Shown here: positions 1 to 64,000 of the stretch, piece after piece
Layout of the letters: each line of letters opens with the position of its first letter
Numbering within the stretch: position 1 is the stretch's first letter
IMG/VR virus record: IMGVR_UViG_3300037070_001217
Location: 140 to 64,139 of that record
Length of the DNA stretch: 64,000 nucleotides
DNA from: a virus
Taxonomy: Duplodnaviria > Caudoviricetes
Reading direction: 5' to 3' (one strand)
The notes under the pieces: generated by a model
The model's database searches: none
What the model saw: the letters and a program-made list of their open reading frames with translations, nothing else
What the model was told of the DNA's origin: nothing
Program-made: the position numbers and the translations under genes

Positions 1-53
1 ACGGCATCGTTGCCGGAACCACGCCCGCAACCGTGGTGGGCGCTTGGGCCTGA
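1..53 (+). CDS. 3' end of a virion protein gene (probably the continuation of 63558..64000)
   Basis: Frame from nt 3 reads GIVAGTTPATVVGAWA* and matches the small-residue, beta-rich style of the ORF truncated at 64000. Confidence 0.65.
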   Translation, partial: GIVAGTTPATVVGAWA

Positions 54-112
54 CGAATTACCCGGGCGGGGAAACTTGTCCGGCCCCCTCAAATCGAACG
101 GAGGAAATTAAC

Positions 113-430
113 ATGGCCAAGAAAGCCAAGACGGTTAAATCGCAGTCCGACATCCACAACGTCGATCCGCCCGACGACGACGACGACATCGAAACCGGCG
201 AACTCAACGAAGACGAGAAGGCGCGGGACGAAAAGGTAAGGGATTACCAAGAGGCCGCTCAAGAGAAGGCCGAAGGTAAGGCTCCTGCTCCTTCCGGGGA
301 GCAGAAAGCAGGGGAGCCAGTTCCTCCTCCCGCTGGCTCCCCCACTCCTCCCGCTGAAACCACCGTCACCATCAGGGCGGATGGCACGGTTGAAAGCGGC
401 ACCACGCCGCCCCCCGCGACAGAGAAGTGA
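113..430 (+). CDS. Hypothetical acidic/Pro-rich protein in the head module
   Basis: GGAGG RBS before ATG 113; ORF 44..430. Confidence 0.7.
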   Translation: MAKKAKTVKSQSDIHNVDPPDDDDDIETGELNEDEKARDEKVRDYQEAAQEKAEGKAPAPSGEQKAGEPVPPPAGSPTPPAETTVTIRADGTVESGTTPPPATEK

Positions 431-431
431 C

Positions 432-956
432 ATGACCAAAAAGCAGATACCGATCGACATCATGAACGCGACGGCGCTGGCAGAACACGTCGTCGCCAAC
501 ATGGGGTTGGAGGTCAATCCAAGACTGGGTGTGACAGGAATCAAAGCGAAGCTGGCGCAGGCTGGCTTCCCTACTGATTTCATCGAAATCGATGACGGCC
601 GGGAAGACGACGAGCCGGTTCGCGTCGAGCCACCCAAGCAGCGGCACATTCCGGGCAAGCGCAGCGTCCAGTTGCGCATCGAGCCGCAGGAGAAGCCGGG
701 CGGCAACGACAAGGTGTTCACCTCGGTCAACGGTGTCACCTTGCTGATCCCGCGCGCGCAAACGTGCTGGGTCGACTACCGCTACTACGAGGCGCTGCAG
801 AACGCCGTGGCGCACATCGCAGAGGTCGATGCGGATTCCAACATCACCGGCTACCGCAAGGTGCCGGAATACCCGGTGTCGGTGTTCACGATCGAGCCCG
901 TACTGACGGCGGAAGAGATACGGGCGGCACAAGACAAAGAGGCTGCTGCAGCATGA
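432..956 (+). CDS. Conserved phage head-module protein
   Basis: ATG 432 directly follows the previous stop. VFTSVNGVTLLIPR motif is typical of proteins encoded next to N4-gp56-type capsid genes. Confidence 0.7.
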   Translation: MTKKQIPIDIMNATALAEHVVANMGLEVNPRLGVTGIKAKLAQAGFPTDFIEIDDGREDDEPVRVEPPKQRHIPGKRSVQLRIEPQEKPGGNDKVFTSVNGVTLLIPRAQTCWVDYRYYEALQNAVAHIAEVDADSNITGYRKVPEYPVSVFTIEPVLTAEEIRAAQDKEAAAA

Positions 957-1663
957 CCTTCCTCGAGCTTGCCCGAATGACGGTACAGCAATCCGGCACC
1001 ATCCAAGGGGTGCTGCCGACCACCGTGACCGGGCAAGCCAACCGCCTGAAGCAGATCGTTGATTTCGTTTCCGAAGCCTATCTCGACATCCAGAACGCGC
1101 ACCGCATGTGGCGTTGGATGACCAGCCGTTTCGTCGGTCAGACTGAAATCGGTGAGCGATACTATGAAGCGACCGAGTTCGCGGACGAGCGCGACGGCGG
1201 CATGATCACCCGGTTTTCGCAGTGGGGATTCAAGGACGACATGTCCGACATGGGCCTGTCTCATTACCTCACGACGAGCGGCGCAGTGGAAGAGGGGCCG
1301 CTGCGCTGGCTGGATGTCGATCGCTTTTATGAAACGCAGGGACGCGGGGTGCAGACGCCCGGCAAGCCGCAATTCTTTACCGTGGATAATCAGAATCGTC
1401 TGGTGCTGTCGCCAATTCCCGATGCCGAGTACACGCTGCGCGGCAAGTACCGCAAAAGCCCGCAGATGCTCACCCTCGACGGCGACATTCCTGAAATGCC
1501 GGTCGATTTCCACACGCTGATCAAGGATGCGGCGCTGTGTTACCTCGAGGGCTTTGACGAGGGGCCACGGATTCCGGTCTACCGGCTGCGCATGCTGCCC
1601 AACTGGTCGATGCTCGAATTGCATCAGCTTCCCAAGATGCGATGGGGGGCACCACTGGCCTGA
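953..1663 (+). CDS. Head-tail adaptor (tail tubular protein A-like)
   Basis: ATGA overlap with upstream stop; MTFLELAR start, AYLDIQ..WRW and LSPIPD..Y..D.PEMP.DFH motifs; position before the nozzle gene. Confidence 0.75.
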   Translation: MTFLELARMTVQQSGTIQGVLPTTVTGQANRLKQIVDFVSEAYLDIQNAHRMWRWMTSRFVGQTEIGERYYEATEFADERDGGMITRFSQWGFKDDMSDMGLSHYLTTSGAVEEGPLRWLDVDRFYETQGRGVQTPGKPQFFTVDNQNRLVLSPIPDAEYTLRGKYRKSPQMLTLDGDIPEMPVDFHTLIKDAALCYLEGFDEGPRIPVYRLRMLPNWSMLELHQLPKMRWGAPLA

Positions 1664-3534
1664 TGCCGATCCAAGTGCAAACCTCACTGATGGCAGGCGG
1701 GCTCGATCTGGCCACGCCGCCGATCGCGTTGCCGTCTGGCCGCGCGATTGCCGCAGCCAATTACGAGCCCGACGTCGCAGGCTATACCTCGATGGGTGGC
1801 TACGAGCGCTTTGACGGGCGTCCACGGCCTTCCGATACCGACAATCAGACACTGGTCGCAGAGCGCCGCGATGCCATTGGCGCTGTCCCCGGCACAGGTC
1901 CGGTGCGTGGCGTGTGGGTGTTCGATGAGAACATCTATGCCTTTCGCGATCAGGCGAACGGCACGGCTGGCATGTTTCGGGCCACCGCTGGCGGCTGGAC
2001 GCAGGTGGTGTTTGGCTCGGTGCTCCAGTTCGCCTCTGGGACGGTCGAGTTCGTCCAGAACGAATATGCGATCGGCATGTCCTCGGGCGCGATGGGGCAG
2101 ATCGACCGCATCATCGTGCGCGAGGGGGCATGGGACGGCACGGCGTCGGGCTATCTGATTGTCTCCCACGTCGTCGGCACCTTCATCGAGGAGAACATCG
2201 CCGGGTCCGAGAGCGGCGGCGCGGCGATCGGCTATCCGCTGCTGCCGATCAACATCGCGGGCGGTGGCCGCTTTGATTTCTGCACCCACAATTTCTATGG
2301 GGCCGCATCCCGCACCCATATGTATTTCGTCAACGGCGTCGATACGGCGTTCGAGTTCAATGGCTCGGTGCTGTCTCCGATCCAGACCGGCATCACCGCA
2401 GGCACATCGCGCGAGATCGTTTACCTGCTGGCTGACAACGAGGACACCATCCTCGCGGCCAATGGCGATTCGATCATCATGTCGGCGCTGTTCGATTCGC
2501 CTTCCTTCGTCACCCATTTCCAGAACCATCTGTTCCTCGGCTACACGTCAGGCACAGTCCTCAACTCGGCGCTTGGCGAGCCGCTGGAATTTCAGACGAC
2601 GCTGGGCGCGGGCGAGATCGCCTTTGGCAATGCCATCACCGGGCTGCTGACGGCTGCGGTCACCTCCTTGGTGATCTTCGGGCAGAACCGCATCGACTAC
2701 CTGACCGGGCAGGATTCAACGACCTTCACGCTGAACGCCCTTACGGATCAGGCGGGTGCCCAGCCCTACACCGCGCAGATGCTGGACACGCCGGTCTATC
2801 TGGACGATGGCGGCGTCCACTCGATCTCGACGTCGGCAGCGTTTGGCGACTGGCGCATGGGTTCGCTGACGCAGTTGATCGAGCGGCTGGTGCGACAGAA
2901 GCTGCAGTCAGGGGTTCTGGCGACCGCCTCGATGGTGGTCAAGGCCAAGGATCAATACCGGCTGTTCTGGGAGGATGGGACCGGCGTCACGATGTACGTC
3001 GGCCGCAAGAACCCGGAGGCGCTACCGTTCCAGTTGCCGGTCAGGGTCTATTGCGCCTGCTCGGGCGAGACGGAAAACGGCGAGGGCGATCGCCTGTTCG
3101 TCGGCTGTCAGGACGGCTACGTCTACGAAATGAATCGCGGCACTTCCTATGACGGGAATGCCATCGACAGCTACATCCGGCTTCCGTTCACTGCGGCCGG
3201 GTCGCCCATGCAGCACACCCGCTGGCTGAAGGTGAGCTTCGAACTCGACACGCCCGACGACATCACGATGGGGGTGGCCTTTCACACCGACTATGCGCGC
3301 GGGGACAACGGTGCGCTGACGAATGTCGATGTCGATGCGGGCACCGCGATCATCACTGCGGACAGCTATGGCTCGATCGACTGGGCGCAGCCGATCGAGG
3401 GGCGTCTGGAATATCACCTTGCCGGGGTTGGCCCCAACATCGCGGCCACTCTGGTTCACGCCTCGGCGGTTGCCCGCCAGCACACGCTCTCATCGCAGAC
3501 TTACAATTTCTCCCGACGCCGCCTGAAGAGGTAA
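1663..3534 (+). CDS. Tail nozzle / stabilisation protein (tail tubular protein B-like)
   Basis: TGATG coupling; ~620 aa beta-rich protein with N-terminal GGLDL..P and GGYERFDG motifs; synteny. Confidence 0.7.
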   Translation: MPIQVQTSLMAGGLDLATPPIALPSGRAIAAANYEPDVAGYTSMGGYERFDGRPRPSDTDNQTLVAERRDAIGAVPGTGPVRGVWVFDENIYAFRDQANGTAGMFRATAGGWTQVVFGSVLQFASGTVEFVQNEYAIGMSSGAMGQIDRIIVREGAWDGTASGYLIVSHVVGTFIEENIAGSESGGAAIGYPLLPINIAGGGRFDFCTHNFYGAASRTHMYFVNGVDTAFEFNGSVLSPIQTGITAGTSREIVYLLADNEDTILAANGDSIIMSALFDSPSFVTHFQNHLFLGYTSGTVLNSALGEPLEFQTTLGAGEIAFGNAITGLLTAAVTSLVIFGQNRIDYLTGQDSTTFTLNALTDQAGAQPYTAQMLDTPVYLDDGGVHSISTSAAFGDWRMGSLTQLIERLVRQKLQSGVLATASMVVKAKDQYRLFWEDGTGVTMYVGRKNPEALPFQLPVRVYCACSGETENGEGDRLFVGCQDGYVYEMNRGTSYDGNAIDSYIRLPFTAAGSPMQHTRWLKVSFELDTPDDITMGVAFHTDYARGDNGALTNVDVDAGTAIITADSYGSIDWAQPIEGRLEYHLAGVGPNIAATLVHASAVARQHTLSSQTYNFSRRRLKR

Positions 3535-3538
3535 CGCG

Positions 3539-5308
3539 ATGGCCAACCAATATATCAATGCGATGACGGCCATCTGGAACTCGGTGGGCACGACCTACGC
3601 CGGGATCAAGATGAACGTCACCAACGCGGCAAGTGCCGCCGGGTCGAAGCTGCTGCAGTTGCAGGTTGGAACGATCGACAAGTTTTCGGTCGACAAGAGC
3701 GGCAACGTGGTGAGCGCTGGCACGCTCGCCGGGGCAGGTGTGATTTCCACTGCGGTGATGGTGCCACTGGTCAATGATGGCGCGGCGCTGGGCACCTCGG
3801 TGCTGTCGTGGTCCGACCTGTATCTGGCCACGGGTGGCGTCATCAACTGGAATGCGGGCGATGTCACGATCACCCATTCCGCAGACTTGCTGACCTTTGA
3901 CGGGGCGGCGTCTGGCTACACGTTCAATGGCCCCGTGAATCTGGCGTCGGGCGGCGTCATCAACTGGGCGTCGGGCGATCTTTTGCTGACCCATTCGGCC
4001 GACAAGCTCACGCTGACGGGCGGGTCGTTTTACGGCGACCAGATCGTGGTGAACTCGATCGCGGGTGGCGGCGGGGCTCTCCACGTCATTGGCACGCTTG
4101 ATGCGAGCGGCAGCGTCACGTCGAACGGTGGATGGGTCACGTCGGTGAACGGCGCTGCCGGGGGGCAGCCTGCTGTCGGCGCGTGGTCTACGGATCGTGG
4201 CACGGTCGCGGGGTTCTGGAATCCGTCGAACTATACCGGAATTTCATTTGGCAGCTTGAGTGGCGTTGGAGTGCCAGCCGCATTGTGGGCAACTCTGGAT
4301 AATGGCGGTACTTTTACTTGCGCATCCGTGTCGTCTAGCGGCCACGTCTACAGCGCGAGCGGGGGCTTCATCTCTACCGCCGCGAATGTCTACTTGTATA
4401 CGCATGGCGGAACCTATGCGCCAATACAATGCACTTACAATTCAGTTCATGTCGTCGGAGGCCTTTCTGCCGATATCTACGTCAATGCTTCAAGTTGCAC
4501 TTTCACCTCGGCCACCGTTGGCGGTTGCTTGATTAACAGTGGCAACATGAGCATGCCCGGCAGCATAACGATGAACGGGTCGATCTCCGCTCCGCTGGGA
4601 AATATCTCTACCTCTGGCGTCACGGCTAGCTCGGGCGTCTTTGCCGGTACGAACGGAATCTATCTCCGCCCCTACGGCTTGGGCAATGACGCATATCAGT
4701 CATACGTTGACGGCTCAGGGAATTTTGTTTGCGCTGGCGGAGTGTACGCGGGAGGAATCGTTTCGGCGACAACTGCTCTATATGCCGTAGGTGGCAATAT
4801 AGTTGCCGCCAATGGTGGTTCTGGCCGCTACCTGTCGTTTCAAAGCGGTTGGTACTTCGACTTTAATACCGCCAACGGAGACTTGTATTGGCGCGGCGCT
4901 AGTCATTGGCATATGTTCTTTGCCGATGGCAACTTCCGGATTACCGGCACTGTCGGCACCAAGGCGGCAGGCACTGCTTGGGCTGTCTTCTCCGATATTC
5001 GCATCAAGAACGTTCGCGGAGATTACCAGAAGGGATTAGCCGAAATCCTTCAGGTCAGGCCGATCAGATACGACCTCAAGGATGACCCTGATCACAAGGA
5101 ACACGTCAGCGTCGTCGCGCAGGAAATCGAGGGTATCTTTCCCGAGACGATCTCGCTGATCGAAGGCAAGGTCGACGGGCAGGACGTCAACGATCTCCGC
5201 ACCTTCGATCCCACGGCAGTCACCTTCGCGCTGATCAACGCGGTCAAGGAATTGAGCGCCAAGCTCGATGACGCCAATGCCCGCATCGCGGCACTGGAGG
5301 CTGTGTGA
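3539..5308 (+). CDS. Tail fibre with C-terminal intramolecular chaperone (peptidase S74-like)
   Basis: G/S/T-rich beta repeats; SDIRIKN..GL..I..VRPIRY..VVAQE autocleavage motif followed by a C-terminal coiled coil. Confidence 0.85.
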   Translation: MANQYINAMTAIWNSVGTTYAGIKMNVTNAASAAGSKLLQLQVGTIDKFSVDKSGNVVSAGTLAGAGVISTAVMVPLVNDGAALGTSVLSWSDLYLATGGVINWNAGDVTITHSADLLTFDGAASGYTFNGPVNLASGGVINWASGDLLLTHSADKLTLTGGSFYGDQIVVNSIAGGGGALHVIGTLDASGSVTSNGGWVTSVNGAAGGQPAVGAWSTDRGTVAGFWNPSNYTGISFGSLSGVGVPAALWATLDNGGTFTCASVSSSGHVYSASGGFISTAANVYLYTHGGTYAPIQCTYNSVHVVGGLSADIYVNASSCTFTSATVGGCLINSGNMSMPGSITMNGSISAPLGNISTSGVTASSGVFAGTNGIYLRPYGLGNDAYQSYVDGSGNFVCAGGVYAGGIVSATTALYAVGGNIVAANGGSGRYLSFQSGWYFDFNTANGDLYWRGASHWHMFFADGNFRITGTVGTKAAGTAWAVFSDIRIKNVRGDYQKGLAEILQVRPIRYDLKDDPDHKEHVSVVAQEIEGIFPETISLIEGKVDGQDVNDLRTFDPTAVTFALINAVKELSAKLDDANARIAALEAV

Positions 5309-6186
5309 TGGCCCTCTCCACTGCTGAACTCAGCGATCCCAGCAAGATACTCGGCAGTCAGGCGCAGTTGGATGACAGCGTTGCCGCACAGGTCACCAAG
5401 CTGGCGTCCAAGGACAGCGCGCTCAACCAGATGGCGCGCACCGAAGGGCTGAAGGCGGCCAACCGGCGCGGCCTGCTCAATAGCTCGATGGCCGTTGGTG
5501 AATCGCAGGACGCGGTTCTGAAGAACGTGCTGCCGATCGCCAGTCAGGAGGCCAACCAAGCCTTCCAGAAGAACATGGCGGCCAAGGGCTTTGAATACAG
5601 CATGGCCGGGCAGACGCAGCAGCAGGGCTGGCAGTCGGCCGAGAACGTCGCGGCGCGCGGCTGGCAGACGGCGGAAAACATCGCCCAGCGCAACTTCCTT
5701 GGAACGCAGGCTGACCTCGATCGCGACCTCCAGAAGCTGCTCCAGCAGAACCAGATCACCTCGCAGGAAAAGCTGACCTACGCGCAGATCGCTTCGACCG
5801 AAGGCATCGAGGCCGCGAACCGGAAACTGGCCGCTGACCTGCAGGAGAAGGACATCCAGTTCCGCATGAGTGAGGGCAACCTCAATCGTCAGGCGGCGAA
5901 GGAAGCGCAGGACAAGGACATCGCCTTCCGCAAATCGGAAAGCGCGCTCGACCGCAGCCTGCAGGAGCAGATCGCCAAGTGGAACCTGTCGTCCAGCGAT
6001 CGCAATTCGGCGTCACAGATGCTGACCAACATGGAGTCGATGTATCAGAATACGTACAGTTCGATCATGGCCAACACTAATCTCACTTCTGCACAGAGGG
6101 ATAGTTACCTGAAGGCTGCGAAAAGCATGCGGGATACGCAGATCAACTTGGTTCAACAGATGTACAACGTGAAGTTAAGCTGGTGA
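5305..6186 (+). CDS. Putative internal virion (ejection) protein
   Basis: Q/A-rich helical protein with ANRRGLLNSSMA motif; follows the tail genes. Confidence 0.6.
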   Translation: MMALSTAELSDPSKILGSQAQLDDSVAAQVTKLASKDSALNQMARTEGLKAANRRGLLNSSMAVGESQDAVLKNVLPIASQEANQAFQKNMAAKGFEYSMAGQTQQQGWQSAENVAARGWQTAENIAQRNFLGTQADLDRDLQKLLQQNQITSQEKLTYAQIASTEGIEAANRKLAADLQEKDIQFRMSEGNLNRQAAKEAQDKDIAFRKSESALDRSLQEQIAKWNLSSSDRNSASQMLTNMESMYQNTYSSIMANTNLTSAQRDSYLKAAKSMRDTQINLVQQMYNVKLSW

Positions 6187-6701
6187 TCAGAGACGCCAAA
6201 TACGTCGACATCCATGCCATGACCCTGCTCTTGCAGGAGGGGTATGCCCGTTCGCATTACGCCAAGTCAGGCATCGTCAAGGTCGACGCCAATGAAACCA
6301 AGCGGCTGCTCGGGGCCGGGCTTGGCCGTCACGGTCACAAGGGGATCGGCGCGTGCTGGCTGCAGGTGGCCGACAATGATGGCTCGGTCGACGGGTTGAT
6401 GTACGCCACGCTGGCCCGTGTCTACGCGATTGGCGACAGGCTGATGGCGACCGACCTGTTCTGGACGACCAGCGAACGCGCGCGCCCGACCGACGCGCTG
6501 ACGCTCATGAAGAACATGATCAACTGGGCGAAGTCCTGCCCGATGGTGATCGAGGTGCGCTGCGGCGTGACGATGGTTGTCAGCGACAAGCCAGAGGTGA
6601 CCGGCCGGTTGCTCAAGACGTTGGGCATGCAGGATTACGGGGCGATTCATCGCCTTGATCTATCGGGAGAACAGTCATGTCTGGCCTTGTCAGCGGCATA
6701 A
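6183..6701 (+). CDS. GNAT-fold acetyltransferase-like protein in the virion module
   Basis: MIRDAK start, ATDLFW and LMKNMINWAK..GRLLKTLG pattern; usual position among podovirus ejection genes. Confidence 0.55.
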   Translation: MIRDAKYVDIHAMTLLLQEGYARSHYAKSGIVKVDANETKRLLGAGLGRHGHKGIGACWLQVADNDGSVDGLMYATLARVYAIGDRLMATDLFWTTSERARPTDALTLMKNMINWAKSCPMVIEVRCGVTMVVSDKPEVTGRLLKTLGMQDYGAIHRLDLSGEQSCLALSAA

Positions 6702-7498
6702 CCAAAGTCTTCACCTCGCTCGGCACCGGAGCAGCGGCGCTTGGCAATGCGGTTCGTGGCGTTGGCGCATCCCTGTTCACCGCGAGCGCGGCGACCGGCA
6801 GCAGCATGGCCAGCGGCGGCCTGTCCAGCCTGTTCGGGGGTGGCAGCAGCATACTCGGCAACATGCTGTCTGGGGCGCTCAAGACAGGCCTTGTCGGAGG
6901 GCTGGTTGGGGCGGGCACCAGCGCGCTGACCGGGGGAGACTGGAAGAAGGGGGCTGTCATTGGAGGGCTCGGCGGGGCTGCTGCTGGCGGATTGGCAGGC
7001 GCGTTTACGTCGGCCGGAAGCGCGACGGGTGTCGACTCGATCACCACCGGATCGACCGGGGGTGGCACGACTGCGGCCAACACGGCGACCGGGGCGACAG
7101 GGACTGGCACCAGCTTGGCCAATGCCACGGGATTCGGTGGTGCTAAGGGCATGCGCTACGGCGGCACGTCAGCGGCGACGACGGCGGGGACTTCTACGGG
7201 CGGCGGCGGTGGCTCCAGCGGCGGTGGCACTCTGTTCGGTGGATTCGGCAAATACCTCCAGACAGACGCTGGCTCGAACCTAATCGGCAACGTGCTGGCA
7301 GGTGCAGGCAATGCCTACTCTGGCTGGGCACAGACGGAGGCATACAAGGAAGCTCAGGAGAGACAAATCGCTTATCTGGAGAAGAAGCAGAAGGACATCA
7401 CCGAGGGCTACACGGTTTCCGACGAGGCATTGGTGGGTGGTGACTGGGCCTACAACAGAGAAACCGGAGAAGTCGAAAAGAAGAGGAAGACGGCGTAG
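6677..7498 (+). CDS. Gly-rich putative ejection/pilot protein
   Basis: GGGAG RBS; glycine-zipper hydrophobic segments. Confidence 0.6.
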   Translation: MSGLVSGITKVFTSLGTGAAALGNAVRGVGASLFTASAATGSSMASGGLSSLFGGGSSILGNMLSGALKTGLVGGLVGAGTSALTGGDWKKGAVIGGLGGAAAGGLAGAFTSAGSATGVDSITTGSTGGGTTAANTATGATGTGTSLANATGFGGAKGMRYGGTSAATTAGTSTGGGGGSSGGGTLFGGFGKYLQTDAGSNLIGNVLAGAGNAYSGWAQTEAYKEAQERQIAYLEKKQKDITEGYTVSDEALVGGDWAYNRETGEVEKKRKTA

Positions 7499-7507
7499 GA
7501 GCGCGAG

Positions 7508-7852
7508 ATGGCGAGCAGTGGCGACAAGAGCTATGGCCAAACGGCCAGCAAGAGTAGCTCGGGCAGCAAGGCAGCAAGTACGTCACGCACCCGTGGCATT
7601 GGCAGCACTGCCGACTACGAGAAGAAGGGCCGGGTCACGTCCAAGGTGATGGACTACATCCCGTCCGCTGCGAACTTGGCCGTCGTCGGCAAGTGGACCG
7701 CGAGCGAAGCTGAATACAACCAGATGCGGGACATCAAGGATGCCTATCGCGGCTACAAAAATTCGCCGCCGTCTGGTGGTGCGCTTCGCGGCCTGAAGAA
7801 CTCCGAGGTGTCCAAGGGGATGTCCTCGAAATCGTCGGGGAGCCGCAGGTAG
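7508..7852 (+). CDS. Hypothetical Ser/Lys-rich protein
   Basis: AGGAG RBS; 114-aa ORF. Confidence 0.6.
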   Translation: MASSGDKSYGQTASKSSSGSKAASTSRTRGIGSTADYEKKGRVTSKVMDYIPSAANLAVVGKWTASEAEYNQMRDIKDAYRGYKNSPPSGGALRGLKNSEVSKGMSSKSSGSRR

Positions 7853-10444
7853 ATGGCCTACGGATTCGGCGGTGGCACCAGTCAATCGCAGGGCTACGGT
7901 CAGGCGGCTGCTTCTATGGGAGCGGCGGGTGTCAGCGGCGTTGGCGGCAGATCGAGCAAGAGCCAGAGCGGCAGCAGCAGCAAGTCGAGCACGGGCAGTC
8001 GCGCGGCCGGGGGAACCGCCGATCGGTCATCTGTCTCTGGGTATTCCGGCTCGAGCGCGAGCAAGAGCAAGTCGAGCAGCGCCAGTCGCGCAGCCGGGGG
8101 AACAGCCGATCGCAGTTCCGTCTCCGGGTATTCCGGCTCGAGCGCGAGCAAGAGCAAGTCGAGCACGGGCACCGATACCGGGCGCTTTGGTGGCAGCACG
8201 ACCGGCACTATCGGGAAGGGTTTTGGCGGCGATACCGCCAGCAAATATAGCGGCAAGACCTCGACCGGCTACACGCCTGATCTGAACCGCACCCGCATGG
8301 CTTCGACATGGGAGAGCATGCGTGACGACACCTCGACCGGCTACACGCCTGATCTGAGCAAACGATCCCGCATCTCGGATCGGATGAAGGATGTGTACGG
8401 CATTGATACGAAGCAGAGCAGCTACACGCCTGACCTGAGCAAGCGCACCCGCATGGGTTCGGTGGGAGCGGACGCCAAGGCACCAAGTGCCTATGCCAAG
8501 GTGCCAAGTGCCACGACCACCAAGGCACCAAGTGCCACGGCCGCCGACTACATGACCAGCCGCACGACGACGACCACCCCCTCAACTTTCAGCACCAGCA
8601 ACGCCAAGCAGTCGACCGGGTTCAGGGCAGCGGCCGACGCTACGGCCCCGGCTACCGGATTCAAATCCGACATCGCGGCCCGCACGGAGGTCAACACCGT
8701 TGACCAGCAGACCAAGGCTGCGATCGCGGATTCCTATCGCACTGCCATCAAGGGCCGGGAAACCGAGGGCGAGGAAGACCCTTACGGAACGGTCCATACG
8801 GGCGTGAAGAGAGCAAACGGCTCGATCGATAACGCCCTTGGCGCATTCGGGGTCATGCGATCCAATCTCGCCGCTTGGACGAAGGAGGTGTTCGGCAAGG
8901 CCGTTGACGAGAAGACATATCTCTCCAGCCCCGCGATTCAGAACGCCCTGTTCGACGCCAAGTTCGGCCAAGCTGTTGCGAAGTACGGCAGTTTTGAAGC
9001 TGCTGCGAGATCGTGGTACGGCGGTGATAAGGGCGTCAAGAATCCAAACCAGAGGCCAAAAGGTGGCGGGCCCAGCACTGGCGAATATGCGGCCGACGCG
9101 GTGGGGCGGCAGATCAATGCCTACAACAAGGCGACGGCCTCGATAGCATCGAACGCGAAGGCGGCCGGGACTGCGGTGGCGGCTGCTACGAGGGCGGCTG
9201 CCACGGCCGCGCCAGCAACGGCGGCGGCCAAGACTACCGCCACGGCCGTGCGGAACGTGCGGGATGACGTCAACACCTACAACCGCACTAAGGGGTTGGG
9301 GGTGGCCAGCGAGGTGCCGACGCCGACCGCTCGCCCCGCGCAGACTTACGATCCGGTGGCTGGGAGAATTACGAAAAACGGTCAGGAGTTCACGATCAGT
9401 GAGTTCCAGCGCATGTCGCCTGCGATACAGGATGTCCTGTCGAACTACGGCAAGCTGAACCCGAATGGGACGATCAATCTCAATTCGGCCTACCGCGACC
9501 CGGCGTCGAACAAGAAGGCAGGCGGCGCTAAAGCGTCCGAGCACCTGATTGCCAACGCCTTTGACTTCGACATTTCCAACATGACCGACGACCAGAAGGC
9601 GAAGGCGGTCGCTGATTGGCGCGCGGCTGGTGCCAAGCGCATTGGTGCCTATGCAGGCCAGAAGGCCATCCATGTCGACATGAAGGATGTTTCGCCGGAT
9701 GAGGGGCTCGATGTCAAGACGATGTACAATACGCACTACAAGGACGCCAAAAAGACAACATCGACAAAAGATTGGCTGGCAAGTGTACCAAGCTGGTTCA
9801 GCGACGGCCTGACCCGCTCGGTCAACCGCACATCAGTTGCCAGCGCGACCGCTGGCTATCCCAATCCCCCGGCGACGACAACGGCCGCCGACACGGCAGC
9901 AGCCTCGACAACGACAACGGATACACCCGCGACAGCGGCGGCAAAGGCAAAGGCGACGGCGGCGGCCACCGGCCCTGCTACCGGCCCGTGGGGGCGCAAG
10001 CCTGAAGGTCCGATCGCCGGGCAGAAATATCCTATGGAGCCGATGACGACAGCCCAGAAATGGGGGAGCTTCGCCACCAAGATCGGGCTCAGTGTTTTCG
10101 GTGGCATACCGGGGATGGCTGCAACTGGGCTCGACGTTCTCTCTGAACTCGCCACCGGCCGGGGCGTCATCGATCGCGCATGGGCTTCGACTGACAATCC
10201 TCGCGGTGCCGGTGGTACTGCGAGCACGAATGCCGCCAGCACTGGCCAGTCGGGGCGAACGACTGGCGGCGGCACGCGCAGTTCTTCGGAACGGGTACAG
10301 ACGCCGAAGTCGGCGGCGACGAAAACGACGTCGTCGACGTCCTCCAGTTCGACCTTCGAGAGCAAATATCTCTACGACAACGGACGGCCGACGCCGGAAC
10401 AGAAGTGGGATTGGCAATCCTCCAAATACATAGGAGTGACGTAA
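7853..10444 (+). CDS. Virion-associated peptidoglycan hydrolase: lysozyme/transglycosylase-like domain plus M15A-type peptidase
   Basis: AIKGRET..ALGAFGVM..SPAIQNA..KYG..AAARSWYGG (lysozyme-like) and INLNSAYRDP..N..AGGAKASEH..AFDF..IHVD (peptidase M15). Confidence 0.75.
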   Translation: MAYGFGGGTSQSQGYGQAAASMGAAGVSGVGGRSSKSQSGSSSKSSTGSRAAGGTADRSSVSGYSGSSASKSKSSSASRAAGGTADRSSVSGYSGSSASKSKSSTGTDTGRFGGSTTGTIGKGFGGDTASKYSGKTSTGYTPDLNRTRMASTWESMRDDTSTGYTPDLSKRSRISDRMKDVYGIDTKQSSYTPDLSKRTRMGSVGADAKAPSAYAKVPSATTTKAPSATAADYMTSRTTTTTPSTFSTSNAKQSTGFRAAADATAPATGFKSDIAARTEVNTVDQQTKAAIADSYRTAIKGRETEGEEDPYGTVHTGVKRANGSIDNALGAFGVMRSNLAAWTKEVFGKAVDEKTYLSSPAIQNALFDAKFGQAVAKYGSFEAAARSWYGGDKGVKNPNQRPKGGGPSTGEYAADAVGRQINAYNKATASIASNAKAAGTAVAAATRAAATAAPATAAAKTTATAVRNVRDDVNTYNRTKGLGVASEVPTPTARPAQTYDPVAGRITKNGQEFTISEFQRMSPAIQDVLSNYGKLNPNGTINLNSAYRDPASNKKAGGAKASEHLIANAFDFDISNMTDDQKAKAVADWRAAGAKRIGAYAGQKAIHVDMKDVSPDEGLDVKTMYNTHYKDAKKTTSTKDWLASVPSWFSDGLTRSVNRTSVASATAGYPNPPATTTAADTAAASTTTTDTPATAAAKAKATAAATGPATGPWGRKPEGPIAGQKYPMEPMTTAQKWGSFATKIGLSVFGGIPGMAATGLDVLSELATGRGVIDRAWASTDNPRGAGGTASTNAASTGQSGRTTGGGTRSSSERVQTPKSAATKTTSSTSSSSTFESKYLYDNGRPTPEQKWDWQSSKYIGVT
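7979..8170 (+). repeat. Intragenic 87-bp tandem repeat (about 2.2 copies, 29 aa)
   Basis: AGCAAGTCGAGC recurs at 7979, 8066 and 8153; encodes SRAAGGTADRSSVSGYSGSSASKSK twice. Confidence 0.9.
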
Positions 10445-11299
10445 ATGCCCCCGCTCGATCCCCGCATGCAGCGTCGGCCCGGCGAACCGTTACCGGATGA
10501 GGTGCCCCCGGATGAGGTGCCACAGGGTGTGCCACCGGATCAGGGCGGCCCGCCCGGGGGAGCGCCACCGGAAGAGCCGGTGCCTGATGATCAATTGCCG
10601 CCCGATGGCGTGCCGCCTGAAGAGGGGCCGGATGCTGGCGTTCCGCAGGCCGTGGCCGATGAGGACGAGGCCGTCACTCAAGCCACACCGGAGGAGCAGG
10701 CGCAGAAGGATCACTTCGTCAAGAAGGCGTGGGAACTGATCTATTCCGACGAGATGTGGCCCCAAGTCCTGAAGATGCTCGAGGGCGGGGCCGACGAGAC
10801 GCAGGATGGCGATCCGGTTCACGGGTTGGCGACGGCGACCGAAATGATCGTCGCGCGCGTCGGGCAGGCGGCAGAGCAGGCTGGCGAGACGCTGTCGCCG
10901 GATGCCGTCTATCACGCGGGTGCCGACATCCTCGAGGAACTCGCTGACGTTTCGGGGATCGGCAAGATCAAGGATTATTCGAAAGACCCAGACGCGCTGG
11001 AAAGGGCATGGTTCACGGCGCTCGACATGTTCCGCCAGCGGCTGGCCGATGCGGGTGAGATCGATCAGGAGGGGGCCAAGGGCGATCTCGATCGGCTGGT
11101 CAGGATGGATCAGAACGGCACGCTGGAGAAGATCATGCGGGATTTGGCCGCCAGCGATGAATCCGGGCAGGCGGGCGGTGATGAAGGACCGGGTGGGCCG
11201 AATGCGCCGAAGGGCTTCAAGCCGAAGGGCTTGGGTGTGGCAGCACAGGCGCGGACACCAGCGCGACCGCCAGAGCGCGCGCGACAGGGAGCACTCTGA
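10445..11299 (+). CDS. Hypothetical virion-module protein
   Basis: AGGAG RBS; Pro-rich N-terminus and acidic helical core. Confidence 0.7.
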   Translation: MPPLDPRMQRRPGEPLPDEVPPDEVPQGVPPDQGGPPGGAPPEEPVPDDQLPPDGVPPEEGPDAGVPQAVADEDEAVTQATPEEQAQKDHFVKKAWELIYSDEMWPQVLKMLEGGADETQDGDPVHGLATATEMIVARVGQAAEQAGETLSPDAVYHAGADILEELADVSGIGKIKDYSKDPDALERAWFTALDMFRQRLADAGEIDQEGAKGDLDRLVRMDQNGTLEKIMRDLAASDESGQAGGDEGPGGPNAPKGFKPKGLGVAAQARTPARPPERARQGAL

Positions 11300-12378
11300 T
11301 GGCTGGGTTCTTGGGGGCGTTGTTGGCTGGTGCGGTAGGAGGCCTTGGCACAGGCATGGCCGCCAATGCCCAAAATAGTATTGAAGATAAGCGTCAGGCA
11401 AAGAGGGACGCGCTTGCAGCGAGCCTGCAGAAGTCACAGCAGGACTTTTTGGCAGGTCAGGGCGAGGCCAACCGGCTCAGCCAAAAAGAACTGACGATGG
11501 CGCAACTTGCCGTGAGCGAGCGGCTGGGCAAGTTGCAGGCCGAGACGACCAAGGCAGTTACCTCTGCCGAGATCGGTTCGAGGAAAGAGCTTTCCGACGA
11601 TCAGATCAAAGCGCGGATGAAGGAGCTTGAGAAGTCGACCGACTCTGCCGAGCGCATTGCCAAGATGGAGGTCGACAGCCGAAAGGACATCCAAGCCTTG
11701 CAGGCCGAGGCGGCGCAGCAGCTTGGCATCAAGGAGGTGACGGATGCCAAGGGCAACGTCATCTTGATGCGGCCGGATGGCACGCGGGTTGAAGGGCCGA
11801 AAGACGCTAACGGCAACGAGATCAGTCTCGCTCCCGCTGACGGCGACACCAACGAGATGAAGAACATCAAATACTTGGTGACGACCGGCGTTGACCCCGC
11901 CAAGGCGCAGGACATGGTTCTTGGTCCGAAGAACGCCGATCCAAAGCTGGAGCGGCTGGCTCTCTTCAGGGCGATGGTTGGCACCACGCTTGTGCCTCCG
12001 ACCGAAGATGAGTTGCGAATCAAGTGGGATTTGGCAGGGACGTTCCAAGCGAAGATGGACGCAGACGCAGCGGCGGCGGCGGCTGGAACACCGGCCCCAT
12101 CAGTGGCCGCACCGGGAGTGACGGCCCCGGCAGCGGATGCGGGCGCGACAACGGCACCGGCACAGGCACCGGCAGCGACAGCAGTGGATAATGCAGCCGC
12201 CCCGGCGGCGGCGGCACAACCGCAACAACTGACGTCCGAGCAAAGAGCGCAGGCCATCAAGGATGCCAAGACAGCCATCAAGCCGAAGAGCGAGGGTGGG
12301 TTGGGCATCAGTCCAGTAAAGGTTATCCAAGAGTTGCAGGAAAAATATGGGATCAGCCGGGTAGAGGCAGGGCTGTGA
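11299..12378 (+). CDS. Putative ejection protein
   Basis: N-terminal Gly/Ala hydrophobic segment and coiled coil; lies directly before the giant protein. Confidence 0.6.
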   Translation: MAGFLGALLAGAVGGLGTGMAANAQNSIEDKRQAKRDALAASLQKSQQDFLAGQGEANRLSQKELTMAQLAVSERLGKLQAETTKAVTSAEIGSRKELSDDQIKARMKELEKSTDSAERIAKMEVDSRKDIQALQAEAAQQLGIKEVTDAKGNVILMRPDGTRVEGPKDANGNEISLAPADGDTNEMKNIKYLVTTGVDPAKAQDMVLGPKNADPKLERLALFRAMVGTTLVPPTEDELRIKWDLAGTFQAKMDADAAAAAAGTPAPSVAAPGVTAPAADAGATTAPAQAPAATAVDNAAAPAAAAQPQQLTSEQRAQAIKDAKTAIKPKSEGGLGISPVKVIQELQEKYGISRVEAGL

Positions 12379-12382
12379 TCCG

Positions 12383-15300
12383 ATGGCAGAAGGGGCCAAC
12401 CTATTTGCCCACCTAGCGACAGCGGACGAGGAGGATAGCCCCGCCGCGTCCACCAATATGTTTGCCCATCTTCCGGCAGCGGAAGAAGGCTCATTCATAC
12501 CGGAGGCGCTGAAGGGTGTCGCAGGCGGCGCAGTCACTGCCGCTGGTACGGCGCTCAAGGGGCAGGCCGCTGCGCAGGAACTGGCGCTGGCCGATCGCCG
12601 CGAAATGCTTTTGACAGCGGGCCGCTACTTCGATCGCATCGACGCTGGCAAGACGATAAAGCAGGAGGAAATAGCCGACCCGGACGTGTTCAACTACGTC
12701 AACGAATATCTGGCCTTGGACCCGGAGCGGCGAGCCGCGATGAAGGAGGGCCTCGCAGCGGCGGCCAAAGAGCATCCCACCGGGGACGTCACCAAGAGCC
12801 CGCTCTTTCAGGCCGGTGAGGCGACACAGAAATGGTCCGCTGAACAATTCAAAGCCGCCGAGGATTACCAGAACTCGCTGACCCGGACGTTCACCGAGGC
12901 GCTCGGCTCGATGGTCACGATGGCAGGCACGTCGCTCATCAGCCGGGGCGCGGGCATTGGCGTCGGCATCCAGATGTCAGTTGGCGAACAGGTCGACATG
13001 GCGCTGCAGCAAGGGGCTTCCAAGGAAGACATCCTGCAGGCGGCCAATCTCGCCTTCTTCCCGGGCGCGACGGAATACGCCCCGCTGGAGGTCATGTTCA
13101 GCAAGATACCTGTCGGCAAGTGGGGCAAGTTCGCTGACGCGCTGATCAAGGTGGGCACTGCCTATTTAGTTGAGGGCGGGCAAGAGGCGGCCCAGCAAAA
13201 GCTGCAAAACGATATTGCTAGATTCACCTACAACCCCGACCAAAAACCGTGGGAGAACGTAGCACAGAGCGGCTTTATTGGTGGTGCTGTCGGTGGCACG
13301 GTGGCGACGGCGGCCCTGCCATTCACACTCGGCGGTGAGCGCGCGGCACCGCCAGCGCCAGAAGGCCAGCCACGGCCGCGCTACGAGCCGACGCCTGCAG
13401 GGGCACAGCCAGCCGATACGGTGCTTCCACCGGAGCCCGGAGCGCCCGGCGCACCGGCTCCAGTCGACATCAGACCGGCTGTTCTCGACGTCGAGATCAT
13501 CCCGGCTGATCAGGCCCCGCCCGCGCCTGTGCTACAGACCGCTCCTCAGACGATGGTGGTCAATGATCCGGCGTACATCGATGAGGATGGCGTCCAGCAA
13601 CCGGCCGGGCCACTGCACGGCATGACCGTGGACGTGATCAAGCGCGGCGACATCGCTTCCGAGGTTCGCCTGCGGGACCGGGCTGGCACCGTGATGAGGG
13701 TGGGCAACGCCCTGCTCACACCGACAGTGCAGGACGTGACCAAGGGCGCGGTCAAGGAAGCGCTTGAACCACCGGAAGATGAGCGCGTTGCCAGTCCTCG
13801 CTTGACGCCCGCCGATCGCACATCGCCCATTCCCAACGACGTCATCGATGACGGCAAGGCGTTGCTCGAGGTAGCGACCGGCCAGCCCTCGACGGTCACC
13901 GTCGCGACCGAGGTCGACGGCAAGCTGCAACTGACGCAGACCAAGGTGTCCGATCTGCTGGCGCGGGACCGGGCGCAGACGCAGGCGGTCATCAACCAAA
14001 TCCTGCAGGGGGTTCCTTCTGCTCCAGCAGTCACGGCAGGGCCACTAGCAGCCCCGCCAACGGGCGTTCCCGAGGTGGCCGGTACTGCGGCCCCAACCGA
14101 AGCTCCCGCCGCTGTAGGGGCTCCTACGGCCCGCGCTGCAACTGACTATTCCGTTGACACCGAGGACAATGGGATTTTTCCAGTCCGCGTTGTCCGATCG
14201 GCAGACGGCTCCGTCGCTATCTTCGATCTCAGCCCCGATGGCGCTCCTGTCATCAAGCACAATGCCGCATTCTCTGAGGGCAAGTCCGATACCGATCTCA
14301 TTGCCTATTCGTTCGAGCCGCTTGGATATCGAGGGGCGAAGCCGACAGCAAAAACCAGTGACATCGCTAGCGATGTCGCAGCCCCGCCCGCTGACACGGC
14401 GCTCGAACGGGCAACCGCCGAGCCAGAGCCAGCGCCGATCGATGACGTCAGCGACGATGCGCATCCGCGCTCCGAGGATACGCAGTCATTCGAGGAGTTC
14501 GTCGCCAAGTCGAAGGCCCATCTGGCAGAACGCGAGGCACGGGCCGAGGCGATCGCGGAGAAGGGTGGCTCGACCCGCATGGAGCATAAGACCCGGGAAG
14601 GTCAGCGGGCGCTCGTCGGACCCGACATGGCAGAGCCCGGCAAGTTCCGCATCACCCGGTTCGATGCGAAGGGACCGTTTGGCCACACTACCTTCAACAC
14701 GCTGAAGGAGGCAGCGAACGAGGCCTTGCGTGACGGCTATGTTCCGGTCGAGCGGCCGACTGCGGCGGAACCGCCCAAGCAGGCAGCGTTGAAGGACAAG
14801 ATCGAGGCCAATCGCGGAGCCGCCGCGCCAGCCCTCGCGCCAAAGCCAGAGACGCGCCCGGTCAAGGATGACGTCGCCATCACTGCATCAGGCCGTGATG
14901 TGCCTGTCACCTACGCCGTCATCGAGGCCGACGATCTGATTGCCTCGCAGCGCGACGAGGGTGGCACCAACCCGGCCTATCCGGCTGAACTGCAGCCGCG
15001 CGATCGCAGTCGCGGCACGTCGGATCAGCAGATCAACAAGATCGCCCAGAATCTCAAGCCGGAACTGCTCGACCAGAATCCCAACGCCAGCGACGGCGCT
15101 CCGATCATTTCCGAGGATGGCGTGGTCGAGAGCGGCAACGGCCGCGTGCTGGCGATCCGTCGTGCCTTCAGCCAAGGCTTGGCCACGGCAAAGGCCTATG
15201 TCGACTATCTGGCATCCAAGGGCTACCCGGTGCAGGGAATGCGCCGTCCCGTGCTTGTGCGTGTCAGGAAGGGGCAACTGACAGATCGAGCGGCCTTCAC

Positions 15301-18300
15301 CCGGGAGGCCAACGAACGGACAACGCTAGCGATGTCAGCGACGGAGCGGGCGATGGCCGACGCCGCTGCGCTGAAGCCAGAGACGGTCGCGCTTTACCGG
15401 GGCGGCGAGGTCAGCGAAGCAGGCAATCGCGATTTCGTCCGCTCCTTCATGAAGTCGGTGGTCAATCCCAACGAGCAGGCGGCGATGGTCACGCCGGAAG
15501 GTGGCCTGTCGCAGGAGGCGATCCGGCGCGTGCAGGGTGCGCTGCTCGCCAAGGCCTATGGCGATGCCGATCTTGTCGGCTCCCTGCTCGAATCGACGGA
15601 CACCAACATCAAGGCGATCGGCGGCGCACTGATGGACGTCGCCGGGCCGTGGGCGCAGATGCGCGACGAGGCCAAGAGCGAGGCCATCGATCCCGACGTG
15701 GACGTCACACCTGCCGTACTTGAGGCGGTGCGGCTGGTGCAGCGCGCGCGAAACGAAGGACGACCACTTTCCGAGTTCGTTGCGCAGAAGGATATCTTCT
15801 CCGGGTCAACGATATCGCCCGAGGCCGAGGCCGTGCTGCGGCTGATGTTTCGTAACACAACAAGCTGGACTATGCCTGCCGGTCGTGAGAAGCTGGCGGA
15901 TGCGTTGCGCTTCTATGCGACGGAGGCGCGCAAGACGACAGCCGGTGTCGATCTGCTGGGTGAGACGGCACCACCGGCTACCAAGATTCTCGAAACGGCG
16001 AAGGCACGGCAATATGGCGCAGAAGAAGTCCAGCAAAAGCTCCCCGGCGGCGATCGAGCTACTGGCAAGGACACTGGAGCACCAAGCCAAGAGCGAGCCG
16101 TCAAAGCTGAATCGCGACCGCAAGCTGAAGGACGCCCAAGTCCTGCGCCAGAAGCACCTGCCAAGCCGTCAAAGCTGAAGAAGAAGGTTTCCGCCAAGCG
16201 GGCCGAAACGGCGGCGATGCTGGCGCGTCTGCCGAAGAATTTCAATTGGAAGGGTGGGGCTGGCGATTTCATTTATGGCTATCTCACCGGCTCTGTCGGC
16301 GTTCGCAACGTCTGGCAGGTGCGCCGCAGGGATACCGGCGAGGTGGTTCCGGCTGGACGATTGGAAAATCTAAGCTCGGCCAGCAATGCAGCGCAGCGGA
16401 TGAATGAGCAGGCCAAGGCCACAGCCGCCCCAGACGCAAAGCTAACGCCTGCGGAGGCGATGAAGGCCGCCATCCGGGCGGATGGGGAAAAGCGCGCGGC
16501 TGCGGCCAAAGCGCAGGCGCTGGCAGAGCGGCAAGCGGCAGAGGCCAAGGCCGCCGAAGGCGCGAAGTTCTCACGGCCGGGGCCGGTGGAGGATGAGCCG
16601 CCGCCGCAAAAGCTGGGGGTGGTGGAGAGGCACCGCAGGGCACGGACTCTAAAGAAACTAAAGACGCCTGAAGCCCTTGCGGAAGTGGCGGCGATGAATG
16701 CCGTCCCCGTCACATCTGACGAGCCGGGATTCTGGACGCCTGAGTGGCTGGATGCTCGGCGGTGGAACGTCAAGGGCGCGAAGGTCAAGCTGCAGGAAAC
16801 GCTGGAGTATCTGTACGGTGTTGCCCACGGGCTGGCGACCAAGGAAATCAACGAAGGCATCGATAAGCACAACGCGAAGGTGAGGGAGACAGGGAGGGGG
16901 CAACTGCTTGACCACGTCAAGCCGTACAGGGTCGAGAACAATCACCTCGCGATCGTCCTTCAGGGGCCGCCCGCTTCAGGTAAATCGACCGCTGCTAATG
17001 ACCTCGCCTATGAGTTCAACGCGGCAATCACCGATGTGGATGAGGCCAAGAAGGTCATCCCCGGATACGTCGCCCCAGATTCCAAGGGGAAGATGACGCC
17101 CGGCATGGGCGCGAACGCAGTCCATAACGAAAGCAGGCTGCTAGGCGATCTGGTAACTGACCGGCTTGTTGCCGAGGGTGCCAATCTGATCATCCCCACG
17201 GTGGGCGACAAGCACGGCAGCATCGAGTGGTGGCGCACCATGCTGGAGAAGCATGGCTATACGGTCCATCTCGCCGTGCTGGACGTCACGCAGGAAACGG
17301 CCGCGCGGCGCATGTGGAAGAGGTTCAAGGAAACTGGACGGCTGATCAACCCGGACTTTTTCATGAAGGTGGTGGCGGCCCCGCCATACATTTTCGAGTA
17401 CGCGAAATCGAAAGGAAGATTCGCCAGCTATGTCAAAATCAGATCGAACGACCATCTTCACGCAAGAGTATCAGAGACTTCGGGAAAAGCACCGCTCTTG
17501 GCTCTCGGAGCCCGGTTTGTCCCCGGAGGAAAAATTGGAGCGGCACGACATATTGAGCCAAGAGGTCGTGGATACCGTCCACCGAAAATACGGCCCGGCG
17601 CAGGCACAGCCGCCCGACGCGCAGAAGTAGCGGCAGCACGCGCAGGCGCAAGCCTCCTGCTGCCACCGACCGGGCGGCAAGAAACTCTCATTACCCCAGC
17701 CGAAAACATCACCTACACGACCACGCCAGCGTTCAAGGCCAAGGCTGACGCCTTCCTCAAGAGCCTCCGCAAAATCCTCGACGGTTACGGCCTGAAGGGC
17801 GTCGACCTGAAGGTCTGGGAGGATATCCTAGTCCGACAGGGCGAAGACGAGTTCAACGTCAACGGCGTCTATCTCCACGACCTGATCAGTCTTGCGCTGC
17901 AGATCGGTTCGAAGTCGGTCGACATAGTGGAGGCGCTTCACCATGAGGTGATGCACGCCATCCTCGAACTCGCCGCGACCGACAACGAGAAGGCGATCCT
18001 GCGCCGCAAGTCGCGGAAGGAATGGATCACCGACGAGATCAAGCAGAACTATCCGCAGGCGCAGTGGGTCGAGGAGGGCATCACGCACGCCTTTGTGCGC
18101 TGGCTGCAGGGCGAGCGCATGGACGGCATGATCAACCGCTCCTTCAAGAAGTTCAAAACCTTCCTGAAGGCGCTGTATCAGGCGCTCACCGGCCACGACA
18201 TTCGCACGGCCGAGGACGTGTTCCGGCAGATTCAGAGCGGCAAGATCGGTGGCCGCACGCAGGTTGGCGCTGGCATCGAGTTCGCCCCGGTGGCGGAACC

Positions 18301-21300
18301 GCCAGCGTTCTTTAGCAAGGTCGAGCCGAAGCGCGAAAACTTCCCCAAGAACATTCGGGACAGGATGAATCGCGCCGACCAAGAACTCAACGCTGCCGTT
18401 CAGGAGGCGATGGAAGAGTTCACGCGATGGACGCCGGGAGGGGTCAGGATCGAAGGGGGAGCCATGAGTCCCGCCGTTCGACAGGGGCAGGGCCAGCTTG
18501 AAAGGGCGGCACGGGGCGACGACCCTGAATTGCTGGACAAAATCAGGGCGGATGTCGAACCCATTCTGGAAATCCTGCGGGAGAATTACGGCCCGGTCGT
18601 CAAGCTCTACCGCAAGCAGAGGCAGGTCGCGCAGGGCAGCAGGCGGGCCATCCTGTCATGGAGCGTGAGCTACGACTACGCGATGAGCCACATGCCAGCG
18701 CACAAGGAAGGCGTGCCGCAGGAGCATACCCTTCTCAGCGCCGAGGTGCCGCTCGACAGCGAGCATATTCTGGCGGTCACCGATCGCGGTGGCGAAGGCG
18801 AGTTCATCCTCATCAACAAGCCAGAGAATCAGGTGTTCGTGGATGACACCGGCAAGCTGGTGAGCGGCGGCCGGGTGAACGTCGGCATGTTCTCCAAGCC
18901 GCTTCCATCCGAGATAGTCGATCTGTTCGACGGCCCGGCAGAACAGCTTGTCATCCCCGGTGCCGAGAAGGTCAGCGAGAAAACGCTGGCGCAGCGCCGG
19001 GCGGAAGCGCCAATGCGGCCGAGCGTGGGACAGAAGGGCGTCGGTGAACTGCCGCTGTTTGGCGACGAGAAGAACCAAATGGCGCTGTTCTCGAAGCCGA
19101 TCAATCTCGGCGGCGACGAGAAGGCGGCGGTAAAAACGCGCATCGATGCGGCGCTCAATGAGGCCTATGCGACCCTGTTCCCCAACCCCTTGAACAATGC
19201 CGAGGTTGGCTTCGCGAACGAGAAGCAAGACGCCGTCATCATGATGCAGTTGGAGAACTATGGTGACAGCCTGTACGTGAAATGGCTGTCGGCCTATCCG
19301 CAGAAATCCGGAATGGGCACACAGGGCATGAACTACCTGAAGGAGCTTGCCACCAAGCACGATGTGCCGCTGTCGCTGACGACATGGGATCGCGGCAATA
19401 TCGGCGCAAAGAGGCTGACCAAAATCTACGAGAAGTGGGGGTTCAAGGCGGGCAAGCAGGGGCTGATGTGGTGGCATCCCGCGCCCAAGGCCGAGGACGT
19501 CGCCAAGTTCTCGAAGCCGCCCAGCGGGCCGAATGATCCTCGCTTCAGTCTGGTCGCCGCGCCGCACACCACGCAGCAGGCGGCACAGGTCACACAAGGA
19601 TTCCTCAATCGCGGCCAGCCGGTCGATCGCGCGATCCGGGTGCCGTGGAGCCTGTTTGGCGGGCTCGATGAGCAGAACCGCTGGATACCCAGCAAGCGGC
19701 TGGATGAGAAAGGCCACAGCACGCCAGCACGCCGAGAGGGCCTTGCCATTGGCGGCATCATTGGTGCGGGCATTGGCACATTCGTCGGTGGCCCGGGAGT
19801 GGGCACCATCGCTGGCTTTGCCGCTGGCGGCACTGTCGGTGCGACAATCCTTGGCTCGACGTCATGGCCGACCAACGGGGCATTCGGTTTCTTCCGCAGC
19901 TTTGCCGAGAACGCCAAGCGCGGGCTGATCACCAACTATGGGCTCGACCCTGAATACGTCCAGACGTTCCGCAAGAGCGAGCTTTACAAGGTCATGAGGG
20001 AGCGCGAAGGCGCGGAGATTCTGAAGGTGCTGCACAACGCTGGCGTCGGCACGAAGGAAGCCGAGGTCATCCAGCAAATCCTCAGTGGCGAGCCGGTCAA
20101 CGATGATGCCATGAAGCGGCTGTCGGGGCCGATCCGCAAGGCGATCGATGACATGGGGGCCGAGGCCGTCTCGCTCGGGCTGATCTCGGCGGAATCGTTC
20201 GAGCGCAATCGCGGCGCTTACCTGCACCGGGTCTATGCCAAGACCGAGGCCGATCAAGGCACCATGGCTGGCTGGGTGTCGGGCCAGATGACGAGCCGCC
20301 GCAAGAAGATCATTGGCGACGAACTGAAGGGGCGCGGCATCTTCATGGATCAGCCGGTCGACCGGATCATGCGCGATGTCGAATCGTTCCAGAAAGGCCA
20401 GCGCGGTGCCCCGGTGCTGGGGGAAAAATTCAGGATCATCGATGAGGTGAGTTCTGCCCCTGACCTGACGGGCGGCAAGCCCAAGGAAAAGGTCATGCGG
20501 CGCGTCTATTTGCCAGCTAACGAGGCGGTGCCAGCGAAGTATCAGGGCGCGAACTGGGTCGATCGTGGGACGTGGGAGGTGCGCAAGGAAGGCAAGACCA
20601 CGACGCTATGGCGCGACTACACCAAGGAAGAGCGCGGCAAGATGGGCGAAATCATCGACGCTCGCTACACGATCGCCAAGACCTTCATGCTGCTTGCCAA
20701 CGATATCGCCACCGGCAAGTTCTATCACGACGTTTCCGTGAAGGAGGAGTGGACCCAGACGAAGCCACCACCTGACGGCACATGGAAAGAGGGCAGCGAA
20801 TACAACGTCATGAACGGCCGCTACTGGGAAGACCCGGATATCCAATGGGTCAAGGTGCCCGACACCAACATTGAGAAGTCGGGCGGCAAAAAGAAATGGG
20901 GCGCGCTGGCAGGCAAATTCGTCCGGGCCGCGATCTGGCGCGACCTCAACGAGCTACACCTCGCCAACAATCCCGGCACATGGCGCGCGCTGTTCCGGCA
21001 GTGGAAGGCCAACCACACCTTCCGCCTCCCGGTCGTCCACATGAACAACGTCATGTCGAATGTGATGTTCATGGACATGGCCGACGTGCGCGCCCAAGAC
21101 CTCGTCGCCGGGATCAGGGAATATTTCAGCAGCGGGACGCACTATCAGGAAGCGCGCGACAGCGGTGCATTCGGGGCCGACGTGGTCGACCAAGAGCTTC
21201 GCGACAAGGTGCTGAAGCCGATCCTCGATGAGATCACCAAGCAGACGACCGGCAGCGGGGTGGGCAATCCCCTCCTGAACTGGGCTGGGATTCCATTCCT

Positions 21301-22408
21301 TGGCAAAGCTCGGCTGGTTGGCATCGTCATCGACAAGCTGTGGTCGTGGGCGAGGATCGCTGACAATGGAATGATGAAGGCCTATCGCGCCGAGGACGAA
21401 ATCTTCCGCATGGCGCTCTACATGCGGCGGCGCTCGCAAGGTGAGAGCCCGCAGGCGGCGGCGCAGAACGCCCGGGAGCAGTTCCTCGACTACGACATCC
21501 GCGCGCCGTGGGTGGTGGCGCTGCGCAACACGCTGCTGCCGTTCGTGAGCTACACCTACCGGGCGGTGCCCATGATCGCGCACGCCATCCAGCTTCGTCC
21601 GTGGAAGATCGCGAAGTACGCGGCGGTCGCCTTTAGCGTGAACGCGCTGTCCTACATGCTCGATGACTGGGACGACGACGACAAGAAAAAGAAGGACGGC
21701 GAGACGCGCGAGCGCGCTGCGCTGCGTGACGAGGAGCAGGGGTACACTTGGATCGGCGTGCCTCGCATGGTGCGCATGCCGTGGCGGGATCAGCACGGGT
21801 TGCCCGTGTTCCTCGACATTCGCCGTTGGATACCGGCAGGCGACGTCTTCGACACGACGCAGGGATCGAGCGCACTGCCAATGCCGGGGCCGCTGCAGTT
21901 CGGCGGGCCGCTGATGCTGGCCTTCGAGTTTGCTCTCAACAAGCAGGCGTTCACGGGCAAGCAGATCACCGACGACCTGACGATGAACAACGCCGAGAAG
22001 TTTACGGCAGTCGCTAACTGGGCATGGAAGGCGTGGGCTCCACCGGCTCTATGGAACCCGGGCTCTCACTACTGGACGAAGGTCAAGAACGCGATCTACG
22101 GCGCGAAAGACACCGCTGACAACGTCTACTCTGTGCCGCAGGCGCTGCTGTCCTCGATCGGCATCAAGGTCAAGCCGGTCGACGTCACCAATGGAATCTT
22201 CTGGCACTACAAGGATTTCCAGAAGGTGCAGGAGGCACTCAAAACAGAGTTGTATTCCAACGCCTTTGACCTTCATCGCGGCCTGATCAGTCAGGAGGCG
22301 CACGACAAGAGGGCGGCCAACATCATGGAGAAGTTCCAGAATACGTTTACGGGACTGCGGGCGCTTCAGAAGCTAACCGCGATGCCGAAGAAGGAACCGG
22401 CGCAATGA
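12383..22408 (+). CDS. Giant polyvalent (DarB-like) injected protein: ddrB-ParB, zeta-toxin-like kinase, zincin peptidase, ADP-ribosyltransferase-like, GNAT and large C-terminal domain
   Basis: YAVIEADDLIASQ..YPAELQPRDR..GAPII..VESGNGR; GPPASGKST..DVDEAK..VHNES; ALHHEVMH; LYR..SWS..GEGEF; QKSGMGT..LTKIYEKWGF. Confidence 0.85.
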   Translation: MAEGANLFAHLATADEEDSPAASTNMFAHLPAAEEGSFIPEALKGVAGGAVTAAGTALKGQAAAQELALADRREMLLTAGRYFDRIDAGKTIKQEEIADPDVFNYVNEYLALDPERRAAMKEGLAAAAKEHPTGDVTKSPLFQAGEATQKWSAEQFKAAEDYQNSLTRTFTEALGSMVTMAGTSLISRGAGIGVGIQMSVGEQVDMALQQGASKEDILQAANLAFFPGATEYAPLEVMFSKIPVGKWGKFADALIKVGTAYLVEGGQEAAQQKLQNDIARFTYNPDQKPWENVAQSGFIGGAVGGTVATAALPFTLGGERAAPPAPEGQPRPRYEPTPAGAQPADTVLPPEPGAPGAPAPVDIRPAVLDVEIIPADQAPPAPVLQTAPQTMVVNDPAYIDEDGVQQPAGPLHGMTVDVIKRGDIASEVRLRDRAGTVMRVGNALLTPTVQDVTKGAVKEALEPPEDERVASPRLTPADRTSPIPNDVIDDGKALLEVATGQPSTVTVATEVDGKLQLTQTKVSDLLARDRAQTQAVINQILQGVPSAPAVTAGPLAAPPTGVPEVAGTAAPTEAPAAVGAPTARAATDYSVDTEDNGIFPVRVVRSADGSVAIFDLSPDGAPVIKHNAAFSEGKSDTDLIAYSFEPLGYRGAKPTAKTSDIASDVAAPPADTALERATAEPEPAPIDDVSDDAHPRSEDTQSFEEFVAKSKAHLAEREARAEAIAEKGGSTRMEHKTREGQRALVGPDMAEPGKFRITRFDAKGPFGHTTFNTLKEAANEALRDGYVPVERPTAAEPPKQAALKDKIEANRGAAAPALAPKPETRPVKDDVAITASGRDVPVTYAVIEADDLIASQRDEGGTNPAYPAELQPRDRSRGTSDQQINKIAQNLKPELLDQNPNASDGAPIISEDGVVESGNGRVLAIRRAFSQGLATAKAYVDYLASKGYPVQGMRRPVLVRVRKGQLTDRAAFTREANERTTLAMSATERAMADAAALKPETVALYRGGEVSEAGNRDFVRSFMKSVVNPNEQAAMVTPEGGLSQEAIRRVQGALLAKAYGDADLVGSLLESTDTNIKAIGGALMDVAGPWAQMRDEAKSEAIDPDVDVTPAVLEAVRLVQRARNEGRPLSEFVAQKDIFSGSTISPEAEAVLRLMFRNTTSWTMPAGREKLADALRFYATEARKTTAGVDLLGETAPPATKILETAKARQYGAEEVQQKLPGGDRATGKDTGAPSQERAVKAESRPQAEGRPSPAPEAPAKPSKLKKKVSAKRAETAAMLARLPKNFNWKGGAGDFIYGYLTGSVGVRNVWQVRRRDTGEVVPAGRLENLSSASNAAQRMNEQAKATAAPDAKLTPAEAMKAAIRADGEKRAAAAKAQALAERQAAEAKAAEGAKFSRPGPVEDEPPPQKLGVVERHRRARTLKKLKTPEALAEVAAMNAVPVTSDEPGFWTPEWLDARRWNVKGAKVKLQETLEYLYGVAHGLATKEINEGIDKHNAKVRETGRGQLLDHVKPYRVENNHLAIVLQGPPASGKSTAANDLAYEFNAAITDVDEAKKVIPGYVAPDSKGKMTPGMGANAVHNESRLLGDLVTDRLVAEGANLIIPTVGDKHGSIEWWRTMLEKHGYTVHLAVLDVTQETAARRMWKRFKETGRLINPDFFMKVVAAPPYIFEYAKSKGRFASYVKIRSNDHLHARVSETSGKAPLLALGARFVPGGKIGAARHIEPRGRGYRPPKIRPGAGTAARRAEVAAARAGASLLLPPTGRQETLITPAENITYTTTPAFKAKADAFLKSLRKILDGYGLKGVDLKVWEDILVRQGEDEFNVNGVYLHDLISLALQIGSKSVDIVEALHHEVMHAILELAATDNEKAILRRKSRKEWITDEIKQNYPQAQWVEEGITHAFVRWLQGERMDGMINRSFKKFKTFLKALYQALTGHDIRTAEDVFRQIQSGKIGGRTQVGAGIEFAPVAEPPAFFSKVEPKRENFPKNIRDRMNRADQELNAAVQEAMEEFTRWTPGGVRIEGGAMSPAVRQGQGQLERAARGDDPELLDKIRADVEPILEILRENYGPVVKLYRKQRQVAQGSRRAILSWSVSYDYAMSHMPAHKEGVPQEHTLLSAEVPLDSEHILAVTDRGGEGEFILINKPENQVFVDDTGKLVSGGRVNVGMFSKPLPSEIVDLFDGPAEQLVIPGAEKVSEKTLAQRRAEAPMRPSVGQKGVGELPLFGDEKNQMALFSKPINLGGDEKAAVKTRIDAALNEAYATLFPNPLNNAEVGFANEKQDAVIMMQLENYGDSLYVKWLSAYPQKSGMGTQGMNYLKELATKHDVPLSLTTWDRGNIGAKRLTKIYEKWGFKAGKQGLMWWHPAPKAEDVAKFSKPPSGPNDPRFSLVAAPHTTQQAAQVTQGFLNRGQPVDRAIRVPWSLFGGLDEQNRWIPSKRLDEKGHSTPARREGLAIGGIIGAGIGTFVGGPGVGTIAGFAAGGTVGATILGSTSWPTNGAFGFFRSFAENAKRGLITNYGLDPEYVQTFRKSELYKVMREREGAEILKVLHNAGVGTKEAEVIQQILSGEPVNDDAMKRLSGPIRKAIDDMGAEAVSLGLISAESFERNRGAYLHRVYAKTEADQGTMAGWVSGQMTSRRKKIIGDELKGRGIFMDQPVDRIMRDVESFQKGQRGAPVLGEKFRIIDEVSSAPDLTGGKPKEKVMRRVYLPANEAVPAKYQGANWVDRGTWEVRKEGKTTTLWRDYTKEERGKMGEIIDARYTIAKTFMLLANDIATGKFYHDVSVKEEWTQTKPPPDGTWKEGSEYNVMNGRYWEDPDIQWVKVPDTNIEKSGGKKKWGALAGKFVRAAIWRDLNELHLANNPGTWRALFRQWKANHTFRLPVVHMNNVMSNVMFMDMADVRAQDLVAGIREYFSSGTHYQEARDSGAFGADVVDQELRDKVLKPILDEITKQTTGSGVGNPLLNWAGIPFLGKARLVGIVIDKLWSWARIADNGMMKAYRAEDEIFRMALYMRRRSQGESPQAAAQNAREQFLDYDIRAPWVVALRNTLLPFVSYTYRAVPMIAHAIQLRPWKIAKYAAVAFSVNALSYMLDDWDDDDKKKKDGETRERAALRDEEQGYTWIGVPRMVRMPWRDQHGLPVFLDIRRWIPAGDVFDTTQGSSALPMPGPLQFGGPLMLAFEFALNKQAFTGKQITDDLTMNNAEKFTAVANWAWKAWAPPALWNPGSHYWTKVKNAIYGAKDTADNVYSVPQALLSSIGIKVKPVDVTNGIFWHYKDFQKVQEALKTELYSNAFDLHRGLISQEAHDKRAANIMEKFQNTFTGLRALQKLTAMPKKEPAQ

Positions 22409-23076
22409 AGTTCGACCGGACCAAATTCTTCGACTCGATTCGCAAGAGCCTCTTCCCGAAGGGGCTGACGCAACAGCAGGTAGACGGCATGTCATTCAAG
22501 CTGGCGGCCTACGAGGCGAACCCGCTGTCCACGGATTTGCGCCACCTCGCCTACCCATTTGCAACGAGTTACCATGAAACGGCCAAGACCATGTGGCCTA
22601 TAGAAGAAATAGGCAAAGGTAATGGCAAGAAGTATGGAGTAAAAGATAAAGAAACTGGGCAGATATATTATGGGAGGGGAGACGTTCAACTTACGTGGCG
22701 CGAGAACTACAGAAACGCTTCTAAGGAATTGGATCTGACTGGCGGCACTGATGACTTGGAGTGGCACGCGGAGCGGGCGCTCGATCCAACCATATCTGCT
22801 AACGTGATGTACCACGGGATGGAAGGCGGGTGGTTCACCGGCAAAGCGCTCGATGACTTTTTCAATGCGACCAAGAACGATCCTGTCGGGGCGCGCATCA
22901 TCATCAACAACGACGTCAAGACGATGGGTGCGAAGATCGCCAAATACCATGAGAAGTTCCTCATGGCCCTGCAGTCGTCGGAGATCGCCACAGGCCTGAT
23001 AACGATCGTCTACCGGGTGCTGGTCACGGTGCCAGATGGAACGCCGGTCGCCGTCAAGGTCGAGCGGGAGACGTGA
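22405..23076 (+). CDS. Endolysin, glycoside hydrolase family 19 type
   Basis: LAY..AT.YHET..M.PIEE, YYGRGDVQLTWRENY, GWFTG and ARIIIN motifs. Confidence 0.9.
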   Translation: MKFDRTKFFDSIRKSLFPKGLTQQQVDGMSFKLAAYEANPLSTDLRHLAYPFATSYHETAKTMWPIEEIGKGNGKKYGVKDKETGQIYYGRGDVQLTWRENYRNASKELDLTGGTDDLEWHAERALDPTISANVMYHGMEGGWFTGKALDDFFNATKNDPVGARIIINNDVKTMGAKIAKYHEKFLMALQSSEIATGLITIVYRVLVTVPDGTPVAVKVERET

Positions 23077-23543
23077 CCGACCAGCCGCCACCTTCTCAGG
23101 AGCCGGGCATCTGGCAGACGATCGTCCGCGCCGTCACCAGCATGAGCCTCACGCAGGCCTTGGTCATCGCGCTTTTGCTGGCAGTGGTGGTGCCCTCGTA
23201 TCTGCTCTATCGCGCCGTCAATGATCCGGCGATGCTGGGCCGGTTCTTGTCGTCCTATGAGGAGATCAGTTCGGACAAGGTGGCCTGCGTCCTGCGCATC
23301 GCCAGCCTGCGTGGCGGCGGCGATGAGTATGGCATTTCGACCGGCTTCGCGGCGCAGGGCAACGACCGTTACGTGATCTCGGTGCTGATGGACAGGAAGC
23401 CTTCTGAAGTCGAAATCCAGTCATACTGCGAGGTGCTGCAGAGAATCGTAGACCACATGCGGAGGCCAGAGTCGCCATCGCCCACCTTCCCCGGAACCGA
23501 AGAGCCATTGATCTGGCACTATCCGCAGGAAGAATCGCCCTGA
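23073..23543 (+). CDS. Membrane protein in the lysis cassette (holin/antiholin-like candidate)
   Basis: One N-terminal TM helix and a soluble domain with two Cys; GTGA overlap with the endolysin stop. Confidence 0.5.
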   Translation: MTDQPPPSQEPGIWQTIVRAVTSMSLTQALVIALLLAVVVPSYLLYRAVNDPAMLGRFLSSYEEISSDKVACVLRIASLRGGGDEYGISTGFAAQGNDRYVISVLMDRKPSEVEIQSYCEVLQRIVDHMRRPESPSPTFPGTEEPLIWHYPQEESP

Positions 23544-23683
23544 TCGTGGTGGCGGCGGCCCTGCTATGGAGCGCTGATGTCAAGTTTTCCGCCGACCAGT
23601 GCCGCGTCTTGCGACAGGTGGGAGCGGACACCAGAGGTATCTGTCCCCAGCCTAAGCCGCCACCCAAAAAGAGAGTAGGGTGA
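23540..23683 (+). CDS. Small membrane-anchored two-Cys protein missing from the ORF track (start uncertain)
   Basis: Frame reads LIVVAAALLWSADVKFSADQCRVLRQVGADTRGICPQPKPPPKKRVG*; resembles the N-terminus of the next gene. Confidence 0.55.
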   Translation: MIVVAAALLWSADVKFSADQCRVLRQVGADTRGICPQPKPPPKKRVG

Positions 23684-24315
23684 AAAAGATGAAAACTGTG
23701 GGGATAGTTTTCGTCCTTTTCGTCCTCGCCTCCTGCAGGACGGCCAATGTCGAGTTCGATGAGGCGCAGTGCCGCTACCTGCAGAAGCACCGGCTGGTGA
23801 ACACGACGCTCCTGTGCAAGCGCCCGCCGAGCAATACGCCAGCGGCGCAACAGACATCGAACACGCCCGGAGGATCAGAGAGTGAATCCCCTCCGACTGC
23901 TGGGAGCGCTGCTGGTTCTGGGTCTGGTGGCGGTAATTCTGGTGGAGGTGGCGCTGCTGGTGGTTCTGGTGGACAGCCTCCTGCAACAAGCGAACCTCCT
24001 GCCACCACGCCGCCATCCGTGACGGAGCCGCCCACGACGACGGAGCCACCCACGGAACCGCAACCACCTGAGCCGCCGACGATCGAGCCACCGACGCGGC
24101 CAGAGCCACCCGAGCCACCGACGATCGAACCACCGCCCTGTAGCGGGGATGGCTGCGGCGGCGGGGAAGGCGGTGGTGGTGGCGAAGGCGGTGGTGGCGG
24201 CGGTGAAGGTGGGGGCGGTGGCGGTGAAGGCAGCGGCGGTGGCGGTGAAGGCAGCGGCGGTGGCGGTGAAGGCAGCGGCGGTGGCGGTGAAGGCAGCGGC
24301 GGTGGCGACGGCTAG
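23680..24315 (+). CDS. Lipoprotein with Pro-rich and Gly-rich tail (spanin-like candidate)
   Basis: Basic N-terminus, hydrophobic core and LASC lipobox; last gene of the lysis cassette. Confidence 0.6.
   Translation: MKKMKTVGIVFVLFVLASCRTANVEFDEAQCRYLQKHRLVNTTLLCKRPPSNTPAAQQTSNTPGGSESESPPTAGSAAGSGSGGGNSGGGGAAGGSGGQPPATSEPPATTPPSVTEPPTTTEPPTEPQPPEPPTIEPPTRPEPPEPPTIEPPPCSGDGCGGGEGGGGGEGGGGGGEGGGGGGEGSGGGGEGSGGGGEGSGGGGEGSGGGDG
24223..24306 (+). repeat. 21-bp tandem repeat, 4 copies (GEGSGGG)
   Basis: GGTGAAGGCAGCGGCGGTGGC repeated four times. Confidence 0.95.
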
Positions 24316-24319
24316 AGCT

Positions 24320-24682
24320 TCAATCGAACAGCTTTCTCGGCGGCAGGCTCTTGCCCGACGTCGGCTTGGCCTTCGCCTCCTTCGTCCCGGCGATCGTGAG
24401 GTCGCCATTGTCGAACCAGTATTTCTGGGTGCGCCGGATGGCATTGAGCACGTAGTCGCTGATCTCGCGCGCATCATAGTCGTGCAGGTCGAGCGCGGCG
24501 TGGCAGGCGCTGCAGGCGAACACCGCATGGAAGTCATCAGACTTGGTGCCCATACCGCTGATAGGGCTCGGCAGGTGGGCTAGCACGGTTGTTGTGGTGT
24601 CATGGTTGCAGCGGTCGAAGAACTGCAGGGTGCATTCCTGCCCCTTGGCGCTGTCACGCAGGCGCTGGCTGACGACGCCCAT
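24320..24682 (-). CDS. YbcO/DUF1364-like nuclease-domain protein
   Basis: LRDSAKGQECT..CNHD..TTVLAH..GMGTK.DD..FACSACH motif. Confidence 0.8.
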   Translation of the reverse strand: MGVVSQRLRDSAKGQECTLQFFDRCNHDTTTTVLAHLPSPISGMGTKSDDFHAVFACSACHAALDLHDYDAREISDYVLNAIRRTQKYWFDNGDLTIAGTKEAKAKPTSGKSLPPRKLFD

Positions 24683-24855
24683 CACGTCTCTCCCGGTTTC
24701 TTGCCCTTGGCCAGACGTCTGCGGGCGGCGCGGTTGTTGATCGGAAAATCTTCCGGCTTGACCTTGCCCTGCTGACGCATGGCGTTCTGGTAGGCGGCTT
24801 GCACTACCTTGGCTTTGCCGGTGCGCGTGGTGTCGACGCGCGTCATCTTCATCAT
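24682..24855 (-). CDS. Small basic hypothetical protein
   Basis: GGAGG RBS; NRAARRR motif; translational coupling. Confidence 0.55.
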   Translation of the reverse strand: MMKMTRVDTTRTGKAKVVQAAYQNAMRQQGKVKPEDFPINNRAARRRLAKGKKPGET

Positions 24856-25745
24856 CGTGCCTCCGGGCGCAGATCGGCCAGCGTGCAGTGCGCAACATTG
24901 GCGACCCATTTCAGATCGAGCGGCCTATTGCCCCTGCAGACAGCTAGGCAGTGACGGTAGATCAGGTTACCGACATCCTTGGCTTCTGGAGTGATGGACG
25001 CCGGGGTGAGGTTCTCCTTGATCCCCTTCGCCTGATTGTTCAGAATGCCAACGTCGCCACCCGGCTCTGTTGCGGCCACTAGCATCCGGGCGGTCTGACG
25101 TACCCAGTCCCACTCTTGTTGTGAGAGCGGATTACCTCGGGCAGGCGGCGACACGTCGCGAGGGATGGCTTCGACGCCACCGCCTGCCTCTGGTACACCG
25201 GCCGTTGCTACGGGCGGTATTGGCACCCCAGCGCCCACCGGGATAGGGCGTGCGCTGGGGGCACCGTCATTGGCAGCGCCGTCACCGGCTGCGCCAGACG
25301 ATACAAATCCTGTATCCGGTGCTTCCCTCCGAAGCGTCCCCGGGTCGATCCCAAACCTCTCCTGAACAATCCCCTCGAAAATAGAGATGTATTCAGAAAG
25401 TTCCTTGTCGGTAAATGTAGCAATGTGGCGGGGGTGCGCACCCCATTCGCCGTTCTTTTTTTTGTAGGGATTGGCGAACCCGGCGGCCAGCTTCAGCGCA
25501 TCGTGCGCCGTCTCCGTGTTCGACCACGGCGTATCGGCCTGCAGGAGCAACGTCGACAGCATGGCGAAGTACGCCTTCTCGGCGGGCCGCACCTTGACGC
25601 GCACGGCATCGACGTTGACCTCGGCCCCTTCGTGCCACTGGTTGACGAGTTCGAGATCGTATTGGGAGACAGGCACCAGCCGCCCCTTCTCGACGCGCAT
25701 GGTGATGGTGGGGTGGTCGTCGCTCTTGCCGCGCAGGACGGTCAT
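24852..25745 (-). CDS. NinB/DUF1367-like recombination accessory protein with C-terminal extension
   Basis: YFAML..HDALKLAAG..IATF..EY pattern; lies downstream of bet. Confidence 0.5.
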   Translation of the reverse strand: MTVLRGKSDDHPTITMRVEKGRLVPVSQYDLELVNQWHEGAEVNVDAVRVKVRPAEKAYFAMLSTLLLQADTPWSNTETAHDALKLAAGFANPYKKKNGEWGAHPRHIATFTDKELSEYISIFEGIVQERFGIDPGTLRREAPDTGFVSSGAAGDGAANDGAPSARPIPVGAGVPIPPVATAGVPEAGGGVEAIPRDVSPPARGNPLSQQEWDWVRQTARMLVAATEPGGDVGILNNQAKGIKENLTPASITPEAKDVGNLIYRHCLAVCRGNRPLDLKWVANVAHCTLADLRPEAR

Positions 25746-26683
25746 GACGTCACTCGCGTCGTGTGGCGGCGCTTGATGCCCCATGCTACGCCGATAAACT
25801 CGTCGCCCTTGGTCACGCTCTGAAGCTTGGCTTCGAGATCGAAGTCGCTCCAGATTTCATCGATCTCTGCGGCGCTCGTTGCATTCCCCATCGCATCGTC
25901 CATGTCGGACAGCATCTGTCCCGGTGTTACGATCTCCCCGGTGTCGAGATCGGCCATGTCCAGTTCGTGCAACTCGACCTCGATCGACTTGGCCGGTGGC
26001 TTGGGTGGCGTCGGCCTGCGCGACGGTCGCTCGGCGTATGGCGGCATGGGCGCGACCTCGATCGGCTGGCTCAGAGATGGCGGCGATACTCGTCCCTTTT
26101 TTTCTTCGATTATCGCCTTGACAACCGGCGGCTTTGGTGGGCTCGGCGGCGTGACATCCTTCATCTGGGCGAAGCGCTCGGCCTCATCCTCGTCGTAGAT
26201 GCCGCCAAATCCGAAGCAATATCTCGCCGCTTGGATCAACGCCTTGTGGCGCAGCATGCGGTGCTTCATCTTCCACGGTTCGCTCACGCGGACACATTCG
26301 GCAAGGTACTCGGTCACCTCGACCGGGTGGCTGCGATCTTTCCTGTGCATCCTGCAGGTGATTGCCACCAGTTCGCCGCCGCTCTCATGGGTGTCGAACT
26401 CGAAGCCATCAGCCTGTGGGTGGTTGTTGATGAGGTGAATCCACCCATCGATGCCGACGACCGGGATGAGGCCGCCGCCCTTCTTGGGCATGGCGTAGAT
26501 TTGCCGGGTGATCGGGTTGAGGTTGTATTCCCTGCAGACGCTGACAAATGCAGCGAACTCTTCCGGGGTGGCGTTGGGCATGCCGCAGGCGGCGCGCACG
26601 GTGGCGGAAAACTCCTGCGGGGCGAGGCCGTACTTGGCCGCCATGCCGTCGAGCAGCATCAGTTGTTTGGTGGGGGCGTTCAT
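25742..26683 (-). CDS. bet: Red-beta/RecT-family single-strand annealing protein
   Basis: YNLNPITRQIYA, PVVGIDGW, EYLAEC..PW..RMLRHKALIQAARYCFGFGGIYDEDEAER. Confidence 0.9.
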   Translation of the reverse strand: MNAPTKQLMLLDGMAAKYGLAPQEFSATVRAACGMPNATPEEFAAFVSVCREYNLNPITRQIYAMPKKGGGLIPVVGIDGWIHLINNHPQADGFEFDTHESGGELVAITCRMHRKDRSHPVEVTEYLAECVRVSEPWKMKHRMLRHKALIQAARYCFGFGGIYDEDEAERFAQMKDVTPPSPPKPPVVKAIIEEKKGRVSPPSLSQPIEVAPMPPYAERPSRRPTPPKPPAKSIEVELHELDMADLDTGEIVTPGQMLSDMDDAMGNATSAAEIDEIWSDFDLEAKLQSVTKGDEFIGVAWGIKRRHTTRVTS

Positions 26684-27102
26684 TTTTTCATACTCCTCAA
26701 TGCTTCTAGGCTGGCCTTTCTCTGCGCTTCGTCGTCGTAGACTCTGGCCGTGACCTCTTGCAGCCACCGCTTGTGGTCCTTGAATTTCCAGTTCTTCCCA
26801 AGGGCGCTGGTCATGACGAGATCGATCTTGTGTTCCTTGTAATCCGTGATCACCAGCGTGACGGCGCGATCGAGCGACACGTTGAACTCGATAGGCCCGC
26901 CATCTTTCCAGACGTCGTATGTGTCATCGATCGGGGAGACGATTTCGTGAGCCCCCTCTACGCCAAGCGCTGACAGCGTGGCGACGTCGCCCTGTCTCAT
27001 CCGGGCAACGCAGTTTACGACGTGTTTCATCGCCGCCTTGGCGATCAGATCGAGCGAATCGTACTGCTGCTGGGTGCTCTTCATTTCAGTCGCCGCTGTC
27101 AT
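26680..27102 (-). CDS. Hypothetical protein
   Basis: ORF tiles the operon; start uncertain. Confidence 0.6.
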   Translation of the reverse strand: MTAATEMKSTQQQYDSLDLIAKAAMKHVVNCVARMRQGDVATLSALGVEGAHEIVSPIDDTYDVWKDGGPIEFNVSLDRAVTLVITDYKEHKIDLVMTSALGKNWKFKDHKRWLQEVTARVYDDEAQRKASLEALRSMKK

Positions 27103-27508
27103 AGGTCATGTCGTAGCCGCACTTGACGCAGTGGCCGGGGTGCCAGCCGCGATTGTGGTTCGCACCCGGGTGGTCGACAACCTCATGCGCACAGATGCGG
27201 AAGCGCCTGACATACGGGCCTTCCTTGCGACTGCTGTAGGTCACGGCATAGCCGCCGCCGTCGCACCCCGACATCATGTAGCTGGTGATGAAAAACTGCG
27301 TCCACTGGTTGCTGCCGCTTGGCGTGAGCGCATAGCCCCACACCGGCTGCATCATGTGGCCGCCAGATGCGATGTGGTTGAGGAACTCGATCGGATCGAC
27401 ATCCTCGGCGTTGGGCAGCGGCTGCAGGCGCTCGTTGCCCAGCCTGCCAATGTACGGGTTGTAGTCCTCTCGGTCGAATGTGCGGCGTTCTTTGAACTCG
27501 ATCGTCAT
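27086..27508 (-). CDS. Hypothetical protein with C-terminal Cys/His cluster
   Basis: C.H..GWHPGHCVKCG; ATGA coupling. Confidence 0.65.
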   Translation of the reverse strand: MTIEFKERRTFDREDYNPYIGRLGNERLQPLPNAEDVDPIEFLNHIASGGHMMQPVWGYALTPSGSNQWTQFFITSYMMSGCDGGGYAVTYSSRKEGPYVRRFRICAHEVVDHPGANHNRGWHPGHCVKCGYDMTYDSGD

Positions 27509-28419
27509 GATATTCGTGCCCTCTCTTCTGTCTCGATGCCCGGCACCGTCATGCCTGCCCGCACCGCCTTCTGCGCCATCGTCAGCAGGAACTGGTTCAA
27601 GTCCGGGTTGCCTCGCAGGAAGTGGAACAGGGCGAGATCGTCGGTGATCTTGGTGACGACTAGCTCGGTGCCGACAGTCGCGGCGCGGCCGTAGTTCCCT
27701 TTGATGGTGGTGTCGGCTGGTGGCAGCGGGGGCGGCGCAGCCTCCTCCCCGGACTGTCGCGCCGCTTCCTCCCGCTGCCGTTCCTCAAGACGACGGGCTA
27801 GGAGTTGCGCCGTCTTGAAGCTCTCAATGTATCTGCGTAGCTGGTCCGCGACCGCCTTGGCTTCCTTGACCAGCGGCATGTACTGCGCATCGACCGCCTT
27901 GCCCGCTTCGAGATGTGGCTTCTTGAGCCCCTCGCGAATCTTGTCGGCTTGGCCTGCCAGTTCGTTCATGCGCGACCGCAACGATTGCGCCTTGGCCGCC
28001 TCTTCCTCGGACTGGATGTCCCGATAGACCTCGGCACCAACCTTGGCGTTCTCGATCTGGTCAGCCAGCACGGCGAGATCGTCGCCAACGTTGTGGCCCA
28101 TCATCGATGCCACGGTGGGATCGTCGTCTGCCCAGCCTCCACCGGCCAGCGCCTGTTCGTAGGCCTCGGCCGTGATCGGATGGCGGCAGCAATAGTTCCA
28201 TGTCTCCATCGCATCGACGCTAATACCGGAGCGCAGCGCGACCCACTTGCCATCCTCATCCTTCCAGATGGCGACCGGGAGCCACGGCTTGGTGGCGTTG
28301 AAGCGCATCTTGAAAAAGCCCTGCTCGGGCGCGTCGACGCTGACCAACAGATGATCGGCCTTGCCGATTTCCTTGGGGCTGTCGAGAGCCTGCTGCCACC
28401 AATGCCATGCGTTGTTCAT
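27505..28419 (-). CDS. Conserved phage coiled-coil protein of the recombination module
   Basis: AAAGGAA RBS; WWQQAL N-terminus; ADKIRE.LKKPHLEAGKAVDA coiled coil. Confidence 0.7.
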   Translation of the reverse strand: MNNAWHWWQQALDSPKEIGKADHLLVSVDAPEQGFFKMRFNATKPWLPVAIWKDEDGKWVALRSGISVDAMETWNYCCRHPITAEAYEQALAGGGWADDDPTVASMMGHNVGDDLAVLADQIENAKVGAEVYRDIQSEEEAAKAQSLRSRMNELAGQADKIREGLKKPHLEAGKAVDAQYMPLVKEAKAVADQLRRYIESFKTAQLLARRLEERQREEAARQSGEEAAPPPLPPADTTIKGNYGRAATVGTELVVTKITDDLALFHFLRGNPDLNQFLLTMAQKAVRAGMTVPGIETEERARIS

Positions 28420-28420
28420 T

Positions 28421-28861
28421 TCAGTTCCTTTCGTGTGTGCCGGGCCACCCAAGCAGGTGCCCAATCTCATGTCTCAGCAGGCGCACTGCCAGATCAGGAT
28501 CGTTCGGATCGCCGTCGCTGTAGACGATGATCGGCTGCGACAGGTCGCTGTAGCGGATCAGGCAACCGACCAGAAAACTGCCGTCGTTGCCTTCAGGATA
28601 CCGCACGCCCCAGCGTTCCAAGTTGATCCGGTCGCACTCGGCCTTGGCGCTCCCGTATGGCACAGAGATCAGCGGTGCTGCGTCGGGACCGAAGGCCTCG
28701 CGATAGTTCTGGATGACCTCGATCTCGGTGTTGCCGCCGATATCGTACTTGGATGGCGGGTAGCCATCATCGGCCAGCGCCGGTAAAGAGAGGGCGATCG
28801 CAGCCCCAATTGCGATCGCCCGGGCCACCCGACCCCGTACCCACAGGGTGGCCCTATTCAT
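28421..28861 (-). CDS. Secreted mini-zincin (HEXXH) protein
   Basis: Signal peptide ending PALA; C-terminal LLRHEIGHLLGW. Confidence 0.65.
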   Translation of the reverse strand: MNRATLWVRGRVARAIAIGAAIALSLPALADDGYPPSKYDIGGNTEIEVIQNYREAFGPDAAPLISVPYGSAKAECDRINLERWGVRYPEGNDGSFLVGCLIRYSDLSQPIIVYSDGDPNDPDLAVRLLRHEIGHLLGWPGTHERN

Positions 28862-29777
28862 GTTCGTTGGCCTTCTCCTCGGCCAGCATCGCTGCCGCCT
28901 GCATCCGCAGGTGATCCAGTCCCCAGCGGGGTCCGCAGACCGGGCCGACAACCGCCAGCACGCTGACCGGATCGCGCAGGGTCTTGCCGCAGCAGCAGCA
29001 GGCCTTGAACTTGCGGGCGTAGGCGATCGCCTCGGCGGTAGGATCGGCGGCCACCTTCTGCAGCACCTCGGTCACGTCCCGGGTGCCCCACTTGGCGATC
29101 CACTTGCCATCCTTCACCATGCCCAGATAGTCGTCGGTGTCGGTGTCGGTGACGTAGAGAGCGCCGGGGTTCTTGCCAGTCATCGGTGCCTGCTTGATGG
29201 TCACCTCGGTCGTCCTGAAGATGGGCTTCTTGACCAGCTTGACCGGGGCCCGATCGAACAGGGCCTGTATGCCATCAGTGGCGATCACCGGCCGGGCGGC
29301 CTCGCGCTTGGCGAAGAACTCGGCATCCTTGGCCATGTCGCGCTCGACCAGAGCCAACTGATTGTCGGTCAGCTTGCCCCACTCGGCCAGCTTCGCCAGC
29401 ATCCCGGTGTAGAAGTTGTTGCCCTTGTTGGCCCGCTTGGTCATGTAGGTGATCTCGGCGGCGTGGTCCGCTGCCCACTGGGCGATGTTGGCGGCCTTGG
29501 TGGCCTTGCCCTTGATGGCGGCGTTCTGCCCCTTGGTGATGTTGCCCTTCCCCTTGCACTTGAAGCAGGGGCCAGCGTCTCTGCCGGTGTAGGCGATGAA
29601 GCGCCCGGTGCCTCTGCAGGCAGGGCACTTGAAGGTGGCCTCACCGCCGTTGGCGATGTGGGCGTTCTTGCGAATGTCCTCGGGAGTGGTGGGCGTGCCG
29701 AAGTCGGCGTCGAAGCCGTCTTCAAACAGGTAGCCACCGGGGGTCCGGGGCTGGGTGGTGGTGTTCATAATGGTCAT
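28854..29777 (-). CDS. DUF6011-like Zn-finger protein
   Basis: CPACRGTG..CFKCKGKG Zn finger; C-terminal CCCCGKTLRDPVS..GPVC. Confidence 0.75.
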   Translation of the reverse strand: MTIMNTTTQPRTPGGYLFEDGFDADFGTPTTPEDIRKNAHIANGGEATFKCPACRGTGRFIAYTGRDAGPCFKCKGKGNITKGQNAAIKGKATKAANIAQWAADHAAEITYMTKRANKGNNFYTGMLAKLAEWGKLTDNQLALVERDMAKDAEFFAKREAARPVIATDGIQALFDRAPVKLVKKPIFRTTEVTIKQAPMTGKNPGALYVTDTDTDDYLGMVKDGKWIAKWGTRDVTEVLQKVAADPTAEAIAYARKFKACCCCGKTLRDPVSVLAVVGPVCGPRWGLDHLRMQAAAMLAEEKANEHE

Positions 29778-29800
29778 CTATCCCATGACGAATTGAACTT

Positions 29801-29850
29801 ACGTAGTACAAGTAGGCCTTGGTTTCCCCTCTGTCAACCGTGCTACGAAA
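29801..29850 (-). promoter_or_regulatory. Early promoter with two operator copies
   Basis: - strand TTGACA-17-TACTTG; operators ACGTAGTACAA (29801-29811) and CCGTGCTACGA (29838-29848). Confidence 0.75.
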
Positions 29851-29856
29851 ATAAAT

Positions 29857-30612
29857 TCAGGATGCTTTGCGCGCCTGCGTCGTCACGGCGGCGGCTTGCG
29901 CGGTCTTCAGTTGCTGGACGGTTGTCGGTGGCGTCTTCGCCTGCCCGGCAATCGGCGGTGTCACGCCCTCCTCTTGCTGCTTCTCTGCGGCGATCATCGA
30001 GTCGGCCAGCTTGAAGCTGTAGTCGGAAATTTTGCCGATCAGGTTGGCGACAACGGCATTGGAGGCGACGAATCCCTGCATCGCCATCGCGGCATAATAC
30101 TGCCGCTTGGTTAGGCCGGGGCTGGTGTAAATTTTGCCTTGGAACGGGTAGGCATAGTCGAAGGTGACCAACTGCCCCGAGATAGTCACATGACCGGAGA
30201 CGATCGACAGCGCGGGCATGGGGCGAACTTGGTAGGCAATGTCGATGAAAGGAAGATCGATCATGATCTTCCCAGCCGATAGGTTTACTCCACCGCCAGC
30301 TTGCCAACTGACCGGGTAGTCCCAGTAATCCGTCTGTTTGATCGGCGCGGCCGTGACCACGAAGTCATGCCACTTGGTCGCATCGTTGAGGTCATGGAGA
30401 TTGATAACGTCACCGATCTTGACCACGTCCAGAAGGATGCTCGCATCGATACCGTTAGCGGTGATCTTGTGAATCCGCAGTCGGTTCGCGGCCTTCTGCG
30501 ACGTCTGGTTCAGCCGCGTCTCCGCAGTCAGCGGCGGCGCTCCGGTTGCCGTGACGAAGTTCCACTGGCTCAGGAAGGCTGGCTGCTGGGCGGGGATCAG
30601 ATCGTCAACCAT
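29857..30612 (-). CDS. Hypothetical two-domain protein
   Basis: AGGAG RBS; beta-rich N-terminal domain; GLTKRQYYAAMAMQG motif common in small phage proteins. Confidence 0.65.
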   Translation of the reverse strand: MVDDLIPAQQPAFLSQWNFVTATGAPPLTAETRLNQTSQKAANRLRIHKITANGIDASILLDVVKIGDVINLHDLNDATKWHDFVVTAAPIKQTDYWDYPVSWQAGGGVNLSAGKIMIDLPFIDIAYQVRPMPALSIVSGHVTISGQLVTFDYAYPFQGKIYTSPGLTKRQYYAAMAMQGFVASNAVVANLIGKISDYSFKLADSMIAAEKQQEEGVTPPIAGQAKTPPTTVQQLKTAQAAAVTTQARKAS

Positions 30613-30783
30613 GCTCGGGCTCCTTCACTTCGACCTCGGCCGTCACGATGCGATCGAGGATCAGGTGCATGATGGTCGCCAGATCGCGGCGCTCGCCATC
30701 CGGTATCCGGGTGGCATCATACAGCCTGTGCAGGATATTGCGCAGGGTGGCGATGTCGGCGTCGTCAATGTGGTTCACTCGCA

Positions 30784-31872
30784 CTAGACATCTTCCTTGT
30801 GTGTGACGTTGTAGGTGTGGTCGACCCAGCCCAGCGTGGCATCGCCGCGCTCATGCTTCTTGATGTAGGTCTGGCGGCCGTGGCAGAGCGAGCACTCGAT
30901 GCGATCGGCCCCGTCGTCCATGATTTCCCACAGGTGCCTGCACTGCGTGGCGGGCAGGTGCCGCCAGTCGTCGCGCCAGTGCGCCCTTACCGGATGCCGC
31001 TTGCGGTGAGCAATGGCAATCAACCGCCGCGCCAGCACCCGGGTATCCTTCCGGGCCGGGATGTTCAAGGTGAGGGTCGAGTGGCTCAGATACCGCCTGA
31101 TCTTGCTACCCGCCATGAAGCCCTTGGTCTGGCGCACCGTGCCGATCGTCGTCGGGATGTCGTTAAGGGTGGCGAGCAGCGCCCAGACGCGGCGCACCAC
31201 GCCAGCCCATTCGTTGAGCAGGGAATTGTACGCACGGAGTATTCTGGGATCATGGCTCGGATCATTGATCAGCGGGCTCACCACGCAGTTGACGTTGTCG
31301 CGAACGTAGTTGCTGATGCCGACGATGATCTCCGACGCCGCCGATTGGTTCTCGGTCGTCACCGATTTCCACCACGGCAGCGGCGAGTCGTCAGCGCACC
31401 AGCCGAAGGCGAACGGGAATGTCCACAGAGCGAAGCCATGTAAATCCGGGGCATCGCTCTGCGTCCACATGTGCATGATGTAGGCGGTGTCGATGTTCGG
31501 ATGCTGCTGGATCAGCCAGCCCTCGCGCTGGGGAACTTCACTCTCATCGGGCATCACCGTGCCGCGAATCTCGTTGGCCCTCTTCTGGTAGGCGCGCAGC
31601 GGGTACTCGATCCAGATCGCCTCGTAGGGCAGGCGTGCCTGCACCCGGATCGAATCGGCAATGCGCGGACTGAGCGGGTTCGGCGTCCCGGCCTTGATGA
31701 AACTCTCGTTGGCCAGATCGGCCATGAACGCGGCCATCGGCTCATCGACAATAAAACGACGCGCCCTTTCGAGCGCGTGCCTCACCTTGGTGTTGTCCTT
31801 CCAGCCGGGGATGGTCTTGTTCCGGCAGGCAAGCCGATAGATTTCGTCCATCAGGGTGGGGGCGGACTTCAT
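30784..31872 (-). CDS. Conserved phage hypothetical protein
   Basis: RLPYEAIWIE and C-terminal H.VRAHWR..HERGDATLG motifs. Confidence 0.75.
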   Translation of the reverse strand: MKSAPTLMDEIYRLACRNKTIPGWKDNTKVRHALERARRFIVDEPMAAFMADLANESFIKAGTPNPLSPRIADSIRVQARLPYEAIWIEYPLRAYQKRANEIRGTVMPDESEVPQREGWLIQQHPNIDTAYIMHMWTQSDAPDLHGFALWTFPFAFGWCADDSPLPWWKSVTTENQSAASEIIVGISNYVRDNVNCVVSPLINDPSHDPRILRAYNSLLNEWAGVVRRVWALLATLNDIPTTIGTVRQTKGFMAGSKIRRYLSHSTLTLNIPARKDTRVLARRLIAIAHRKRHPVRAHWRDDWRHLPATQCRHLWEIMDDGADRIECSLCHGRQTYIKKHERGDATLGWVDHTYNVTHKEDV

Positions 31873-32541
31873 TCGATCACGCCCTGCTTGCGCAGGCGAT
31901 CGGCCAGCCGCTCCTGCTCCCGGCGTAGCGCCTTGCGCAGCCGGTCAGCTTGGACCGGGGTGAACTCATCGCGGTCGACGCCGAAGGCCCCACCAAAGAA
32001 GGCGGCGCTCTCGGTGCCGGGCATGACGTTGAGTGCGGCCTCGTACATCAGGTACTTGGCCATCTTGGTGTAGTTCATCACCGCCCCCTCTTCATGAAGT
32101 CGGCAACGGCCTCGTCGGCCTCGTCGGCCTTGAAGTAGTGGCCCCAGTAGGTGCCGGGGAACTTGTCGGTGTTGGCCTGCCACGTCACGAACGGGGTGAC
32201 ATCGTTGTGGGGCAGGTAGGCGAGCACGATCTCGGCCGGGACATTCCCCGCTCTGGCCTTCAGGGTGCGGCGCATCTTGATCTCGCCACCAGATTCGGTG
32301 ACGCCCAAGGTGGGCATGGTGGTTAGAAGGGCCGGGTCTGCCTTGTTGACGTAGACTGGTCCGCCTTCCGCGATCGCGCGATTGACGGCGCGCGTCAGTG
32401 CTTCTCTTGCCGGGTTGGTCACGTTGTCATCTCCCTCATTGCGCCGAAGAGCATGTCGAAGACCGCCTGCATGATCGCGCGCATCTTCTGCTTGGCTCTG
32501 GCTCTGGCTCTGTTCTGCTTCATCATTCTTCTGGTCAGCAT
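31869..32541 (-). CDS. Three small early genes (31869-32078, 32078-32422, 32419-32541)
   Basis: Overlapping start/stop codons; RBS downstream of the 32.6-kb promoter. Confidence 0.55.
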
Positions 32542-32588
32542 GACTGCCCACCTCCGGGGGCTTTGCGCTGGTTTCTAGTTCCACCACG

Positions 32589-32635
32589 AACATAGCGATC
32601 GTACTACGAAACTGCAAGGGGGTGTGCCACAAAAT
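32589..32635 (-). promoter_or_regulatory. Early promoter with operators
   Basis: - strand TTGCAG-17-TATGTT; TCGTACTACGA at 32599-32609 plus degenerate GTGTGCCACAA. Confidence 0.75.
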
Positions 32636-32670
32636 AATTTGCCGCCGGGAGGTGGCTGGTCCCGGCGGCA
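32631..32670 (-). terminator. Intrinsic terminator after the ParB-like cassette
   Basis: TGCCGCCGGGA/TCCCGGCGGCA 11-bp stem followed by AATTATTTT on the - strand. Confidence 0.65.
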
Positions 32671-32671
32671 C

Positions 32672-32690
32672 GCCTCCAAAATCTTGGAGG
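32672..32690. repeat. 19-bp palindromic direct repeat, copy 1
   Basis: GCCTCCAAAATCTTGGAGG, identical to 34368-34386. Confidence 0.9.
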
Positions 32691-32692
32691 GG

Positions 32693-33247
32693 TTAGACCT
32701 TAGCGATCTTGCGCGGCACCGGGATGCCGGTGACCTTGGCGATCTCGACCACCTTCTCGGTCTTGCCGCCGTGGATCAACTGCTTGGTGATGGCCTTGCC
32801 AAATTCGCCGTTCTGCTTCTTGCGGCCAGCTATATTCTTCTGCGCCATGTCGGCCTTCCAGAGCGCGAAGCGGCCTTCAGCGAAGGTGCCCATCACCCAC
32901 CCGGCGGTGCGCTTGCCGTAGCCGTGCGCCATGTACGTTCCGACGAGCAGGGGATCGTCAGTGATCTGCATTGCCCGCTTCTCTGCCGCCTTGGCCTTGA
33001 AGAAGGATTCGGCCACCGGGATCAGGTTGATGCTGCCACCCGGCCATGACTTGTCGTCAATGAGCTTCTTGACGATCCAGTCCCAGCGCACGCTGTCGAT
33101 CAGGAAGCTGTCGTGAACGTCGGCCATGACTTCCTCCTTGCGGAAACAGCCGTCGATCATCAGCTTGCCAATGCAATCGTTCAGCACCTTCTGGTGGAGG
33201 TCGCTGCTGGCAAACAGCGCCTCCGTCATGTTGTGACGATCAGCCAT
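32693..33247 (-). CDS. Hypothetical protein, partner of the ParB-like gene
   Basis: GGAGG RBS; overlaps the stop of the ParB-like gene. Confidence 0.7.
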   Translation of the reverse strand: MADRHNMTEALFASSDLHQKVLNDCIGKLMIDGCFRKEEVMADVHDSFLIDSVRWDWIVKKLIDDKSWPGGSINLIPVAESFFKAKAAEKRAMQITDDPLLVGTYMAHGYGKRTAGWVMGTFAEGRFALWKADMAQKNIAGRKKQNGEFGKAITKQLIHGGKTEKVVEIAKVTGIPVPRKIAKV

Positions 33248-34274
33248 TGCGCGGCCCTCCGATCTGCGACTGTGCGGGGAACGACTGGATGTTTTTTGGC
33301 GTCAGCCGCTTGCGCCAGCGATCGGCGCGGGCACCCAGTTCCGACAGTTCGTAATCGATGCGGCGCAGGATGACCTTGTCGCCCTCGTCGGTCACGTACT
33401 TGAGCGCCTTGGCGATCTCGTTGAGCCGATCGGCCGCACCGTCACTCTCCAGCACCTTGCGGAGGTCCGTCGCCAGCTTGTGGCCGAAGGCGTCGAACAG
33501 AGGTGTGGCCTTCTCCTTCGAGCGACCGGCAGCGCGCATCGTGTTGACGTCAACGCGACTGCCGATCTGACTGGCTGGCACGGTTCCCTTCTTGGCCTCC
33601 TTGACAGTCTCCTTGACGCCCCTCCCGACCATCGTCTTGGCATGCTCGATATCTTTGGCCTCGGCCCCGGATAGCTTGCCCATCTTGCTGATGCTATCCA
33701 TGCGGGACAGCGCGCGTTCGACAATATGACGGGCGGCGCTCACGGTCAGACCGTCGAGGTCTTTCCGCTCGATATAGCCGCCTTCAATCAGAGCGACAGC
33801 GCCAGCGCAGGCGCGAGCGATCTGGTTCATCTGATCCTGTCCGGTAGAGCCTTTCATCTCCATCCATCCAAGAAGTCTAGCAATATCAACGGCTTTCAGA
33901 TTTTTCCGGACTGATCCGGAAAATTTTACGCCAGCCTCCCACGTATTGAGCATGACGAGGAAGTCGGCGCTGTAGTCCTCGCCGTTCTCGCGGCCCATGA
34001 ACTGCACCATCTGCTCGTCGGTGAGGTCGCGGACGATGACCGGCACCTCCGTGAGCTTCATTTCCTTGGCGGCGGTGAGGCGCTGGTGACCGAAGGCCTG
34101 TTCGTAATGGTTGTCTTTGGGGCGGGCGATGATGCTCTCCCACATTCCGACCGTGGCGATGGACGCCTTGAGAGTGTCCACCTTCGATCGGATGACCGGA
34201 TAGTTGGCCAGATCGCGGAACGGATTGGCGACGATCTTGTCGATCGGCACCATTTTGATTTCAGATGGTTTCAT
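33240..34274 (-). CDS. ParB/Srx N-terminal-domain protein
   Basis: VPIDKIVANP..LKASI..G..IIAR..FGHQRLTAAK..VPVIVRDLTDE..EN; AGAAAGGAG RBS. Confidence 0.85.
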   Translation of the reverse strand: MKPSEIKMVPIDKIVANPFRDLANYPVIRSKVDTLKASIATVGMWESIIARPKDNHYEQAFGHQRLTAAKEMKLTEVPVIVRDLTDEQMVQFMGRENGEDYSADFLVMLNTWEAGVKFSGSVRKNLKAVDIARLLGWMEMKGSTGQDQMNQIARACAGAVALIEGGYIERKDLDGLTVSAARHIVERALSRMDSISKMGKLSGAEAKDIEHAKTMVGRGVKETVKEAKKGTVPASQIGSRVDVNTMRAAGRSKEKATPLFDAFGHKLATDLRKVLESDGAADRLNEIAKALKYVTDEGDKVILRRIDYELSELGARADRWRKRLTPKNIQSFPAQSQIGGPRNG

Positions 34275-34312
34275 TACGTTGCTCCTTTCTGAAGCGTTGT
34301 GGCTAAGCGCTC

Positions 34313-34360
34313 ATAAAGGGCACAGTCAACAAAGCCTGTCAAACGAAATGTATTACGAAA
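34313..34360 (-). promoter_or_regulatory. Promoter of the ParB-like cassette with operator
   Basis: - strand TTGACA at 34337-34342; ATGTATTACGA at 34348-34358. Confidence 0.6.
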
Positions 34361-34367
34361 CTTTCCG

Positions 34368-34386
34368 GCCTCCAAAATCTTGGAGG
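34368..34386. repeat. 19-bp palindromic direct repeat, copy 2
   Basis: GCCTCCAAAATCTTGGAGG. Confidence 0.9.
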
Positions 34387-34391
34387 TCGCG

Positions 34392-34739
34392 CTAGCTGAC
34401 CACCCTCGGCAACCAGCGCCTCGTCCCGATTCCCCGCTTGCGGATCGCCCGCACCATCTTGTCTGGCGGGGTGCTGGTCCGATCGGTCATGGCGCACCAG
34501 TAGTCGCCATCGATCTCAAGGTAGGTGGCGGCGATGTCGCCGGTCAGACGCTCGATCATGCGGAACCCGTGGTCGACGGTTTCCGGGGGCAGCATCTCGA
34601 GGAAGTGCCAGTAAATGGCCTCATCGATCTGCCAGTATTTGCCCAGCATCCAGCGGGCGGGAAACCCGTTGCGGGTGTAGTCATTCAGGTTGGCGTAGTG
34701 CTGGGCGGGATCGCCCTTGGCTGATCTCAACATCATCAT
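34392..34739 (-). CDS. DUF1419-like protein
   Basis: WQIDE..Y..FLEMLPP..F.M.E..TG motif; GAAGGAGG RBS. Confidence 0.6.
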   Translation of the reverse strand: MMMLRSAKGDPAQHYANLNDYTRNGFPARWMLGKYWQIDEAIYWHFLEMLPPETVDHGFRMIERLTGDIAATYLEIDGDYWCAMTDRTSTPPDKMVRAIRKRGIGTRRWLPRVVS

Positions 34740-34790
34740 GCTAGTCCTCCTTCAGGGTGGTTAACTTGGACTGGTCTAAGTTGCGGGCGG

Positions 34791-35230
34791 CTAATCCATC
34801 CTCGCCATCTCGAACGTGTCGTCTGGCTGCAGGACCAGCACGTAGGCGTGCGGGTAGAACAGGACGCGCTCGTCACGCAGCATGGTCATGGCGAACGGGT
34901 AGAGCGGCGGGTCGCCGGGGTATCTGGCGCGCATCGTGGCCGGGGCGTATTCCCAGCCGGGCTGTGGTCGCCAGCCGCCGACGTAGTTGTTGTCGTACTG
35001 CTCTGCGGCCGGGCGCGGATCATCCTCGGACAGGAAGCCCGGCAGGTAGCCTAACTGCTCCATGTCGAAGCGGCGGTCGAGGCCGACGTAGATCATGGCA
35101 GCACCTTGCAGTCGTAGCTTTCCACCTTCACCGTCTTGCCCGTGTCGAGCTTGACGATGAAGCTGTGGTAATCTGGCGCGCTCACGATGAAGCCAAGGCC
35201 GTAGGGGGTTTTGATACGGAAGCGGGTCAT
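34791..35230 (-). CDS. Two small early genes (34791-35096, 35093-35230)
   Basis: Coupled ORFs; YPGDPPLYP..DERV motif in the first. Confidence 0.6.
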
Positions 35231-35502
35231 GCCGCCTCCTCCTTGGGCCGGTGGAAGCGCGGCACGAAGTGGTGGTCGAGCTTGCCAGTCTCGCGGTTGA
35301 TGTTGGCGCGGATGCCGAAGAAGTCGTGGACGAAGTTGCTGTCGTCGGCGGCCAGCCACGCATCGAGATCGAGCGGGTACTGCTTGTCGGCGTTGTCGAT
35401 ATCCATGATCGAGGTCAGCCGATCGAGGTGGATGTTGTGCTTGCGGGCGATCGGCTCCGCGCGCTGGATGATCTTGACGATCGTGTCGAACTTGTCGGTC
35501 AT
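35227..35502 (-). CDS. DUF6874-like protein
   Basis: MDI..LDL..LAADD.NF.HD..GI..NINR.TGKL..F.PRF. Confidence 0.7.
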   Translation of the reverse strand: MTDKFDTIVKIIQRAEPIARKHNIHLDRLTSIMDIDNADKQYPLDLDAWLAADDSNFVHDFFGIRANINRETGKLDHHFVPRFHRPKEEAA

Positions 35503-36008
35503 TGGACTCTCCTTCTCTTTCTCATGTGGCTGCGCATCTTCGCGGCGAACTTCATGCCGCTCGGACCCAGTGCGTACTTTTGCGCGGCGGGATCGATGCT
35601 CTTAGCGCCGCTTGCATTGGCCTGATCGATCTTGTGCAGGACGTTGCGGCGGGCGTGCTCAGTCATCTTGCGTGGCACCGGAATGCCGTGGGCACGCATC
35701 ACACCGTGTGCCCAGACCTCGGCCTCGTACTCTTTGACGTGGCTCGGCTTGCGGTTGCGCGGGCCATGCAAGTGGGCGTGGGCGCATTCGTGCAGCCAGA
35801 TGTAAAGGGACTTGCGGGTCACTGGGCGCGGCGCGTCGATGTGCTTCTTGTCGGTCCAGCACAGGCCGGTCAGGGACTTCCTGAAAGCGAACGTCCATCC
35901 GGCTGGCAGGGAGTTCATCCCGATCTCATAGAACCGCTTGGCGGCCTCGCGCTTGGCGCGCTGCAGGGCTTCGCCGTCCTGTCGAGCGAATGATCTGAGG
36001 TCAGCCAT
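35499..36008 (-). CDS. Zincin-type (HEXXH) metallopeptidase-like protein
   Basis: G.C..K.I..P..WLHECAHAHL..EYEAE. Confidence 0.7.
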   Translation of the reverse strand: MADLRSFARQDGEALQRAKREAAKRFYEIGMNSLPAGWTFAFRKSLTGLCWTDKKHIDAPRPVTRKSLYIWLHECAHAHLHGPRNRKPSHVKEYEAEVWAHGVMRAHGIPVPRKMTEHARRNVLHKIDQANASGAKSIDPAAQKYALGPSGMKFAAKMRSHMRKRRRVQ

Positions 36009-37073
36009 CAGATCACCTCGCAGTCTGCGAGCACGAACATCTTGGTCTTGCCGCTCTTGTCGAGCTTGACGTAAGCGATCTCGATCTCGTCGTCGGGGCG
36101 GTGCTGCCCCTTCTCTTTGGTCGCTCGCTGGGTGACGATCTTGACGATCTCGCCGTAGCGATCGCCGCGCATCCAAGAGTCGGTGAAGGCGGGGATTTGC
36201 ACGCGGGTCATCTCAACTCCTCCCATGCGGCCTGCTGATCGGCAGCGACCGCGTTCAACTTGATCTGCTGCTCGGGGGTGAACTCGCCCCAGAAGTCGGT
36301 GACGGCGTTGATGCCGATCACGTCGTGCGGGCCGATGTCCTCGATGTTCTCGCGGTAGGCGTTGTCGTACTTGCCAACGCAGGCCCAGAGCGCCGTGTAG
36401 AGGTCGTCTTCGACGCCGTCCCAGCATTCGGCCACCGTGTCAGGGGTGACGTACTTGAGGGCGGGGTGCGGGATGAGGGTGGTCATGTCAGTTCCTTTCT
36501 GTTGGCCGCCTTAGCCATTGCCTGCTCGGCGGCGTAGCGGCTGCGGTAGTAGCCGCCGATCTGTCGCTTCTCATGCCGGTCCCAAAGCATCCAAGCCTTG
36601 GCGGTGCGGAGCACGATGTAGCGGGGGAGGGTCATGCCACCCTCCTGTCTCTGCCCACCCGGTCCATCAGCAAGCCGCCGGGTATGCGGTATGTGTAGCC
36701 AAGGAACATGAGGTTGACGGCGTCCTGCCCGGTTGCCCGGTCGACGTTCCAGAGCGCGGTGACGGTGTAGGTGTCGTCGCGGTGAACCTTGTCCACCCGG
36801 GCGCGGACGGGATGGCGCGGGTCGCCCTGCGCGAAGTAGAAGACGGTGTCGCCCTTCTTGAAGCGGGTCATGTTAGGCTCCTTTCATCTTGGCCAAGCAG
36901 GCGGCGGCGCACATGGCGTCAGCGTAGCGCTGCAGGGCGGTGGGCTGCTCGATCGTCTCTGCGACGGTCTGGAGCCCTAACTGAAGCTGGTGCTGGCACA
37001 TCCAGTCGATGGCCTGCCTCTCTTCAAAGACGCGCTCTGTCGCGCGGCCGGGGCACTGGTATTCGTGGCGCAT
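36008..37073 (-). CDS. Five small early genes (36008-36211, 36208-36486, 36483-36635, 36632-36871, 36873-37073)
   Basis: Tightly tiled ORFs with strong RBS and ATGA overlaps. Confidence 0.6.
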
Positions 37074-37094
37074 GACGTTCTCCTTTCCTATCCC

Positions 37095-37140
37095 GAATGT
37101 GGAGCGTCGTACTACGAAAGTCAAGGGGGTGTACTACAAT
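37095..37140 (-). promoter_or_regulatory. Early promoter with two operators
   Basis: - strand TTGACT-17-CACATT; TCGTACTACGA at 37107-37117 and GTGTACTACAA at 37129-37139. Confidence 0.8.
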
Positions 37141-39146
37141 TCCTTTGGCTTGAGGATGGCGACGATCTCGCTCCCGGCTGACCAGCCGCCGCCCTGCGTG
37201 TTGAGGATGTAGATGAGGTTCTTCTTGGTCAGCGGCGAAACCACATGCCGCTCGACCTCGATCTCGCACTGGAACTCGATGGCCAGCGCGCGGGCAATCT
37301 TGACTGCCTCGCGCTTGGTGGCAATGACGTCACCATCAGAGCCGTAGACCGTGTAGACGATCATGCTCGATTCTCCTTTGCCATCTGGTCGAGCCGGATC
37401 GCGGTGAACAGGGCGAGCACCTGCTCACGATCCTTGCCGTACAGGCCTTGGTAGCTCTGCAGGTTGCCCAGCAGTTCCTCGGCCAGCTTGCGGTCATCCA
37501 TCGTCTGGATGATCTGGAACCATTCCTGAACGGAGCGGTGTTTCACTGGCTGGCCTCATCCAAGCTGGACAGGGCGTCGTCCATGCTGCTGACGGCCGCG
37601 TCGGCGTTGTCATAAGCGAACTGCAGGTTTTCGATCGCTGCCTCGATGACGGTGCCGCGCTCGCCGCTCTGGAAGGATTCGGGCAGGTTGTCGTAGGATT
37701 CCTGCTCCTCATCCTTCAGGGTGTCGATCTGGTCGCGGATGTCCTCGGCCCTGCTCTTGAGTTCATCCAGTTCCGTGTGCAGTGCAGTCAAGGCCTTGCG
37801 TCTGAGGGCGTTCATGCGATTTCTCCTTCTGGCTTGAGTGACTTGATGGTGGCCTCGATGGTGATGTCGACGTCGTTCCGGTTGGTTGGCACGACGTAGA
37901 CGCTCCAGCCGTCATCCATGAATGTCTCCACGATCATGGTGCCGAAGCTGCCATCAGGGTGGCTGGCGACGAGGTGCTCGATCCAAGCGATCTCGGTGTT
38001 CTTGGGGCCCTTCAGTTGCCAGTTGCACTGGACGCGGAATCCGCGTGCCCGCAGGGCCTTCTCAAGGGTGTTGTCCGGGTAGCGGTGGGTCATGCGAGTT
38101 CCTCCTTGTTGTCCATCAGGACGCAGACGATGCTGGGCTTGTGGGGCTGCTTGCGGGTGTCTAGCTGGATCGGCACATGCTTCTTCCCAGTCTCGCCAAA
38201 CAGGACCGCATCGAACTCGGGGATGTGGATGCCGTTCTTGAAGTGGGTGTGGCCGCTGTCGTGGTACTGGATGTCCACGCACTTGGCCGGGCCGTCGTGC
38301 TTGTAGGGCAGGAAGCTGAAGGTGATGCGCTTGCCCTCGCTGGTCTTGGCGGTGATGGTGAAGCTGCCGTCAGGGACGTCGACGCAGAGGTGAGGGTTGC
38401 GGTTGAACTCGGCGTAGCCATAGGCCACGGCCTCCTCGGCGGTGCAGATTTTGGTCATGTTAGGCTCCAACTAGCTTGAGGAAATCGTGGAAGGGGCGAT
38501 CGACCGTCCGGTAGATTCCGGGGGCGATCTGGATGAACGTCATCTTCTTGCCATCTCGCTCCTCGGGCGTGGCCAGCAGGATCGTGTCCATGTTGATCAG
38601 CAGCGGCTGATCGTTGTGATCTCTGAATTGCAGCAAGCGGCTCATTTCAGTCCTCCTAGATCGGTGTTGCATCCCCCGCGCTGCATGCCGTCAGCCCATG
38701 AGCGGCTGGTGCTCTTGGCGCGATTGCTGTCGTAAGCACCCATGATCACCGTCTGGGTGAAGAGCATCTCGCTCATGATGTCGAACTCGCCGTCGACCAT
38801 GCGGTCGTGGTCCCAGAAGGTGACCGTGCCACCCTCATCTTCCGCCTCGTTGTGCGGGCGGTAGGTGGCGACGATGCGCTGGCCTGCAGCGGTGTACAGG
38901 CGGCCGGTGTTGAAGCGGATGGTGTTCATGTCAGTCTTCCCTTTCGATTGCGTAAATCTGAAGCTGGCCGCCGCCGCCCCTGTGGCGGTGCAGCGCTGCG
39001 TCGGCAGCGTCGTGCTCGGGGTCCAGATCGAAGGCGACCAGTTCGCCCCAGCGGGCGAGGAAGGCGCGGCCGTCCTCGATGGTGGCGAGGTTCTTCGCCA
39101 CGGTGCGGCGGATGAGCCCGTCGTGCTCGAAGATGCGGTAGGTCAT
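37134..39146 (-). CDS. Eight small early genes (37134-37364, 37361-37546, 37543-37815, 37812-38093, 38090-38458, 38460-38645, 38642-38929, 38931-39146)
   Basis: Tiled ORFs with AGGAG/GGAG RBS; 37543-37815 has the common EEQESYDNLPESFQSGERG motif. Confidence 0.65.
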
Positions 39147-39147
39147 G

Positions 39148-39405
39148 TCAGTACTCCCTCTTGGGCTGGACGATCTCCAGCCCCTTCAGAGCGCGCGCCG
39201 TGGCGGTGGGATTGAACACGCCGCCGTCCCGGGTCTTCTGGCCTTCGAGGCCGGTGATCCCGAAAAACACGTTGGTCGCGTGCTTGATGGTGTGGGTGCT
39301 GTTCAGCGCCTCGACGGCAGCGCGGTAGAGAAATTCGTCGTTGCCGATCCAGAGGGCGATGTTCCAAGCGTTCCAGCTTGGGTGGCCGTTGTATTCCTTG
39401 CGCAT
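39148..39405 (-). CDS. Conserved small phage early protein
   Basis: YNG..WNAWNIALWIGNDE.LY motif; first gene after the 39.4-kb promoter. Confidence 0.7.
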   Translation of the reverse strand: MRKEYNGHPSWNAWNIALWIGNDEFLYRAAVEALNSTHTIKHATNVFFGITGLEGQKTRDGGVFNPTATARALKGLEIVQPKREY

Positions 39406-39421
39406 GATGGGGGCTCCTTTC

Positions 39422-39475
39422 CCCCTTGACTTAGGCGATCGTACTACGAAAGTCAAGGGGTTCGTGCTACGAAAT
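39422..39475 (-). promoter_or_regulatory. Early promoter with two operators inside or next to an 11-bp inverted repeat
   Basis: - strand TTGACT-17-TAAGTC; TCGTACTACGA at 39439-39449 and TCGTGCTACGA at 39462-39472; CCCCTTGACTT/AAGTCAAGGGG. Confidence 0.8.
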
Positions 39476-40640
39476 TAATTGCTGCAGGATGGTGCGGGCC
39501 TCGTCGCGGGTCTTGACCCGGAGCAGGTTGGTGAACCTGCGGCGCGGCACCCAGCAGCCGGTGTAGTGGGTCAGCAGCCAGCCGTTGGGGCTACGGTCCC
39601 GGGCGACCGCAATGCTGCGGCCACCCTCCATCACGGTCATGCCATTCTTGTATTCGTGGAAGGTCACGTCTCGATCTCCCTGTGGTACTTGGCAGGGACG
39701 ATCGCCCCGCCGTCCTCGCCGCCGCCCCAGTCGAAGCGTTCGGGCAGCTTGCCGTGGTCGACGTATGCCCACTGCCGATCGACCAGCCCTTCGACGTCGT
39801 TGCCCCGGTCGCGGACCAGACCAATGCTGGTCTTGACGTCGCGCTCGGCCCGGCAGAAGCGGGCGTGTTCGAGCGCCTCGGCGTAGCTGTCGAGGTGGTG
39901 GACATCGATGATGTCCCCGTCGCGGTCGATCTCCTCGACCAGCCACTCGATGCTGACGATGGTCTTCACGGGATGCAGACCTCCCACAGGCCCTTGTGCT
40001 CACCGACGACCATCTTCTGGATCGCGCCGGGGGCGCAGAAGCCGAAGTCGTAGCCAAGCCCTTCGTTAATGCGGGCGTTGTGCTTGGCGGCGCGGGCACA
40101 GACGTTGGCGGCCTCGCGCTCGGCGTAGTAGTACCAGCCCACCTTGGCACCGCCGCGCGTAGCGTCGGGCGCGGGGTAGGCGCGATAGTCGAGCTTCTTC
40201 ATGAGCTTCTCCTTTCAATAGTCGATGGCCATGCGGCCGGTGTCCTCGTCGTAGTGGTCGACTCGGGTGAGGCGGTAGCCGCGCGCCTGCTCGCCGTTGA
40301 ACTCGGCCTTGGCGGCCTTGATCGCAGCGGCAACGCCAGCGGCATTGACGGTGACCATGCGGAGCGCGCGAGCGCCGACGCGGGTGCCCTTCTGGAAGTG
40401 GACGGTGAACTCGGTCATGGACCTCTCCTTTCCTGAGATTGGGAAACCCGCCCGGAGGCGGGAAACCAAATGTCAGAAGCCGCAGGCGATCATGAAGCGC
40501 TCCATGTCGAAGGCGGGGTTCAACTTCTTGAAGGTGCGGCAGAGAGCGGCGGCGACCGCGTACAGGGTGGCGGCATCAGCGCCCCCGTCCTTCTGGTACT
40601 TGATGGTGGCGGCGATTTCGATGAAGTGTTTCTTGGTCAT
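39467..40640 (-). CDS. Five small early genes (39467-39667, 39664-39969, 39966-40202, 40215-40418, 40473-40640)
   Basis: GAAAGGAG RBSs; 40473-40640 reads MTKKHFIEIA..NPAFDMERF..ACG. Confidence 0.65.
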
Positions 40641-40661
40641 GGGGTAGCTCCTTTCCCCCTC

Positions 40662-40708
40662 AATATCGGGTTTCGTAGTACGGCAGTCAAGAGGGGTGTA
40701 CCACAAAT
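40662..40708 (-). promoter_or_regulatory. Early promoter with two operators
   Basis: - strand TTGACT-17-GATATT; TCGTAGTACGG at 40673-40683 and GTGTACCACAA at 40696-40706. Confidence 0.8.
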
Positions 40709-40897
40709 TTATTTGGCCCTGCCGTTTTTCCATTCGAGGAACATGCCGAGCGCGAGGAAAAGCACCGGGCCGAGCCACAGCCATGACGGCTCGTACCAAT
40801 GGCCGACGTCGGGCTGGGTGCCGCTGAGAAAGCAGGCCAGCGACTGGTTGGTGTCGTATTGCCAGTTGCAGAAGTGTTCCCATTCGAGCCGGGTCAT
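40709..40897 (-). CDS. Small membrane protein
   Basis: C-terminal TM segment WLWLGPVLFLALGMFL. Confidence 0.55.
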   Translation of the reverse strand: MTRLEWEHFCNWQYDTNQSLACFLSGTQPDVGHWYEPSWLWLGPVLFLALGMFLEWKNGRAK

Positions 40898-41103
40898 GGC
40901 TTGATCTCCTCGATCGAAAAGTGGGTGAGTTCCTCGGCGGTCAGCGGGCGCTCGGTGGCAAAGGTGCCGTAGCGGTGGCGTGACACCGGCATCTCAGGCC
41001 GGTTCATCGAGAACTCGGCCGGGATTTCGACGTACCACCACCCGCCGATGTCGGCGGGCAGGGTGAAGGTCGAGACGGGGCGAAGCAGGCTGCGGTAGGT
41101 CAT
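40894..41103 (-). CDS. Stand-alone DarA C-terminal-like domain protein
   Basis: Y..LRP..TLP..RYG..ERPLT.EE..F.I pattern. Confidence 0.55.
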   Translation of the reverse strand: MTYRSLLRPVSTFTLPADIGGWWYVEIPAEFSMNRPEMPVSRHRYGTFATERPLTAEELTHFSIEEIKP

Positions 41104-41495
41104 CAGCCAACGGCCTCCATGCAGAGCTTGTCGCTCAAGGGCTGCAGCACCTCGTTCCAGATCGCATCGCAAACCTTGTTGGCGGTGAAGTCAGCGACCA
41201 AGTCCCAGCCGTCGTTGCCGTAGACCAAAAAGAACCAGCCCCGGCAGACGCCCTCGGTGTCGTAGATCAGGATGCTCTCCTCGTCGGTCTGCCAGAGGTT
41301 GTCCATGATCTCGCGGTAGCCGGTGCCCTTGACGACCGGCTTGTCTTCGCCGTTGTCGATCGTGATGGCGAAGCCCCGGGCGAGGCAGGCCTTGACCAGC
41401 CCGCTCGCCATGCGCTTTTCCATGCGCATGCGCTTGGCACCGGCCGTCCAGCCCTTGGCTGTGGCGCGGGCGATTGCGTCGTTGAAAGCGTTCAT
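41103..41495 (-). CDS. Conserved phage early protein
   Basis: AAGGAG RBS; G..I.IDNGE..TDEE..GW..LVYGNDG.D..AD motif. Confidence 0.7.
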   Translation of the reverse strand: MNAFNDAIARATAKGWTAGAKRMRMEKRMASGLVKACLARGFAITIDNGEDKPVVKGTGYREIMDNLWQTDEESILIYDTEGVCRGWFFLVYGNDGWDLVADFTANKVCDAIWNEVLQPLSDKLCMEAVG

Positions 41496-41529
41496 GGCTG
41501 GTTTCTCCTTGATTCCGTTGGGTACATGC

Positions 41530-41582
41530 ATTATGTAGTACGAACCACGGAAACCGTCAAGGAGTTCCGTAGTACATTTTTG
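41530..41582. promoter_or_regulatory. Divergent control region with two operators
   Basis: - strand TTGACG-17-TACATA; ATGTAGTACGA at 41533-41543 and CCGTAGTACAT at 41567-41577, just before the RBS of the BrnA-like gene. Confidence 0.8.
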
Positions 41583-41595
41583 CGAGGAGAAACGC

Positions 41596-41811
41596 ATGGA
41601 CGTAGCAGTGGAAAAGAAGAAAGTCGGCCGCCCGCCGTCGAGGAAGAAGCTCCTGACGCTGCGGCTCGAACCGGAGATCGTGGATTTCTACCGGGAGCTA
41701 GGCGGCAAGGGCTGGCTGCAGGGTGTCAACGATACCCTCAAGCGAGCCATGAATAAGCGGCTGGCCCGGATGACTAGCCGCGCAACCCCCGCTGCCGCAA
41801 AGCGGAAATGA
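41596..41811 (+). CDS. BrnA-antitoxin-family ribbon-helix-helix protein (orphan; candidate repressor)
   Basis: GRPP..K..LTLRLEPEIVDFYR..GKGW..VN..LKRA; GAGGAG RBS; only + gene inside the - block. Confidence 0.8.
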   Translation: MDVAVEKKKVGRPPSRKKLLTLRLEPEIVDFYRELGGKGWLQGVNDTLKRAMNKRLARMTSRATPAAAKRK

Positions 41812-42208
41812 TCGTCGTGTGATCCCGCTTGAACTGCCGGGCCAAGTCCATCAGGCCCGGCCGCCTGCCTGCAATCCGACAGTTGATCCGCACTGCGGCG
41901 ATCGCGTCAAAGCGTGCCTCCACGATCGGGATCAGGCGGCTGTCGCTCATAACCTCATTCACCGAAACGCCGTGCCAGAATGCCACCTGTTGGATGATGG
42001 TGATCGGGCTGGTGTATGGCAGGATCGGGATGTTGACCCTTTTGTGGATGACGATCGGCTTGCGCCTTCGGGGCTTCATCTCGCGCGGGTGTTCTCTATT
42101 CCACCGCTGCGCCAGTGCGATCACCCGGTCGCGTCTTGGCGTTGGCGTCTTGGGCTCGACCAGCCGCTTGGCACCGGCCATCGTGCGCTTCCACGGAACC
42201 ACCATCAT
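41774..42208 (-). CDS. DnaA C-terminal-like HTH protein
   Basis: VA..HGVS..SR..IV.AR..LARQFKRDHTTII.A. Confidence 0.75.
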   Translation of the reverse strand: MMVVPWKRTMAGAKRLVEPKTPTPRRDRVIALAQRWNREHPREMKPRRRKPIVIHKRVNIPILPYTSPITIIQQVAFWHGVSVNEVMSDSRLIPIVEARFDAIAAVRINCRIAGRRPGLMDLARQFKRDHTTIISALRQRGLRG

Positions 42209-42825
42209 AGCAGTTTCCCCTGTTTGACCTCCCGGTCGAGCATTCGCAGGATGGTTTCGCCGCGATGACCTCGGTCCCAGCAAAACCACGCATTGTTCTG
42301 CGGCGGCGCTCCCTGTCCCGTAAAGTCCACTTTCCAGCGCAGCAGGTAGACCACGGCTGGCGGGTGGTATCTCCAGAGCGTTCCCAGTCCAGCGGCTGCA
42401 GGCCACGTCCACGGCAGCAGCAGCGCCATATACTCGATGTCGAGCACATGCAGGGCATGGCTGATCCATCTGGCTTTGCCATCGCGCCAATTCACCAGTG
42501 AGAACGGCGGATTGGTGACGATCGCCCGAGCCGGGGCCACGCTGAAGTCGAAGAACGATTGCACCTTGACGCCGGGACAGCCTCGATCAGCAATGTCGGA
42601 GGGAATGACTACGTGGCGGGGCTGCAGCACCCTGACGATCGCGCCATCCCCGGCTGCAGGCTCCCAGATCGTCCTGAAGGCATCCAGTCGACCGCACTCG
42701 GCGCGTACCAGCGCCCGGGTCACCTCGGCCGGGGTGGCATAGTAGTCCTGCGACACCCGCTCGATCGGCAGCGCGATCTTGCCAGTGGCCGCGAACAGGC
42801 CGCGCGCGGATCGCAGTTCAGTCAT
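42205..42825 (-). CDS. DNA N6-adenine methyltransferase (orphan)
   Basis: DYYATP, WEPAAGDG (motif I) and IVTNPPF (motif IV). Confidence 0.8.
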   Translation of the reverse strand: MTELRSARGLFAATGKIALPIERVSQDYYATPAEVTRALVRAECGRLDAFRTIWEPAAGDGAIVRVLQPRHVVIPSDIADRGCPGVKVQSFFDFSVAPARAIVTNPPFSLVNWRDGKARWISHALHVLDIEYMALLLPWTWPAAAGLGTLWRYHPPAVVYLLRWKVDFTGQGAPPQNNAWFCWDRGHRGETILRMLDREVKQGKLL

Positions 42826-43018
42826 CCTTGTACAGCCTCGCTCGCACCGCTGCGTCCTTGGCCTCCAGCAGCTTACGCAGTGCCACCGTGCGTTCCGGAT
42901 TGCGCGGCAGATCGCGCACGGTCGCCTCGGCAAGCTGGGCGAACGATTTGGAAATCACCTGCAGTTCGGCAGGCAGGTGCGCGTAGGCGAAGAATTGCAT
43001 GATCGGTTCGTTGGCCAT
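42818..43018 (-). CDS. Small helical-hairpin phage protein
   Basis: FFAYAHLP..LP..PERTVALRKLLEAKDAAVR; AGGAG RBS. Confidence 0.75.
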   Translation of the reverse strand: MANEPIMQFFAYAHLPAELQVISKSFAQLAEATVRDLPRNPERTVALRKLLEAKDAAVRARLYKDD

Positions 43019-43107
43019 CTCAAGCTCCTCTGGCGGGTTGTCCATGCCTGCGTCAGCCGGGTCGTGCGCGTCACTGAGAAGGGAATCTTGGTAAAGATGG
43101 TATCGCA

Positions 43108-43858
43108 TCACTCATAGCCCAGCGCCGCCACCGCTAGCTCGACCGCTGCGCGCAGCGTCTTGATCTGGTACATGTCGCGCTGATGCTCCTGCATGCGCTC
43201 CCTGTGCAGGTTTTCGGCCATCAGGATCGCCTCGTCTCGCGCCTTGATCGACTGGGCGATCTCGTCGTTGACCGCATCGATACGCACCTGCAGCGATTCA
43301 AGCTGCCGCTCGAACGCCGCCCGGCTCTTGTTGATCAGCGTGCTGTGCGATGCCTTCTGATGGACCTCACGCTGATCCAAGCGCGGCGTTTCGCCCTGCA
43401 CATGCAGCGCGTCTTTCATCGGCTCCGGTTCGAGCTTCAGGCTGTCCAGCGCCGTCTCGACCGCAGATTCGAAGTCGGTGTCCACCGTGGGTTTGTTCAT
43501 GTCATCTCCTTGCATGGTGAAATTGCTCAACCAGTCTTTCATGGTGCTCTTGTGAAATCCTCTCGAGCCGGTAACGCTCATGGCGATCGGTGATCTTCCA
43601 CCCGGTCAGCGGCAGCGTGTCGTTGATGCGCATCAGCAGCCACTCGAAGCTGGCCGCAAAGCGTGGCTCTTGGCCGTCCGTGTTGCTGATCCGGCGCATC
43701 GTGGCGCGGGTGATGGTGCGCGGATGCTGCATGGCCATGAACGACACCAGTCTGGCCCCGGGATGCTCGCTGTTGAGCCGCTTCAGGATGTCGCCAGCGC
43801 GCTCCAGCATCTGTGGATCGCCCTCGACCAGCGGCTTGTGCATTGGGATGACGGTCAT
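43108..43858 (-). CDS. Two hypothetical genes (43108-43500 coiled coil; 43502-43858)
   Basis: RBS or leaderless start after the 43.9-kb promoter. Confidence 0.6.
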
Positions 43859-43860
43859 GA

Positions 43861-43897
43861 CTACCGTAGTACGATCGCAGCTTGTACTACGTCAACC
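43861..43897 (-). promoter_or_regulatory. Promoter with two operators (probably leaderless transcript)
   Basis: - strand TTGACG; CCGTAGTACGA at 43864-43874 and TTGTACTACGT at 43882-43892; ATG at 43858. Confidence 0.7.
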
Positions 43898-44304
43898 CCT
43901 TAACCGCCAGCGAGGAGCCAAAACCACGCAGCGCCTTCAACTGCTTCTGCTTGAGCAGGTCGGGAATGCCCGCCGTCAGCAGCTTGGTTTCCGCAACCTT
44001 GGCGGCGGCGTTGGTGGCCGTCGTCGCGCCGCTCTGGGCCCCCGTGGTTTGGGCGCTCATGAGCGCCGTGGCCAGCGGGGACTGGTTGGTGGCAGTCGGC
44101 TGCTTCGGCAGCGTCGGATCGGCAATCTTGGCCATCTCAGTTCCCCTTCATCGCTCTCTTGAAACCCGTGTGCTTGTATTCCGGGCTCTTGCGCGCTTCC
44201 GTCAGCGCTGCCGCAACGGCCTGCTCTTGAGGATAGCCAGCTTTCTTCATCTCGCTGATGTTCTTGCTGATCGTTTTCTGGGTTCCACCTTTGGCAAGAG
44301 GCAT
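43887..44304 (-). CDS. Two small genes (43887-44135; 44137-44304 MPLAKGGTQKTISKNI-type basic protein)
   Basis: AGGAG RBS before 44304; common phage motif MPL.KG..KTIS.NI.E..QAVA.AL. Confidence 0.6.
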
Positions 44305-44400
44305 GGCAAGTCTCCTATGTCCTCGACATTAACCCCCAGCGTCTGCAGAACCAACATCGATTCTTCCCCCCGATCGCCTGTCGTACTATAAAAGCTGGAC

Positions 44401-44844
44401 ATGGGGAAGAATCAAATGGTAGAGCGCCAACTCGATCTGCTGAAGGGCAAGCGGCAAAAGGGGATTACTCCCCCCGGACCAACCGAGTTCGAGATTCATT
44501 GCACCGTCGCAGACTACCTGCGCAATGGGCTGGCACCGGGCTGGATGTGGTTCCACCCGGCCAACGGCGAACTGCGCAACAAGGCGACGGGCGGCAGACT
44601 CAAGCGCATGGGCGTCAAGCCCGGCGCGAGCGACATCCTGCTTGCCTGCGCCCCGTTCGCGCGGCTGCATGCCTTGGAATTGAAGCGCAAGGGCGAGAAG
44701 TTGCGCGCCGATCAGCGGGAGTGGATGGCAGAGGTGGTGTTCATTGGCGGCGAGGCCGCTTGGGCCGACAGTGTCGAGGGGGCCATCCAGATTCTGACAG
44801 ACTGGGGGGCGGTTTCGACTCGCATTCATTTGCAAGACGGCTAA
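44401..44844 (+). CDS. VRR-NUC-family nuclease / resolvase
   Basis: E..I..WFHPANGE..LKRMGVKPGASDIL..LELK..Q. Confidence 0.85.
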   Translation: MGKNQMVERQLDLLKGKRQKGITPPGPTEFEIHCTVADYLRNGLAPGWMWFHPANGELRNKATGGRLKRMGVKPGASDILLACAPFARLHALELKRKGEKLRADQREWMAEVVFIGGEAAWADSVEGAIQILTDWGAVSTRIHLQDG

Positions 44845-45002
44845 AGATAGAAAGGCCCGGGCGTTGGTCGCGCCACGGGCCCTTAATCCATCCCTCGATC
44901 ACCGTGCCTGCATCCGTGCGAAGGAAGACGACCTGAAAGGTCATGCACAATGTCGTGTCACAATAGCGCAAAGCCCCAGAGAATCAACGGGCGAGGTGTG
45001 TT

Positions 45003-46208
45003 GTGAGTGACGCACCCCGGCATTTCCCCGACATTTCCGCCCAGCAAGAGCAATGGTTCAAGGAGATTCGCGAGGAGGAGAACCGTCGCGGTCGACCCAA
45101 CGGCGAGTGGCGTGAGAAGCAAGAGAAGGCGATTGAGCCGTTCGCCACCATCCGGGCGTCGAGCTTTGAAGGCTTGCCGGTGCCAGAGGTCGAGTTCCTC
45201 GATGCGCGCAAGCTGCTTCCCCTTGGCCATGCATCGCTGCTCACCGGGGCCACCAAGGTAGGCAAGACCTACGTTGCGCTGCAGGCTGCAGTTTCCTGCG
45301 TCACTGGCACCAACTGGCTCAACGAGCCCATCAAACCGGGGCCGGTGATCTTCTACTCGGCTGAAGAAACCATCGATGTCCTGCACCTACGCCTCGACAA
45401 GATATGCATGGCCGAGCAGCTACACCTGCACCAACTGGGCGATCTTCACCTCATCGACCTGTCCAAGATCGTCAACGCCGCGCTGATCACCGGGGATAAT
45501 CGCACCGAAAGCATCACCGAAACGGCTCTCTACAAGGCCCTCGACGTGACGATGAAGCTGATCAGGCCGGTCCTGTTGTGGGTGGACAACAAGGGGCTGG
45601 CTGTCACCGGCAGCGAGATCAGCCGATCGATGGCGGCTGCAGGAGCGCGGGCTTTCCAAGTGCTGGCTCACAGGCATCACACCGCGATCGGGATGTTGAT
45701 GCACCCATCCAACGCTGGCGAGCAGAACGATACAGGCGCATCCGGCTCGACTGCGAACTTCGCTGGCTATCGCTCCGTGATCTACATGAAGAAGCCCAAG
45801 GATGGCGCGGCAGGCGTGCGCACGCTGGAGAACAACCTGACCAACTACAGCGAGGGCGGTACGCTGGTGAACCTGCTGTGGGATTTCGGGCGCTATCTCT
45901 GCACCGACAAGCCATCGCGCGCCGGGGATGACATAGGCAAGGGTGACAAGGCCGAGCGTGTGTTCATGAAGCTCCTGCGCTGGCATGACGCGAATGGATT
46001 GGGGGATACCCTGTCGCCAATGTCGAGGACAGGATCAGGCTATGCACCAAGCGTCTTTGCCGCCCATCAGGACTGCGAAAAGGTTACGCCCGGCCAGTTC
46101 AAAAGGGCCATGCAAAACCTGCTCGATCGCAAGACCATCGAGATCGCGGAGCGCGGTCCACCATCTAAGCGCGTGAAGTTCATTCGCGAGGTGAAATACA
46201 ACTTGTAG
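45003..46208 (+). CDS. RecA-family (AAA_25/RepA-like) helicase
   Basis: Walker A GATKVGKT, VIFYSAEE, MLMHPS..SGST motifs. Confidence 0.8.
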   Translation: MSDAPRHFPDISAQQEQWFKEIREEENRRGRPNGEWREKQEKAIEPFATIRASSFEGLPVPEVEFLDARKLLPLGHASLLTGATKVGKTYVALQAAVSCVTGTNWLNEPIKPGPVIFYSAEETIDVLHLRLDKICMAEQLHLHQLGDLHLIDLSKIVNAALITGDNRTESITETALYKALDVTMKLIRPVLLWVDNKGLAVTGSEISRSMAAAGARAFQVLAHRHHTAIGMLMHPSNAGEQNDTGASGSTANFAGYRSVIYMKKPKDGAAGVRTLENNLTNYSEGGTLVNLLWDFGRYLCTDKPSRAGDDIGKGDKAERVFMKLLRWHDANGLGDTLSPMSRTGSGYAPSVFAAHQDCEKVTPGQFKRAMQNLLDRKTIEIAERGPPSKRVKFIREVKYNL

Positions 46209-46297
46209 GGGCTGTTCGCTCCCCAGTTAGCGACCCTGTTCTAGCAAACCTGTTTTTGTAATGATTTCAACGTTTCGCAGCCTTCGCTCTCCCCAGT

Positions 46298-46350
46298 CCC
46301 CCCTACGGGGGATATACGGCCCTCTCGGGCGGCCGTTATCCCCGTGGGGG
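46298..46350. other. Long imperfect inverted repeat after the helicase (origin or terminator candidate)
   Basis: CCCCCCTACGGGGGATATACGGCC / GGCCGTTATCCCCGTGGGGG. Confidence 0.5.
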
Positions 46351-46920
46351 TTCAATCGGCGCTACAACCTGAAATGGGAGGAAACCATGATCGACCTCAT
46401 CGCGGACTACGCTCTCGCCATCGCCATCGTCGCTTGTCTCGCCATCGCGACCGTCTGGTGGATGATCTCGTCTTGACCTCGCCCCTTCCCAAGCCCATCT
46501 TCATCCAGCCCTCATGGGCCTCGACCCCATACCCTCATCGTCGGCCCATGGCTCACACAAAGCGCCTCGACCGTTCCCCCGGCCGGGGCGTTTCCATTCC
46601 ACGCAACCTTCACCGCCTCGCCTCGTTACCAGTCCGTGGCAGTCCGCCACACAAGGAAACTCCCATGGGAAATGGCGATGAAAAACGTCCGCAGTCAGAA
46701 AAAAAGCCAGACGACCCCGGCCAAAAACCCCCGCAGCCAGAAGTCGGCAAGCCCGGCGGCGAAGGCCCGTCCAAATCAAGCAAGCCCGGCCCGCACACCA
46801 TCGACCCGGACAACCTCACCAGCCCGGTGAAGCCAAGACCGTAGCTGATCAGCCCCGCTTCGACCGCCGTTTTCATCCCGCCCCGTGGTCGAGGCGGCGC
46901 TTTCGTGCTAGAGCGGCTGC

Positions 46921-47352
46921 ATGCCAGCCCTGCCAAACCCAAAACACGAAGCCTTCTGCCAAGCCCGAGCCTTGGGCAAAACGTGGGCGCAGGCCTATGT
47001 CGACGCTGGCTACAAGCCTGATGACGGTGCGGCCTCACGCCTGTCAGGGAATGTCAGGATTCAGGTTCGCCTCATGGAATTGCAGGAGGTCCGAGCCGAA
47101 AGACATGAGGTCACCGTCGACTCGATGGCCGCCCAACTCGATGCCGATCGGGCCTTTGCATACCAGTGCAAGAACCCGGCTGCGGCTGTCTCGGCCACAC
47201 TCGCCAAGGCCAAGCTTTTCGGCTTGCTGACCGATCGAAGCGTGGTTAACGTAACACACAACTACGCCGCCATGACTGAGGAGGAACTCCGATTCGAGAT
47301 CGCCGCAATCCACGCAGAGGCGCGCGCATTGAAGGCAGGCGTGCAGCACTAG
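46921..47352 (+). CDS. terS: Terminase small subunit
   Basis: L.NPKHEAFCQ..G..QAYVDAGY..ASRL..I..RL.ELQ..AKAKLFGL. Confidence 0.85.
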   Translation: MPALPNPKHEAFCQARALGKTWAQAYVDAGYKPDDGAASRLSGNVRIQVRLMELQEVRAERHEVTVDSMAAQLDADRAFAYQCKNPAAAVSATLAKAKLFGLLTDRSVVNVTHNYAAMTEEELRFEIAAIHAEARALKAGVQH

Positions 47353-47366
47353 AAGCTCCGCTCGTC

Positions 47367-47833
47367 ATGCCAGCCTACGAGGTCGAGTTCGAGGAAAAGC
47401 CCGGCGACATGGCGCTGTTCGTCAGCGACGGCGTGCCGGTCATCCGCGCCCCACAGCATGAGGATGGCCCGGTGCCGGAAGACTTTCTCGTCCTGCTCGG
47501 CGTGGCCACCGCCTTCAACGACGATCGCTTCCGTGCCATGATGCTGGGCATCTGCCGGGACGCGCACGACAACGGCTACCTCACCGGCATCATCCACGGC
47601 CCCGACGAGGGACGGCCCAACTAGGAGGCACCATGCCAGAGCCGACCGATCCACCCATGCTGCCACCTGCGCCTCCCCCTCCCCCTGTCACGGTCCCGCT
47701 CGTCTCGCATGAGGAACTGCAGCAGCAGGTCGCGGCCGACATGGCCGCTGTGCAGGCCGAGATCGACGCCTATGAGCCGCCGCCGCCACCAATGCCGGTC
47801 GAGCCGCCCGATCCCGTGCCTCCCATGCCATGA
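47367..47833 (+). CDS. Two small genes between terS and terL (47367-47624, 47633-47833)
   Basis: Tiled ORFs; AGGAGG RBS for the second. Confidence 0.55.
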
Positions 47834-47874
47834 GGCCGGATTGAGGGGAAACATCCCGGGATGTTCCCTGCCAG

Positions 47875-48669
47875 ATGAGCGATGTCGACGTCATCGAACT
47901 TGACTTGCTGCACCGCCTGCCGCTGCCGACGCAGGCGCGCTATGCGGCGCTCACACAGACGCTGGTCGAGAAGCTTAAGCAGCGCCTGTTCTTCGACCTA
48001 TTCCCCGACGCGGATCGCTTGGGCGATGACGGTGCCGTACTCATCTATGCCCGCAGTCGTTATCCTAAACATCTCGAGTTCTTTGGAGCCGGGTCGCAGT
48101 ATCGGGAGCGATGTTTTCTCGCAGCCAATCGAGTCGGGAAAACCACATGCGGCTCCTTCGAGCTTACGGCTCACCTCACGGGTTTATATCCTGCGTGGTG
48201 GAGCGGTAAGCGCTTTGCTCACCCTGTGCGGGCTTGGGCCTGCGGCCGACGCAACGAAACCACCCGCGACATCGTCCAAGCCTCCCTGCTCGGCCCCGTG
48301 GCTTACGACGGCCTACGCAAGACACTGCAGGGCACCGGCATGGTCCCCGGCAACCTGATCGGCAGGGTGACGTGGAAGCGCGGCGTTGACGACCTCACCG
48401 ACACGGTGAGGATCAGGCACGCCAGCGGCGGCTGGAGCACATTAGGATTTAAAAGCTATGAACAAGGACGCGGTTCCTTTGAAGGTACTTCGCAGCATGT
48501 AGTATGGTTAGACGAAGAATGTCCCATAGACATCTATGGGGAGTGTCTCATTAGACTGATGACAACGGGTGGCATCATCCTTTTAACCTTCACGCCGCTC
48601 ACCGGGCTCTCCGAAACAGTCATGCAGTTCCAGCTAGCGGGCGATCGGGCGCGGCTCGGCCAGTACTAG
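47875..48669 (+). CDS. terL: Terminase large subunit, N-terminal (ATPase) fragment, P22 gp2-like
   Basis: Walker A AANRVGKT, HLTGLYP.WW.GKRF, FKSYEQGR, Walker B VVWLDEE, coupling motif LTFTPLTG; stops about 20 aa later. Confidence 0.92.
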   Translation: MSDVDVIELDLLHRLPLPTQARYAALTQTLVEKLKQRLFFDLFPDADRLGDDGAVLIYARSRYPKHLEFFGAGSQYRERCFLAANRVGKTTCGSFELTAHLTGLYPAWWSGKRFAHPVRAWACGRRNETTRDIVQASLLGPVAYDGLRKTLQGTGMVPGNLIGRVTWKRGVDDLTDTVRIRHASGGWSTLGFKSYEQGRGSFEGTSQHVVWLDEECPIDIYGECLIRLMTTGGIILLTFTPLTGLSETVMQFQLAGDRARLGQY

Positions 48670-48701
48670 ACACCAGCTTGTTCTGTGGTACGCTGATGGA
48701 A
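48667..48701 (+). promoter_or_regulatory. Candidate promoter for a leaderless HNH transcript
   Basis: TAGACA-16-TACGCT with TG extended -10; ATG begins at the 7th nt after the -10. Confidence 0.45.
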
Positions 48702-49204
48702 TGGAATGGCGCATCTGCCCACGGTTCCCAGAGTACGAAGTGAGCGAGTACGGTCAGCTTCGACGCTGCGTGCAAGCGAAGGGTGGCGTTGTTGGTCGCC
48801 TGCTTAAGGGGCATGTGCGACCAGACGGCTACCTGATGTACATCGTTCGCCGCGATGGCCGGTCGTGGTATCCGCGAGCCCACCAGCTTGTGCTTGAGGC
48901 GTTCGTCGGTCCCAAGCCCTTTCCCAAGGCGGAAGCGCGGCACAAGGATGGCAAGCGTGTTCTCGACCACTACAGCAACCTCGAATGGGGATCGAGCGCC
49001 GACAACAAGGCCGACATGGTGAGGCATGGCACGCGCATAAGCGGCGAGAAGCACCACCGCGCCAAGCTGACGGCGGCTGATGTCAAGGCGATCCGCAAGG
49101 CTGCGGCGGCAGGTGAAGTGCATCGAGTGATTGGTGAGCGGTATGGTGTCCAGCAACCGGCTGTCTCACGCATCGTGCGCGGTGAGCGATGGGGGCACAT
49201 GTAG
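48701..49204 (+). CDS. NUMOD4-HNH homing endonuclease with C-terminal HTH
   Basis: EWR..YEVS..G, H.LV.EAF.G..RHKDG..NLEW..N..D, GE.H..AKLT..V..IR. Confidence 0.9.
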   Translation: MEWRICPRFPEYEVSEYGQLRRCVQAKGGVVGRLLKGHVRPDGYLMYIVRRDGRSWYPRAHQLVLEAFVGPKPFPKAEARHKDGKRVLDHYSNLEWGSSADNKADMVRHGTRISGEKHHRAKLTAADVKAIRKAAAAGEVHRVIGERYGVQQPAVSRIVRGERWGHM

Positions 49205-52010
49205 ATGATTGAACAGATTTTGGTCCCGGCCGAGTTCTGGGGGACGGTGTCGGTGGAGGAGTTCGCTGAGATCATCAAGAACGACGGTTGCTTGGACGCT
49301 GACCAGTGCGCTCGGCTGTGGGAGATGGCGAACTGGGAAGACCCGGTGCCGGATACGGTTCAGGTGATGGTGGAGCGGGAGCAGTTCGAGCAATGGCTCA
49401 CCGCTATCGGCCCCAAGCCCCAGCCCAGACGACGGGGGCGGGTGAGGCGATGAGCGCTGTCCCTGAACGCTTCTGCAAGAAGTGCCTTGGTTTTGGTTAC
49501 GTCGATAGCAAGGAACGTCACAGCGACGGCAGCGGGCATCCGGCGTGGGCCGTCCGGTGTTCCGAATGCCAGCCAGATAACCTTATGGAGACAGACGACA
49601 GGGGGAAGCCAGATGAGCGATGATGACGACGACCTGTTCAGCTATCACGCCCGATCAAGCGACCCGGACACCAGCCACGAAGCAGTGCCACACAACATCA
49701 GCCAACAGGCGTGGCGTGTACTGCACGCCTATCGCAGCGGGCTGGCACTGCTCGATGAGCACGCCTACGAGCTTGTCGGCATGGACGGCCACCAGCGTTG
49801 CAGTGACCTACGCCGCTGGAAGTTCATCGAGCGCTGCGGACGGGGTAGGACAGCCAAGGGCAAGGCAGGCTACCTGTGCAGGATCACGCCAGCGGGACAC
49901 GCCTTCCTCACGGCAGGGGGTGGAGAGCCGATCCCGATGGGGCCAGCGCCCAAGCCCGACGCCAACGAGGTCGCCTTCTCCTTCGACTACGCCTACGATG
50001 ACGATGAACACTGAGATAGACTGGCGCGATCGGCTGCTGCAGCGCCTGAACCGTCGCCTGCATCCGGGGCCACCAGTGGTCAATGCGGCCCGCGACGAGG
50101 AGATCGTGGCACGCAGCAAGGCGGGCGTTCCGCTCGAAGCGCTTGCCAAGGAGCACTACCTGACGCGGGTGCGGATATACCAGATATGCCGCAAGGCCTA
50201 CGTGAAGGAGCACGGGACACCGCCGCCGCGACGGCCGCCGCCGACGCTGGAGCGCAACACCGAGATTTACCGGCGCTTCGTGGCTGGTGAGCGCCCCGCC
50301 GATCTTGCTCGGGCATTCAAGTTGTCACGCGGCATGATCAGCATCATTGTCTGGAAGCGTGGGCGATATGAACAGGAGAGGAGAACGACATGAACGCAGT
50401 AGCAGACAACGTAAGGGCACGCCTCGCTCAGGTTCGGGCGGCAATAGACGAGGTCGTTAACGATCTTGAGATCGCTGGCGACGACCTGAAGGACCGGGTG
50501 GCGGCCAAGCTCAAGGACGTCCACTCGGAACTGGGCGAGGTGATCGAGGAGCTTGAGGCGGCAACCGAGGAAGAGGACGACGAGCCCGCCGAATGAGCGA
50601 ATACTCCTACCAGAACAGCTTGGTGATGGAGCACCTAATAGCGCGAGGCTCGATCACGCCTCGCACGGCGCTCGACCAATACGGCTGCTTCCGGCTGGCG
50701 GCGCGCATCTACGATCTGCGGCAGGCGGGGCACGACATCATCACCACCCGGATACGCAACAGCGAGGGCAACCCGTATGCTCAGTACGTGTTGCTCAAGC
50801 AGGCGCAGAGGGCGGCGTGAGGCGCGAATGGATCGCGGACCTCAATCCGGATGCGCTGTTCGCGGACGGCTACGACGCGGCTCTGATTGGGATAGCCGAG
50901 CGCTGCGGCCAGCCGACGCTGGCGGTGTACTCGGTCCCGGCCATGATCAACGTACTGGTCGAGCGTGATGGCATGAGCGAGGAGGAAGCGGCTGAGTTCA
51001 TTAGCTTCAACACGCTCGGCTGCTGGGCCGGTGAGAACACACCGCTGTTCTTCTGGCCGCTGAAGGATGACGATGCACCCGGGTAGCCTGTACGACGAGC
51101 GGGACGCCAAGATCGTGGCCAAGCGCAAGCGGGGCTTCACGTTGTCGGCGCTGGCCTCCGAGTTCGGCCTGTCGAAGTCACGCATCCGGCAGATCGAATA
51201 CCGGGCCAAGCTGGATATCGAGATCGCGGCGCTCGGCCTGACGCGGAAGGAATACCTGACGCTGATGCGCAAGCGCCGGGTAAGCGTTGGCAACTACGAG
51301 TTTGCGGTCGCCTTGCTTGCGTTTGCTGACCACAAGGCGAAGCGATGAGCCTGACGACTCGCGGCCTTGGCGGGTGGCTGCTCGCGTCGATCCTGTTCTG
51401 GCTGGTGCTTGGCTTTGTGGTGTGGGTGCTGTTCTGGTAGGCTGTTTGCGGGGCTCTCGATCGCGCCCTTCCCGTGGATGACTGCCTTCCGAGCCCCCCG
51501 CAAAGATGCAGCCACGGATGCGACCGGGAGCCCCACCGACTGGACAGGGACGACTGAAATGACGAAGCGCATCAAGGTTGCGCACCTGCCGGGCAATAAG
51601 GGCGCGGTGGTCAATCGCAAGGGCCGGATTACACTGGCGAAGGTGGGGAAGAAGCATCATGTCTGAGAGCGCACCGTCCGCGATCCCGACCGACTTCTTC
51701 ACGGAGGCCGGGTTCGTGAAGTCCTGCGGGATGAGTTCGCATCCGCGCCCCGGCGACACGGTGGTGATTGACGCCAAGATGTACAGGGTCAAGGAACTGT
51801 CATGGGACTTTGACAGCGGCGGCATGGCGCTGCTGGTGCGCATCAATGTCGAGTAAGGGTGGCGTCGACATCTCGGCGGTGCGAGGCAATACGGGCCTGA
51901 TCAAGGTGACGCTGGCTGGCCAGACCGACGACATCGCGATCACCTTCAAGATCACGGACGAAGAGGCGCGCAAGCTGGTCAAGGTGCTGGAAGGCCAGAT
52001 CAAGCGTTGA
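49205..52010 (+). CDS. Twelve small genes between the terL halves (starts 49205, 49450, 49613, 50004, 50390, 50593, 50817, 51073, 51345, 51559, 51659, 51846)
   Basis: Tiled, coupled ORFs. 50004-50393 and 51073-51348 carry sigma-region-4/Mor-like HTHs; 50593-50820 is winged-HTH-like (GSIT..FRLAARIYDLR..G..I). Confidence 0.65.
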
Positions 52011-52190
52011 GGAAAGGGCCGCTCATACCGGCCCGCAATCGCAGGAGCCTAGCGCCTGCGTGCTGCCGGTTCACCCCGGCACAAAGGGACGGCGGTGCGA
52101 CAAGGTTTCGGCCTTCCGGGCTAGGCTTCGATCGGGCCGCCGTCCTGCCAGAACAAAGCCGGATTTTTGATCAGTGGGGGGACTGATCAG
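52011..52190 (+). ncRNA. Candidate structured RNA (multi-hairpin, 3' CCA)
   Basis: Five adjacent stems in an ORF-free gap; one long stem is followed by GCCA. Confidence 0.3.
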
Positions 52191-52211
52191 TCGGAACAGG
52201 AGCAGAACGAA

Positions 52212-52610
52212 ATGCCAATGAAGTACGACCCGGACACCGGGATACCGCGCTATGTGCCTGATATTGGTGAGGAATTGGAGGAAGGCGTTACACCTGCCCC
52301 CACGGTTGTAACGTCAAAGTCCGACTTGTTCAAAGGCGACAAGCCGCTGACCAAGGAGATGTACGAGCGGCTGCGTGATGGGCCGACTGTCGCCAATTCC
52401 GAATCCTATACGGTTGGCGTGCCCACTGACGAAGCGGACAAGATGCTGTCCGACGCGATCAAGAGCGCCAAGCCAGCCAAGCTCGACAAGGACGTTGCCA
52501 CCGACGAGGAGGTGGACGTGCTCGAGAAGTTCGCCCGCGAGCACACGGTCAGGCACTGGCCCGAGCTACTGCGGCTGATCAATAGGTTGCGGCAGGCCGA
52601 GGCCAAATAG
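52212..52610 (+). CDS. Hypothetical protein
   Basis: AGGAG RBS before ATG 52212. Confidence 0.6.
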   Translation: MPMKYDPDTGIPRYVPDIGEELEEGVTPAPTVVTSKSDLFKGDKPLTKEMYERLRDGPTVANSESYTVGVPTDEADKMLSDAIKSAKPAKLDKDVATDEEVDVLEKFAREHTVRHWPELLRLINRLRQAEAK

Positions 52611-52617
52611 CCGCCTG

Positions 52618-52646
52618 TTGTGTTTTCCGGCCGCTTGGCGGATATT
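52618..52646 (+). promoter_or_regulatory. Candidate late promoter
   Basis: TTGTGT-17-GATATT upstream of the structural operon. Confidence 0.45.
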
Positions 52647-52676
52647 CTCGCGCCAACGGCCTTCGACACTACGTCC

Positions 52677-52705
52677 ATGCCCGCCCCTCACCCGGCGGGC
52701 ATTTT
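52677..52705 (+). terminator. Intrinsic terminator in the late leader
   Basis: ATGCCCGCC/GGCGGGCAT stem ending in a T run. Confidence 0.65.
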
Positions 52706-52718
52706 GCTTATCTGAGGG

Positions 52719-53030
52719 ATGCTGATGCCGCTGTTCATCACTGAATACCGCGACCTTGCGCGCGATATCGGCTCGAACTTCATCGCCGCTGGCATGGAGC
52801 CATCGATCGCTGAACAGGCGATGACGCTATCGGGCACGACGGCGCAGTCTGCCGTCTTCAATGCCCAGACCGCCTTCGTGATGGTGCATGCGCAGGAGGC
52901 GGCCTGTGTGGCATGGGGCACCAATCCAACTGCGACCACGGTCAAGCAGCGCATGGCGGCGGGTGAAACGCGCTATGTCGGGGTGCCGTCTGGCAGGAGC
53001 TTCCGGCTCGCTGCGATCTTAGGAGTTTGA
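52719..53030 (+). CDS. Small putative virion protein
   Basis: GAGGG RBS; beta-rich, with SAVFN..T.FV..C..WG.NPTA motif. Confidence 0.65.
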   Translation: MLMPLFITEYRDLARDIGSNFIAAGMEPSIAEQAMTLSGTTAQSAVFNAQTAFVMVHAQEAACVAWGTNPTATTVKQRMAAGETRYVGVPSGRSFRLAAILGV

Positions 53031-53033
53031 GCC

Positions 53034-53585
53034 ATGATGAGCGGTTCTCGCGGGGCGGCCGGTCCCGATCCTTTCACCAGCCTGCTTGGCATTGTCGGTG
53101 ATCCGAAGGGTACGAAGGAACGCATCGAGCAGTTGCAGAAGGCGACGGCAGCGAACGAGGAATCGCTGGAGGCGCTGGCCATCAAGCGGGCGGAACTCGA
53201 TGCGCTGGCGATCAAGCTGGACAACCGCGAGGCCGACATCGAGAAGGCGCAGGGCAAGGTGGACGACCAGATCGCGGCGCTTGATGCGCGGGAGAGGGTG
53301 GTCGCCCGCAACGAGCAGGATCAGGGCGACATCGTGCGCAAGCTTGCGGCCGATCGGAGCGATGCGGCCAAGACGCTTGCCGACAGTCAGGCGACGGCGA
53401 GCGAACTGCATAAGGCGCTGGCGGCGCGCGAGGCGGAATTGAACGCGCGGGCTGCCGACCTCGAGACGAAGGCCCATGCGCTGGAGTCGGAGCGCGCCAA
53501 GATTGCGGAGTATGAGGCCGACGTGACCAAGCGTGCGGCCGATCTCGACAAGCGGATAGCAGCGATGCGGGAACTGGTTGGCTGA
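53034..53585 (+). CDS. Coiled-coil protein
   Basis: AGGAG RBS; heptad-rich A/E/L/R sequence. Confidence 0.7.
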   Translation: MMSGSRGAAGPDPFTSLLGIVGDPKGTKERIEQLQKATAANEESLEALAIKRAELDALAIKLDNREADIEKAQGKVDDQIAALDARERVVARNEQDQGDIVRKLAADRSDAAKTLADSQATASELHKALAAREAELNARAADLETKAHALESERAKIAEYEADVTKRAADLDKRIAAMRELVG

Positions 53586-53821
53586 TGGGGGATGGCAGCG
53601 CCGGTCTGGCCGTAGGCACCGTCAAGGTAGTCACCACCAGCAATGGCGGGCGGCCACCTGAGTTCTTCGCGGAACGCATCATGGATCGGCTGATGTACGT
53701 CAGCGACAACATCCCAGAGCCGCTCAAGGATCAGGTGCTGTCGTATCAGGTTCAGATGCACCAGATCATTCTTGCGGGGATCAAGGCAGCGATCGAGAGC
53801 GATCGCATCTACCGCAAATAG
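53585..53821 (+). CDS. Conserved small phage protein
   Basis: V.TT.N.G.PPE..AER..VSD..DQ..AI.SDR motif. Confidence 0.7.
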   Translation: MGDGSAGLAVGTVKVVTTSNGGRPPEFFAERIMDRLMYVSDNIPEPLKDQVLSYQVQMHQIILAGIKAAIESDRIYRK

Positions 53822-53834
53822 GAAGGACTTCAGG

Positions 53835-54284
53835 ATGGCTCCGACTCAAGCGATATGCACGACGTTCAAGCAGGAATTGATGACGGGCCTGCACAACTTC
53901 ACGATCAGCACGGGCCACGCCTTCAAGATCGCACTGGTGACGAGCGCCAGCACGATCTCGGGTGCGACGGACCACTACAGCGGCGGCACCAACAACATCA
54001 GTTCCGAGGTGGCGAACGGCGGTGGCTACACGACAGGCGGCACGGCGCTGACCAACGTGACGCCCACGGTGTCGAGCACGACGGCGCTGACCGATTTCAG
54101 CCCTGACCCGGTGTGGACGACGTCAACGATCACGGCCAGAGGCGCGCTGATCTACAACACGACGAGCACCAACCGCTCGGTGCTTGTGCTGGATTTCACC
54201 AGCGACAAAAGCTCGAGCGCAGGTGATTTCACTGTGGTCTTCCCGGCTGCGGATGCGTCCAACGCGATCATCCGAATTGTCTGA
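53835..54284 (+). CDS. Conserved phage structural protein (MAxTQAxCTxFKQEL family)
   Basis: FKIAL..EV..GYT.GG..TITARGALIYN..VLDF..DKSS..G.FT..FP.ADA.NAIIRI. Confidence 0.75.
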   Translation: MAPTQAICTTFKQELMTGLHNFTISTGHAFKIALVTSASTISGATDHYSGGTNNISSEVANGGGYTTGGTALTNVTPTVSSTTALTDFSPDPVWTTSTITARGALIYNTTSTNRSVLVLDFTSDKSSSAGDFTVVFPAADASNAIIRIV

Positions 54285-54357
54285 TTGGTCATGATGTGCC
54301 GATCGATGAAGGGGCTCATGGCATAAGGCTCCCCGTCAGCGAGAGGGCGGGCGAGCC

Positions 54358-57198
54358 GTGAGCACGGCACCCGTAGTCCTCGTCGCCGGAACCGGCGCGG
54401 CTGCGGCCACGCACACCACGGCATCGTTCTCGCCAGCGGCCGACCGGCGGCTGGTAGCATACATCGCGTCGTTCAAGGCGACGGTGGGTGTAGCTACGCC
54501 CACGATATCTGACACTGGCGGCCTCACATGGACGCTGCTGGCCAGCTACGTGATGTCGACGTTCAGCAATCCCGACACACGCGGCGATTGGTACATTTCA
54601 TCTGACACGGGCGGCGGCACGCCAGCCGCGAGGACCGTCACGGTCACCTCGACCGGAGCCGCCTCGATCGGCGTTATGGTCGCGTCGGTCCTGACGTCGG
54701 ACGTGTCGGGGTCGATCGTCCAGTTTGCGACTGGGGAAGACCTCAGCGCGGGCGATCCGCAGATAACGTTCGGCTCTGCTCCGGGCGCGACGAACATCGT
54801 GCTGCTCGGTACGTCGCATGTCGGTGGCAGCACGGTCACTGGCCCGACTGGCTACACGTCGCTCTGCAACTCCGTCCACTCTGCCTCGCGCAAAATTGCG
54901 TGTGCGTATGACATCACGTCGGCAAGTCAAAGCCCGCAGTACACGTCGCTCAACGCCCGCGTGATCATGCTCGGCATCGAGCTAGCGCCGCCATCCGCTG
55001 GCGCTGTCAACGTCAACGCGACGACAAATAGCGCCACCATCACCTGCGGCGACGTCACGGTCACCGCGAACCAGACCGTCAGCGTCGATGCCGCGACCAA
55101 TCTGGCAACGGTTAGCGTCGGGGATGTCACCGTCACTGCCGGGGCTGGGGCGGTCAACGTCAGTGTCGACGCCACCGGCAACAGCGTCACGGCCACGCTT
55201 GGCGATGAATCGATAGTCGGCAAAGCAAATACCGATGCGGCCACTAACCTCGCCACTGTCAGCGCCGGGGATGTGACGGTCACCGGCAAGGCCAGCGTCG
55301 ACGCCACTGGCAATCAAGCGACGATCAGTGTCGGCAACGTCACGGTCAGCACCGTCTCTGCCGTCAACGTCAGCGTCAACGCGACGGGCAATTCGCTGGC
55401 GATCGGCACCCAGACTGCGACGGTTGTCGGCAAGGCCAGCGTCAGCGCCACGACGAATCTGCTGACGGTGACAGCCGGTAGCGTTTCGTTCCCGGTCCCG
55501 GTCAGCGTCAATGTGACGGGTGAGTTCCTTGGCGTTGGGCAGGGCACGGTCACGGTCACGGCGGGCGGCGCGCTTACTGGCAATGCCGCCACCATTTCAG
55601 TCGGCACCGCGACCGTCACTGCGGTGACCACCGTCACCGTCTCTGCCATGACGGCGCTCACCGCCAGCAGCGGTCGCGGCACGGTCAGGCTTGTCTTTGG
55701 CAATCCGCTCGGTCCAACGCTGGTGGCGAATCTTGCCTCGATCACCAACCCGTTCGTGGCTGTGAATGTCGCGGTGGACGTGCAGGCTGGTGACCTGATC
55801 TACGCCGTCCTGTCGGAGCAGACCAACATCACCGTGACGGCGATGTCGGACAATCTCGGCAACACCTACACGGCGCTGAGTGCGGGATCGGATTGCGGGG
55901 CATCTACCAGTCGGGCGTTCTATGCGCCGGTCACTGTTGCCGGGATGCTGACGCAGGTATCGGCCGCCTGCACGTCGAGCGGCGACAATGCCGTCATGCT
56001 GGCGCAGGCCTTCCAAGGGCCGTTCACGACGCCGTCGCTCGATGCCAATCCCGGCAATGCTGTCAACGCCGACATCGTGTCGCCCTATGTCGGTCCATCG
56101 ACCGGCACGCTGACACAAGCCGACGAACTGCTGGTCGCATGGCTAACTCGGCCCGACAGCACCGGCATAGTCCCTGTCGCGCCGCTGCTTGTGCTTGCGC
56201 AATTCAACTCCGGAACGGTCATTCGCACCGCCCTGTCCTATCGGGTGCTGGCCTCGACCAGCAGTGTTGCGCCGTCGTGGACGTCCGCCACCGATCCGAC
56301 CCAGACCATAATGGGGGCGACCAGCTTCAAGAAGAGCACGGGCGGCGGCCTCAACGTCAACGTCGATGCAACGGGCAGCAGCGTCACGGCGAGCGTCGGC
56401 ACGGCTACGGTCACGGCGGTCCAGAACGTCACTACGAATGCTGCGACCAATCTGGCCACGGTGAGCGCGGGCACGGTGACGATCGTCGGCAAGGCGCGGG
56501 CCTTGGCCGATACCAACCTGCTGACGACCGCAATCGGTGACGAAACGGTCACCGGCACGGCCAATGTCACGACGGCCAGCACTGGGCTGACGATCTCGCT
56601 CGGCAACGTCACGGTTGGCGAGGTCACTGGCGTTTCGGTCGACATCGTCGCCAGCCCTGCTCTTGCGATAAGTGCAGGCACGGTCAGCGTCACGCAAGGT
56701 TTTGGCGTTTCCGTCTCGACGTCGATGACGTTCAGCCTGATTTCGATCGGCAACGAGACGGTGCAGTACGGCGCGGGCGCATCTCCCGCCGCCATGCCTG
56801 AGCTGACGATGCCGGTTGCGGGCACGCTCGCGGTCAACACCAAGGTCAACTACACGGTCTTCAACGTCCCGCAGATGACGATCGCGGCGGGCATGGTGAC
56901 GGTTGTCGGCACGGCCAACACGACGATCGCGGCCGTCCCCGGCATGACGATCAGCGGCGGCGACGAGACGATCGGGCTCGGTGTGCAGGTCACTGTGACG
57001 GCCATGCCAGCGCTGGTCGCATCGACCGCTTTGGCTGACGGTGTGACGATAACCGGCAGCGCGAGTATCATGGTGACCGGCAACCAGATGAATTTGCAGT
57101 TGGGGAATGTGTTTGTTTCGATAAGTGGAGGTGGAGTGGTGGCCGAAACGCGCGGCGAGGGGCAGATGCTTGTCATGTCGCGGCTGATGGGCAATTAG
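54358..57198 (+). CDS. Large repeat-rich fibre/appendage protein
   Basis: 946 aa with V/T/A-rich ~22-aa repeats (V.ATGN..T.S.G.VTV) flanking two globular beta domains. Confidence 0.75.
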   Translation: MSTAPVVLVAGTGAAAATHTTASFSPAADRRLVAYIASFKATVGVATPTISDTGGLTWTLLASYVMSTFSNPDTRGDWYISSDTGGGTPAARTVTVTSTGAASIGVMVASVLTSDVSGSIVQFATGEDLSAGDPQITFGSAPGATNIVLLGTSHVGGSTVTGPTGYTSLCNSVHSASRKIACAYDITSASQSPQYTSLNARVIMLGIELAPPSAGAVNVNATTNSATITCGDVTVTANQTVSVDAATNLATVSVGDVTVTAGAGAVNVSVDATGNSVTATLGDESIVGKANTDAATNLATVSAGDVTVTGKASVDATGNQATISVGNVTVSTVSAVNVSVNATGNSLAIGTQTATVVGKASVSATTNLLTVTAGSVSFPVPVSVNVTGEFLGVGQGTVTVTAGGALTGNAATISVGTATVTAVTTVTVSAMTALTASSGRGTVRLVFGNPLGPTLVANLASITNPFVAVNVAVDVQAGDLIYAVLSEQTNITVTAMSDNLGNTYTALSAGSDCGASTSRAFYAPVTVAGMLTQVSAACTSSGDNAVMLAQAFQGPFTTPSLDANPGNAVNADIVSPYVGPSTGTLTQADELLVAWLTRPDSTGIVPVAPLLVLAQFNSGTVIRTALSYRVLASTSSVAPSWTSATDPTQTIMGATSFKKSTGGGLNVNVDATGSSVTASVGTATVTAVQNVTTNAATNLATVSAGTVTIVGKARALADTNLLTTAIGDETVTGTANVTTASTGLTISLGNVTVGEVTGVSVDIVASPALAISAGTVSVTQGFGVSVSTSMTFSLISIGNETVQYGAGASPAAMPELTMPVAGTLAVNTKVNYTVFNVPQMTIAAGMVTVVGTANTTIAAVPGMTISGGDETIGLGVQVTVTAMPALVASTALADGVTITGSASIMVTGNQMNLQLGNVFVSISGGGVVAETRGEGQMLVMSRLMGN

Positions 57199-57214
57199 CG
57201 AAGGGAACTGTACT

Positions 57215-57433
57215 ATGATAGGCCTAATCATAAACCTGATCATATACCTGCTGATTCTCGGAATCTTGTACTACTTATTTGTGTACGTAGTGGACAGCTT
57301 TATCCCAGAGCCGCCCCAGAGAATCCTGAAGGTGGCGGCCATAGTTGTACTATGTATCATCGTGATCCTGCTTTTGCTGGACTTGATAGGCGGGAGCGGC
57401 AGCTTCCACCTGCCTAAGATCACGACGCAATGA
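57215..57433 (+). CDS. Small two-TM membrane protein
   Basis: Two hydrophobic helices joined by IPEPPQRILK; AT-rich codons. Confidence 0.75.
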   Translation: MIGLIINLIIYLLILGILYYLFVYVVDSFIPEPPQRILKVAAIVVLCIIVILLLLDLIGGSGSFHLPKITTQ

Positions 57434-58182
57434 TGGGCGAGGTTTCTCCATCACGCTACGTCGTGCAGGCCGGATGGGATTCGGTCCCGCATCTGGACGA
57501 GAAGACCAAGAAGGAGCTTCTCGACTCGACGCCGGAATACCTGCGCGATGCGCGCTCGAAGGGCGAGCCGACGATGGGCTCGGGTGTGATCTACCCGATC
57601 CCGATCGGCGACATCGAGGTCAAGCCGTTCGCCATCCCGTTTGGCTGGAAGAAGGGCTATGCGCTCGATGTCGGCTGGAACCGGACGGCCGCGCTGTGGG
57701 GCGCGCAGAACCCGGTCGACGGCACGATTTACTTCTACAGCGAGCACTACAAGGGGCAGCAACTGCCGGTCGTCCATGCCTCGGCCATCAAGACCCGGGG
57801 CGAATGGATTCGCGGCGCGATCGATCCGGCCTCGAAGGGCTCGAGCCAGAAGGACGGCAAGCAGCTAAAGGCCGAGTACCAGAGCTTGGGGCTGATCCTG
57901 ATCGACGCCAACAACGAACTCGAGGCGGGGCTGATCGCCTGCTGGCAGGCGCTGGCGCTCGGGCAGATCAAGATTTTCTCCACGCTGCAGTCCTTCAAGG
58001 CGGAATACCGCGTGTACCAGCGCGACGAGCGTGGCCGCATCGTGGATGGGCAGGCCGATCACCTGATGGACTGCATGCGCTACCTCTGGCGCACATGGGA
58101 CAGGGTGGCGGGATTGCCGTCGCTGAAGCACAGGCAAGGCGGTGCTGGCATTGGCACTGCCGACAAGAGAGCAGGGTACTGA
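57430..58182 (+). CDS. terL: Terminase large subunit, C-terminal (lid + RNase H-like nuclease) fragment
   Basis: WDSVPHL..RDARSKGEP.MGSG.IYP, ALDVGW, Y.RDE.G.IV..DHLMD..RY; ATGA-coupled to the upstream gene. Confidence 0.92.
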   Translation: MMGEVSPSRYVVQAGWDSVPHLDEKTKKELLDSTPEYLRDARSKGEPTMGSGVIYPIPIGDIEVKPFAIPFGWKKGYALDVGWNRTAALWGAQNPVDGTIYFYSEHYKGQQLPVVHASAIKTRGEWIRGAIDPASKGSSQKDGKQLKAEYQSLGLILIDANNELEAGLIACWQALALGQIKIFSTLQSFKAEYRVYQRDERGRIVDGQADHLMDCMRYLWRTWDRVAGLPSLKHRQGGAGIGTADKRAGY

Positions 58183-58183
58183 G

Positions 58184-60697
58184 ATGGCTGACCTGATGGT
58201 AATGAACCCGCCGCAGCAGGGGCAGCAACTGCCGGAATCCCTGCAGCAACGGCCACGGCCGCCATCGAGGGAGAGGCTGAAAGAGATCATTGGCCGCATG
58301 GAAGCGGAGGTGACGAGCCGGATCGGCAAGCGCACCAACTTGGAGGATCGCTGGATCGCGGCGCTCGAGCAGTATCACGGCCGCTATGACCCGGCGACGG
58401 CGAAGGTGCTGTTCGAGGAGCAGCGATCGGGGCTGTTCATCAATGCGACCCGGCCCAAGACCGACGCGCTGGCGGCCCGCCTGAAAGACCTGCTGTTCCC
58501 GACCGACGAAAAGAACTGGGGCATTTCCCCGACGCCGGTTCCGCAACTGGCCGACAGTGCGGAGCGCGCGGCGGCTGACTTCCGTCAGAAGCAGGAGGCG
58601 GCGACGGCTGCCGCAGAGCAGGCGCAGCAGCAACCGATGGCACCGGCCGGGCCACCGCCACCGCCACAGGGGGCACCAGCGCCAGAGGGGGCCCCAGCGC
58701 CACAGGGAGAGCCGCCACAGGGGCTCGGAGGTCCGCCGCCACCACAACAGCCGGGACCGCCGCAAGGCGCTCCTCCAATGGCGCAGCAGGCCGCAGCGCT
58801 GCAGCAGCAGGCCGACGAAGCCAAGGAAGCGGCGGTCGCGCTCAACGCTCGGCTCGAGGAAGGCCGCAAGCGCGCCGACCTGATGGAGAAGGAGATCGAT
58901 GATCAATTGACGGAATGCCGCTATCAGTCCGTCAAGCGCGAGCAGATCGATTGCGCGGTCAAGCTCGGCACCGGGGTGACCAAGGGTCCGGTGACAGGCG
59001 ACAAGGTGCGGCGCGGCTGGAAGCAGGACGACCAGACCGGCGAGCACAAGCTTGACGTCTCCACCGGCCAGCAACCCGCGTTCAGATACGTCGACCTGTG
59101 GGGGTTCTTCCCCGACATGGACGCCACCTGCATCGAGGAGTCGAACGGCACCTTCGAGCGCCATTTGATGAATCGCAAGCGGCTGCGCGATCTGCAGCAT
59201 CTCGAGGGGTTCGACAAGGACGCCATTCGCCGGTTGCTGCAACTGGCCCCATCGACTGCGGCCCCGGCCTACCTTGCGCAGTTGCGCAACATCCGCGCGG
59301 CCACGCAGCAGGTGACGGGCGATCTTTATCATGTGTTCGAATATTACGGCCCATTGGAACCGGCCGACATGCAGGACATCGCGCTGACGATGCTGCAGAG
59401 CCGGGACCAGACCCTCACCGGGATTGCCGACGAGGCGCTGAAGCAGGTGGACGAGATCGATCCGCTGACCTCGGTCAATGCCTGCATCTGGTTCTGTCAG
59501 GGCGAGATTCTGAAGTTCGCGCTGTACCCCTACGACAGTGGCGAGTGCATCTATTCGGTGTTCAATCTGGTCAAGGACGAAGCCTCGATCTTTGGCTACG
59601 GCATGCCCGACATCATCCGTGATCCGCAGTCGGCCATGAATGGGGCGTTTCGCGCGATGATGGACAACGCTGGCGTGTCGTCAGGTCCGCAAATTGTCAT
59701 CGACATGCAGAACATCGAACCGGAGGACGGCGACTACCGGCTCAAGCCGCGCAAGATTTGGACGGCCAAGAACGGGCTGCAGAAAGAGAACCCGCCATTC
59801 CAGCTATTCCACATCGAAACCCGGCAGGAGGAACTGACCAACATCATCATGCTATGCAGCCAGTTCATCGACATGATGAGTTCGATGCCGCAGATCATCC
59901 AAGGCCAGATGGGCGAGGTTGGCGCGCACCAGATTCAGCAGACGGCGACCGGGATGGCGCTGCTGCACAATTCGGCCAACACGGTGTTTCGCGCGATCGT
60001 CAAGAACTTCGATGACGATGTGACGACGCCCGACATCCGGCGTTCCTACGACTGGAACATGCAGTTCAACGAGAAGCCCGAGATCAAGGGCGACTACGAG
60101 GTCGACGCGCGCGGCAGTTCTGTCCTGCTGATGCGCGAGATGCAGGCGCAGAACCTGATGGTGATCGCCGTCCAGCTAGGCGGGCATCCGATCTTCGGGC
60201 CGATGCTGCGCAATCGCGAACTGCTGCGCAAGATATTCCAGAGCTACATGATCCCGGCCGACGAGGTGATGCTGTCGGACGACGAGATCGACGCCGTGCT
60301 GGCGGCATCCGCGCAGGACAACGAGGCGGCGGCAGCGGCGCAGGCGGCGATGCAGGTGGAGCAGGCCAAGGCTGCGCTCGAGAAGGAGAAGATGCAGATG
60401 CAGGCGGCGCTGGCCAATCAGGCCAACCACTCGAAGGAAGTGATCGCCCAGAAGCAGTACGACGCGCAGATGAACTTGATGGCGGCCAAGCTCAACATGA
60501 GCCTGCAGGAATTGCAGGCGATGCTGGCTGGCAAGCAGATGGATCATCAGTCGAAGGAGCGCATTTTCGCGAGCGAGGTGGCGATCGAGCAGCGCAATGC
60601 GGAGGCGGCTCGGGCGCGCGGCGAAGTGCCGAAAGGCTCGGGCGGGTACGTCTCGGCGGGAGGTAAACCCAACGGCAAGAAGGCGACCGCGAAATGA
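58184..60697 (+). CDS. Portal protein
   Basis: LFINATRPK..LLFPTDEKNWGI.PTP, GTGV.KGP, FFPD, MMDNA..SSGPQ, TA.GM..L..K.FDD; follows terL. Confidence 0.9.
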   Translation: MADLMVMNPPQQGQQLPESLQQRPRPPSRERLKEIIGRMEAEVTSRIGKRTNLEDRWIAALEQYHGRYDPATAKVLFEEQRSGLFINATRPKTDALAARLKDLLFPTDEKNWGISPTPVPQLADSAERAAADFRQKQEAATAAAEQAQQQPMAPAGPPPPPQGAPAPEGAPAPQGEPPQGLGGPPPPQQPGPPQGAPPMAQQAAALQQQADEAKEAAVALNARLEEGRKRADLMEKEIDDQLTECRYQSVKREQIDCAVKLGTGVTKGPVTGDKVRRGWKQDDQTGEHKLDVSTGQQPAFRYVDLWGFFPDMDATCIEESNGTFERHLMNRKRLRDLQHLEGFDKDAIRRLLQLAPSTAAPAYLAQLRNIRAATQQVTGDLYHVFEYYGPLEPADMQDIALTMLQSRDQTLTGIADEALKQVDEIDPLTSVNACIWFCQGEILKFALYPYDSGECIYSVFNLVKDEASIFGYGMPDIIRDPQSAMNGAFRAMMDNAGVSSGPQIVIDMQNIEPEDGDYRLKPRKIWTAKNGLQKENPPFQLFHIETRQEELTNIIMLCSQFIDMMSSMPQIIQGQMGEVGAHQIQQTATGMALLHNSANTVFRAIVKNFDDDVTTPDIRRSYDWNMQFNEKPEIKGDYEVDARGSSVLLMREMQAQNLMVIAVQLGGHPIFGPMLRNRELLRKIFQSYMIPADEVMLSDDEIDAVLAASAQDNEAAAAAQAAMQVEQAKAALEKEKMQMQAALANQANHSKEVIAQKQYDAQMNLMAAKLNMSLQELQAMLAGKQMDHQSKERIFASEVAIEQRNAEAARARGEVPKGSGGYVSAGGKPNGKKATAK

Positions 60698-60924
60698 TCG
60701 ACGCTTACACCGATACGTGGCGGGAGGTGGCCGCCAAGGCAAACGAAACCATCGAGCAGTGCCGTTGGCGGCTGGAGCAGAACGACCAGAGCTATGGCGA
60801 GAGCCAGTTTCTTCGCGGCCGTATCACGGCCATGCGCGAGATACTGGAGATGGTCAAGCCAGCGGTGGTCGCCTCGACCAACCCGCCACATGAACTTAGG
60901 CCCCGCGATCGCAGCGGGATTTGA
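60694..60924 (+). CDS. Small post-portal protein
   Basis: TW..LE..FLRGRI..REIL motif; synteny. Confidence 0.7.
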   Translation: MIDAYTDTWREVAAKANETIEQCRWRLEQNDQSYGESQFLRGRITAMREILEMVKPAVVASTNPPHELRPRDRSGI

Positions 60925-60930
60925 CGAGGG

Positions 60931-61884
60931 ATGGAAGCCATGACCGACCAGACAAAGACTGCACCGGCAGAGCCGACCGAAGAGGAAATGTGGGCCGAGT
61001 TCGAGAAAGAGGAGGCCCCGAAAGAAGAGGACGACGACACCAAATTTGCGGAAAAGCCTGAAAGTGGTAATGATACGCCCGCTGACGGAGCCGCTCCTGC
61101 GCAGGACGCCGCTCCCAAGCAAGAAGCGCCCGACATATGGGACAACGCGCCGCCTGATCTGAAGGCCGCACACGACGCCCAAGTACGAGCGCTGGAATCT
61201 GCAACGTCTGAGCACTCCCGCCGATCGATCGAAGGCCGGATAGTTGCTTATACGCGCAGGTTGAAAGAGCGGAACGACGCTGCCGCGCAACAGCCCGCCT
61301 CCGCTGAAGAAGAAGCCGCCGATACCCTTGGGGAACTGGCCGCTGAATATCCCGAGATCGCGGAGCCTCTTAAAAAGACGCTCGCTCCGATCTCCGAAAA
61401 GCTTTCACAGTTCGACGCCCAGATGAGAAGCCGCCAAGAGGCCGCCGATCTCGAGATGGACGCCGATCTCAAGGCCAACGAACATTTGCTGGAAACCCGG
61501 CATCCCGGTTGGGATAGTTACTTGCGTGATAACGGAGCCGCCTTCGGCGCATGGATTGTCGATCAGCCGCTCTATTTACGTCAAGCCTTCGTCACCAATC
61601 AGGACGCGATCATCGATCCGCATAGCGCGATCGAGACGCTGGATGCCTTCAAGCAATTCGTTGCGTCGAGTCAACCGCCGCAGCAGGCTGCACCACAGCC
61701 TGCAGCGGTTCAAACGCAAAGGCTCAATCCACGGCGCGCGGCGCAACTAGCAGGTTCGGCATCACCGCAGATCGCAGGCTCGAGGCCGACCGTGAGCGGG
61801 ATTCCAGAAGACGGTGATCCACAGATGTTATGGAACGGTTTCAGGGATATAGACCCGGACGAGAAGAAGTATCGCAGCGCGTGA
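60931..61884 (+). CDS. Scaffolding protein
   Basis: Acidic N-terminus, EYPEIA and HPGW..F..W..QP motifs; precedes the major capsid gene. Confidence 0.75.
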   Translation: MEAMTDQTKTAPAEPTEEEMWAEFEKEEAPKEEDDDTKFAEKPESGNDTPADGAAPAQDAAPKQEAPDIWDNAPPDLKAAHDAQVRALESATSEHSRRSIEGRIVAYTRRLKERNDAAAQQPASAEEEAADTLGELAAEYPEIAEPLKKTLAPISEKLSQFDAQMRSRQEAADLEMDADLKANEHLLETRHPGWDSYLRDNGAAFGAWIVDQPLYLRQAFVTNQDAIIDPHSAIETLDAFKQFVASSQPPQQAAPQPAAVQTQRLNPRRAAQLAGSASPQIAGSRPTVSGIPEDGDPQMLWNGFRDIDPDEKKYRSA

Positions 61885-61918
61885 GGGGTTGAGCGGTCAC
61901 AGGTAAAGGACCGCTCCG

Positions 61919-62917
61919 ATGACCATCACCGCATATGCCGATGGCGGCGTATCGCCACGAACTAACGTCTATGCGGAGCGGCAAATGCTCCGCTATGCCA
62001 AGCCCGTCATGGTCTTGGAGAAGCTCGGCCTGACCAAGCCGATGCCGAAGAACAAGACGGACACGATCAAGTTCCGTCGCCCGAAAGTGTTCTCTGCCGC
62101 CACGACCCCGTTGGTCGAGGGCGTCACCCCGACCGAAACGCAGTTCTCCTATGAGGACGTCTCCGCGACCTTGCGCCAGTATGGCCAAGTCGTTGTCGTT
62201 ACTGACAAAATAGAAGACCTTCATGAAGACCCGGTGCTAAACGATGCATCGATGCAGGCGGGCGAGAATATCGGCCGCACTATCGAGGCGCTGAACTACG
62301 GCATCGTCCGCGCAGGCACCTCCGTCTACTATGCGAACGGCACCCAGCGCACTGACGTCAACACCCCGATCACGCTGTCCAAGCAGCGCGCGGTGCTGCG
62401 TTCCCTGAAGGCGCTCAAGGCGCAGAAGATCACCCGAAGCCTGTCACCCTCCAGTGACTACGGCACAAGGGCGGTCGAAGCGGCTTACGTCGCGGTGGCC
62501 CACACCGACGTCGAAAGCGATATCCGCAATCTTCCGGGCTTCAAGACGGTGTCCGAGTACGGCACCCGCAATCCGGTTTCGGAATACGAGATCGGCTCGG
62601 TCGAGGACGTTCGCTACATCCTGTCGCCAGACCTCAACCCGTTCCTCGATGCCGGTGGCGCGAGGGGCACGATGGTGTCGACGTCTGGCACCAGCGCCGA
62701 CGTCTACCCGATCATCTATTTCGGGCAGGACGCTTGGGGAATGGTGGCGCTTCGCGGCCAAGGCGCTGTGTCTCCTACGATTATTCCGGTTGGACAGAAG
62801 ACCAAGGACGATCCGCTCGGCCAGCGTGGGTACGTCGGCTGGAAAACGTGGCACGCCGCCCTGATCCTCAATCAGGCTTGGATGTCCCGGCTCGAGGTCG
62901 CGGTGACCTTGCTCTAA
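61919..62917 (+). CDS. Major capsid protein, N4-gp56 family
   Basis: PMPKNKTDTIKFRR, PL.EGVTP, QYG, EIGSVE.VRY, DVYP..G.DA, DPLGQRGYVGWK. Confidence 0.95.
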   Translation: MTITAYADGGVSPRTNVYAERQMLRYAKPVMVLEKLGLTKPMPKNKTDTIKFRRPKVFSAATTPLVEGVTPTETQFSYEDVSATLRQYGQVVVVTDKIEDLHEDPVLNDASMQAGENIGRTIEALNYGIVRAGTSVYYANGTQRTDVNTPITLSKQRAVLRSLKALKAQKITRSLSPSSDYGTRAVEAAYVAVAHTDVESDIRNLPGFKTVSEYGTRNPVSEYEIGSVEDVRYILSPDLNPFLDAGGARGTMVSTSGTSADVYPIIYFGQDAWGMVALRGQGAVSPTIIPVGQKTKDDPLGQRGYVGWKTWHAALILNQAWMSRLEVAVTLL

Positions 62918-62924
62918 CCCACTT

Positions 62925-62954
62925 GGCGGCGGGCACATCCCGCCGTCTTTTTTT
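62925..62954 (+). terminator. Intrinsic terminator after the major capsid gene
   Basis: GGCGGCGGG-CACAT-CCCGCCGTC followed by T7. Confidence 0.8.
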
Positions 62955-62979
62955 CAATCTGGAATAAGGAGCCTTCACC

Positions 62980-63546
62980 ATGAAAGGCACAGCGAGAAGC
63001 GGAGCGTTCACTGGAACTGGCGCGACCGTCAATGTCGAACTCGGCTGGATACCAAATTCAGTCGAACTCTTTAACTCAACGGACGGCACGATCGCCACGA
63101 TCGCCTACCTGATCCCGTTGGTGGTGGCGTTTACTTCTGGCGGCACGGCCACGATCTCCTCCGGGTCGACCATTCGCGGCGCGACCTCGGGTGCTACGGC
63201 CACCGTGGCTGACGTGCAGATTGCTTCCGGCACCTTTGCCGCTGGCACTGCCGCCGGGAACCTCACCCTTGTCGAAGGCACGCTCACCGGCACCTTCGGC
63301 TCGGAAAACATCGTCGTCACCAACCTTGCTTCCGGCACGATCGGCACCGATGACGCCACCGTCACCGCCCCCACCGTCACTTGCTATTCCAACAACAGCG
63401 CGGCGGTAGCGACAGCGAGCGGCACGTCAGCGATTAGCCGTTACGAGGGCGCGACGGCATCGACCGGGAAGGGCTTCACCGTTGGATCGGTTGCCGCGAC
63501 TGCAGGCAAGCTGTTCCGGTGGCGTGCCCTCCGCGACGACGCATAA
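62980..63546 (+). CDS. Capsid decoration / virion protein
   Basis: TAAGGAG RBS; GTGA..NV.LGW.P..V...N..GFT..W.A.R. Confidence 0.7.
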   Translation: MKGTARSGAFTGTGATVNVELGWIPNSVELFNSTDGTIATIAYLIPLVVAFTSGGTATISSGSTIRGATSGATATVADVQIASGTFAAGTAAGNLTLVEGTLTGTFGSENIVVTNLASGTIGTDDATVTAPTVTCYSNNSAAVATASGTSAISRYEGATASTGKGFTVGSVAATAGKLFRWRALRDDA

Positions 63547-63557
63547 GGAGAACGCAC

Positions 63558-64000
63558 ATGCCATACACCACACTGGACGCCGCCGCTGCGCGGAGGGCGA
63601 TCTATCACGGCGACGACGCTACGCTCGAGCGCTACCTGCGCGAGGGCGGGCAGAGTCCGACAACGCCCATGTCGACAACGGCGACGACTGGCCTCCTGTC
63701 GCCCGGCACCAACCTGATCAACAAGGCGACAGGCGGGTTCACGTACACCCTGCCTCCCGCCACCGGCAGTCAGACCGTCGTCAGGGCGGTCGTGCAGACG
63801 GCGATCACCAGCGGCAACGGCATCATTAAGACGGCGACGGTCGCTGACTTCATGGTGGGCATGATGACCTTTGCGACGACCACCTTCGCGGCGGGTTCGA
63901 CCGAAGCGCTTGGCGGCACCGACGCGCTGATCACGTTGGTTGCAGCATCCGGTGGCGTGAAGGGGACGGTGATCACCTTCACCGATATCGCCCCCAACCT
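63558..64000 (+). CDS. Virion protein (truncated by the window edge)
   Basis: TAAGGAG RBS; open frame to the end with TLPPATGS and GGVKGT..FTDIA motifs. Confidence 0.75.
   Translation, partial: MPYTTLDAAAARRAIYHGDDATLERYLREGGQSPTTPMSTTATTGLLSPGTNLINKATGGFTYTLPPATGSQTVVRAVVQTAITSGNGIIKTATVADFMVGMMTFATTTFAAGSTEALGGTDALITLVAASGGVKGTVITFTDIAPN

What the first reader, a model, noticed from the sequence alone, without database searches (positions are those of the whole stretch)
47875..58182. Genes-in-pieces packaging motor: terL split inside the ATPase domain, with 8.76 kb and about 20 genes between the halves
Seen: 47875-48669 (264 aa) has Walker A, Walker B and the TFT coupling motif, then ends at SETVMQF plus 11 extra residues. 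57430-58182 (250 aa) resumes at SRYVVQAGWDSVPHL and carries the nuclease motifs. Together they total 514 aa with no apparent gap or overlap, and there is no other terL in the window. Known: P22 gp2-type TerL is one ~500-aa chain in which TFTP..F is followed directly by the last ATPase strand and the lid. The break is therefore not at the ATPase-nuclease linker. Aeromonas phage Aeh1 nrdA, split by the HNH gene mobE, is a precedent for a functional split enzyme. Inference: the motor is assembled from two separately translated polypeptides. The C-half is ATGA-coupled to its upstream gene and lies behind a separate putative late promoter, so motor assembly could be timed by late expression of the lid-nuclease piece.
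Basis: partly seen in the sequence, partly recalled or inferred. Interest (0 to 1): 0.88.

Follow-up and report, generated by a model that had tools for sequence, protein, structure and literature searches.

The report
Phage packaging motor in two genes
This soil phage, like many of its relatives, encodes its DNA-packaging enzyme as two separate genes cut inside the ATPase engine, here 8.8 kb apart, so the motor probably works as a two-chain protein and the gap between the halves is a favoured place for extra genes.

Summary
ORF 47875-48669 carries Pfam Terminase_6N positions 1-145 of 215. ORF 57430-58182 carries the rest of the ATPase domain plus the nuclease. No other TerL match lies in the 64,139-nt record.

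The split is not private to this genome. The same breakpoint occurs in 65 of 92 distinct relatives, with gaps from overlapping stop/start codons to about 12 kb. It also occurs in 39 of 80 bacterial-genome loci.

- Both halves evolve under purifying selection, dN/dS 0.05-0.18.
- Contigs from two other runs bridge both junctions.
- I found no intron and there is no room for an intein.
- A complex model places C-half residues 8-16 beside the Walker A strand. That pass may only reflect likeness to solved one-chain TerL.

Best reading: an obligate two-chain TerL, with the intergenic joint acting as a cargo site.

- The HNH gene is a late arrival, not the cause of the split.
- The proposed late-promoter timing is unsupported.
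- My seven literature searches found no paper describing this split.

The parts
46921..47352 (+). small terminase-like gene that heads the block ending in the TerL N-half
   Evidence: phrog_51 terminase small subunit, E 5.9e-11. Pfam Terminase_2 scores 19.7 bits, below its cut-off of 26.1. It is syntenic in relatives.
47875..48669 (+). TerL N-half (264 aa): N-terminal arm and the ATPase core with Walker A, Walker B and the TFTP motif, followed by a 12-aa tail
   Evidence: Terminase_6N positions 1-145 of 215, 60.4 bits. phrog_31467, E 3e-80. Invariant G88 K89 D213 E214 E215 T238 P241. dN/dS 0.054-0.179 in the 5 of 7 comparisons that could be computed.
48701..49204 (+). free-standing HNH/NUMOD4 homing-endonuclease-like gene, 32 nt after the N-half stop
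   Evidence: phrog_59 HNH endonuclease, E 9.8e-32. Pfam HNH_3 scores 24.3 bits against a cut-off of 24.8, and NUMOD4 20.5 against 23.4. No homologue lies at this place in the 27 relatives printed.
49205..52610 (+). variable block of about 11 small ORFs, several of them DNA-binding regulators
   Evidence: Pfam gives Mor at 25.8 bits (cut-off 24.9), HTH_39 at E 7.5e-17 and Sigma70_r4 at 25.1 bits. DNA homology to the closest relative is lost from 48651 to about 51344, and is only patchy up to 52150.
52677..52702 (+). terminator-like hairpin between the variable block and the conserved module
   Evidence: 9-pair stem with 7 G-C pairs, followed by a T-rich tail. The total count of such sites in the region is at chance level: 7 found, 6.8 expected.
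52719..54284 (+). conserved four-gene module (103, 183, 78 and 170 aa), function unknown, possibly tail-fibre related
   Evidence: Homologues lie in the same order in 9 of the 27 relatives printed. DNA is 80% identical to L009. The last gene matches phrog_644. The Atlas lead to a Gp80 fibre domain scores only 0.85, which is a lead and no more.
54358..57198 (+). 946-aa repeat-rich protein with a hypervariable centre; candidate host-range (fibre or spike) protein by inference
   Evidence: No Pfam family. Relatives have proteins of 693-1262 aa at this place, with patchy 28-60% identity. DNA homology to the closest relative is lost over 54288-56877, apart from a 125-nt piece.
57215..57433 (+). 72-aa hydrophobic protein gene whose stop codon overlaps the C-half start codon
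   Evidence: ATGA overlap read directly from the sequence. A homologue lies upstream of the C-half in 18 of the 27 loci printed, ending within a few nt of its start in most of them.
57430..58182 (+). TerL C-half (250 aa): last ATPase core strand (about residues 8-14), lid (about 16-47) and RNase H-like nuclease (about 48-232)
   Evidence: phrog_5653 and phrog_2 positions 421-596. 4dkw_A matches at E 1.2e-15 for the single sequence and 1.9e-57 for the profile. Invariant W16 H21 R42 D80. dN/dS 0.064-0.183 in 8 of 8 comparisons.
58142..60697 (+). portal gene that overlaps the end of the C-half
   Evidence: phrog_332 at E 4.7e-25 and phrog_1216 portal at E 1.8e-11. It follows the C-half directly (within about 0.6 kb) in 19 of the 27 relatives printed; in L093/L094 about 3.4 kb intervene and in L046 the portal hit lies about 4 kb downstream at the locus end.

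Best explanation
The phage makes its large terminase as two separately translated chains that must assemble to form one functional protomer.

- Chain A (264 aa) holds the N-terminal arm and most of the ASCE ATPase core: Walker A, Walker B with the catalytic Glu, and the TFTP coupling motif.
- Chain B (250 aa) holds the last parallel core strand, the lid with an invariant Arg, and the nuclease.

The cut lies in a variable surface loop. In relatives that loop is either continuous or holds an overlapping stop/start junction. Once two genes existed, the joint between them became an intergenic site where genes could accumulate. In this lineage the joint holds an HNH gene, regulators, a conserved module with a hypervariable large protein, and a small membrane protein to which chain B is translationally coupled.

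Shown: two ORFs, a shared breakpoint, purifying selection, no intron or intein signature, and junctions confirmed by independent contigs.

Inferred: assembly by strand complementation, a composite active site, and any timing by separate transcription.
For: 1. Same breakpoint in relatives. 65 of 92 distinct IMG/VR and GenBank rows are split at N residue about 252 / C residue 1-8. Of these, 31 are adjacent, 18 have gaps up to 800 nt and 16 have longer gaps. In bacterial genomes 39 of 80 loci are split.
2. The window sits in a clade of 8 rows, all with long gaps of 4.7-12.2 kb, with SH-aLRT support of 100 (coordinates).
3. Adjacent forms share an overlapping stop/start junction of the type NTG-CCT-GA. 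Their C-halves begin MPE(I/V)(S/T)PSKY. The window's C-half begins with the homologous MMGEVSPSRY, and long-gap relatives keep this start.
4. dN/dS is 0.054-0.179 for the N-half (5 of 7 comparisons computable, 2 saturated) and 0.064-0.183 for the C-half (8 of 8). The N-tail motif D(R/K)A.LG is conserved in the clade.
5. Rfam finds no family in the window. It finds none at the break in 14 relatives with gaps. It does find a group I intron at 99.9 bits at the Walker A site of phage DES1, which serves as a positive control.
6. Only 12 + 8 residues lie outside the conserved blocks, and no intein family was found.
7. Contigs from runs X4 (0 differences) and X9 bridge both 48669 and 57430. No contig joins the N-half to the C-half.
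8. A relative with direct terminal repeats, rated 100% complete, has a 3.3-kb gap. Its only phrog_2 match is the N-half, so it holds no intact one-chain TerL.
9. The complex model scores 0.77, with the best of 3 controls at 0.00. That mark was reached by 58 of 80 solved complexes and by 2 of 110 mismatched pairs. The three runs agree in at least 68% of contacts, and the partner's pLDDT is at least 77. C-half residues 8-14 pair in register with N-half residues 76-82, the strand before Walker A. C-half residues 41-48 touch N-half residues 83-89.
Against: - There is no protein or RNA evidence. All runs are Logan contigs, and the one RNA run is too thin to say anything.
- The complex pass may come from the model's memory of solved single-chain TerL. 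It shows likeness, not binding.
- The record is estimated 76% complete, so an intact terL in missing sequence is not formally excluded.
- Pfam Terminase_6C on the window's C-half is below its cut-off, 16.3 against 22.6 bits, although relatives pass.
- For adjacent forms, recoding into a single chain is not excluded.
- The tree is a quick one, arbitrarily rooted and carrying long-branch warnings. Whether the split or the fused state is ancestral is therefore open.
Confidence: 0.8

Rival explanations
1. The halves act separately. Chain A would be a stand-alone packaging ATPase, and chain B an independent nuclease or headful cutter that need not bind chain A.
For: Both halves are independently conserved and may lie on different transcripts, given the terminator-like hairpin at 52677-52702. 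From recall, not from any call: phi29-type motors work without an active nuclease.
Against: Chain A lacks Terminase_6N profile positions 146-215. Chain B carries them: in L005 residues 3-58 match positions 156-211. W16, H21 and R42 in that part are invariant across 50 C-halves. The model places this segment inside the ATPase core.
Confidence: 0.08
2. The RNA or the protein is rejoined, by a giant or trans-acting intron, by a split intein, or by ribosomal bypassing, so that one chain is made after all.
For: terL genes broken by group I introns, by inteins and by proposed bypassing are all in print (passages seen in PMC12880540, PMC3670811 and PMC10732093). 'Fractured' terminase genes with split inteins are also reported (PMC2677866, passages).
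Against: No Rfam family is found in the window or at the break in 14 relatives, and the positive control was found. The gap is 8,760 nt with 18 or more ORFs. Only 12 + 8 non-conserved residues remain and no intein domain is present. The stop and start codons are conserved. No joined contig was seen.
Confidence: 0.04
3. The gene is dead or the contig is wrong: a decaying or defective phage, or a chimeric metagenome assembly.
For: The record is linear and estimated 76% complete. Run X1, the best holder, may be the source sample itself.
Against: dN/dS is 0.05-0.18 in both halves. The same architecture appears in many contigs from other samples and in a complete genome with direct terminal repeats. 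Contigs from X4 and X9 bridge both junctions.
Confidence: 0.03

Closest known systems
Aeromonas phage Aeh1 nrdA split by the HNH gene mobE (named in a passage of PMC2677866; further details are recalled)
   Same: An essential enzyme gene is cut into two ORFs without an intein or intron. An HNH gene sits in the break, and the two chains are expected to reassemble.
   Different: Here the split predates the HNH gene and is shared by a very large clade. The gap reaches 12 kb and carries a conserved gene module. The enzyme is the packaging motor, and the cut passes through its ATPase core sheet.
'Fractured genes' of Dassa et al. 2009 (PMC2677866; abstract and passages of sections 10, 11, 13, 15 and 16 read)
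   Same: [quoted passage not shown] Phage terminase is one of the eight host enzyme types listed. Their model foresees loss of the endonuclease and drifting apart of the parts.
   Different: The defining split intein is absent here. Their Supplementary Table S1 and Figure 1, which give the terminase break point, were not visible to me.
terL interrupted by group I introns (Jug phages, PMC12880540, passages; phage DES1) or by inteins (Vibrio N4-like phages, PMC3670811, passages)
   Same: The same gene family is riddled with selfish elements. In this very clade the Walker A site carries an intron (DES1) or 1.1-kb in-frame inserts (L030, L062).
   Different: Those forms restore a single chain by splicing. 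The break described here has no ribozyme or intein signature, and it lies at a different site, after the TFTP motif.
Streptomyces phage Hau3 terminase in three ORFs, read by proposed translational bypassing (PMC10732093, passages)
   Same: A terminase coding sequence is broken into several frames in a viable phage.
   Different: The gaps there are 10-nt blocks that a single ribosome skips. An 8.76-kb gap with 18 or more genes cannot be bypassed.

Membership tests
Large terminase, Terminase_6N / 6C (P22-type) family | P-loop ATPase with Walker A, Walker B and the coupling motif; Pfam Terminase_6N above its cut-off | tested here: met
   60.4 bits against a cut-off of 22, but only profile positions 1-145 of 215. 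The invariant motif residues are present.
Large terminase, Terminase_6N / 6C (P22-type) family | C-terminal RNase H-like nuclease domain | tested here: met
   C-half residues 48-220 align with the solved nuclease chain 4dkw_A at E 1.2e-15, and the profile at E 1.9e-57. Pfam Terminase_6C on the window's own copy is below its cut-off, 16.3 against 22.6 bits. Relatives pass.
Large terminase, Terminase_6N / 6C (P22-type) family | ATPase and nuclease on one polypeptide | tested here: not met
   A stop codon at 48667-48669 and a new start at 57430, with 8,760 nt between them.
Fractured gene sensu Dassa et al. 2009 | split-intein halves at the two broken ends | tested here: not met
   Only 12 residues after N position 252 and 8 residues before the conserved C block. 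No intein or Hint family at E up to 0.01.
Fractured gene sensu Dassa et al. 2009 | free-standing homing endonuclease gene between the parts, same strand and order | tested here: met
   HNH/NUMOD4 ORF at 48701-49204. It is absent from the gap in the 27 relatives printed.
Intron-interrupted terL | group I or group II ribozyme in the intervening sequence | tested here: not met
   Rfam gathering search gives 0 matches in the window and 0 at the break in 14 relatives. The DES1 intron was found as a control.
Endonuclease-split enzyme without intein (Aeh1 NrdA type) | the two chains associate and restore activity | not testable with these tools
   Only a model is available: score 0.77 against 0.00 for the best control, and the pass may be from memory.

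The most novel reading that the evidence does not exclude
A very large clade of phages and prophages of Proteobacteria and other soil bacteria runs on an obligately heteromeric packaging motor. Its ATP site is completed in trans by a separately encoded strand-lid-nuclease chain. The joint between the two genes is the clade's main integration site for host-range and anti-defence cargo. Splitting would make ATPase activity depend on the chain that is co-expressed with portal and capsid. It might also blunt host sensors that recognise whole TerL.
Probability: 0.2. Interest if true: 0.8.

Novelty: new variant of a known kind. Interest (0 to 1): 0.62.

Why it matters
TerL is the universal hallmark gene of tailed phages and is treated as a single chain in structural work, phylogenetics and annotation.

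- **Mechanism.** A natural, widespread form cut through the ATPase core would give motor researchers a ready-made two-piece system. It could be used to ask what the last core strand and the lid contribute to ATP hydrolysis and to coupling.
- **Annotation.** TerL-based marker pipelines may miscount or truncate this clade. PHROGs files the N-half family under 'unknown function'.
- **Genome plasticity.** The joint carries varied cargo in relatives:
  - a Tad2-like anti-Thoeris domain (L079);
  - GDSL esterase domains (L006, L017);
  - a GH5 glycosidase domain (L016);
  - an HNH remnant (L053).

  It is therefore a predictable place to look for host-range and counter-defence genes.

Tried and rejected
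- **PDB by sequence, N-half.** No hit for the single sequence. The profile gave only chance hits, E 0.38 and 0.64.
- **Pfam on the window's C-half.** No family at E up to 0.01.
- **Promoter scan.** One sigma-70-like site, at 57043-57071, against 2.3 +/- 1.4 expected. DNA homology to L085 and L094 begins downstream of that site. I therefore do not use it.
- **RNA run X21.** A few 151-nt contigs lie on the gap genes and on 57506-57799, and none on the N-half. DNA carry-over is possible and contigs cannot show absence, so I draw no conclusion on expression.
- **Weak joints.** These include 47797 to 50218 and 48396 to 49868, with sides of 21-28 nt. I read them as other strains. None links the two halves.
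- **Atlas searches.** They returned unnamed viral clusters and one 0.85 lead to a Gp80 fibre domain. I treat that as a lead only.
- **N4-like idea.** I first took the 3341-aa ORF for an N4-type virion RNA polymerase. I did not test either reading.
- **Literature.** Seven searches found no paper describing a terL split at this site without an intron or intein. Passages read in 10.1101/672428, PMC10580990, PMC9004378, PMC3821669, PMC13601566 and PMC7824862 said nothing on it. PMC10055350 and PMC11766414 were seen only in search listings. Supplements were not opened. Table S1 of PMC2677866 and figure S14 of PMC12880540 could bear on the novelty claim.
- **Rows left out of the counts.** Loci holding only one half could not be classified. 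L001 is the window itself. In one search, 9 of 80 loci had no C-half within the locus.
- **A useless row.** In one search one ORF (50005-50393) was given in the wrong frame, so that row tells nothing.
Full report
**What is there**

The window is almost all of a 64,139-nt IMG/VR virus record. The record is linear and CheckV puts it at 76% complete. Public contigs that hold it come from soil metagenomes.

ORF 47875-48669 (264 aa) and ORF 57430-58182 (250 aa) exist as described.
- The first matches Pfam Terminase_6N at 60.4 bits (cut-off 22), but only on profile positions 1-145 of 215. It matches phrog_2 positions 266-404.
- The second matches phrog_2 positions 421-596.
- phrog_2 finds only these two places in the record.
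- The N-half ends with TAG at 48667-48669. An HNH/NUMOD4 ORF starts at 48701.
- The C-half ATG at 57430 overlaps the TGA of a 72-aa hydrophobic ORF.

**Where the cut lies**

- In contiguous relatives Terminase_6N runs to profile positions 209-214, and Terminase_6C follows.
- In one split relative (L005) the C-half's residues 3-58 match Terminase_6N positions 156-211.
- An alignment of the window's halves with four contiguous relatives shows them abutting in a variable loop. That loop lies between '...TFTPL.G.SE.V..F' and 'K(Y/F)(V/L)V.A.WDD.PHL'.
- The solved nuclease-domain chain 4dkw_A starts at C-half residue 48.
- Residue 231 of the 430-aa chain 5oe8_A aligns with C-half profile position 44.

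About 47 residues of the C-half therefore belong to the ATPase domain.

**The split is a clade trait**

I searched IMG/VR with each half and got 118 loci.

For every locus that held both halves I located the N-frame stop and the C-frame start. After adding three GenBank phages and removing duplicates there were 92 distinct rows:

| State | Rows |
|---|---|
| Contiguous | 27 |
| Split, halves adjacent (C match starts at most 25 nt after the N stop) | 31 |
| Split, gap up to 800 nt | 18 |
| Split, longer gap | 16 |

- In the window's own clade (8 rows, SH-aLRT 100) every member has a long gap. The gaps are about 4.7, 7.4, 8.8 (the window), 8.9, 9.2, 11.2, 11.5 and 12.2 kb.
- The adjacent forms are not sequencing frameshifts. 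Different lineages share an overlapping stop/start junction of the type NTG-CCT-GA and a C-half that begins MPE(I/V)(S/T)PSKY. The window's C-half begins with the homologous MMGEVSPSRY.
- GenBank already holds one such pair. Record MW202785.1 annotates both CDS as 'large terminase protein'.
- A search of 5.8 billion proteins, limited to 145-462 aa, found 3,683 clusters at E up to 1e-10. The 120 best are all 236-283 aa long. They include entries from Aminobacter, Mesorhizobium and Roseovarius genomes.
- Of 80 loci from bacterial genomes, 32 are contiguous, 17 adjacent, 10 short-gap and 12 long-gap. Nine have no C-half within the locus.
- On a quick, arbitrarily rooted tree the split/contiguous label needs at least 8 changes, 3 of them forced by well-supported branches.
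- Some contiguous linkers resemble split junctions, for example L134, L158 and L041. The two states therefore seem to interconvert. I cannot say which state is ancestral.

**Is it real and functional?**

- Against seven and eight clade members, dN/dS is 0.054-0.179 for the N-half (5 of 7 computable; dS is saturated in the other 2). It is 0.064-0.183 for the C-half (8 of 8).
- The N-half's tail after the conserved block, with the motif D(R/K)A.LG, is itself conserved in the clade.
- Contigs from run X4 cover 48493-48870 and 57240-57605 without any difference. A diverged strain in run X9 has one contig running from the N-half through the HNH region into the next genes. Another X9 contig runs from the 946-aa gene through the C-half into the portal gene. 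Run X1 may be the source sample and is not counted.
- A relative with direct terminal repeats, rated 100% complete, carries the split with a 3.3-kb gap and no intact TerL.

**Rejoining mechanisms**

- Rfam's gathering search finds nothing in the window.
- It finds nothing at the break in 14 relatives with gaps of about 150-3,300 nt. In the same call it finds a group I intron (99.9 bits) at the Walker A site of Xanthomonas phage DES1, which shows the method works in this group.
- Only 12 + 8 residues lie outside the conserved blocks and no intein family is hit. This excludes the split-intein 'fractured gene' form of PMC2677866.
- An 8,760-nt gap with at least 18 ORFs is out of reach of ribosomal bypassing as described for phage Hau3 (PMC10732093).

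**How the chains may fit**

A complex model scored 0.77 (median of three runs), with the best of 3 controls at 0.00. That mark was reached by 58 of 80 solved complexes and by 2 of 110 mismatched pairs. The three runs agree in at least 68% of contacts, and the partner's pLDDT is at least 77.
- The tightest contacts pair C-half residues 8-14 in register with N-half residues 76-82, the strand leading into Walker A.
- This is what a parallel edge strand of the ASCE sheet would do. The strand order is recalled, not tested.
- C-half residues 41-48, around the invariant R42, touch N-half residues 83-89, the P-loop.

These are halves of a fold that has been solved as one chain. The pass may therefore be from memory: it shows likeness, not binding.

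**What fills the gap**

- DNA homology with the closest relative (L009/L082: 86% and 96% protein identity) stops at 48651, just before the N-half stop. It returns patchily from 51344 and solidly over 52150-54288. It is lost again over 54288-56877, inside the 946-aa gene, and then returns through the C-half.
- The HNH gene and the small ORFs up to 52610 are therefore lineage-specific. They include Mor-type, HTH_39 and sigma-70 region 4 domains.
- A terminator-like hairpin follows at 52677-52702.
- Next comes a conserved run: four small genes, a large variable protein, the 72-aa membrane protein, the C-half, the portal gene and the major head gene (phrog_1357, E 1.6e-58).
- Even relatives with only 59% N-half identity keep the first of these small genes in the gap, directly after the N-half in L101 and about 0.4 kb after it in L006.
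- In other lineages the gap holds a Tad2-like domain, an HNH remnant, GDSL esterase domains and a GH5 cellulase domain.

The joint thus behaves as a cargo site. The HNH gene sits at the edge of the variable DNA and is a late arrival, not the cause of the split.

- The two halves may well be on different transcripts, given the hairpin and given that the C-half is coupled to the late structural run.
- The only sigma-70-like site is within chance expectation. I have no usable RNA data.
- This part of the interpretation stays an inference.

**Comparison and verdict**

The kind is known: phage genes cut in pieces by selfish DNA, whose parts reassemble (Aeh1 NrdA; fractured genes, PMC2677866).

What is new, as far as seven literature searches show, is a TerL cut through its ATPase core without an intron or intein. 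The form is stable across a very large clade, and its halves can drift 12 kb apart around a cargo site.

I rate it a new variant of a known kind, with interest 0.62. It stays high because a natural two-chain packaging ATPase would surprise motor specialists and is directly testable in prophages of cultured bacteria.

Noticed in passing
L120 (Xanthomonas phage DES1, OK624832.1) 3119-3325: A group I intron (Rfam RF00028, 99.9 bits) interrupts terL right after the Walker A exon. A 165-aa ORF follows it. The record annotates the pieces as separate CDS.
   Followed up: partly
L030/L031, L062 and L079, inside the N-half: An insertion of about 1.0-1.3 kb sits at N-half residue about 89 (the Walker A site). 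It is in the same frame in L030 and L062, which suggests an intein. Rfam found no intron in L030 or L062; L079 was not scanned.
   Followed up: no
L034 (IMG/VR contig, 11.4 kb held): Three successive copies of both terL halves lie on one contig, at about 754-2099, 5046-6251 and 8339-9638. This could be an assembly of strain variants or a real tandem. It remains unexplained.
   Followed up: no
L079 10653-11222; L016 9562-12045; L006 11461-12894; L017 3557-4891: Cargo between the terL halves in relatives: a Tad2-like anti-Thoeris domain (E 2.1e-24), an 828-aa protein with a GH5 cellulase domain (E 9.4e-41), and two proteins with GDSL lipase/esterase domains.
   Followed up: partly
window 49620-50393 and 51067-51348: Mor-family late-activator-like domains and a sigma-70 region 4-like protein are encoded just upstream of the structural run that contains the C-half. 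phrog_532 and phrog_836 match two places in the first ORF.
   Followed up: no
window 12383-22408: A 3341-aa ORF. I tested nothing about it.
   Followed up: no
L142, L165 and L177 (bacterial genome loci): An N-half with 10 kb of downstream sequence and no C-half in the locus. The C-half may lie more than 10 kb away or be missing.
   Followed up: no
window 57215-57433: The 72-aa two-segment hydrophobic protein gene upstream of the C-half is markedly A+T-richer than its surroundings. The 57001-58000 bin has GC 0.588, against 0.649 for the bin before it (56001-57000) and 0.673 for the bin after it (58001-59000). Its function is unknown.
   Followed up: no
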